Positions 1 through 33,981 are shown, numbered from the stretch's first letter. The stretch is 33,981 nucleotides of DNA from an uncultured virus (IMG/VR IMGVR_UViG_3300030116_004105) (IMGVR_UViG_3300030116_004105:62001-95981), one strand, 5' to 3'. Numbers and translations: made by a program. The notes: generated by a model not told the origin, from the letters alone.

Positions 1-855
1 ATAGAAGAACTTTGCAATCCTGCAAAGAAAATTGAATTTAATTCTGATGGTAGATTTGAATTTNNNNNNNNNNAATTTGATGGTAATTCAGCTATGTATC
101 TTAAAGGTACAAGCGATCCGATACCTGAGTTTCTAGCTAAAAAGCTTTTGGAATATATTGACAAAGGTTTGAATGTAGAAGCTCTGGTTAACTTCTGGAA
201 GAACACGCTTCTTAATCCTGATAAAGGTGTAAGACAGCAGTTGTTCAGCTTCTTAGAACACAATGGTCATCCTATTACAGATAAGGGTTACTTCTTGGCT
301 TACAAAGCCGTGGGTATTAAACGTAAGTTTGATGTAGAAACCGGTGAAGAGATAGTCAATGTAAGATATGATGAGGATACGGGAGAAAGAGTTGAGGAAA
401 AACTTTCGCAGTCCATGACATTCAAACCTTTTCATTCTGGCTCACATGGTATGACAATTAAAGTCGGCACGCCTATAACAATGCCGAGAGAAGAGTGTGA
501 CTCTGATCCTGATGTAACATGTTCAGCAGGTCTACACGTAGGTTCTATGGCGTATGTTCGCGATTTTGGACATAGTGATAGAGTAGTATTGGAGGTATTA
601 GTTAGTCCTCGTAATGTTGTAGCGGTGCCATCTGACTACAATAATACGAAGATGCGATGCTGTGAGTATTATCCTATTGCTATTACAAATGGTGAGAATG
701 AGAATATCTATCTTGAATCTGATTATGCTGCATATGATCATGCTTCTATGGAGGCTGACATTGTAAGCTATGAAGAATCTAAGAGAGATGTAATCAAGGA
801 AATCGAGCGAGAGCTCGCAGAACGGAAAGCAATAGCTGAAGAATTAGTATCATGA
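1..855 (+). CDS. rIIB: rIIB-like protein, 5'-truncated by the window
   Basis: C-terminal motifs CSAGLHVGS..Y...F and VLVSPRNVVAVPSDYNNTKMRCCEY resemble T4 rIIB; GHPITDKGYFLAYK also fits. Frame 1 is open from base 1 (IEELCNPAKKIEFNSDGRFEF) across the N gap, so ATG 94 is probably internal. Confidence 0.8.
   Translation: MEELCNPAKKIEFNSDGRFEFXXXXFDGNSAMYLKGTSDPIPEFLAKKLLEYIDKGLNVEALVNFWKNTLLNPDKGVRQQLFSFLEHNGHPITDKGYFLAYKAVGIKRKFDVETGEEIVNVRYDEDTGERVEEKLSQSMTFKPFHSGSHGMTIKVGTPITMPREECDSDPDVTCSAGLHVGSMAYVRDFGHSDRVVLEVLVSPRNVVAVPSDYNNTKMRCCEYYPIAITNGENENIYLESDYAAYDHASMEADIVSYEESKRDVIKEIERELAERKAIAEELVS
64..73. other. Assembly gap (10 N)
   Basis: Run of n. Both flanks carry AATTT, suggesting the contig ends overlap. 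Confidence 0.95.
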
Positions 856-1538
856 GCCATACTGCAGATACTATGATTAACACTCGTAATATTGCAGTAG
901 ATACTATTGGTGAATCCTGGGCCCAACATTTGGGCTCAGAATTCTCCAAAGAATATATGGCTATTCTATCTGCAACTCTTAAACGAGAAAGAATGACGCA
1001 TACAATATACCCTGAACAACAGGATGTATTTAATGCGTATTTACATACACCTTACGACAAAGTTCGTGTCGTAATACTAGGCCAGGATCCGTATCATAAT
1101 GGTGCGGCGGACGGTCTAGCATTCAGTAGCAAAAAGCCTAACTTTATACCGCAGTCTTTGCGTAATATATTTAAAGAGATAGGCTATGATGCTGTAAAAA
1201 GTCCTAGTTTATATCGATGGGCAGATCAAGGTGTGTTATTACTTAACACATGTCTTACTGTTCGTAAAGGTATGGCAGGATCACATTCAAAGATTGGTTG
1301 GCAAGAGTTTACTCTTCGTACAATACAGGCTTTGAATGATAGACAAGATCAGATTATCTTTCTGCTTTGGGGTGCTCATGCACAAAAGTATGATGAGTAC
1401 ATAGAGCCTAAGCATATAACATTAAGGTCCGCTCACCCTTCACCGTTTTCTGCGCACAGAGGGTTTCTAGGTAGCGGACAATTTAAATGGGTAAATGATT
1501 ATTTTAGTAGTACAGGCCAGGATATAATAAACTGGTAA
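852..1538 (+). CDS. ung: Family-1 uracil-DNA glycosylase
   Basis: Catalytic GQDPYH, GLAFS, QGVLLLNT, LLWG and HPSPFS motifs. ATGA overlap with the rIIB stop. Confidence 0.96.
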   Translation: MSHTADTMINTRNIAVDTIGESWAQHLGSEFSKEYMAILSATLKRERMTHTIYPEQQDVFNAYLHTPYDKVRVVILGQDPYHNGAADGLAFSSKKPNFIPQSLRNIFKEIGYDAVKSPSLYRWADQGVLLLNTCLTVRKGMAGSHSKIGWQEFTLRTIQALNDRQDQIIFLLWGAHAQKYDEYIEPKHITLRSAHPSPFSAHRGFLGSGQFKWVNDYFSSTGQDIINW

Positions 1539-1579
1539 GATCTAGCTGTGTTGTTGATTACTTGTTGTTGTTGCTAGGG

Positions 1580-1612
1580 ATAGATTGAGGGGCTTTATGC
1601 CCCTCTTTCTAT
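1580..1612. terminator. Hairpin terminator between convergent modules, possibly bidirectional
   Basis: GAGGGGC (1587-1593), TTTAT loop, GCCCCTC (1599-1605), then TTTCTATT. Stem extendable by ATAGA/TCTAT. Lies between converging stop codons. Confidence 0.8.
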
Positions 1613-2058
1613 TAATCTTGACAAGCTACAAATACTTCTATTTGTATAGTACCACTAGATGACTTTGCAGCTATACTATCTATATTAGCTAAAGTCTCAC
1701 TTGTACTAAGCGCTGTATCACCATCCTCCATTGCATCCATTTTGTTGTTTCCTAGTAAGAAATGATCTTCTGATTCTAGTTTTACAAAATATTGCGAGTC
1801 TGTCATTTTTACTTTAAGAGTTATATCTGCAGATCCATCTAGGTTTGTAATACGTAAATATTGTACAGAGTCATCTTTAAATGTACCTGCTGATGCAGCT
1901 GCACCAAATTTAACTACATCTACGTATGCTGTACCTACATCCATAATTCTGTGTGATACTTCATTTACAGTTTCAGTGTGTGTATTTGTTGTACCTCTAT
2001 CAGTACTACCGTCACCCATTGTAACGGCTTCAGTTAATGTTATTGTTAGTGTTGCCAT
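1612..2058 (-). CDS. Hypothetical phage protein, beta-rich, possibly structural
   Basis: 148-aa ORF, last in the late module. T/S/D-rich with alternating hydrophobic strands (YLRITNLD, IQIEVFVA). No catalytic motif recognised. Confidence 0.7.
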   Translation of the reverse strand: MATLTITLTEAVTMGDGSTDRGTTNTHTETVNEVSHRIMDVGTAYVDVVKFGAAASAGTFKDDSVQYLRITNLDGSADITLKVKMTDSQYFVKLESEDHFLLGNNKMDAMEDGDTALSTSETLANIDSIAAKSSSGTIQIEVFVACQD

Positions 2059-2194
2059 TGTCTATAATTATATAAATTTGTATTAATCCTAAAAATAATT
2101 GCACTTCATAATACGGTGCATACTCTTCTGGTTGGAAATGTCTTACGCCAACTATTAATCCTTTTGACCATCCTATACCGAATTCAAACTTCAT
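2030..2194 (-). CDS. Small hydrophobic 54-aa protein absent from the ORF track
   Basis: Manual translation MKFEFGIGWSKGLIVGVRHFQPEEYAPYYEVQLFLGLIQIYIIIDNGNTNNNIN*. ATG overlaps the stop of the giant gene (TAATG) and the ORF fills the otherwise empty gap. Confidence 0.7.
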   Translation of the reverse strand: MKFEFGIGWSKGLIVGVRHFQPEEYAPYYEVQLFLGLIQIYIIIDNGNTNNNIN

Positions 2195-5100
2195 TAATCT
2201 TTTTCTATTTGCGTTTCCATTAGGTAATCTATAGATCTTATTGAGTTACCAAATGGAACTACCTTCATCCATTTTTTATTAAGTGGATCTCTTCTACTTT
2301 CTTCATAGCCTTCTTTATCATCTATGTAATCATATGTAGCTGTTGCTGCATTGGAGAAATCTTTAACTGTTTTTAATACTGGTGCTGGATTTCTTAATAC
2401 TTCCATAGCTGTACTAGGACGCGCATAAAACTCACCATCCTGTTCTAATCTATAGAATGTATTTTGAAGCAGTCTATATACTTTTTCAGTTTCTTTATCA
2501 TCTTCATCTGCGCCTAGTGCTCTTAATAAATTTCCTGCTGCCATTACAGCAAGATAAAATTTAAGTCCTGCCATATTCTTACGCATATTAGCAAATGTAA
2601 GATCATCTTTTATGTCACCTCTCATAGACTCCTCAGATACTCCATACCCTAGAGTCAATGTATTTAATATACTTTTACCAAACATTTCTAATGATCCTTT
2701 TAGACCTACTTTACCAAAAGACATATATCTACCTTCTGTATATCTTCCAAGTTGCGCGTTATAAACTTTTCCACCCCATCTAGTGTTTAAACCTTCAAAG
2801 GCCCATGTTCTAAACTGTGTACCTATTCTACCCCACACTGATTTTTTAATTAGTAAAGCTGAATTAGGATCATAGTTACCATGATTTACTTTATTCATTT
2901 CAATAGTTGCATCTCTAAACTCTGTAAATTTATTTTGAGTTTCTGCATCTACCTTCATTGTCCAGTCACTTTCCAGGCTTTTAAATTCCTCTTTGATACT
3001 ACCTTCATTATCATATATATCCCACAAAGTATTACCTTTATCATCTATTTTTGTATTTAACATTTTAGCCACCATTGGAGCTATTTGATTCATATACTCT
3101 GTGCTAGTTTGTAGGAAGAATGGATTCAGTTTAGACATATATTTATATCTTGTCTTTTTAGTTTTACCGTAATACGTATCTAACTGTTCAAATAATATCC
3201 CATATTTTTCTGCTAGCTTTTCTGCTTTATTTGCTGTTCCAGGCACATACTCTTTAAACATTAAAGCATATGCTTTTGTCAATTGTTCTGTAGAATAATC
3301 TTCATTACCTGCAGCGTGTACAAAGTTAGCTATTGTACCAAATGATAAGTTGTTTACACCGGACATTAAGTTCCAACCTAAACCTTTTAGCTGTGTATAC
3401 TCTACAAGTCTTTCTAGAGGTTTTCTATAGCTTATAGGTTTTTTGTTTAGTTCTTTTAATCTTTCATCTAGTTTTGCTTTTTCTTCAGCATAAACACTAT
3501 CATCTATTTTATTTGTTTTGTAGTCTGCTTGCAGTTGTTCAAACTCTTGTTTAACTTCTGCTACTTTTTGAGATAATACAATACCTCTTTCTACAGTATC
3601 TTTAGATACTCCATATAAATTAGAATCTATTGCATACTGCACAGCCTCTTGTGTATTTTTTAAACCACCAACTTTACTATCTAATTTAAGTGCTCTGCTA
3701 ATTTTTCTCATCATAGGAGATCCTGTAGAATCTAACTGAATCTCTTTTGCTTCTCTTATCACTCTTTGTAATAATAAAATTTTATCTTCTACTTGTGATT
3801 TGTAGTCATAGCTTACAGACATAGCTGCAAACATTTTCATAACTTTTTCTATATCATAAGATTTTTCATCTGCTTTACCTCTTAGCATTCTAACCGGTAT
3901 ATTTTTTTCTATCTCTCCAGTATCAGGGTTTCTTACACCCTTAGTTGCAACCTGTGGATTAAGAGTTACATCTTGATCTAAGTTCCATAAATAGTCTGCT
4001 ATTTTACTACCTTTCATTGCGCTAAATATTGCACTAGTTCCTTCATTTTGTATTTGTTCTACAAATCCACGTTTAGCAAATGGGAAGAAGTTCTCCGGTA
4101 GTGTAGCTACTAATCCTTCAGGTAGTAAAGTTATTAGATCCTTCATAGTGCTAGTATAGAAGTCATAGAACTTTTTAAGTTGAGGATCCTTTTGTATAGC
4201 AGTGTATCTGCTATCATAATACTTTGGTTTATTTAAAGGAACATTTACTAAAGCTTTATATCCTTCATTTCTAGCAAGTTTTTTACCTCCACCATATCTA
4301 GAGTTTAAATGATACAAAGGACTATATCTTTCTTTGTATCTAAGTTGTCTACTATTTATAGTAGCTCTAAACTCTTCTATGTTACCAGCATTATTAGATT
4401 CCTCTAATTCTATCTCCATCATTCTCTGATCCTCAGCTGCCTTATACTTTTTATATTTTTGTAAAGCTTCTTTTATTAATGCATCTCTTCTTGCTGTATC
4501 TCCTATTTGTTGATCTAAATACTCCATGTATTCTTGCTTAGATTTGAACGGTGAATTAAATGAAGCTTCTTCATCAATAAACCATCTTATATCAATTGCA
4601 AACTCAATAGAGTCAAGATCTCTCATTAGTTGTACAGTTGCAATATTTTTTGCACTATCTCTAGTTGCCTTAGCCATTTTAGCACGATACTTACCAAGTA
4701 TTTTACCTCTAGCTTGATTGTATGCAGAACTGTATGGTGATATAAAGTATCCTGTTAATTTACCTTTATCATCCTTTTGGAAGAATAAGTTAGGATCTTT
4801 TTTGAACGCAGCACTATTCTGAATATCAGCCATTGCTGATTCTATTTCTAAGAACCTAGATTGTATGTCTGTATCTGCATTTCTATTTGCTGCTTTTAAA
4901 TATTTATCTAGCATTCTAACAACTGGATGACTAAATTTACTAAGGTCTAAGAATCTAGATTTTCTATAAGTCTCTCCCTCTATATTCTTAAGCTGTTCAG
5001 CTGTTACTGCTTCTGTTTCAGGTAGCTCTTGATTAATTACTTCTACAGTCATATCAATAAGCTTATCTAACAGATTTACTTTTATATTACTAGCTAAAGA

Positions 5101-8100
5101 ACTTTGGCTTTTTAATAATTCGTTAAATCTATCTCCTACCTTTCTTTCAGTTTTATCTAAATATTTACTAGTAACTTTAGTGTAGTCATACATGTCCACA
5201 ATATTCAACGCTTCTTTTATCTCTACCTCAGTAGGATTTTTAGAGTTTGCAATACCATTGGCCCATCCTAGTTGTAGTGACATAATAGAATCAAGATTTC
5301 CATATGTCTTTTTACTTTTTAATGTGCTTATCTGGTCTCTATATACATTAAGACGCTCTTGCATTTTTTTACCTGCTGCAGTTTTGATTACCTTATCTGT
5401 AAGCTTACCTTTTAATTTATCAGCACGCTCTTGATATACTGCTAAGACTTCATCTATAACTCTACCTGTTTTATTTTTATTTGCAGCCATGTAATTTAAA
5501 GAGAACAGTTGACTATCTCTATAATCTTGTAGGGCCTTATCAAACTCTTCTTGTGTATACTCACCATTTTTCATTCTTGTATAACTAGCTAGCACGTGAC
5601 GTGGCTCAGATATATATGGGTTAAGTGGGAATACACCAGCTTCTTGTTCAGCTTTCTGTGCAGTTTTTGTTGCTTGTTTTCTAGCTGGAGCTTCTACAAT
5701 GAATGACATTATACTATCTACAGATTCTGCAAGTAGACTGTCTTTATTTACAGCTACACCTAAATCTACACCAAGAACTTTTAAGAAGTCTTTTATTAAT
5801 TGTTTAAATCTCTCAAACAAATTCTTTTTACCTGGTACAGTATTTAGGAAAGATTGCACTTCTTTCTGTGTCATTGTATTTGTAACAAACTCTTGAGGAT
5901 TACTAAATGCATACTGTAGTGTTTTATATTGTACAGTGCCTTCTTCTATCTCCCCTTTCTTAACAGCTGCTTTAAATGCACTATTAGCAGCATTCGTTAA
6001 ATAACTTACCTTTCTACTAAACTCACTACTACTATCTGCTACCTCTGAACTTAAGAATCCATGTAGCATTTCATGTAGTATAGTTTCCTGTAGCTTCTCT
6101 GGGTATCGAGTTATTGTTTCTCTATTTATAACTACCGCCCCATCTCTATACAATCCGTATGCAGAATTACCATCTCTATCAACTAAGCCGTCCTCTATAA
6201 GTATTTCTTTTATAGCGCTACCTTTTGTATCTATATTCTTAGATAGCATAGTAGCTAATCTACTTAAAGATTTACTTTGTGTATCTTGCATTACTGCACT
6301 TAACAGTTCTTTTACACCTGCTCTACCAGGAGTAGCATACTTCATAGATATAGGATCTAATCCGTATACACTTATATCAGTAGGAGCTTTTGTAGTTGAT
6401 ACTTGTGGTACCCCTACATTTGTCTTCACTGCTTTAGGTATATTATTCTGCGGTAGGATACTCTCTTCTGTTATCATTCTACCGTCTTTTAAGAACTTAG
6501 TTACTCCTGAGTATTCACTAACTTTTGAATAACCTTGTCCTGCAGTTTGATAACCTTTCTTACCTATTCTTCTAAATACAACATTACCATCTTTATTTAC
6601 TCCTATCTTTTGGAACAACTCTAATCCGGTAGGTCTTTCTGCAGCTATAACTTCTATATATAGTAAGTTTCCGTCATCTCTTTGATAAACAATTCTATTA
6701 AACTTATTGCTATTATCCGGTTGCGGTAGTTCAAACTCATAGTTTATAGTTTTACCATCAAACTGTATTGTACGCATCGGGCTTACAGATATATCTTGCA
6801 ACTCTTTTCTAGATAAAGCAACTGCTCTATTAGGATTGTGCTGTAGATATTCTACCATAAGCTCTAGTATATTTATAGACTCTGGAGATGTCGGTGAATT
6901 TAGATTTTTTTGTTCTTCACGCAATGCATCATAGAAACCTATTTGATCTAGATATGCAGTATTCATAAACTTAGAGAAGTTGGTAGACGATTGTACACCG
7001 CCTGTTAGGTATGTGTACTTAACAATATCTTCAAACAATTCTCTATGTCCTACTTCTGCTGATTCATACAATGACACAAAGTCTACAGCCATCTGGTCTG
7101 CTATGTCATCTTGTTTTGAATTTACGTATGTAATACTAGCAGGTACACCTTTATTTGGTTTGTTCAGTAGTAATCTACTAATAAATAGATTTCTTCTACC
7201 AAAATCTGATTCCTGTACCTTTTCTATTCTTGCTGCTATGTTCTCATCCGGGTCAGATAGTAATCTATATCTCGCCGCTGTTGCATCTTCATTAAAGGTT
7301 TTCTCAAAGGCTCTTACAAAACTTTTATTTAGTAATGAGTTAAACAGATCCTCTCTTAATTTTTGGCTAACGTTTTCATTACCTGTAAACTGTTGCCAAA
7401 GATTAATCATTCGCTGATGTGATCTATTACTAAATGGTAATATTTCAGATAGACTTGTATATACTTTAGCGAATTGTTTGTACATTTCTTCTAGTTGTCC
7501 ATCTGCTAAATTTTCTACACCACCAATAGTTGATAATTGTTTTTCAAATACAGCCTCCATATTATCAATACGTTTCTGTGCTTCAAAGATTGTACTACCA
7601 ATACCTTTAGTTCTTGGTGATACTATACCTCTTTGTAGTTTACGTACAGGGTCAGATGAATTCTGTAGTTGTTTGAATCCTGCTAGTATAGCCATTTGAG
7701 TTTTATAGTAACTAGGGTTTGGTTTGTTTCTAGTTCTAAGCTGATCTAAAAACTCTTGAGAGCTAAATGTCATAAACTCTCCATCCGTAGTTGATCTATA
7801 TTGATCTAAGTTTGCAGTGTAATCTGCTTCAGGGTCTAGTCCTGCTTTCTGCGCAAGTATAATCATAGACGCATTGAATGCATCATTTCTAATTTGCTCT
7901 TCAGTTCTGAATCCTCCTTCTATTTGTGCAGAGTAGTAGTCAACCTGTTTTGTATATTCTTCTATAGCTTCTTGGCGTAAGAAGTATACTAGTTGCTCTC
8001 CGTGTATAGAATCTGCAGAGGCCTGATCTTTATACATTAGTGTAAATAGCGCTACATCGATTGTAGCATTATTTATACCTGCTCTACCCAGCACGGCTTC

Positions 8101-11100
8101 ATTAGCATTATCCACTGCAGCATTTTGTACACTACGTATGTTATCTGATGCAGATCTTATAGCATCTGTTAAAGCATTTGTAGTATAAGACTTACCTCTG
8201 TAAGAAGATATATTAGTTAGTTTTAAATTTTTATTTTCTACACCACCTTTAAAGAATATAAATGGTATTGGCTCTTGAGTTCTACTAGATACATTTATTG
8301 TTATGTTTTTACCTTGTAGTGCGGCGTGCATAACAGCAGCTAGAGATGCAGGCCCAATAAGTTGCTTACCTGTTCTTTGGCTGATTGTGTTATCTATATT
8401 TGTAGTTACAAAAGATGGGTCATTTATTTCTGACTCTTTACCTAGTATACCATCTACTACATCTGCAGCTTGTTTAAGATCGTTGTTATCTAATTTACTT
8501 GTTGCTTTTCTTGTAGTTTCGTCAAATATTATCTTTTTAAATAACTCATAGTACTCATCCTGCAGCTTTTGTAGTTCAGATAAATCAGACTTTATTTTGA
8601 CTGTACCATCTTTATTTACCTCAAACTGCTTGAAGTATGTGTATGCTGTATCCCAGTCAAAGTCACTACCCATCTGGTCTATAACTTGATCAGGCACAAT
8701 TACACTAGATGTAGAAGTTTTAGGTAAAAATCCTACAATCTCTACAGGAACTACTGATGGTTTACCTTGTCCAGGTATACGATAGAGTATTCTTTCTCTA
8801 AGCTCTTGTGGCAGTATATCTGTACGTAGGTATCTTATTCCATTTGTTATTGTTGTATATTTTTTAGAACTAAGATCAACACTTTTACCGTTTGAATCTG
8901 TGAATACCGGGCTAATAAATATTTGTGCAGGTAATACTTTACCATCTTTACCTTTTCTTACTCCCTGTAAACCTACAGACTCATCAAATGCATTTTCTGT
9001 TTCTATAAGTGTAATTCCATTTTTAATTTTATCAAGCTCTCCACTAGATACAAACTGATCCCATCCAAATCCACCTCTAGCTTCAAAGCCTGCAGACGAC
9101 GCTTGTACAAGTGACTCTCCAGGTATTTTAATTTTTATTATTGCTTTATTAACTAGAGATAGTACTAAAGAATCTATATTTTTTCTAGCATGGTTAAATA
9201 TAAGTGGTGATTTAAATACACGTTCTACTGCACCTGATACATCTTTTAGTGCTAACTCTGATATATCTTTATCAGTCCACTTACGTGCTATTGCTTCTTC
9301 TTTAAGCATCTTAGCTAGTGTGGTAGGATTAGGTACGTATGCGCTACCATCAGGACTTACTTTTATACCTAACTTATCAAACAATCCTTTTGCACCAAGT
9401 TGCATAAACTTTTTATGTAACTCTTCTTTTTGGTCTCGTAGATCACTGTATGATTCTCCAGTTGTAGATAAAGTTTTACCTAGCATATCATCAAATGCTA
9501 AAACATCTAATTGAGAAGAATATGCATTCTCACCAGTATCAGTTCCTTTTTCTTGCTGTATACCTAAACCAGATCTACTAATGGACCGTCTTCCTCTTTC
9601 CATCTCTGCTGTTACTTCAGGTAAAGATCTTACTTTACCGTTTGCATCATAGATATTAATTGGATTTACTGCTCCTGTTTTATCAGAGGTCATATGTCCT
9701 AACCTATCTATACCAGTATTCTCCATTGCTACACGGATGTTATCTAATCCGTATCCTGTAGTTTCTTCAGGCCATAGGTATCTAATATGTGACTTTCTAA
9801 ATAGTTTATTGTTACTATCTTGATCTACTCTTATATCGTTTTGTACAAATACAGGCTTATCTGCCATCATTATTTTTTTGTACTTGTTTATCTCTTCTTT
9901 AGTTAGTGCTTCATTAAGTTTAAAAAAGTTTCTTACATTGTCTGGGTCATTCTTAGCTGCATTGTAAGCAGATAATATTTTATCACTTATGTCTTTTGGT
10001 AGTTTACCTGCAGATAGTTTAGATTCTACCATCTCAGCTATTGTACCATACTCTTGAGCATCTGTTCTTTCAATACCATCTTTAACTGCGTCGTTTGCTG
10101 TAGCTATTGTTACACTTGGCATTGTGTATTGTGGCGTAGATGCAGGAGATATTAGATCTGCTTTACGTTTTTCATAGTTGTTAAGCGTTTCTTTTATATC
10201 ATCTTTTAATGTAGCCCCAGGTTTCTTACTTCTTTTAAAAGCATGCGCGGGATCATTACCAAATAATTTTACTACTTCATTATTAGATACTATATAGTTT
10301 AGGTTATAGTCAGCAATAGCTCCTGCTAATTTATCTGCTTTCGTTTTATAGAATGCAGATTGTTTTCCAAACTTCTTATTTATGTATCGTTTATCCAGGA
10401 ATTTTTCTTCTATACCAAGCTCTTGTAATCTATCTATATGTGAGTTGATTTGGTTTATCACATTCTGTTTTACCGTAGCACGTATAAACTCTATAGGGTC
10501 TTGTGCATCAAACACGTTCTCCTGATTAGGGTCATATGCATTTAGATAATTGAACATGTAGAAGTATTTTGCACCCTCTTCATAAGGCCCTCTATTAACT
10601 CCTTCTATCTCTTTATAATTTTCAATTCTATTATACTCATCTATAGCGTAGTTATATATCTGTTCTAGGGCAGGATCTAGTATATCAGTTACCTTTCCAT
10701 TCTCAGTTCTTATATTTTCTACTGTGTTTGTTAACCTAGGAGCTTTTATTATTGGTGCTATATCTTTATCCGCCGTAGTTATAGGGAAGAAGTATGCATC
10801 TTTATTTCCTTGATTAGCAAAAGCATTGAACAAAGTTATCTCTTGTAAAAATTTACCTTGTTCTTTTCTATTTGTAGCGTTTGCATTAAATATAGTTGAG
10901 TCAAACATAAGAAGCTCCAAGTACTTATCATCGTTTTGTAGGCCTTGTCCCCATACAGAGTTTTTATTGTAGCTTAGCGATAATAGATCATTTAGAAGAT
11001 TCTTATCTTGTATATAATCAGCTAAAGTTCTACTCATACCAAAATGATTCTGGAATGGGTATATAAGATTACCTTTTGCATCTCTAAAACTATCTCCGTA

Positions 11101-14100
11101 TAAAGCGCCTCCAAAGTCTACAGTAAGTTTTAATAATCCATAAGCAGCTCTTTCACGATTAGGGCCGTCGTATGGATTAGTTACATGTATAAACCCACCT
11201 CTTTTTTCTGCCTCTAGAAGAGTATTGTATGCTTCTTCGTTTTCTTTTGTTTCCTCTATGCTTTGTTTATCTGTAGATATTTTTAACAGCTGTTGTTCTG
11301 CTAGTCCTCCATTTCTTAATCTAAATGAATTGAATAAGAAAGACATCATACCTTGTCCTACTCCCCCGCTTGTAAGTTCAGGGTTAACATGTGTCTCCCA
11401 TTTAGATTTTCTACCTAAGTAAGCAGATCTATCTTTAGCGTTTGCTTTTTTACTAGCTAAAAATCTAAGTCCTTCTACAGGTACATCCATACCCATATCC
11501 CCTAAGTATTTTTTAACTACATCTACAAACTCATTGCTTCTTAGCTGGTTAGCTTGTTGGTATTTTTTATACTCTTTTAAATAATTGTTATATAACTTCT
11601 CTCTTTCTTTTTGATTTATTATTGTTTCTGGTATACCATCTAGAGTTATAGTTTTTACTAGCTTTGAGCTTTGTAGATTTCTAAACCACTTATTCTTTAT
11701 ATTAATAGTGGTGTTATATCTATCTACTAGTTGCATTTCTACATTACGTCCTAACTGTTGAGGATTTACTTTTAAATGTACAAAGTCAAGTCTTGTACCT
11801 GACATTGCCACTACAAACTGTCGACGTAATGTTTCTGATCCTCTGTCTAGCTCTTCTGCTATTTTTCCAAATATAGGATTACTAGACTCCTCTTCTCTTG
11901 CTAATAATGCAGCTCTCTGATCTTTAAATGTACCAGGCACAGCACTTAGTGTAGCTTTTATTGTATCATAACTTTCTTGATACGGTATTGCTTTTCTAAA
12001 GTTTTTACCTAACCACGTTGTTTCGTTTTTAGTTGCTCTAGATAGTAATAGTTTTATACTAGAAGATGCTGTCCTTTTCTTATTTGTTTTATAGAACTCA
12101 AAATCATAAATATCTTTTACAAAGTCTTCCTGGGTAAAACCATCAACTTCTAAAGACTCTGCAAATATTTGATCTATTTCTGCATCGGTAAGATCCTTTG
12201 ATCTAAACCCTTGTTTTTGTGGTAGTATATCTAACTTTGCTAATGATTCTAACATTATACCTTCCACGGTAACCTTACCAGACTTAGCGTCGTAGTTATC
12301 TACTAAATGTTTTAGAGCTTTCTTTCTTCTAGTATTTATTTTTATACCATCTGCTTCTTTATTTAGCTCATTTTTTATAAACTGAGATATTTGTTTAAAG
12401 TTAGCTTTGGTAATATTTTGTGAGTATTGTGCAAATATAGAACCTATGGCTTCTAACTGCATCGGTAGACTAATTATCTTAGTATCAAAGAATCTTTCTC
12501 CTAACTCTTCACGCATAGCCCGCGCAATGGCATCATCTTTATAACCATCTAGTTGGTTTTCATTAGCCTGAGTTGATTCGTATATAGGTGATGCAAAAGA
12601 TAATCCTTCTGCAGCCTGGTTTGCATTCTCACTTTCGTTTACTACTGCTCCCTGTTCTGCAAATGATGTATCTACAATTACTAATGGCTGAGTCATGTAT
12701 GTATACTCTGTCTCGCCTGCACTATTAATTAATGTATTCTTACCGTTTATATCAGTTTTTAAGAACTGTCCTTTAAATGCATTGTATGATGAGTGTGTAC
12801 TTACATCTTCTACAACACCTTCTAAGTTCAGAATCACATCCTTAAACTCTTCTTTTTTATTTATGTTTTGTTTTTGTACACTAACAAGTTTTCCTTGTAG
12901 TAATTGAGCTGCTTCTTTTGCAGCGCCTTCTTCTCTAATATCTTTTATCTCTCGTATGTCATTATCTGTTACGAAAGAAGGATTGTTTTTAAAGAACAAA
13001 GGATCGTTTGTGTACATTACTCTTTGGTCTACATTTATTATCTGTAGCATTCCTTGTACCTGGCCATCTTCTGAAGCAGCCAGTTCCGGTGTATGTACTA
13101 ATACAGCGCCTTGCTCAAAGTTATCTTCAACTTCTTTATTCCAGCTGTAGAATGTCTTTCTAGCAAATGTGTATCTATTTACAAACTTATGTAGTCCTGC
13201 TGAATCTCCTTGTCTACCAAACTGTATTCCTGTTTGTTCTGTTATAGTATCAAACGTTTCTGTCTGGTTGTTCTGGAATGATGTTGCAGCACCTATTATA
13301 GTGTTTGCTTGATCTGCAGTTACATTATCCACAAATAATATTGTAGGGAATATCTTACCATTTGGTGTTGGTAAGTTAGCAACTACTCTACCATTAGTGT
13401 AGTTAGCATCTTTAAGATCTATTACAGTCTCTTCTTTTAGGGCAAACTCTCCTATGAATATTTCACCACCATCTACAATACCTAGTTTTATATTATCTAC
13501 ATCCGGTAATGCTTGGTCTATAGGTTTATTTATTTTTTGTAGTTTATTACCCACTAGTAATAAGTTACCTGCACTGTCTTCTTGATATAAAGGTAAAACC
13601 TTACCATGGCCCTTGAATACTACAGTTGTTTTAACTTCATTATTTTGGTCAATGCTTCTAGCTAATGCTCTACGTATGTTTCTAGCATTCTGTAGCTCTT
13701 CTTCTAGTCTACCAGGGGCCGTGTTTATCAGTCTTCCATTACTATCTCTAGCTTCTATCCAATCTGTAGTGTGTAGTGATGCTGATTTTATACCGTCTTG
13801 GTATACAGCTACAGCTAGATTATCTACGTCTTCATTAGGCATAGATATTAACTCTTCTTTTGTTAGAGCTACATTATCACTATTAACTAGTCTTAGTACA
13901 ACTTCACTATTAGGCATCATTGCTTTACTAGATTCTATAAGTTTAGATTCTTCAGTCTTAGTGTTAGATGTACTTACTTTTTCTTTTACACCCTCTATTT
14001 CTATTTCTCTGTATTGCACAGATAAGAATGCAAGAGAAGAGGATGAGTTTGTTTGTCTTCCTGTTAGTGTTTGATCATCAATCTCAAAGTATGGATTAAA

Positions 14101-16890
14101 TGATTTAGGAGCTACTCTACTATTTTCTAAGTTTGTATCTCCAGTAGATTCTATGTCTTCTCCACCATTGTTTACTTCTCCATCAAATACTGGAGATGAA
14201 AAGCTTGTAGATGTAACATTAACCTTATTTGGGCTGACAGATTGTTTTTCACGTAGAAGGGTAGAACGTTGTTTGTCATCTACTAAAGATCTTATTTCTC
14301 CTTTAGGGTCTACATATAACTCTTCCTCTTTTAGAAATTTTCGAGCTGCGAGTTCAATTTTCTCTGCTGTATTTTCAGTTGTTAAATTATAAATTGCTTT
14401 TATTATATCATTGAAAAACATTTTTTTAGCAGGATATGGACCTAAATCTCCTATTAGAGCTGATGTAGAACCCAAAAACTCTTTTTCTACGGTAGCTAAT
14501 GTGCCAATTTGTTTAGCAATAAACTCAAAGTTACCTGGTTTAGCGGCGCCCATAGCATCACGATTAATTAACTTAGGTAATTTACCTTTTAGGTAATCCT
14601 CTATTTCAGTTGTAGGCATTATCTGATTTGTACTGGCAGATTCTTTTTTACCTATAGGTGATGTAGCAGTAAGTGGTGCTCCACCGGCCGCTTGTTGTGC
14701 TGTAGTTGCCTGTGTAGTTTGTGCAGGCTGACTATTTCTAGCTTTCTTTTTTGCAGCTTGTGTTTGTTGTTTTTTCTGAGCTTGTTGTTTAGCTTTCTTA
14801 GACGCTGCTCTCTTTGCTTGTTCTGCTTTCTCTTGAGCAATTGTTTGTTCAGCTTCTTGTTTCAATAACTCAGGATTACTTACTAGCTCTTGGTATCTAA
14901 GTGCATTGTTTTTACGACGTATTCTACCAGCTTCTAATAGACTTTCAGTTAGTTCTATCTTTGCATCTATATCACCGGCGCTTTCTAGCTTAGATACTCT
15001 ATCAAGAGTTTCATCTACAGTAATCTCATTAGCTGAAGCATAGTCTTTTACTTTTAACTCTAGAGTTTCTTCTCTTTGTTTTAGTCTTGTTTTTGCATCC
15101 TCTAAGTTTTTTACTTCTCCTGCTAACGTTTCATTAGTTTCTCTTGTTAGAGGTTTAGCTTGACTTCTAAGTTCTTGTATACTATTCTCAAAACCTTGCA
15201 CAGTTCTTTGTAAAGCAGCTCTCTTGAATATATTATTACGTATCTCATGCAGATCTTTATCTTCTACATTGTTTTCAATATCTTCAAACAGCTTTTGTTT
15301 CTGTGCTTCTAGATCTGTAAGATTAGATTTATATTTTTCTATATCTTTTAGAGCATAGTATTCATTTAACTTATTATTTACTAGTACAAATGCTTCCGCT
15401 TGACTACCTCTAAGCGGGTTAAGAAGTTCGTTATTTATAACGTCTTCTATATACTTTGCATCTGCTATGTATTCATCAGCTAGTTCTTTATAGTTAGATT
15501 CAAAACCTAGATTCTTTGCTTCTTCTTCTGTAGCATTTCTATAGGTTTCTAATACGTCCATAAAGTTTTGGGATGTACCTTTTAGAGCATTCATTACTGC
15601 GTGCTCTCTAACTTGTTTTTTAGTTAGATCTTTTATTCTTTCTCCTGAAGCCCCTAAAGCTAACTCTGATTGCTTAACTTGTTCTAATGCATCTATATTA
15701 TCTTTTTTACCAAATATAGACACACCTGTACCTACTACACCACCACCTAAAGCTCCTAAAAGCCCTTCAGTTATACCTTGGTAACTTGTTGCATGCTCTA
15801 CAAACTTTTCAAATCCTGGTCTATTATCAGGTACAACTTTACCAAGCTCTAGATCTGTTTTGTATTGAGCTTCTGTCTCTTGATACCCGGTGGTTACTTC
15901 TTCTAACCCTTCTGTAGTGGCTTCTATACCCAGCCTTTTTAGGCCGTCAAACATTCCTTGATTCTTTGTAGCCTCTTTTAACTTACCTAGTCTTCTAGTA
16001 TGAGATACCCCTCTAAATAAATTAGCTTGTGATATAGATTGCCATAGTATATTTACTCTACCGCCTTGTATAATCTCAGCTGCTTGTTTAGATAGTGTTC
16101 TTCTAGCTTCTTCTGCTGCCTGTCCAGGCTCTAATCCATTTGCAATGTATTTATTAGTAAGATCTTCTAGGTTTTCTTCTATATGTCTAGCTGCAGATAC
16201 TGCATGCTCTCCATAGTTTAGTAGTGTTGCTGATCCTAAAGCGCTACCTGCATTCAAAGCAGATGCAGCGGCTGAACCAGATATAGATTTACCTGTTAAG
16301 TTTGCAGCTGTACCAAAGATAGCTTTACCTGCAATATTAGCGCCTTTAAATAAAGCACCTGCAGGTAAGAAATATCCAATAGATCTTAGAACTTGATCTG
16401 TATTTTGAAACCACCAATCTGAAGAACCTATAGTTGGTTCTTGTCCGGCTGTATATATAGGAAAGTCTTCTCTTACAGATTCTTCTAATCCTCGTAACCC
16501 TTTTGTAAGAAAGTTATCATAGTCTCTGTCTGCACCTTGTAGTGCTGCTATGTGGTTTTCTACATCTAATAAATATGCAAAAGGTTCTACAGCAGCTACA
16601 GCTGCTCCTACAGTGCCTCTAACTAAAACATTACCTATCTTATTTAATGTCCCTTGAGCTTCGGACATCTCTTTCATTATGTTCATGCCTGGAATATATC
16701 TTACTCCTAGGCTTTGCTGCTCTTCTACTTCCTCTGAAGATAACAGACCTACATACCCTTCGGGTAAACTAGGTTGATCTAATTTTATTTCTGGTAGATT
16801 TAAGTTTAATGGTGGTAATTCAAATAGACTATCGTATTGAGATGCAGCTACTGACTTTCGCTTTTTATCTCCGTTAGTGTGTTGAGACAT
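2194..16890 (-). CDS. Giant virion protein (4898 aa): two-barrel RNA polymerase with zincin domain and ejection/cargo-like regions
   Basis: YRIPGQG (~8765-8785) followed by GSDFDWD (DxDxD at 8650-8664, res 2743-2747; phi14:2 gp66 has DFDID). Upstream TDAQEY (10048-10065) and KP..K-S motifs. HEMLH at 6061-6075 with downstream QEF. Gly/Ala-rich hydrophobic N-terminal segments and coiled coils. Confidence 0.88.
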   Translation of the reverse strand: MSQHTNGDKKRKSVAASQYDSLFELPPLNLNLPEIKLDQPSLPEGYVGLLSSEEVEEQQSLGVRYIPGMNIMKEMSEAQGTLNKIGNVLVRGTVGAAVAAVEPFAYLLDVENHIAALQGADRDYDNFLTKGLRGLEESVREDFPIYTAGQEPTIGSSDWWFQNTDQVLRSIGYFLPAGALFKGANIAGKAIFGTAANLTGKSISGSAAASALNAGSALGSATLLNYGEHAVSAARHIEENLEDLTNKYIANGLEPGQAAEEARRTLSKQAAEIIQGGRVNILWQSISQANLFRGVSHTRRLGKLKEATKNQGMFDGLKRLGIEATTEGLEEVTTGYQETEAQYKTDLELGKVVPDNRPGFEKFVEHATSYQGITEGLLGALGGGVVGTGVSIFGKKDNIDALEQVKQSELALGASGERIKDLTKKQVREHAVMNALKGTSQNFMDVLETYRNATEEEAKNLGFESNYKELADEYIADAKYIEDVINNELLNPLRGSQAEAFVLVNNKLNEYYALKDIEKYKSNLTDLEAQKQKLFEDIENNVEDKDLHEIRNNIFKRAALQRTVQGFENSIQELRSQAKPLTRETNETLAGEVKNLEDAKTRLKQREETLELKVKDYASANEITVDETLDRVSKLESAGDIDAKIELTESLLEAGRIRRKNNALRYQELVSNPELLKQEAEQTIAQEKAEQAKRAASKKAKQQAQKKQQTQAAKKKARNSQPAQTTQATTAQQAAGGAPLTATSPIGKKESASTNQIMPTTEIEDYLKGKLPKLINRDAMGAAKPGNFEFIAKQIGTLATVEKEFLGSTSALIGDLGPYPAKKMFFNDIIKAIYNLTTENTAEKIELAARKFLKEEELYVDPKGEIRSLVDDKQRSTLLREKQSVSPNKVNVTSTSFSSPVFDGEVNNGGEDIESTGDTNLENSRVAPKSFNPYFEIDDQTLTGRQTNSSSSLAFLSVQYREIEIEGVKEKVSTSNTKTEESKLIESSKAMMPNSEVVLRLVNSDNVALTKEELISMPNEDVDNLAVAVYQDGIKSASLHTTDWIEARDSNGRLINTAPGRLEEELQNARNIRRALARSIDQNNEVKTTVVFKGHGKVLPLYQEDSAGNLLLVGNKLQKINKPIDQALPDVDNIKLGIVDGGEIFIGEFALKEETVIDLKDANYTNGRVVANLPTPNGKIFPTILFVDNVTADQANTIIGAATSFQNNQTETFDTITEQTGIQFGRQGDSAGLHKFVNRYTFARKTFYSWNKEVEDNFEQGAVLVHTPELAASEDGQVQGMLQIINVDQRVMYTNDPLFFKNNPSFVTDNDIREIKDIREEGAAKEAAQLLQGKLVSVQKQNINKKEEFKDVILNLEGVVEDVSTHSSYNAFKGQFLKTDINGKNTLINSAGETEYTYMTQPLVIVDTSFAEQGAVVNESENANQAAEGLSFASPIYESTQANENQLDGYKDDAIARAMREELGERFFDTKIISLPMQLEAIGSIFAQYSQNITKANFKQISQFIKNELNKEADGIKINTRRKKALKHLVDNYDAKSGKVTVEGIMLESLAKLDILPQKQGFRSKDLTDAEIDQIFAESLEVDGFTQEDFVKDIYDFEFYKTNKKRTASSSIKLLLSRATKNETTWLGKNFRKAIPYQESYDTIKATLSAVPGTFKDQRAALLAREEESSNPIFGKIAEELDRGSETLRRQFVVAMSGTRLDFVHLKVNPQQLGRNVEMQLVDRYNTTINIKNKWFRNLQSSKLVKTITLDGIPETIINQKEREKLYNNYLKEYKKYQQANQLRSNEFVDVVKKYLGDMGMDVPVEGLRFLASKKANAKDRSAYLGRKSKWETHVNPELTSGGVGQGMMSFLFNSFRLRNGGLAEQQLLKISTDKQSIEETKENEEAYNTLLEAEKRGGFIHVTNPYDGPNRERAAYGLLKLTVDFGGALYGDSFRDAKGNLIYPFQNHFGMSRTLADYIQDKNLLNDLLSLSYNKNSVWGQGLQNDDKYLELLMFDSTIFNANATNRKEQGKFLQEITLFNAFANQGNKDAYFFPITTADKDIAPIIKAPRLTNTVENIRTENGKVTDILDPALEQIYNYAIDEYNRIENYKEIEGVNRGPYEEGAKYFYMFNYLNAYDPNQENVFDAQDPIEFIRATVKQNVINQINSHIDRLQELGIEEKFLDKRYINKKFGKQSAFYKTKADKLAGAIADYNLNYIVSNNEVVKLFGNDPAHAFKRSKKPGATLKDDIKETLNNYEKRKADLISPASTPQYTMPSVTIATANDAVKDGIERTDAQEYGTIAEMVESKLSAGKLPKDISDKILSAYNAAKNDPDNVRNFFKLNEALTKEEINKYKKIMMADKPVFVQNDIRVDQDSNNKLFRKSHIRYLWPEETTGYGLDNIRVAMENTGIDRLGHMTSDKTGAVNPINIYDANGKVRSLPEVTAEMERGRRSISRSGLGIQQEKGTDTGENAYSSQLDVLAFDDMLGKTLSTTGESYSDLRDQKEELHKKFMQLGAKGLFDKLGIKVSPDGSAYVPNPTTLAKMLKEEAIARKWTDKDISELALKDVSGAVERVFKSPLIFNHARKNIDSLVLSLVNKAIIKIKIPGESLVQASSAGFEARGGFGWDQFVSSGELDKIKNGITLIETENAFDESVGLQGVRKGKDGKVLPAQIFISPVFTDSNGKSVDLSSKKYTTITNGIRYLRTDILPQELRERILYRIPGQGKPSVVPVEIVGFLPKTSTSSVIVPDQVIDQMGSDFDWDTAYTYFKQFEVNKDGTVKIKSDLSELQKLQDEYYELFKKIIFDETTRKATSKLDNNDLKQAADVVDGILGKESEINDPSFVTTNIDNTISQRTGKQLIGPASLAAVMHAALQGKNITINVSSRTQEPIPFIFFKGGVENKNLKLTNISSYRGKSYTTNALTDAIRSASDNIRSVQNAAVDNANEAVLGRAGINNATIDVALFTLMYKDQASADSIHGEQLVYFLRQEAIEEYTKQVDYYSAQIEGGFRTEEQIRNDAFNASMIILAQKAGLDPEADYTANLDQYRSTTDGEFMTFSSQEFLDQLRTRNKPNPSYYKTQMAILAGFKQLQNSSDPVRKLQRGIVSPRTKGIGSTIFEAQKRIDNMEAVFEKQLSTIGGVENLADGQLEEMYKQFAKVYTSLSEILPFSNRSHQRMINLWQQFTGNENVSQKLREDLFNSLLNKSFVRAFEKTFNEDATAARYRLLSDPDENIAARIEKVQESDFGRRNLFISRLLLNKPNKGVPASITYVNSKQDDIADQMAVDFVSLYESAEVGHRELFEDIVKYTYLTGGVQSSTNFSKFMNTAYLDQIGFYDALREEQKNLNSPTSPESINILELMVEYLQHNPNRAVALSRKELQDISVSPMRTIQFDGKTINYEFELPQPDNSNKFNRIVYQRDDGNLLYIEVIAAERPTGLELFQKIGVNKDGNVVFRRIGKKGYQTAGQGYSKVSEYSGVTKFLKDGRMITEESILPQNNIPKAVKTNVGVPQVSTTKAPTDISVYGLDPISMKYATPGRAGVKELLSAVMQDTQSKSLSRLATMLSKNIDTKGSAIKEILIEDGLVDRDGNSAYGLYRDGAVVINRETITRYPEKLQETILHEMLHGFLSSEVADSSSEFSRKVSYLTNAANSAFKAAVKKGEIEEGTVQYKTLQYAFSNPQEFVTNTMTQKEVQSFLNTVPGKKNLFERFKQLIKDFLKVLGVDLGVAVNKDSLLAESVDSIMSFIVEAPARKQATKTAQKAEQEAGVFPLNPYISEPRHVLASYTRMKNGEYTQEEFDKALQDYRDSQLFSLNYMAANKNKTGRVIDEVLAVYQERADKLKGKLTDKVIKTAAGKKMQERLNVYRDQISTLKSKKTYGNLDSIMSLQLGWANGIANSKNPTEVEIKEALNIVDMYDYTKVTSKYLDKTERKVGDRFNELLKSQSSLASNIKVNLLDKLIDMTVEVINQELPETEAVTAEQLKNIEGETYRKSRFLDLSKFSHPVVRMLDKYLKAANRNADTDIQSRFLEIESAMADIQNSAAFKKDPNLFFQKDDKGKLTGYFISPYSSAYNQARGKILGKYRAKMAKATRDSAKNIATVQLMRDLDSIEFAIDIRWFIDEEASFNSPFKSKQEYMEYLDQQIGDTARRDALIKEALQKYKKYKAAEDQRMMEIELEESNNAGNIEEFRATINSRQLRYKERYSPLYHLNSRYGGGKKLARNEGYKALVNVPLNKPKYYDSRYTAIQKDPQLKKFYDFYTSTMKDLITLLPEGLVATLPENFFPFAKRGFVEQIQNEGTSAIFSAMKGSKIADYLWNLDQDVTLNPQVATKGVRNPDTGEIEKNIPVRMLRGKADEKSYDIEKVMKMFAAMSVSYDYKSQVEDKILLLQRVIREAKEIQLDSTGSPMMRKISRALKLDSKVGGLKNTQEAVQYAIDSNLYGVSKDTVERGIVLSQKVAEVKQEFEQLQADYKTNKIDDSVYAEEKAKLDERLKELNKKPISYRKPLERLVEYTQLKGLGWNLMSGVNNLSFGTIANFVHAAGNEDYSTEQLTKAYALMFKEYVPGTANKAEKLAEKYGILFEQLDTYYGKTKKTRYKYMSKLNPFFLQTSTEYMNQIAPMVAKMLNTKIDDKGNTLWDIYDNEGSIKEEFKSLESDWTMKVDAETQNKFTEFRDATIEMNKVNHGNYDPNSALLIKKSVWGRIGTQFRTWAFEGLNTRWGGKVYNAQLGRYTEGRYMSFGKVGLKGSLEMFGKSILNTLTLGYGVSEESMRGDIKDDLTFANMRKNMAGLKFYLAVMAAGNLLRALGADEDDKETEKVYRLLQNTFYRLEQDGEFYARPSTAMEVLRNPAPVLKTVKDFSNAATATYDYIDDKEGYEESRRDPLNKKWMKVVPFGNSIRSIDYLMETQIEKD

Positions 16891-16896
16891 ATTTAT

Positions 16897-18729
16897 TTAT
16901 TGTTTAAGTTTTTCGTCTAGATTTCTTATTAACTCTGTTAAAGTTTTTACATTTGTGAGCTGTTCATCTGTAAGTGGGGCCACTAGGTTTCCATTTGTTT
17001 TGTTTACTATAACAATAGAGTGAGTTCCATCTTCATTCATTCTTGCTCCTAGAACATTATTTGATAACACATCTGCTAAATTAGGATCTTTTTCTGCTAA
17101 TTGTTTTGTGTAGTTTTCAAATGTTTTTCCAGAAACTGTCTGCCCTTTAAACATTAATCTAGAAGCTTCTATCATTGCTGGAGTTCCATGTATTGCATTT
17201 AATCCTGAATTAACTCCTAACACAGAAGTTGTAGGAAGTGTGCCTTCAAAAATTTTAGTGTCTTTACCATCTTTAAAAGAACCCATAACTTTTGTAAAAG
17301 TTTGTCCTGTTGCAGTATCATAGTAAGGTCTAGTAGATATAGCATCTATATTCATGTCCTGCACATTATCAAATGTTTTATTACTAGCATCTTCCCATTT
17401 ATTACCACTCTTTACTTGATCTATATTTAGTAAACTTTGATAATTTTCAGTAGCATTTAAAGCGTTTATAGCAGCCTTTTGTTTTGGGGTTGTAGTTTTG
17501 TCTGCAAACAGTGCGTACTGAGGAATTATTGTTGCATTTTTAAAATATTCCTCAGCAGCTTTTTCAAACTTGTAATGAGGAGTTTCTTTTGTTAGTTCTC
17601 GTCGTAATCCTGTAATAGGTTTAAATCCTTCTCCTGCTGTAAGCATAGAAATATTCTCTGGTACTTTACTATTTACTAAAGTTTCTACAGAATTTTTTTC
17701 TATAGTTTCTAAATCTTTTTTAGATAGTCCTGCATTTCTTGTAATATTATCTATCATACTAGCTTTACTAACTCTCTCAGCAAGATCCATATTTACTTTG
17801 CTATTTTCAAAGTTTTGAATTATATTTTGAGCTTTGCCTGTACCCAATATATTTTCAGTGTCTACATTAAATATAGATCCTGTAAATGTAAATTGATTAT
17901 CAGCTGAAGCTCCTGCAAGAGGGTCTGCAGTTGTTTTACCTAGAGATACATCACCTCTTCGTTCAAGTTGAGCAGCTATATTATTTATTTTACCATCTAT
18001 ATACTCTTGCCCAGTTACACCTAGTGCAGCTGCTTTATCTCTTATGTATCCAGTTAAGCTTTCACTTTCATTTATATGATTGTATAGAGTACTTCTTATA
18101 TCATCTGCAGACACACCTGTCTTAGTAGTTTGTATTGTTTGAGTTCCTTGATCATCTATTCTATCTACAAATGTCTCAGACTTTAACTTACCTGCTACTG
18201 TATATAACTCATCCATGAGTTTCTTTTCATCTAATCTAGAGTAGTCAAGCATAGGAATGTAATCAGTACCTAACTCTGTTTGCCCATATTGTGCATCAGA
18301 CATATTTAAATAATAAGGACGTAAGTCTGGATCTGTTACTTTCTGTTGTAGTGTATTTATATAGTCTTCTCTAACCTTATAGTTATTAGTTTCTGTTAAA
18401 AGAGTTCTATCATTTTGTATATTAAATGCTTCTTCATTTAATATCCCTGATAACCCAGATAAGTTACTTCCGTTTTGTGTTATATAATCTCCAACTCTTT
18501 GATTAAAAGCATCAAACTTTTGATCGTAAACATTACGTGCTTTAGGTAAAAGATTTTGTCTATATAATCTATTTACATTGTCTTGTAATTGTGTATTTCT
18601 TTGTTGCGCACGATCAGCTAACTGTCCTGCTAATAACATTTCTCTAAATGGTATAGGAGTATATTGGTAGTCTATTGTTGGTACTCTACCTAAAAATCCT
18701 CTTATACCTTTTCCAAAATCTATTGCCAT
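16897..18729 (-). CDS. Putative internal virion (cargo/ejection) protein
   Basis: 610 aa, between the muzzle-adjacent cargo gene and the RNAP gene. N-terminal YTPIPF followed by a helical Q/N-rich region, as I recall for crAss-like cargo proteins. Confidence 0.6.
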   Translation of the reverse strand: MAIDFGKGIRGFLGRVPTIDYQYTPIPFREMLLAGQLADRAQQRNTQLQDNVNRLYRQNLLPKARNVYDQKFDAFNQRVGDYITQNGSNLSGLSGILNEEAFNIQNDRTLLTETNNYKVREDYINTLQQKVTDPDLRPYYLNMSDAQYGQTELGTDYIPMLDYSRLDEKKLMDELYTVAGKLKSETFVDRIDDQGTQTIQTTKTGVSADDIRSTLYNHINESESLTGYIRDKAAALGVTGQEYIDGKINNIAAQLERRGDVSLGKTTADPLAGASADNQFTFTGSIFNVDTENILGTGKAQNIIQNFENSKVNMDLAERVSKASMIDNITRNAGLSKKDLETIEKNSVETLVNSKVPENISMLTAGEGFKPITGLRRELTKETPHYKFEKAAEEYFKNATIIPQYALFADKTTTPKQKAAINALNATENYQSLLNIDQVKSGNKWEDASNKTFDNVQDMNIDAISTRPYYDTATGQTFTKVMGSFKDGKDTKIFEGTLPTTSVLGVNSGLNAIHGTPAMIEASRLMFKGQTVSGKTFENYTKQLAEKDPNLADVLSNNVLGARMNEDGTHSIVIVNKTNGNLVAPLTDEQLTNVKTLTELIRNLDEKLKQ

Positions 18730-18738
18730 AATTTTATT

Positions 18739-20130
18739 TTATTTAACTCCGTATTTACCTCCGTATGCTACAGGAAAAATTCTATTTAAAAGATCTCTTT
18801 GAAGTCCTTGTTGAGATAAACTTGTTGCGGTACCAAGTATTTGTGATAAACCTTGACTAAATGCAGGTGCAGGATTATTTTGCAGTGCAAATTGATCAGC
18901 CATCATTTCCCTTTGCATATTACCTTCCCGTGCTGCTGTTCTTTGTCCTATATTAAACAGATCTGTTTGTCTATCACTTTGTGCTTGCATTTGTCCTACT
19001 TGAGATAGGAAGTTGGCAGCATTGCTTTGAGACTGATTAAGTCCTGCTTGGAAGTTAGCTCTTAATCCTGTGCCTGAAACTCCTGACCCTTCTAAACCTG
19101 CTCTTAAAGTTGCTAAAGATCTATCTTGTTGCCCTAAATAAGTTTTAATTAAAGGATTAAAGTCTTGGTAGTCTTGCATTTCTGGTACAATTGGATCATA
19201 TTCTAACTCAGGCGCTTTTGCAAACAACCCTCTACCAATATTAAATAATCCAGGTAAGAACTGTGCAGCTGCTAATCCTGGAGACAATCCTGCCCCTTGA
19301 GCTAAAGCTGTAAAAGCAGCCCCTAACTGAGCCTCTTTAGGCTCTTGATCTATATTATTTTCTCTTTTAAATTCTTCTTGATCATCGAATAGATCTTTTA
19401 CATCTTCCATGATTCTAGGACGCATTCTTTCTGCTGTATTTCTATCAGATGCTTCACCACCCATAGCCATAGTATTTATCTCATCTAGTTCATTACCAAA
19501 CTTAGCAGCCATGTCAGCATATGTAGCGCCTCTCATACCTCCTACTTTTAGTTTATCAGAGAATACATAAGAAGGGCCGTCACCTTTCATCTTAATACCA
19601 ATACCACCTTCTGCATGCGATGGTCCACCAAGCATGTACATATTAGCACCCTTGTATTGTTTAGCTGTACCACCGTTATACATTTTATTTACAGCTATAT
19701 CACCTATAACAACTTCTCCACCTTCAGCTTCATAGTCTACATCCATAGATTTAGATTTAGATTTACCACCATACTTTCTATCATCTATACCGCTATCCAT
19801 ATACTGCTGCATAAACATATCCATGTCTACCGCCGGACCAGTGTATTGCTTCCCAACCAAATTGAGATCTCTAATCTCACCTTCAGTGTAAGGCTTTATT
19901 TTATTTCTTAGCTGTCTATTTAGCTGTAGGCGCTTCATCTCATCAAACATAAAACTAGGAAACATTGCATCTGCTAGCGCAGTACTATCTCTAGTAATAG
20001 CTTTTTGATAAGTTTCTAAATCATATGCAGGGTTACCTTCCATAAAATAGTTTGGCCCTTTGTACTGTAAATAGTCTGGTTGTTTTACAGGTGGATCCCC
20101 TCCGTTATCGTATTTATTTATTTTTTTCAT
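18739..20130 (-). CDS. Putative cargo protein with repeated xxGG motifs
   Basis: EAEGGEVV, GGPSHAEGGI and VFSDKLKV motifs; hydrophobic segment (AAFTALAQG..LPGLFNIG); Q-rich helical C-terminus; directly after the muzzle gene. ATG 20130 preferred over TTG 20139. Confidence 0.68.
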   Translation of the reverse strand: MKKINKYDNGGDPPVKQPDYLQYKGPNYFMEGNPAYDLETYQKAITRDSTALADAMFPSFMFDEMKRLQLNRQLRNKIKPYTEGEIRDLNLVGKQYTGPAVDMDMFMQQYMDSGIDDRKYGGKSKSKSMDVDYEAEGGEVVIGDIAVNKMYNGGTAKQYKGANMYMLGGPSHAEGGIGIKMKGDGPSYVFSDKLKVGGMRGATYADMAAKFGNELDEINTMAMGGEASDRNTAERMRPRIMEDVKDLFDDQEEFKRENNIDQEPKEAQLGAAFTALAQGAGLSPGLAAAQFLPGLFNIGRGLFAKAPELEYDPIVPEMQDYQDFNPLIKTYLGQQDRSLATLRAGLEGSGVSGTGLRANFQAGLNQSQSNAANFLSQVGQMQAQSDRQTDLFNIGQRTAAREGNMQREMMADQFALQNNPAPAFSQGLSQILGTATSLSQQGLQRDLLNRIFPVAYGGKYGVK

Positions 20131-20136
20131 AATTAG

Positions 20137-20168
20137 CAAATATATTCTATTTTATTATCTTCGAGAAA
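20137..20168 (-). promoter_or_regulatory. Candidate Bacteroidota housekeeping-sigma promoter for the cargo/RNAP genes
   Basis: Minus-strand TATATTTG (20144-20137) matches the -7 box TAnnTTTG in a short intergenic gap. TTTC (20168-20165) lies 20 nt upstream, a 3/4 match to the -33 TTTG. Confidence 0.45.
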
Positions 20169-23100
20169 TTCTAAATAAGGTTTTTACGTAATGTAATAGT
20201 AGTTTAGTAGCGGAGTCTGAAGATAACAATACTTTTAAATATGTATCTCTGAATCTATAGCCTCCCCCTGTTCTTGGAACAGGTAATTTTGTTAACTTTT
20301 CTTTTACTTCTTTATATGGAAAATATGCAGGATTACTTTGACTAATTAATTCTACTAGTTTTGTAGCAGTAGATGTTGAAAATATAGCCTCATTAATTAT
20401 ATCTTGCCCTGCTGTATCTGACTCTGCATACCATTCTAAATTATCAAATACTTTAGAATTTAAAGGATGCTTATTTACTATAAACTCAATTTCAGTTTTA
20501 AAACTAGTATCATACCAAGTGCTAGAAAGATAAGAGTTATGCTCAAATAGTTCATCTCTTTTACTTTGAATTGGATTTACAGACAATAGATTAGTTGGAG
20601 CATTTATATACATAGGAGTGTAAAAAGAATATCTTGATGTAAACTTATTTATATCCTCACTAAATACTATTGTTTCTCCTGCATTTACTATACCAGGATC
20701 AAAGATACTATACAAGACTTCATTATTTTTATAGTCATATCCTAAAACTATTTTAGGAAAATTGTTTACAATCTCATCACTAGTTAAACTAAATAAAGAT
20801 TTAACTCCATGTGTATCTGATATACTTTCTAGACCGTTTGCTCTAAAAGCATATGCTTTTTTATTATTTGAATCAAACCAGTACAGTCCTCTAGGAGTTC
20901 CAACTACAGCTTTAAAAGAATTACACCCTATATTATTTGATATATACTGAAAGTCTTGTATAACAGATCCAGTTCCTAAAATAATAGAAGCTCCATCATT
21001 ATCAACAACAGTAGACACAGGATTTATAGATAATTTACCAAATCCATAGTCTTGTAGAAAATACATTATGTCGTTATTAACGATTAACTTATTTATAGAT
21101 CCTTTCAAACCTTCTAAATCTTTATAATTTTCAAGTCTAAATTTTCTCCAAGAATCCATTGCTGAGTTGTTTATTTTTGCATCAGAGTATATAACTCTAG
21201 AATCAAATTTAGATGTCTCAACAAAGTTTAAAGGTTTAGGTAAAAACGCTTCAACATTATTTTCAATAGAGTAACAAGTTTCTAAATCAAATGTATTTAG
21301 TTTAGTGTCTGTGTCTATATCCCAATCTGTTTTATTTGCAAAATGCCACCCTCCTCGTATTGTAGTATTGAAATATGTTTCTACAGGAAAAGCATAACTA
21401 GTAGATTTAGTATCATAATATTCAGAAACAGGATCGTTTGTTGTGTTAAATAAGCCACCATCACCAATATCTCCTGACGCTCTTCTTATTTTTTCTATGT
21501 CGTACATAACAACATAAGTATCTCCTCCCCAAACATCATGTCTACCAAACTCATCTACTTGATCAGGTTCATTTATATTTATTAATGGCCCTGCTGGTAT
21601 ATAAAGATTATTTCTTCTTGCTTGCTCAGTGTTACCTCCATATTGAGCACTTAGTATTCTTTTTACAGAAGCTAAAATTTTACCTCTACCATTTTTAGCA
21701 ATGTTTGTACTTGCAGTATTAAAAAATGCTGTGATTATAGGAGAATCTAGCGAGTCTAAATTAAAACCATATTCATCTAGTCTAACAAATAAAGTTTCTT
21801 CTCCTACACCAGTTACATAATGGTTGTTTGCTGTGATAGTGGTGCTTGAAAATGCTTTATTCCATAGTCCAATGTTTGTTTCTTCATTATAGTTTGAAGT
21901 TTCTCCAAAAAAATCAGTTCCAGGTACATCAATATTTTCACCTGGCTCTAATTTTGTAGAGAACTCTACTCCTATTTTTGAACTATCAAAAAAATCTGAA
22001 TTAAGAGCTAATGTATGAGAACTAAATATAGCAGCTTCTCCTTTTGCTCCTCCTAAAAAATTATTATCAATTACACCTGTAACACCCCCTATAAATTCTA
22101 TGTAATTACAATTCCCTGCTGGGTAAGAATTACCAAATGCAAAGTCTGGAGAATCTATAGTAATATTTCTTCTGTGTGAGTCTGTAACTTGTGCAGCAGT
22201 TCCAGTACCACCTATAGGAGCTCCAATACCAGAACCAAAATCTCCAAAATCTTCTGGGTATCCTAAACGATTTCCAGTACTACTATTGTTAAATCCTATA
22301 TATATGTGTTGTTGTTGCGCGTCCCACCATTGAGGCATAAAATTAATAACTCCTGTACCAAGAACTGTTCTATCTCTATCTTTTCTTTCTACTCTAACAA
22401 TTCTATAACCACTAATTTTATCTTCAAGCTCTTGGGGAATATTAACTGTAAACTTAATACCTAAAGCATATAAAGTATTTTTAGCAGAACTATTAAAATT
22501 ATCATCATTAAAATTATAACTACTATTAACTTGATCATACCCGCCATTGTTATCAGGATCATAATATTCCATGTTTGCATAAGCGTTGATGTCACTTTCT
22601 GTATGATTATAATTAACTCCAGAACCAGTATCACTAGTTTGAGCTAATGTATAATTATATATCCCTCCGTACAACCCGTCTTTGTGATCGTAGTCTCCAT
22701 AGTTTGGAAACTTAATATCACCTATCCAATTTACAAATCCTGGATTACCGTATTTATCGTATAGTACAACCCCAAATCTATATATTTCATTTCTATGATA
22801 CCCTACAAATTCAGATGCATTTCTTGGAGATTTATAATCTCCTTTAAAAAGAGTATCATCATCATCACATCCAGCTTGATAAAAGTTTGATTTAACAAAG
22901 GGAGCTTGATCAGGTATTGATGAAGATGAGTTACCATCTAATTGTTTTTTAAAAAATTCATACTCTACGTTTGGCCCTTCTCCACCTAAAGTTATTCCAT
23001 CTTTTTTAAATTTATAATGTAGTTCTCCAGGAATAGCTTCTTCACTATCTATGTTATAAGGGTTAATAGCATCTATATTTTCTTGTTGTGAATAGGTAAA

Positions 23101-24354
23101 ACTTCCTTGTAAGTTTATAGGATCAAAGTTTTCATCTACATATGTAGTCATTTCTCCATCAACTTCAGACTCTTCTAAACTGAGTCTTGGGTATTTTTCT
23201 CCATCAGGTCTTACATATCTATAAGCTCTAGCATTAAACTCTAAATCAAAAGCAGAATATTCTAATCCGCCCATAAAAAGTCTATTATCTTTAGCTTCTA
23301 TTGTTTTAACCTTAGATGGTAGATCTATTATTTCTGTTATTTCTTCTGCTAACAGAGCTTCTCCAATACTAGTTTCATGTATAATTTCTACTTCTGTAGA
23401 GTTTAATATAACTTCTTCTACTATATAAGCACTATTTATAGAATTTTTAGCTGTTCTATATATTGCTGCAAGTTCTAAAGAATCATAATCATCATCGATA
23501 TTTTCTATACGTACATAAACAGCCTTATCAGTTGCATCTCCTGCAATTGTATTGCTGTATTCGTTTTGGTTTTCTGGATCTTCTTGGTAATTCCAGTACA
23601 AGGAACCATCTACTATATGTATACCATTAGATAACGGTGAGAATCTTGATACTAGTCCTTGTTTTGTTTTTAGCCTATACGCATACTGATATGTTCCTGC
23701 AATTAAGGCTCCACTACCATCAACTTTAGTTACTTTTGGAGAAGTAAAATTTACTGGAACATTTAAGGATAACTCTTCTGCTGGTAAATTTTCTAATTCA
23801 GCAGATTTTATATTTAAAGTTCTAGCTGGATTTAAATTATCTGTCCAATAAACCCTTTGTATATTTTCAGATTCATATATACCTACAGCTTCAATAGGGT
23901 AGTCAAAATTAAAATTTAACTCCTCAGACACATATATTACTTGAGCTGCCTCACCATAATTATTTAAGTCAACTGTATATATTAAATCTACCTTTACATC
24001 TTGTGCAAATATTCCACCCTCAAAAAGAGTTCCTGTTCCTATAGCATATAAGATTAATGTATTTCTTATTGTTGTGTGTCCTATTATAGATACGTCTAAA
24101 TGTTGAAAGTCCTGAGCAATAGGTACAAATACTCCATTTATTAGGCTAAGTTCATAATTATAAGGATATAGGTATCTAAGAGTTTTTATTTTTTCATTAC
24201 CATCTACAGTAGCAGCTATTGCAGATTCTCCTTCACGTCCCCCAGAAACAATTCTTATATTTTTAGCATCTGTATAAGATCCATCTTGTGGTATAGTAGA
24301 ACCTAAATCTGATTGTAGGCCGTTTTGAAATGTATTTATATGCTGATCTTTCAT
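20155..24354 (-). CDS. Tail stabilisation / muzzle protein (P22 gp10-like, crAss-type)
   Basis: 1399 aa. N-terminal NTFQNGLQSD..DAKNIRI; YESENIQRVYWTDNLNP; YQYAYRL; EIYRFGVVLYD; C-terminal KVFDNLE..RFRDTYLKV. Follows the tail tubular gene with a TAATG overlap. Confidence 0.82.
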   Translation of the reverse strand: MKDQHINTFQNGLQSDLGSTIPQDGSYTDAKNIRIVSGGREGESAIAATVDGNEKIKTLRYLYPYNYELSLINGVFVPIAQDFQHLDVSIIGHTTIRNTLILYAIGTGTLFEGGIFAQDVKVDLIYTVDLNNYGEAAQVIYVSEELNFNFDYPIEAVGIYESENIQRVYWTDNLNPARTLNIKSAELENLPAEELSLNVPVNFTSPKVTKVDGSGALIAGTYQYAYRLKTKQGLVSRFSPLSNGIHIVDGSLYWNYQEDPENQNEYSNTIAGDATDKAVYVRIENIDDDYDSLELAAIYRTAKNSINSAYIVEEVILNSTEVEIIHETSIGEALLAEEITEIIDLPSKVKTIEAKDNRLFMGGLEYSAFDLEFNARAYRYVRPDGEKYPRLSLEESEVDGEMTTYVDENFDPINLQGSFTYSQQENIDAINPYNIDSEEAIPGELHYKFKKDGITLGGEGPNVEYEFFKKQLDGNSSSSIPDQAPFVKSNFYQAGCDDDDTLFKGDYKSPRNASEFVGYHRNEIYRFGVVLYDKYGNPGFVNWIGDIKFPNYGDYDHKDGLYGGIYNYTLAQTSDTGSGVNYNHTESDINAYANMEYYDPDNNGGYDQVNSSYNFNDDNFNSSAKNTLYALGIKFTVNIPQELEDKISGYRIVRVERKDRDRTVLGTGVINFMPQWWDAQQQHIYIGFNNSSTGNRLGYPEDFGDFGSGIGAPIGGTGTAAQVTDSHRRNITIDSPDFAFGNSYPAGNCNYIEFIGGVTGVIDNNFLGGAKGEAAIFSSHTLALNSDFFDSSKIGVEFSTKLEPGENIDVPGTDFFGETSNYNEETNIGLWNKAFSSTTITANNHYVTGVGEETLFVRLDEYGFNLDSLDSPIITAFFNTASTNIAKNGRGKILASVKRILSAQYGGNTEQARRNNLYIPAGPLININEPDQVDEFGRHDVWGGDTYVVMYDIEKIRRASGDIGDGGLFNTTNDPVSEYYDTKSTSYAFPVETYFNTTIRGGWHFANKTDWDIDTDTKLNTFDLETCYSIENNVEAFLPKPLNFVETSKFDSRVIYSDAKINNSAMDSWRKFRLENYKDLEGLKGSINKLIVNNDIMYFLQDYGFGKLSINPVSTVVDNDGASIILGTGSVIQDFQYISNNIGCNSFKAVVGTPRGLYWFDSNNKKAYAFRANGLESISDTHGVKSLFSLTSDEIVNNFPKIVLGYDYKNNEVLYSIFDPGIVNAGETIVFSEDINKFTSRYSFYTPMYINAPTNLLSVNPIQSKRDELFEHNSYLSSTWYDTSFKTEIEFIVNKHPLNSKVFDNLEWYAESDTAGQDIINEAIFSTSTATKLVELISQSNPAYFPYKEVKEKLTKLPVPRTGGGYRFRDTYLKVLLSSDSATKLLLHYVKTLFRISRR

Positions 24355-25271
24355 TATCTATTAAAATTTCGTCTTATTTCTGGAGATACTTGAGTTGCAA
24401 AAAATGTTTCATGTGCATTTATATTAGGAAGCAATCGCATCACTTGATTCTTAATACCTTCTAACTGATCTATACTTGGCATCTTAGCTTTATTACCTGC
24501 TTGTCCTACATACCATTGCCACTCTTGTTCTGAGTGTTGGAATATATCAGATCTAAGTTCACCTCTTCTCCAAGCTATATAATCTATCTTCATTGTAAGA
24601 TATTTTTTTATAGCTAGTTGGTAGCTTGTATCTTCAGGTATTAAAGGTAGGCCATCATCATCAGTTGGCACTGCTAAATATGCTATACAAACATTACCTT
24701 CTTTTACAGATAATGTAATATGATTATTATTTATATCAAAAGTAATTCTTCTATTTTCTTGGGCTCCTCCATTTCCTAAGTAAAATTCTTGAGTACCATC
24801 AGACATCAAGTTAAGATTCTCCATGTCTTCTAAGTCTCTGGCTTGATAGGAGTATGATTGAGTTTCCTCATCATATGTAAGAACATCTTGCCCCCAGTTC
24901 CTTGTAATTATTTGCTCACTATTATAGTATAACCCTGAGCTCATATCTTCTTCTACGCCACAACAATCTCCTGATAGTAAATGATGAAAGGTATTGCTGG
25001 CATACTCAGCAGGTCTACCATTTACAGCTATCTGTTCTAGTTGATAAAAATCACAAGGTAAATGCGCTCTGTAATCTTTTATAGCAAGATCAGGATTGCT
25101 TTTATGTCCAGTTACTTTTCTTATGTATTGTCTAGGGTGCCCTATTAAGTTAAGAGCCTCTTCTGTCCACTGCATACAATCAACCCACGGTAATTCAAAT
25201 TGATAACCGTTGTCAGCATATACTTGCTCCATGATTGCTTTTAGTGATATATATTTTCCGTTTAGTGCCAT
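24354..25271 (-). CDS. Tail tubular / ring protein (P22 gp4-like)
   Basis: 305 aa. W..EALNLIG, AHLPCDF, IAYLAVPTDDDGLPLIP and WQWYVGQA motifs; immediately upstream of the muzzle gene. Confidence 0.8.
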   Translation of the reverse strand: MALNGKYISLKAIMEQVYADNGYQFELPWVDCMQWTEEALNLIGHPRQYIRKVTGHKSNPDLAIKDYRAHLPCDFYQLEQIAVNGRPAEYASNTFHHLLSGDCCGVEEDMSSGLYYNSEQIITRNWGQDVLTYDEETQSYSYQARDLEDMENLNLMSDGTQEFYLGNGGAQENRRITFDINNNHITLSVKEGNVCIAYLAVPTDDDGLPLIPEDTSYQLAIKKYLTMKIDYIAWRRGELRSDIFQHSEQEWQWYVGQAGNKAKMPSIDQLEGIKNQVMRLLPNINAHETFFATQVSPEIRRNFNR

Positions 25272-25286
25272 ATTATTTTATTTTAT

Positions 25287-27764
25287 TTAAGGTACAGAGT
25301 CATATTCTGCACTAGTTCCTAATAAAGTATTATAATCCCACTCTATTACTGTTGTTGCATATATAAATGTATTACCCATTACATCTGCGCTAGCCTGTAT
25401 TGATACTGCAAATTTTTCTGTACTTTCAAAATGTTTATCATTGCTAAATCCAAAGTGTAAAACATGGTTGTCATCTGTAGATGTTATAGGTAAAACTTCA
25501 GACTCTTCTAAAGTCCAACTAGATAAACTTGTTCCAGAAGTGTTTGGACCTATAGAGTAAACTTTAACTGTAAGATCACCAGAACCTGTGACACTCATAA
25601 TACTTAATGAAACAGAAACCACTCTACCATCGCATGGAGCTAGTAAAGCTACATCATCTTGATAAACTTGAGCTTGTTCAAATGTTGTACCATGTATAGG
25701 CATAAAAACTTCAGAAGTACCAAAATCATCTACAAAGTTAGTTGGAAATACTTGATACTGTTTACCTGTAATACTTCCTGTAACATCTAAATTAGCCCTA
25801 ACGTGAGTATTTGCACTACCATCAAATGTAATTGCTGCATTACCACTTGAATCTTTTATATCGTTACCTGCTACAATTATATCTCCTGCAAAATAACTAT
25901 CTCCAGAATGAATTTTAAGAGCATAATTATTAGTAATAGTTTGATTAGTACTTGCAAATGGAGCTCCTTTTATAAATACAGTAGCAGCATCGGTAGTTGT
26001 TACAGATGCATTTGTAGCAAATAATCTAGGATTTTCAAAAGTTATATGATTGTAGGTACTTGCTGTTCCTGATGCAGATGTAGCATTATCTGTTATATCC
26101 ATAGCATCAACATGTATTGCTGCACCATCTGCGCTTGGTGTTACATTTCTATCACCGTCTAATATTATTCCCTTTTCAAATGTTTTAGTCCCAGTAAATG
26201 TTTGACTAGTAGATAAGTGTGCAGTATCTTGATCTAAATATGCACTAGCAATGGCAGTGCCTTGCCAAGTACCAGAACTTATTGTACCAACACCTGTAAT
26301 ATTAGATTGATTAGCGACTTGTAAAACCCCGCTGTTATCAGCAAATAAAGTAGAACCGACTACAATAGTACCATTAATAGTAGTTACAGATGCCGCTCCA
26401 TTACCTAAAGTAACATCTACTTCGTCTTCTACATTACCACTATCTAACTTTAAACCAGGCTGTAGTTCTCCATCATGACTTGCTACACTAAGTGTTAATC
26501 TACCTTCTTCAGAACCATCTGCAGCTACTTGTATTTCACCTAATACTTGAGCATATGTATGTGGACCGTTTCCAGAATCATCTTCAGCATCAAATTTTAT
26601 TACACCAATATCATCACCATCTGCTCCAGCTGTAGCTGTTCTATCAAATATAAGTGAAGGGGCTTCTGCGTCAGAATTAGTATTTGATATATACACTGCA
26701 GGCCTAGCACTAGTTGAAGAAGCAATAACAAAATTACTACCGTTAAAGGTAAGATTGTTATCTGCAGTCAAAGCACTTGTACCATTACCTCTTAAAATTT
26801 GACCGCTTGTAAATGTAGTAGAACCAGTACCACCGCTTCCTACAGGAACAGTACCGCCTGTTATTTCTTGACCTGATAAACTTAAATAATTTGTATTAGC
26901 TAATGTAACTGCATCATGATCCCTTGCTGCTATATCTACACCATCTACTGTTCCTGTAACAGTTATGTTACCAACAAAATTAGCTGCTACATCTGTTAAT
27001 GTTAAAATACGTGTAGCAGGATCACTGTGTTGAGTAGATCCGCTTGATACTGAGCTAGCAACAGAAAATCTTATTTCTCCTGCATCAGCCTCTCCTGTAC
27101 CTAATCCGCTATGAAATCTTAAGTTACCTCCATCTGAATTTGTACCTGAACCACTCCCTGCTCTAATAACGAGCTGTCCGCCTGCACCAGTTGAACTTTT
27201 ACCTTTTCTTTGTATTGTTATTGAAGTAGAATCATCTCCTCCTAATTCTAAAATATCACTTCCAAAAGTCAACTCAGACTCAGATGTAACAGTACCATCA
27301 CCATCATCAGTTAGTAATTGATTAGCTGATCCGTTTACACCTGCGCCATGCAAGTCTGTAATATTGTCAGCATGCACTGTTCCTGTACCACTTTGTGTTA
27401 AATCTGGAGGTATAGTATCAACAACTAAGTCTATAGTGCCATCGCTATCTTCATATGTAGCTGCTATTCTAGTCTCAGTATTTGATGTGAACATAGCTCC
27501 TACAATGTCTTGTATTTCTTCTTCAGTTTTTCCTCCACCCGAAGCATACTTAACAACATCACTACCATCCAATACAAGAAATTTAGTAGAACTAGATACA
27601 TCACTCTGTACACCCTCTAATTTTATAGGGTCAGCAGCATCCTTCACATGTAATTTATGTGTAGGAACTTTTGTCCCAACACCCACTTTAAATAAAGTAA
27701 ACATGTCAGAAGATTTAAGCCGTACCTGTTTCCAGAATGATATTATTTTATCTTTTATTGCCAT
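25287..27764 (-). CDS. Tail fibre / spike-like protein
   Basis: 825 aa, G/S/T/D-rich. Fibre-type motifs VGVGTKVPTHKLHV, VPVGSGGTG, NITGVGTISSGTWQGTAI and QTFTGTKTF; distinct C-terminal beta domain. Confidence 0.72.
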   Translation of the reverse strand: MAIKDKIISFWKQVRLKSSDMFTLFKVGVGTKVPTHKLHVKDAADPIKLEGVQSDVSSSTKFLVLDGSDVVKYASGGGKTEEEIQDIVGAMFTSNTETRIAATYEDSDGTIDLVVDTIPPDLTQSGTGTVHADNITDLHGAGVNGSANQLLTDDGDGTVTSESELTFGSDILELGGDDSTSITIQRKGKSSTGAGGQLVIRAGSGSGTNSDGGNLRFHSGLGTGEADAGEIRFSVASSVSSGSTQHSDPATRILTLTDVAANFVGNITVTGTVDGVDIAARDHDAVTLANTNYLSLSGQEITGGTVPVGSGGTGSTTFTSGQILRGNGTSALTADNNLTFNGSNFVIASSTSARPAVYISNTNSDAEAPSLIFDRTATAGADGDDIGVIKFDAEDDSGNGPHTYAQVLGEIQVAADGSEEGRLTLSVASHDGELQPGLKLDSGNVEDEVDVTLGNGAASVTTINGTIVVGSTLFADNSGVLQVANQSNITGVGTISSGTWQGTAIASAYLDQDTAHLSTSQTFTGTKTFEKGIILDGDRNVTPSADGAAIHVDAMDITDNATSASGTASTYNHITFENPRLFATNASVTTTDAATVFIKGAPFASTNQTITNNYALKIHSGDSYFAGDIIVAGNDIKDSSGNAAITFDGSANTHVRANLDVTGSITGKQYQVFPTNFVDDFGTSEVFMPIHGTTFEQAQVYQDDVALLAPCDGRVVSVSLSIMSVTGSGDLTVKVYSIGPNTSGTSLSSWTLEESEVLPITSTDDNHVLHFGFSNDKHFESTEKFAVSIQASADVMGNTFIYATTVIEWDYNTLLGTSAEYDSVP

Positions 27765-27765
27765 A

Positions 27766-28074
27766 CTAGCATCTACATCTCCAACGTCTTAATGACTGAT
27801 TGATTCTTGAATTTCTATCTCTTGCTGTTTTAGCACTAGTTCTTCTTCTTTTCATACCACACATTCTAGAACAAAAAGACTTTCTTCTCTTTGCTGCTTT
27901 ACTTCCTTTCTTTACATCACCAGTTACAGCGGTCTTTAGTTTTGATCCAGGGTTAGCTCTACGATAGGCTTTTACACCTTTCTTGGTCATACCTGCGCCT
28001 TTTTTAGTAGGTCTAAAATTACCAGACTTTACACTAGTTTTTATACCCATACCTTTTCTTTTAGTTGCTGCCAT
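27766..28074 (-). CDS. Small very basic protein, DUF6321-like
   Basis: 102 aa, K/R-rich. GMTKKGVKAYRRANPGSKLKTAV..RRKSFCSRM..SRINQSLRRWRC resembles the phage DUF6321 pattern (from memory). Confidence 0.7.
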   Translation of the reverse strand: MAATKRKGMGIKTSVKSGNFRPTKKGAGMTKKGVKAYRRANPGSKLKTAVTGDVKKGSKAAKRRKSFCSRMCGMKRRRTSAKTARDRNSRINQSLRRWRCRC

Positions 28075-28076
28075 AA

Positions 28077-28397
28077 TTAGTAGCCCCCTCCCCCTGAGTA
28101 TCCTCCTCCAGATCCACCTGAAGACGTAGTAGTTCTAGTAACTGTAGGAGTTGCAGTTCTAGTCGTAGTTCTAGTTGTAGTCCTAGCTGTTCTAGTAGCC
28201 GTAGTAGTTTGTGTTGCTGCCCCTTCCATATCTGTAGGATGAGTGGTTCTATACTCCATCATAACATAAGGACTTGATTTATCTCCATTAGTTAATGTGT
28301 GAGCAGTGTAAGCTCCTGTCATTAAATAGAAGTTACCATTCTTTTTTACCATAAAGTGGTACCCTTCCGGTGCAAATACTTTTGTTTTTTGTGCCAT
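28077..28397 (-). CDS. Hypothetical protein with Thr/Arg-rich and Gly/Tyr low-complexity tail
   Basis: 106 aa. N-terminal APEGYHFM domain, then TTTATRTARTTTRTTTR..SSGGSGGGYSGGGGY; tightly packed between neighbours. Confidence 0.7.
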   Translation of the reverse strand: MAQKTKVFAPEGYHFMVKKNGNFYLMTGAYTAHTLTNGDKSSPYVMMEYRTTHPTDMEGAATQTTTATRTARTTTRTTTRTATPTVTRTTTSSGGSGGGYSGGGGY

Positions 28398-28399
28398 AA

Positions 28400-28864
28400 T
28401 TACATAAAATAATCTAGTTCTCTATTTTTATCTTTTAATATACCTGCTAGAGTTCTTGTATTTGTTCTTGTTGGAATAAAAGAGTATGCTGTTATATTTT
28501 TAACTATACCTTTTGTCCAATAGAATCTATACTTATATCCACCAGTATGATCATTTAGATGATAAATTCTTTTACCTAGTTTTCGACTAGCTGCCCAATC
28601 AATCTTAAGTTTATTTTTATCATCATATTTCATTTTAGACTTTTTTATTCTTATTGTTCCTAGTCTATAAGGAAGTCTCATTTCTTCTGAGTTTACTAAT
28701 ATTTCATCAATAAATAATTTATTAAACTCATCACATATTTTTCTAAACTTTTGTTTATCAACCTGTAATTCAGGTATTACACTATTCTTATAATGTGTGT
28801 ATACATCATTAGATCCAAAATCTTTTTTATAGTTACCTTCCCCTCTTTTTGAATTTTCAAACAT
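28400..28864 (-). CDS. HU/IHF-like DNA-binding protein (crAss late-module type)
   Basis: Helix then EMRLPYRLGTIRIKK (HU-like) and YSFIPTR; KIDW..S and YRFYW. Position among tail ring genes as in crAss-like phages. Confidence 0.75.
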   Translation of the reverse strand: MFENSKRGEGNYKKDFGSNDVYTHYKNSVIPELQVDKQKFRKICDEFNKLFIDEILVNSEEMRLPYRLGTIRIKKSKMKYDDKNKLKIDWAASRKLGKRIYHLNDHTGGYKYRFYWTKGIVKNITAYSFIPTRTNTRTLAGILKDKNRELDYFM

Positions 28865-29559
28865 TATTTTTGAGTATTAGGTTGAAAGTCAGACTTAGCA
28901 TTATTAGAACTATCTGTTAGAGTTTCTATAAAAGGCTTCATGTTTTGAGTTAACATACTAGTTTTTATTAAATCTAACATAGACGTAGATAAAGGATAAT
29001 CATGATTATCTGGATCATAAGAAGGATTACCATTTACATCCATAAAGTTTGATATTTCTCTTGGATTTTGAAACACTCCCTCTGCTTTTATTTTATCTAA
29101 GTACTTAGCCTCTGGACCAGTTACATAAATAAAATTATCTAACAAGAATGCAAAAGTCATACGCTTTGTATACTTATTAGTTCCTATCCAAGGAGCTCTA
29201 TTATAAGGTACCATATGAAAGTTAACAGATAAAATTCCTGTAGGCCCTATAGCTGTTATAAGATCTGAGTGCGATGTTTCTATTGGATTAGGTATTTGTT
29301 GCTTAGATCTCATTATTTTTAAATCAGCAGGTAGCCCACATGTTGATCCAGAAACAGCTTCCACATCTAAACAGTGTATAACCTGTTTAATATTATCTGA
29401 AATACTTCTTCGTTTATTTATATCTTGTCGTATAAACTGAGCTCTTAAGCTGTTTATTTGAAATTCTATTTGACGATCAGATATAATTTCATCGTCTGAT
29501 TGCATACCACCTCTAATAAGGTTTTTAATATCGTATACTATTTCTTTTATTGTTGCCAT
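28864..29559 (-). CDS. Tail ring / adaptor structural protein
   Basis: 231 aa. TIKEIVYDI..SDD..ISDRQIEF....RAQFIRQ and GVFQNP..YPL pattern; synteny upstream of the IHF-like gene. Confidence 0.68.
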   Translation of the reverse strand: MATIKEIVYDIKNLIRGGMQSDDEIISDRQIEFQINSLRAQFIRQDINKRRSISDNIKQVIHCLDVEAVSGSTCGLPADLKIMRSKQQIPNPIETSHSDLITAIGPTGILSVNFHMVPYNRAPWIGTNKYTKRMTFAFLLDNFIYVTGPEAKYLDKIKAEGVFQNPREISNFMDVNGNPSYDPDNHDYPLSTSMLDLIKTSMLTQNMKPFIETLTDSSNNAKSDFQPNTQK

Positions 29560-30723
29560 TTATTTTAAATTAACTTGTAAATATCCTTCACATCCTTTTT
29601 CTCTGTTCCATATATAAGCCTGCGCTTCTCTTTTACTATGATACCCCATCATTTTATGCCAGGCATCATGTGTTGCAATACTTGGAAGGAATCTAACTTT
29701 TACTCCTTGGTAGGTATTGACAATTTCTCTGTGCTGATGTCCGCAGTGCACTTCTCTGTGCTCACACTCTGCAAACATTGCTGGCCTTTCGGTTGCCATG
29801 AGAAGGGGCATGTCTGCCGGCTTCTCTTTATCCCCATGTGTAAACATAAGCATATTGTTTCCGTATTTGTAATACTTTCTTGACTCATAACTATTATATA
29901 CTGTCACTGGTTTATAATTTCTATACCAAGCTTCTATTACTTCTCCTATATAAAACATACGTTCAAAGTCATGGTTACCTTGCACCACTATAACATCTAC
30001 AGGTGCAAATGCAGATAGATAATCTATTGCTGTAACTAGTAACTTCCAGTAACCTCTAAAGGTTTGTTGCCATTCTTCAGCATCATGCTGTGGTGTACCT
30101 TTAGTGGTAGCTCTACTATATCCTTCAGAGTTAAGACCATCGTTACCAATAGGTAGTATAAATCTTTCTATGTTTAATCCTTTGGCTTTTCTATGTAACT
30201 CTTTTACAGTGTTCATAAAATCCAAATTATTATCCTCTTGAGATATAGCCCCTATCTTACCGTAATGAAAATCAGGTAAAGATATTTCGTAGGCTACAGG
30301 AGATCCCTCTGTAAGGTTGTAGTTAGGAACTGCAACCTCTGGGATATACTGTTTCATTTCTTCAAAGAACTCTTTTTTAAACTGCTTAAGATCAAATCCA
30401 TTTTCTTTTGTTACTACAGAAAACCTATATTCTCCATTAGCAGCTTGCCAGTGTTTGACTGACTTAACATCTTGTTTTTTTATTCCCCTCTCTTTTAGAT
30501 GTAAATCCAGTTCGGGTATATATAAAGGATCTATATCCCCTATATTTTTTGTTTCGTTTACATTATCATTACTATCCTTCCATCCGTATCCTCCTGCGTA
30601 TTTTCTGACTCCTCTAACAACCTTTGCTATATTGCTTTGGTCTATACCTAATGCACCACTTGCTTCATAGATACTAGAGAATTCATCAATAACGTTTCCT
30701 TCTCTGTCTAACTGTTGTATCAT
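29560..30723 (-). CDS. NUMOD1 DNA-binding domain fused to calcineurin-like metallophosphoesterase
   Basis: N-terminal IQQLDREGNVIDEFSSIYEASGALGIDQSNIAKVVRG..AGGYGWK (NUMOD1). Phosphoesterase motifs DFH, GND, GNHD, HGD and GHQH in order. Confidence 0.85.
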   Translation of the reverse strand: MIQQLDREGNVIDEFSSIYEASGALGIDQSNIAKVVRGVRKYAGGYGWKDSNDNVNETKNIGDIDPLYIPELDLHLKERGIKKQDVKSVKHWQAANGEYRFSVVTKENGFDLKQFKKEFFEEMKQYIPEVAVPNYNLTEGSPVAYEISLPDFHYGKIGAISQEDNNLDFMNTVKELHRKAKGLNIERFILPIGNDGLNSEGYSRATTKGTPQHDAEEWQQTFRGYWKLLVTAIDYLSAFAPVDVIVVQGNHDFERMFYIGEVIEAWYRNYKPVTVYNSYESRKYYKYGNNMLMFTHGDKEKPADMPLLMATERPAMFAECEHREVHCGHQHREIVNTYQGVKVRFLPSIATHDAWHKMMGYHSKREAQAYIWNREKGCEGYLQVNLK

Positions 30724-31106
30724 TGTTTTTTAATTTTTTCTATACTTCTTCCAGCAAAATAAGCACCGTACACGGTGATTAATAGTGTCTGGTAGATAGG
30801 AATATAAGCCGGAGCTATTTCAAATCCTCCTGCATTCCCATCAAATATAGAAATAATTACAAACATTGCTGTTAAAAATATACATATCAGCGGTCTAATG
30901 TTTTTACTTAGCCAGTTATCGGACTTCATATCAGCCTCCCAACGTCTAGTAACTTGTTCTTGTGCTTGAGCTTCAGCTTGCATAAGAACTTCTTCCATAG
31001 CCTGTTTAGCAGCTAATCTTTCTTCTTCAGTAGTAGTTAGATTATCTATTACTCCTCCTACTTTTTCTATAACGTTTCCGCCTAAAAATTTTAATAATTT
31101 ACTCAT
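30720..31106 (-). CDS. Holin (GTA 3TM-holin-like)
   Basis: TTEEERL..RWEADMKSDNWLSKNIRP, two hydrophobic helices, GAYFAGRSIEK; adjacent to the endolysin. Confidence 0.8.
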   Translation of the reverse strand: MSKLLKFLGGNVIEKVGGVIDNLTTTEEERLAAKQAMEEVLMQAEAQAQEQVTRRWEADMKSDNWLSKNIRPLICIFLTAMFVIISIFDGNAGGFEIAPAYIPIYQTLLITVYGAYFAGRSIEKIKKQ

Positions 31107-31576
31107 TAAAGTGCTTTTATATTATCACTGGCATGTCTATAAGCTGTTTTACCTTGATCGTTTTTATAAGCTTCTAGTACTTGCTTTCTATTTTTGCTTG
31201 AACTAAATGATATATGTATCCATGCAAAATCAAACTCGTTTATCATTTGATCAAATTCTAAACCTGAGTCTAGCACCCAATCATAGATAACTTTATTATT
31301 CATTTCTCCATCTTTCCAAAACTGCAGATCCAGTGCTTCACCTTTACAGTGTTGCGAGCGGCTACTTCCCCCGATAGCACGATTAAGTTTCGGGCTGCGA
31401 TAACCACTGCTAATACGGATAGGACCGATAGCATCGCGCATAGGCTGAACAAGCTCTGTAATGATAGTCTGCAGATTAGCCAGGTGTTCTTTATCTGGTT
31501 CATTACTTATTCCTTTTCTTCTTGCTGTATTACTTCGAGTAATCTCTGACAATACAAAATTCTTACTTAGTCTCAT
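31106..31576 (-). CDS. Peptidase M15A-family Zn endolysin
   Basis: LSKNF.LSE, ISSGYRS..LN..IGG...SQH..GEA.D and WIHIS Zn-ligand motifs. Confidence 0.9.
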   Translation of the reverse strand: MRLSKNFVLSEITRSNTARRKGISNEPDKEHLANLQTIITELVQPMRDAIGPIRISSGYRSPKLNRAIGGSSRSQHCKGEALDLQFWKDGEMNNKVIYDWVLDSGLEFDQMINEFDFAWIHISFSSSKNRKQVLEAYKNDQGKTAYRHASDNIKAL

Positions 31577-31585
31577 AATTTATAT

Positions 31586-31921
31586 TTAAAATGCTTCCAT
31601 TACAATTTCGTCTATAGACTCTTGCACTTCTTTTCTAGTGGCTTCCATAGTCATCATAATATTTGCTTGAAATCTTTTTACTTCTTCGTTATTATTAAAT
31701 ATCACAATAGTGGGAACTACCACTATTTTATATTCTTTAGACCACCTAGAGTCAGATGTTATATCTACTCGTTCTGTTTCACAGTCTGATAACTTTGGTA
31801 ACCATTCTACCTGGTTAGCTGCATTAAAACTAGCATTAAACTCAACAGCAACCATTCCATCAGGAAAGTCTTGAGCCATAGCGCCAGTGTAAATACAAAA
31901 TAAAACAAATAGTTTTTTCAT
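31586..31921 (-). CDS. Exported thioredoxin-fold protein lacking CxxC
   Basis: Signal peptide MKKLFVLF..AMA|Q. VEFNASFNAAN aligns with the Trx VDFWAxWCxxC; RVDI, YKIVVVPTIVIF (cis-Pro strand) and EEVKRF match Trx. Confidence 0.75.
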   Translation of the reverse strand: MKKLFVLFCIYTGAMAQDFPDGMVAVEFNASFNAANQVEWLPKLSDCETERVDITSDSRWSKEYKIVVVPTIVIFNNNEEVKRFQANIMMTMEATRKEVQESIDEIVMEAF

Positions 31922-31927
31922 AAGATA

Positions 31928-32212
31928 TTATTTTAAGTCATCTATCTTTTCCTCAAGACGTAGCATATGCCCTTTAATTTCTTTTACATCGTCTTGAGTT
32001 GTCATAATAGTTTGACGAATTAATTGATCCTTCATATCATACTCCATGCGAGTAATCTCAGGATCTGGTGGCTTAGGTAATTCCTTTGCCTCTGATATAT
32101 CTGATTGTAGTGTAAACCACATACCTACAAGAGTGAAGATTAACACTGCTATACCTGCTAATGTTTTTATACTCAGTTTTAGAGTTGTGTCTTCATTTAT
32201 TTCTTTTGCCAT
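31928..32212 (-). CDS. Single-pass membrane protein with C-terminal coiled coil
   Basis: TM segment LAGIAVLIFTLVGMWFTL, Pro linker LPKPPDP, heptads VKEIKGHMLRLEEKIDDLK. Confidence 0.75.
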   Translation of the reverse strand: MAKEINEDTTLKLSIKTLAGIAVLIFTLVGMWFTLQSDISEAKELPKPPDPEITRMEYDMKDQLIRQTIMTTQDDVKEIKGHMLRLEEKIDDLK

Positions 32213-32214
32213 CT

Positions 32215-33252
32215 TTAAAATATTACATAGTTAAGGCCAACGCTAAAGTTGTGCCATTGTCTGTTCCAATACTTATTGTATCTACCTTCTATAAATACAC
32301 CTAAGCTTTTATTAAATCTATATCCATATATAAGTCCTGCTGAATAATCTAACCATTGTTTACCCTTATAATTATAATAAGAGTATTCGTTACCTGTGTC
32401 TATATGATAAGGCATAAGGTTACCCCAGCTATGAAACCAAAAGTCTTTTGTAAAGTGATAGTAATCAAATCCTAATACTGCAGAGTATTCAACTATATTA
32501 GAAAGTGCAGATCTTTGCGCTTCTACATAATCATCTATTACTTGTGGTATAACAACTTCTTCCCATACCTCTTGACTAGTTGCTACTACCTCTCCATTGG
32601 GTGCTGAATATTGTCCATCTAATGTTATAGTGTATCCCTCTTGAAGTGCCAAGTATGTATAGTGTAATGTCCCATTGTCCAGCACCCAGTCTGCCAGGGG
32701 GTCAAATCCATATGGCTCTGCAAGTCGCTGTACTGCACCTACGTTTACAGATAGTTTACCTGCTTCACCTATTTGCAATCTAAATCTTTCTGATGCTTCA
32801 AAGTATTTTATGTCTGCAAAACCATCTTCAAGATACTCTATTTTACCTACCCAGCTATCTGCAACATATCTTACAAAATGATGCTGGTTAGTAAAATTAA
32901 CACCTAAACGGCGTACAAAATCAGCCTCGAATAAATACTCAAAGCCATCGACTCTACCAATTGTGGCAGCATCACTGTATGAATTTTCTGTACCATTATA
33001 AAAAGTAAGAGCCCTGTTTTCATATCCAAATCGTTTTATTTTTCTTATACCTATAGATAATGTATAATCAAAAGGTGTTTCTATTGTTTGTTCTTCTAGT
33101 GTACCAGATGTAATAGACCATATCTGATCATCACCTAATGATGTACCACCATTAACTGCAGCATAAAATGTAGAGTATTTAAATATTTTATGTAAACCTT
33201 GTGCGTTTCCTAAAAAAGGAATAAATACTAATATTAATAATAATTTTTTCAT
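32215..33252 (-). CDS. Predicted outer-membrane beta-barrel protein
   Basis: Signal peptide MKKLLLILVFIPFLGNA|Q; aromatic-rich amphipathic strands (YSAGLIYGYRF, LGVFIEGRY); C-terminal FSVGLNYVIF ends in Phe, like a BAM beta-signal. Confidence 0.75.
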   Translation of the reverse strand: MKKLLLILVFIPFLGNAQGLHKIFKYSTFYAAVNGGTSLGDDQIWSITSGTLEEQTIETPFDYTLSIGIRKIKRFGYENRALTFYNGTENSYSDAATIGRVDGFEYLFEADFVRRLGVNFTNQHHFVRYVADSWVGKIEYLEDGFADIKYFEASERFRLQIGEAGKLSVNVGAVQRLAEPYGFDPLADWVLDNGTLHYTYLALQEGYTITLDGQYSAPNGEVVATSQEVWEEVVIPQVIDDYVEAQRSALSNIVEYSAVLGFDYYHFTKDFWFHSWGNLMPYHIDTGNEYSYYNYKGKQWLDYSAGLIYGYRFNKSLGVFIEGRYNKYWNRQWHNFSVGLNYVIF

Positions 33253-33980
33253 TTCTTTAATACTTTTCTAGTGCTAGTGTTACCATTATATGTTACGCTA
33301 AAATTATATATACCTGCTGGTAATAAACCTACATCTAATTGATTTAATCCTTTATGCGTTTGATTTTCTTTTATTTTAATTACAAGTTTACCAGATACAT
33401 CATAGACTCTTATACTTACAGGACCATTTGTTAATATGTTTAACATATCTCCCATAGGATTTGGATACATAACTACATTATGCCCTCTAAGTAAATCTCT
33501 TGTATCTAATGGACTATCCCAAGAACAGCTCCAATATATCTGCTGACATTTATCATCCCATTCATTATTACAACAATAAGGATCTATTAAAATAACCCAA
33601 GCATAGCACGTGTCATTCAACCAATAAGGAATACCAGGACCATCAATACAACCTGCATCGTATAAACAACTTCCATCATCTGTATTGTATATAGCATCAT
33701 AATTGTATCCAAGCGGGTCCATACATCCTTCTAATACATCTATACATCCTCCATTGTCTGTGTTAGCTAATGAATCGTAATTAAATGCTGTATCGTCAGT
33801 ACATCCATAAACTACATCTACACATGAGAAATCTTCTGTATTTGCATCTGGACTGTAATTAAAAGCATTAGGGTCTGTGCATCCAGGTGTCACCGGAATA
33901 CACGATCCATTATCGGTGTTAGCAACAGGGTCATAATTAAATGCAATAGTATCAGTACAACCAAATATAAAAGGTATACA
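33249..33980 (-). CDS. T9SS substrate: Cys-rich GCTD repeats plus type A C-terminal sorting domain; 5' end beyond the window
   Basis: CTD VMYPNP..LNI..YDVSGKLV..LDV..LPAGIY..KVLKK (YPNP at 33456-33467). Frame open to the window edge (CIPFIFGCTDTIAFNY..), so GTG 33893 is not the start. Confidence 0.88.
   Translation of the reverse strand, partial: CIPFIFGCTDTIAFNYDPVANTDNGSCIPVTPGCTDPNAFNYSPDANTEDFSCVDVVYGCTDDTAFNYDSLANTDNGGCIDVLEGCMDPLGYNYDAIYNTDDGSCLYDAGCIDGPGIPYWLNDTCYAWVILIDPYCCNNEWDDKCQQIYWSCSWDSPLDTRDLLRGHNVVMYPNPMGDMLNILTNGPVSIRVYDVSGKLVIKIKENQTHKGLNQLDVGLLPAGIYNFSVTYNGNTSTRKVLKK
33654..33962 (-). repeat. Four tandem ~78-bp (26-aa) coding repeats GCxDxxAxNYxxxANTDxGxC
   Basis: Units begin at 33962, 33884, 33806 and 33728 (78-nt period); two Cys per unit. 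Confidence 0.92.
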
Positions 33981-33981
33981 G

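Follow-up and report, generated by a model that had tools for sequence, protein, structure and literature searches.

A phage-only trio of predicted envelope proteins beside endolysin and holin genes, coupled in one crAss-like clade to a T9SS type A cargo

The window analysed here is a stretch of 33,981 nucleotides (62001-95981) of the contig IMGVR_UViG_3300030116_004105, which comes from an uncultured, marine, crAss-like phage. At its end, the ORF map places a cargo fragment, a barrel, a TM coiled-coil and a thioredoxin-like ORF, all on the minus strand, next to two lysis genes. The features of this region, in window coordinates, are:

28864..29559: CrAss_Ring_2 (E 7.3e-36)
30720..31106, minus strand: holin, GTA_holin_3TM (phrog_3427), from profile matches
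31106..31576, minus strand: endolysin of the Peptidase_M15_3 type (phrog_894), with neither signal nor TM segment
31586..31921, minus strand: Trx-like protein, 111 aa, predicted to be exported, with a thioredoxin fold lacking CxxC
31928..32212, minus strand: TM coiled-coil protein (TM-CC), 94 aa, predicted inner-membrane
32215..33252, minus strand: predicted outer-membrane beta-barrel protein, 345 aa
33249..33980, minus strand: fragment of a T9SS type A cargo, its last 243 residues, the 5' end open at the contig end
33261..33470, minus strand: type A C-terminal sorting domain (CTD; Por_Secre_tail) of this cargo, ending 3 residues short of the stop
30719..33981 (contig 92719..95981), no strand: copy 2 of a 3.3-kb direct repeat, 85.7% identical to copy 1 at contig 5416..8747
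33904..33981, no strand: the final 78 bases of the contig, identical to contig 8670..8747

An earlier note on this DNA had described four co-oriented, tightly coupled genes, and the coordinates bear this out: the cargo stop overlaps the barrel start (ATGA), and gaps of 2 nt and 6 nt separate the barrel from TM-CC and TM-CC from the Trx gene. The block then runs, across a 9-nt gap, into the M15 endolysin, whose stop overlaps the holin start (TAATG). Its placement inside a phage late module holds as well: together with CrAss_Ring_2, the Ring_1 and muzzle proteins encoded in the flank of the other repeat copy make the context of this block Crassvirales-like. The four ORFs are real genes and not chance ORFs: the whole block is present in a second copy, 85.7% identical in nucleotides, and a comparison of the copies reveals purifying selection on each of the six genes (dN/dS 0.03-0.27, dS 0.28-1.02).

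The cargo fragment carries the type A CTD that the earlier note had read from it, with scores above both curated cut-offs: PF18962 (Por_Secre_tail) matches with 48 bits (E 1.6e-12, cut-off 27) and TIGR04183 with 46.1 bits (E 3.4e-12, cut-off 23), and the type B model CHU_C reaches only 16.8 bits (cut-off 27). The PF18962 match spans residues 171-240 of the 243-residue fragment, which is its extreme C-terminus, and a six-frame search finds the CTD in both repeat copies (window copy at G000 95261-95470). PF18962 also exceeds its cut-off in 53/53 orthologous cargo C-termini tested (53 of 67, near-duplicates dropped). Ahead of the CTD lie Cys-rich GCTDxxAxNYxxxANTDxGSC repeats and a Cys/Trp-rich module. 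The window copy is truncated, and the full-length paralogue (L001 8015..10489, 824 aa) begins with a predicted signal peptide, MLRLINILLLLTLTVNA/QD, the slash marking cleavage; orthologue N-termini look alike (by eye and crude patterns).

Close relatives differ in this protein (417 to 1325 aa, 35-86% identity), while the other three proteins are conserved. Residues 100-430 have 1046 relatives at E<=0.001; among the 120 matches listed, all are metagenomic and 117 have PF18962 as their sole Pfam domain. The Atlas comparison of this region returned viral clusters without a name and a weak MAM hint at 0.80. Its AF2 model, which is weak (pLDDT 64), contains two beta-sandwich domains but nothing like an enzyme fold, with Foldseek matches to generic beta-sandwiches (TM about 0.15); a recognised enzyme domain was not found in the cargo either. 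This phage also encodes two giant proteins of 3070 aa and 1660 aa, probably tail-associated, in which the Cys-rich repeat recurs.

The barrel protein has a signal peptide ending ...GNA/Q (by eye), a putative periplasmic loop (residues 72-102) and the C-terminus ...NYVIF, with a terminal Phe. Its AF2 model (pLDDT 76, pTM 0.71) has 14 strands and a helical insert at residues 185-248; the closed barrel of the model, the signal peptide and the C-terminal aromatic residue are together those of a predicted outer-membrane beta-barrel. All fold matches are to generic outer-membrane barrels (TamA barrel, Z 11.0; NanC, E 3e-5), with FadL (Z 8.2) below the generic barrels at Z 10-11 and no single barrel family prominent. 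Sequence searches gave no family match in Pfam, NCBIfam or PHROGs. Models for PorV, PorP/SprF and PorQ matched none of 26 members of the barrel family (Pfam/NCBIfam, E<=0.1 and E<=1), PF11751 (PorP/SprF) is absent at E<=1 from the six frames of the contig, and tblastn of the barrel against GenBank phage records returned no match. There are 3547 homologues at E<=0.001, forming 324 clusters at 50% identity, and marine viromes are rich in the trio of barrel, TM-CC and Trx-like protein.

TM-CC is the best conserved of the trio, with 37 of 94 alignment columns invariant. As judged by eye, its N-terminus is short and cytoplasmic; a single TM helix (about residues 17-35) and an LPxPP linker come next, then a TRMEYDMKD motif and a C-terminal heptad-like helix; the putative periplasmic part comprises about 58 residues and contains no Cys. 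With this type II inner-membrane topology (by eye), a helical periplasmic part and lysis genes nearby, it fits the build of an i-spanin. A PDB search with its profile returned nothing, PHROGs gave weak matches only, to phrog_736, 1009 and 20984 of unknown function (E 7e-4 to 1e-2), no ORF is embedded in its gene, and no sequence similarity to annotated spanin families was found.

The homology of the Trx-like protein to thioredoxin is solid. PF00085 gives 21 bits on the window protein, under its cut-off of 23.5, and 33.1 and 38.7 bits on clade B orthologues; the family profile matches the PDB thioredoxin 2vim_A (E 1.1e-6), and the likeness in fold and sequence includes the cis-Pro strand (VVPT). 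The active site differs: CxxC is missing in 17/17 aligned members, in which WCGPC is replaced or deleted, and the window protein reads FNASFNAAN where thioredoxin has FWAxWCGPC. Variants among the members are FNASFN or FNAGWN, and FWAxWNxAN in clade B. Without CxxC the protein would carry out no redox chemistry. It is also phage-only and predicted to be exported, and Gln17, where cleavage is predicted, is invariant. In cargo, barrel and Trx-like protein alike the first residue after the predicted signal-peptidase site is Gln, and Gln at +1 is the Q-rule of Bacteroidetes (PMC10367356). The marks of the four envelope locations proposed in the earlier note were thus recovered: Gln at +1 of the signal peptides, the type A CTD, the modelled barrel of 14 strands with its terminal Phe, the helical tail that follows the N-terminal TM helix of TM-CC, and a CxxC-less Trx fold. 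Signal peptides and TM helices were assigned by eye and with crude patterns.

Loci with the barrel gene form three clades. Clade A, that of the window (79 loci), contains TM-CC in 76, the Trx gene in 77 and the CTD cargo in 74. In clade B (barrel about 34% identical, 78 loci) the counts are 62, 64 and 0, and in clade C (barrel about 32% identical, 16 loci) 16, 16 and 0. Clade C is not crAss-like; its Ad1, Hc1, Neck1 and tail-terminator genes are those of a long-tailed phage type. The gene order is barrel, TM-CC, Trx, endolysin in clades A and B, and TM-CC, Trx, barrel, endolysin in clade C; the trio abuts the endolysin despite the differing order. A secreted Cys-rich protein lies beside the barrel gene in 74/79 clade A and 75/78 clade B loci; the one in clade B is another protein, with acidic repeats, which has no Pfam family and does not resemble the clade A cargo (best E 0.64). 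No large Cys-rich partner was present in the clade C gene maps of L174 and L182. Two scans of 185,579 species (one genome each) returned only nine loci, all of them MAG contigs of unrelated taxa with the phage cassette; the MAG bin that contains the loci L089 and L090 has no PF18962 match.

The homologues are viral and not chromosomal, and the four genes co-occur, two points that the earlier note had asked to be checked. Its view of the four products as one T9SS-based machine is not supported: the trio occurs without CTD cargo in clades B (0/78) and C (0/16), PF18962 is missing from the L089/L090 bin, the barrel has no PorV, PorP/SprF or PorQ match, and the tie of the trio to lysis genes is more consistent than its tie to the cargo. 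The trio, which can be separated from the cargo, is the conserved core; the locus is two units coupled by this phage clade, not one machine.

The contig itself calls for care, as the whole cassette occurs in it twice at 86% identity and the contig end lies inside the repeat. The exact 78-base copy means that the contig stops at a repeat node; ending in a repeat of its own cassette points to an assembly lariat, and joining the contig ends as a test of circularity revealed neither a terminal repeat nor a clean junction. The underlying structure may be an 87,234-bp circle to which a foreign branch of 8.7 kb was attached, or a genuine duplication. One could suppose from this that bacterial envelope genes were joined artefactually to a phage contig, and the depth profile might be read the same way: in X1 it steps at about 31.6 kb from 19-41 (28.0-31.6 kb) to 57-171 (31.6-33.2 kb), and likewise in X2 and X3, where depth is summed over public contigs that are 95% alike or more, other organisms included. 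We attach no meaning to the zero-depth bins of X11 or to parts of the window for which no public contig is listed. We consider such an artefact very improbable and largely refuted. The order cargo, barrel, TM-CC, Trx, endolysin, holin recurs in 50/79 independent viral loci. Another record (L002) has 86-97% protein identity from barrel through holin, the 86% being Trx; its NUMOD gene and Ring 2 are 89-90% identical. An X11 contig, from another study's run (record 13), aligns on 31449-31735 and crosses the endolysin/Trx junction, and the cellular scans returned nothing other than the nine phage cassettes. Of the earlier worry about a chimera, what stands is that the contig ends in a cassette repeat; the gene junctions are reproduced in independent contigs. 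A coverage break at this place, the criterion set by the earlier note, does exist, but Trx and barrel are more conserved (dS 0.28-0.47) than the endolysin (dS 1.02), and the step agrees with that difference.

We then considered the position of the trio relative to lysis genes at loci with at least 1.5 kb downstream (n=162). A lysis gene follows the trio directly in 92/162, where labels were drawn from three endolysin types and one holin family only; the next gene has no recognised lysis label in the other 70. By clade, endolysin or holin comes directly after the trio in 55/78 loci of A, 26/64 of B, 10/12 of C and 1/8 of the MAG contigs. Within 3 kb downstream a lysis gene is present in 110/162 loci and in 52/162 there is none. 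The M15 endolysin lacks an export signal, so this is a holin-endolysin system still needing an outer-membrane step, and no lipoprotein o-spanin was found in the contig (lipobox scan of all ORFs of 30-250 aa in six frames; one spurious hit elsewhere).

The reverse comparison starts from 78 loci retrieved through the holin family: at 61 of them no trio member lies beside the holin, including the crAss-like L232 and L249 with good flanks, and the trio is accessory. Seven such trio-less holin loci were inspected and contain no lipoprotein spanin, so no swap of trio for spanin could be shown. A predicted complex of barrel 19-345, Trx 18-111 and TM-CC 36-94 gave an ipSAE of 0.02.

The nearest parallel is the two-component spanin of the lambda Rz/Rz1 type. 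As described in PMC6139136, such a pair shares with the trio the position of an envelope set beside endolysin and holin, a type II inner-membrane member with a helical periplasmic tail and an outer-membrane partner (predicted here), as well as late synthesis and placement before wall degradation (proposed here). The trio differs in having no lipoprotein, a 14-strand integral barrel, a third member of Trx fold and a TM-CC without periplasmic cysteines; according to the same source most spanins use disulfides and only about 4% lack them. It also gives 91/677 phages in which no spanin was found and treats another route of outer-membrane disruption as an open question (PMC6139136). One such route is known from a phage without spanins, whose cationic peptide phiKT gp28 disrupts the outer membrane (bioRxiv 10.1101/515445); it is a precedent for a different device at the same step, and is a single small peptide as opposed to the three-protein envelope set here.

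On this basis we tentatively favour, at somewhat less than an even chance, that the trio supplies a spanin-like outer-membrane lysis step and that the T9SS cargo is its clade-specific companion. Contact within the trio, the topology of its products and their part in lysis are what we infer. Unit 1 would be a conserved, phage-only envelope trio of type II TM-CC, exported CxxC-less Trx and 14-strand barrel, expressed late along with holin and cytoplasmic M15 endolysin. Host Sec and BAM would place its members before the holin fires. They may bridge the inner and outer membranes; after the endolysin has removed the cell wall, the bridge would breach the outer membrane as the last step of lysis, with an integral barrel and a Trx adaptor in place of a lipoprotein o-spanin. 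No spanin that we know of is built on an integral barrel, and it is difficult to see how a barrel anchor could bring about membrane fusion. Unit 2 would be a variable Cys-rich beta-sandwich cargo that bears a Sec signal and, at its other end, a type A CTD, and whose gene is coupled in translation to that of the barrel; the host T9SS would export this cargo to the cell surface or the medium, where it may bind or mask host surface glycans. In a wider form, the trio would be a three-component outer-membrane disruption machine of Bacteroidota phages and the first barrel-anchored spanin substitute, on a cassette exchanged between crAss-like and long-tailed phages and T9SS-coupled in one clade; this we hold to be possible rather than probable.

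A different use of the same proteins, close to the view of the earlier note, is that the barrel serves the variable Cys-rich exoprotein as its dedicated partner in the outer membrane, whether as shuttle, anchor or exporter, and that TM-CC and Trx would help to hold or fold this exoprotein in the periplasm. The pairing of a Cys-rich protein with the barrel (74/79; 75/78) fits such a partnership at least as well as it fits lysis; clade B, without CTD cargo, has its other secreted protein there. Cargo and trio also stay together when their order is shuffled, to barrel, TM-CC, Trx, cargo in L072, L073 and L079 and to TM-CC, Trx, cargo, barrel in L077, and since the cargo has dozens of cysteines, a dead Trx would be a plausible holdase for it. 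Moreover, the barrel gene directly follows the cargo gene (ATGA overlap in 60/67 loci), the same order in which Flavobacterium johnsoniae encodes a type B substrate and its cognate PorP/SprF-like shuttle (PMC12618676). However, the CTD here is type A, and according to that report the host PorV recognises all type A CTDs; none of the 26 barrel members scanned matches PorP/SprF, PorV or PorQ, the contig lacks PF11751, and barrels of this family also occur without CTD cargo. In clade C the trio stands beside endolysin and holin with no CTD cargo (0/16) and, in L174 and L182, no large Cys-rich partner, and the clade B protein is unlike the clade A cargo and belongs to no Pfam family. We think this partnership unlikely; in clade A it would mean that the host T9SS translocon moves the type A cargo and that the phage barrel takes it over and displays it.

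Another possibility is that the cassette alters the surface of the infected cell, the cargo and perhaps the barrel masking or occupying the phage receptor, which would block superinfection and keep progeny off debris. Phage T5 Llp acts in this way on FhuA. A variable cargo (417 to 1325 aa, 35-86% identity) beside a conserved trio would suit such a role, as would a model with two beta-sandwich domains and no enzyme fold, and the repeat common to the cargo and the two giant proteins could mean that it shares the binding specificity of the virion. The genes lie in the late block beside lysis genes, though, while genes for superinfection exclusion tend to be early ones; the weak cargo model (pLDDT 64) has generic fold matches (TM about 0.15), and the trio in clades without cargo would be left unexplained. 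Inter-strain competition or superinfection is also what the Cryophage authors suggest (PMC7468147), but for the present locus we regard a surface role as improbable. The spanin-like lysis step with a companion cargo remains the reading that we carry forward.

Phage-borne T9SS cargo is not itself new, and the statement in the earlier note that crAss-like phages have no characterised equivalent was too wide. The variable genes of 'Cryophage' encode type A cargo, namely an endoglucanase, a GH39 and a PA14 protein (PMC7468147), and T9SS sorting-domain ORFs occur in gut crAss-like contigs (PMC6949934). Common to these and the present locus is a phage gene with a type A CTD and a presumed hijack of the host T9SS, and in Cryophage the cargo is likewise strongly variable between phage variants. 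The cargo described here differs from the Cryophage enzymes and PA14 protein (PMC7468147) in being a predicted Cys-repeat beta-sandwich without a recognised enzyme domain, coupled to a barrel in the lysis region. The trio, by sequence, has no match to described families apart from the thioredoxin fold of one member, and a full-text literature search found no description of it.

To our knowledge, lysis in Bacteroidota phages, including the abundant crAss-like group, has barely been studied. If the trio acts in lysis, it would represent a new class of lysis proteins and a marker for phages of Bacteroidota. It bears on the open question of how spanin-less phages breach the outer membrane, and it is small enough for expression tests. 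The T9SS-tagged cargo is a large, conserved addition to the few published phage proteins loaded on a host secretion system.

The window comprises the final 33,981 bases of a single virus record 95,981 bases long. Nearly all its long ORFs lie on the minus strand, and those at its end form a compact run:

33249..33980, minus: T9SS cargo fragment, cut by the contig end
32215..33252, minus: barrel, 345 aa
31928..32212, minus: transmembrane coiled-coil protein (TM-CC), 94 aa
31586..31921, minus: thioredoxin-like (Trx) protein, 111 aa
31106..31576, minus: M15 endolysin
30720..31106, minus: holin
29560..30723, minus: NUMOD/I-HmuI-like DNA-binding modules fused to a metallophosphoesterase (phrog_704), 387 aa, between holin and Ring 2
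28864..29559, minus: crAss tail Ring protein 2

The order in the direction of transcription is cargo, barrel, TM-CC, Trx, endolysin, holin, NUMOD/metallophosphoesterase and Ring 2. Cargo and barrel overlap by ATGA, gaps of 2 nt (to TM-CC), 6 nt (to Trx) and 9 nt (to endolysin) follow the barrel, and endolysin and holin overlap by TAATG. The earlier note had described four co-oriented genes, coupled by the ATGA overlap and the 2-nt and 6-nt gaps, that run into endolysin and holin, and this holds. The NUMOD/metallophosphoesterase gene is an insertion, because holin directly adjoins Ring 2 in the contig's other copy of the cassette (the barrel, TM-CC and Trx trio with cargo, endolysin and holin). 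Elsewhere in the window, the largest gene is a single 4898-aa ORF (2194..16890, minus), and a run of 10 N occupies 64..73 (contig 62064..62073).

The barrel matches no family in Pfam, NCBIfam or PHROG. Its AlphaFold2 model (26-sequence alignment; pLDDT 76, pTM 0.71) shows 14 strands together with a helical insert (residues 185-248) and a low-confidence 30-residue loop (72-102); judging from strand order, the insert would face outward or plug the lumen, and the loop would face the periplasm. Foldseek and VIA-align matched it to outer-membrane barrels alone, from many families, including NanC (E 3e-5) and the TamA barrel (Z 11.0, rmsd 4.2, 186 aligned). A search of 5.8 billion proteins at E<=0.001 gave 3547 homologues, which fall into 324 clusters at 50% identity; the best 120 of the 3547 share 79-91% identity with the barrel and are of marine metagenome origin.

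After a short N-terminus, TM-CC runs through a single hydrophobic helix and an LPxPP linker to the invariant motif TRME[YF]DMKD, and it finishes in a C-terminal helix. Aligning 15 sequences, down to 56% identity, leaves 37 of 94 columns unchanged, and database and profile searches found no known relatives. Its TM helix takes one of two forms, AVLIFTLVGMWFTL or AVLMAAAISGWFVL (window 31928..32212; the contig's first 20 kb, L001, 6631..6915). Which form a locus has does not follow overall similarity, while the periplasmic part hardly varies. The Trx family profile matches thioredoxin 2vim_A (1.1e-6), the CGPC loop being deleted; CxxC is missing from all 17 aligned members, and orthologues from a distant barrel clade (clade B) score above the PF00085 cut-off. 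Gln17, where cleavage is predicted, is shared by all 17. A Gln follows the predicted signal-peptidase site in cargo, barrel and Trx; this is the Bacteroidetes Q-rule (PMC10367356), and at these predicted sites it would be a mark of the host that is independent of the C-terminal sorting domain (CTD).

The cargo scores above the curated cut-offs of both Por_Secre_tail and TIGR04183, with the domain stopping 3 residues short of the stop codon, and below that of the type B model CHU_C. A full-length paralogue of 824 aa (L001 8015..10489) has a predicted signal peptide ending VNA|QD, a Cys module that we take to be LNR-like, and many GCTDxxAxNYxxxANxDDGSC repeats. Its central region was modelled as two beta-sandwich domains, weakly (pLDDT 64) and with generic fold matches. 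The 120 listed relatives of the cargo central region are all metagenome-sourced, and PF18962 is the sole Pfam domain in 117. A repeat of the same type, GCTDxxAxNYxxxAxxDDGSC, also occurs in two giant, probably tail-associated proteins of this phage (3070 aa, contig 12666..21878, starting in L001; 1660 aa, contig 24139..29121). The cargo adds a member to a published kind: earlier reports describe a phage-encoded T9SS type A cargo in "Cryophage" (PMC7468147) and ORFs with a T9SS sorting domain in gut crAss-like contigs (PMC6949934). According to PMC12618676, type A CTDs rely on host PorV, and the gene just downstream of a type B substrate encodes its cognate SprF-like shuttle.

We surveyed the neighborhoods of three barrel clades. 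In the window's own clade (A), 80 viral loci were fetched with its barrel, and tblastn found TM-CC and Trx in 79/80 each. ORF calling and local HMMs were applied to the 79 loci whose barrel ORF is whole, which contain TM-CC (76), Trx (77), CTD cargo (74), M15 endolysin (60) and holin (56); the five cargo-less loci each have <335 nt upstream of the barrel. The full order from cargo to holin is kept in 50/79, and shuffled orders include barrel, TM-CC, Trx, cargo and TM-CC, Trx, cargo, barrel. Clade B (query P0133, barrel about 34% identical; 78 loci) has TM-CC in 62, Trx in 64 and CTD cargo in none. Beside the barrel in 75/78 stands another secreted protein of 182-305 aa (for example L091 9539..10456, L105 8065..8733, L127 8028..8798 and L160 8011..8559), with long acidic TDT/VET repeats and a DGWxDCxDGSDE-type Cys module, presumably LDL-receptor-A-like; it has neither a Pfam match nor similarity to clade A cargo, and its C-terminus faintly resembles the last strands of the CTD. 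Clade C (query the L090 barrel, about 32% identical) has TM-CC and Trx in 16/16 loci and CTD cargo in 0/16, and the whole bin holding L089 and L090 gave no PF18962 match. Its order is TM-CC, Trx, barrel, endolysin, holin, downstream of head-tail adaptor, head closure, neck and tail terminator genes, which makes it a long-tailed phage and not crAss-like. Since CTD cargo is absent from clades B and C, the trio is the conserved unit and the cargo an addition of the window's clade. The earlier note's viral cassette with a T9SS-tagged cargo is thus supported, and its single four-gene system is not.

Two small proteins accompany these loci. In 17 loci of clade A an exported one (phrog_29588/26616, "lipoprotein") separates TM-CC from Trx, and in clade C it lies between Trx and barrel (for example L017 6493..6795, L053 9325..9627 and L090 8588..8959). 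Another, of 70-80 aa with two hydrophobic helices (NDNxWNEKxVVGFxAF...EKFAK), a holin-like build and no family match, is encoded at L001 11382..11597 (minus) and in 57 related loci (clades A and B and the MAG contigs), where it lies <=4 kb from the trio.

Two scans of one genome per species (185,579 species) returned no locus and nine loci, respectively. The nine are MAG contigs whose labels name unrelated taxa, ranging from Flavobacteriales to Nitrosopelagicus and Woesearchaeota; trio genes occur in 9/9, the barrel in 8 (L087 is cut at its start) and a cargo match in 5. We read them as binned phage contigs. The homologues are therefore not confined to bacterial chromosomes; it was such confinement that the earlier note had named as refuting its proposal.

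The holin-to-cargo block occurs twice in the contig (5416..8747 and 92719..95981), with 85.7% identity over 3344 columns. The cassette genes are real, with dN/dS between copies of 0.03 (holin), 0.18 (endolysin), 0.08 (Trx), 0.27 (TM-CC), 0.09 (barrel) and 0.08 (cargo C-terminus) at dS of 0.28 to 1.02. The copy at 5416..8747, counterpart of window 30719..33981, follows a second, divergent crAss tail set (contig 1..5417: muzzle protein, Ring 1, Ring 2 and a 158-aa protein). The latter three are 28-31% identical to the window versions, and the 785-aa muzzle-like protein did not significantly match the window's 825-aa protein with which it was compared. The contig's last 78 bases exactly copy 8670..8747, and the only duplicated part is 2355..10489 versus 86354..95981. 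In the related records rated complete, of 94,285 and 88,499 bases, the barrel is single-copy. The contig resembles an assembly lariat in which two co-occurring phages are joined via the shared cassette: the assembler would have entered from the related phage through the cassette, rounded the 87,234-base circle (8748..95981) once and stopped at the shared node. The cassette may instead be truly duplicated in the genome. On both readings it is found against two very different tail backgrounds, with 86% nucleotide identity between the copies, and is therefore passed between lineages as one unit.

The earlier note had held that a coverage break near 31.6-32 kb would betray misassembly. When public marine contigs >=95% alike were placed on window 28000..33981, a step did appear at about 31.6 kb in three runs, with summed depth over 31600..33200 (Trx, TM-CC, barrel) 2 to 40 times that of the flanking endolysin/tail genes, a depth that takes in other organisms and is not copy number. 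The step falls where more conserved genes begin, a contig from another study spans the endolysin/Trx junction (31449-31735), and independent viral records reproduce the gene order. We take the gene junctions as sound and the contig end alone as suspect. The high depth implies that many co-occurring phages share the cassette almost unchanged.

In diderm hosts, holin-endolysin lysis requires a third step. The contig has no lipobox ORF fit for an o-spanin, the TM-CC gene contains no nested ORF, and the endolysin carries no export signal. Since this step is needed, the trio is its sole candidate in the cassette and TM-CC is built like the i-spanin of two-component spanins, the trio may have a spanin-like role, a reading from genomic context and architecture that we hold tentatively, as somewhat short of probable. 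Over 162 loci with >=1.5 kb downstream, endolysin/holin is the next gene after the trio in 92 (clade A 55/78, clade B 26/64, clade C 10/12, MAG contigs 1/8), and a lysis gene lies <=3 kb downstream in 110; endolysin types differ (M15; Amidase_2 with PG_binding_1 in L081; the phrog_3000/33083 type in L089, L117 and L232). Against this reading, the adjacency is not universal, 61/78 loci of the holin's relatives have no trio beside the holin, TM-CC is short and without cysteines, and in clades A and B the barrel is almost always joined to a secreted Cys-rich protein. PMC6139136 reports no spanin found in 91/677 phages, and 10.1101/515445 assigns the outer-membrane step of phiKT to a cationic peptide. 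Full-text literature searches found no barrel or thioredoxin as spanin substitute. The trio is undescribed in the literature searched, and we propose it as an envelope set of the lysis cassette.
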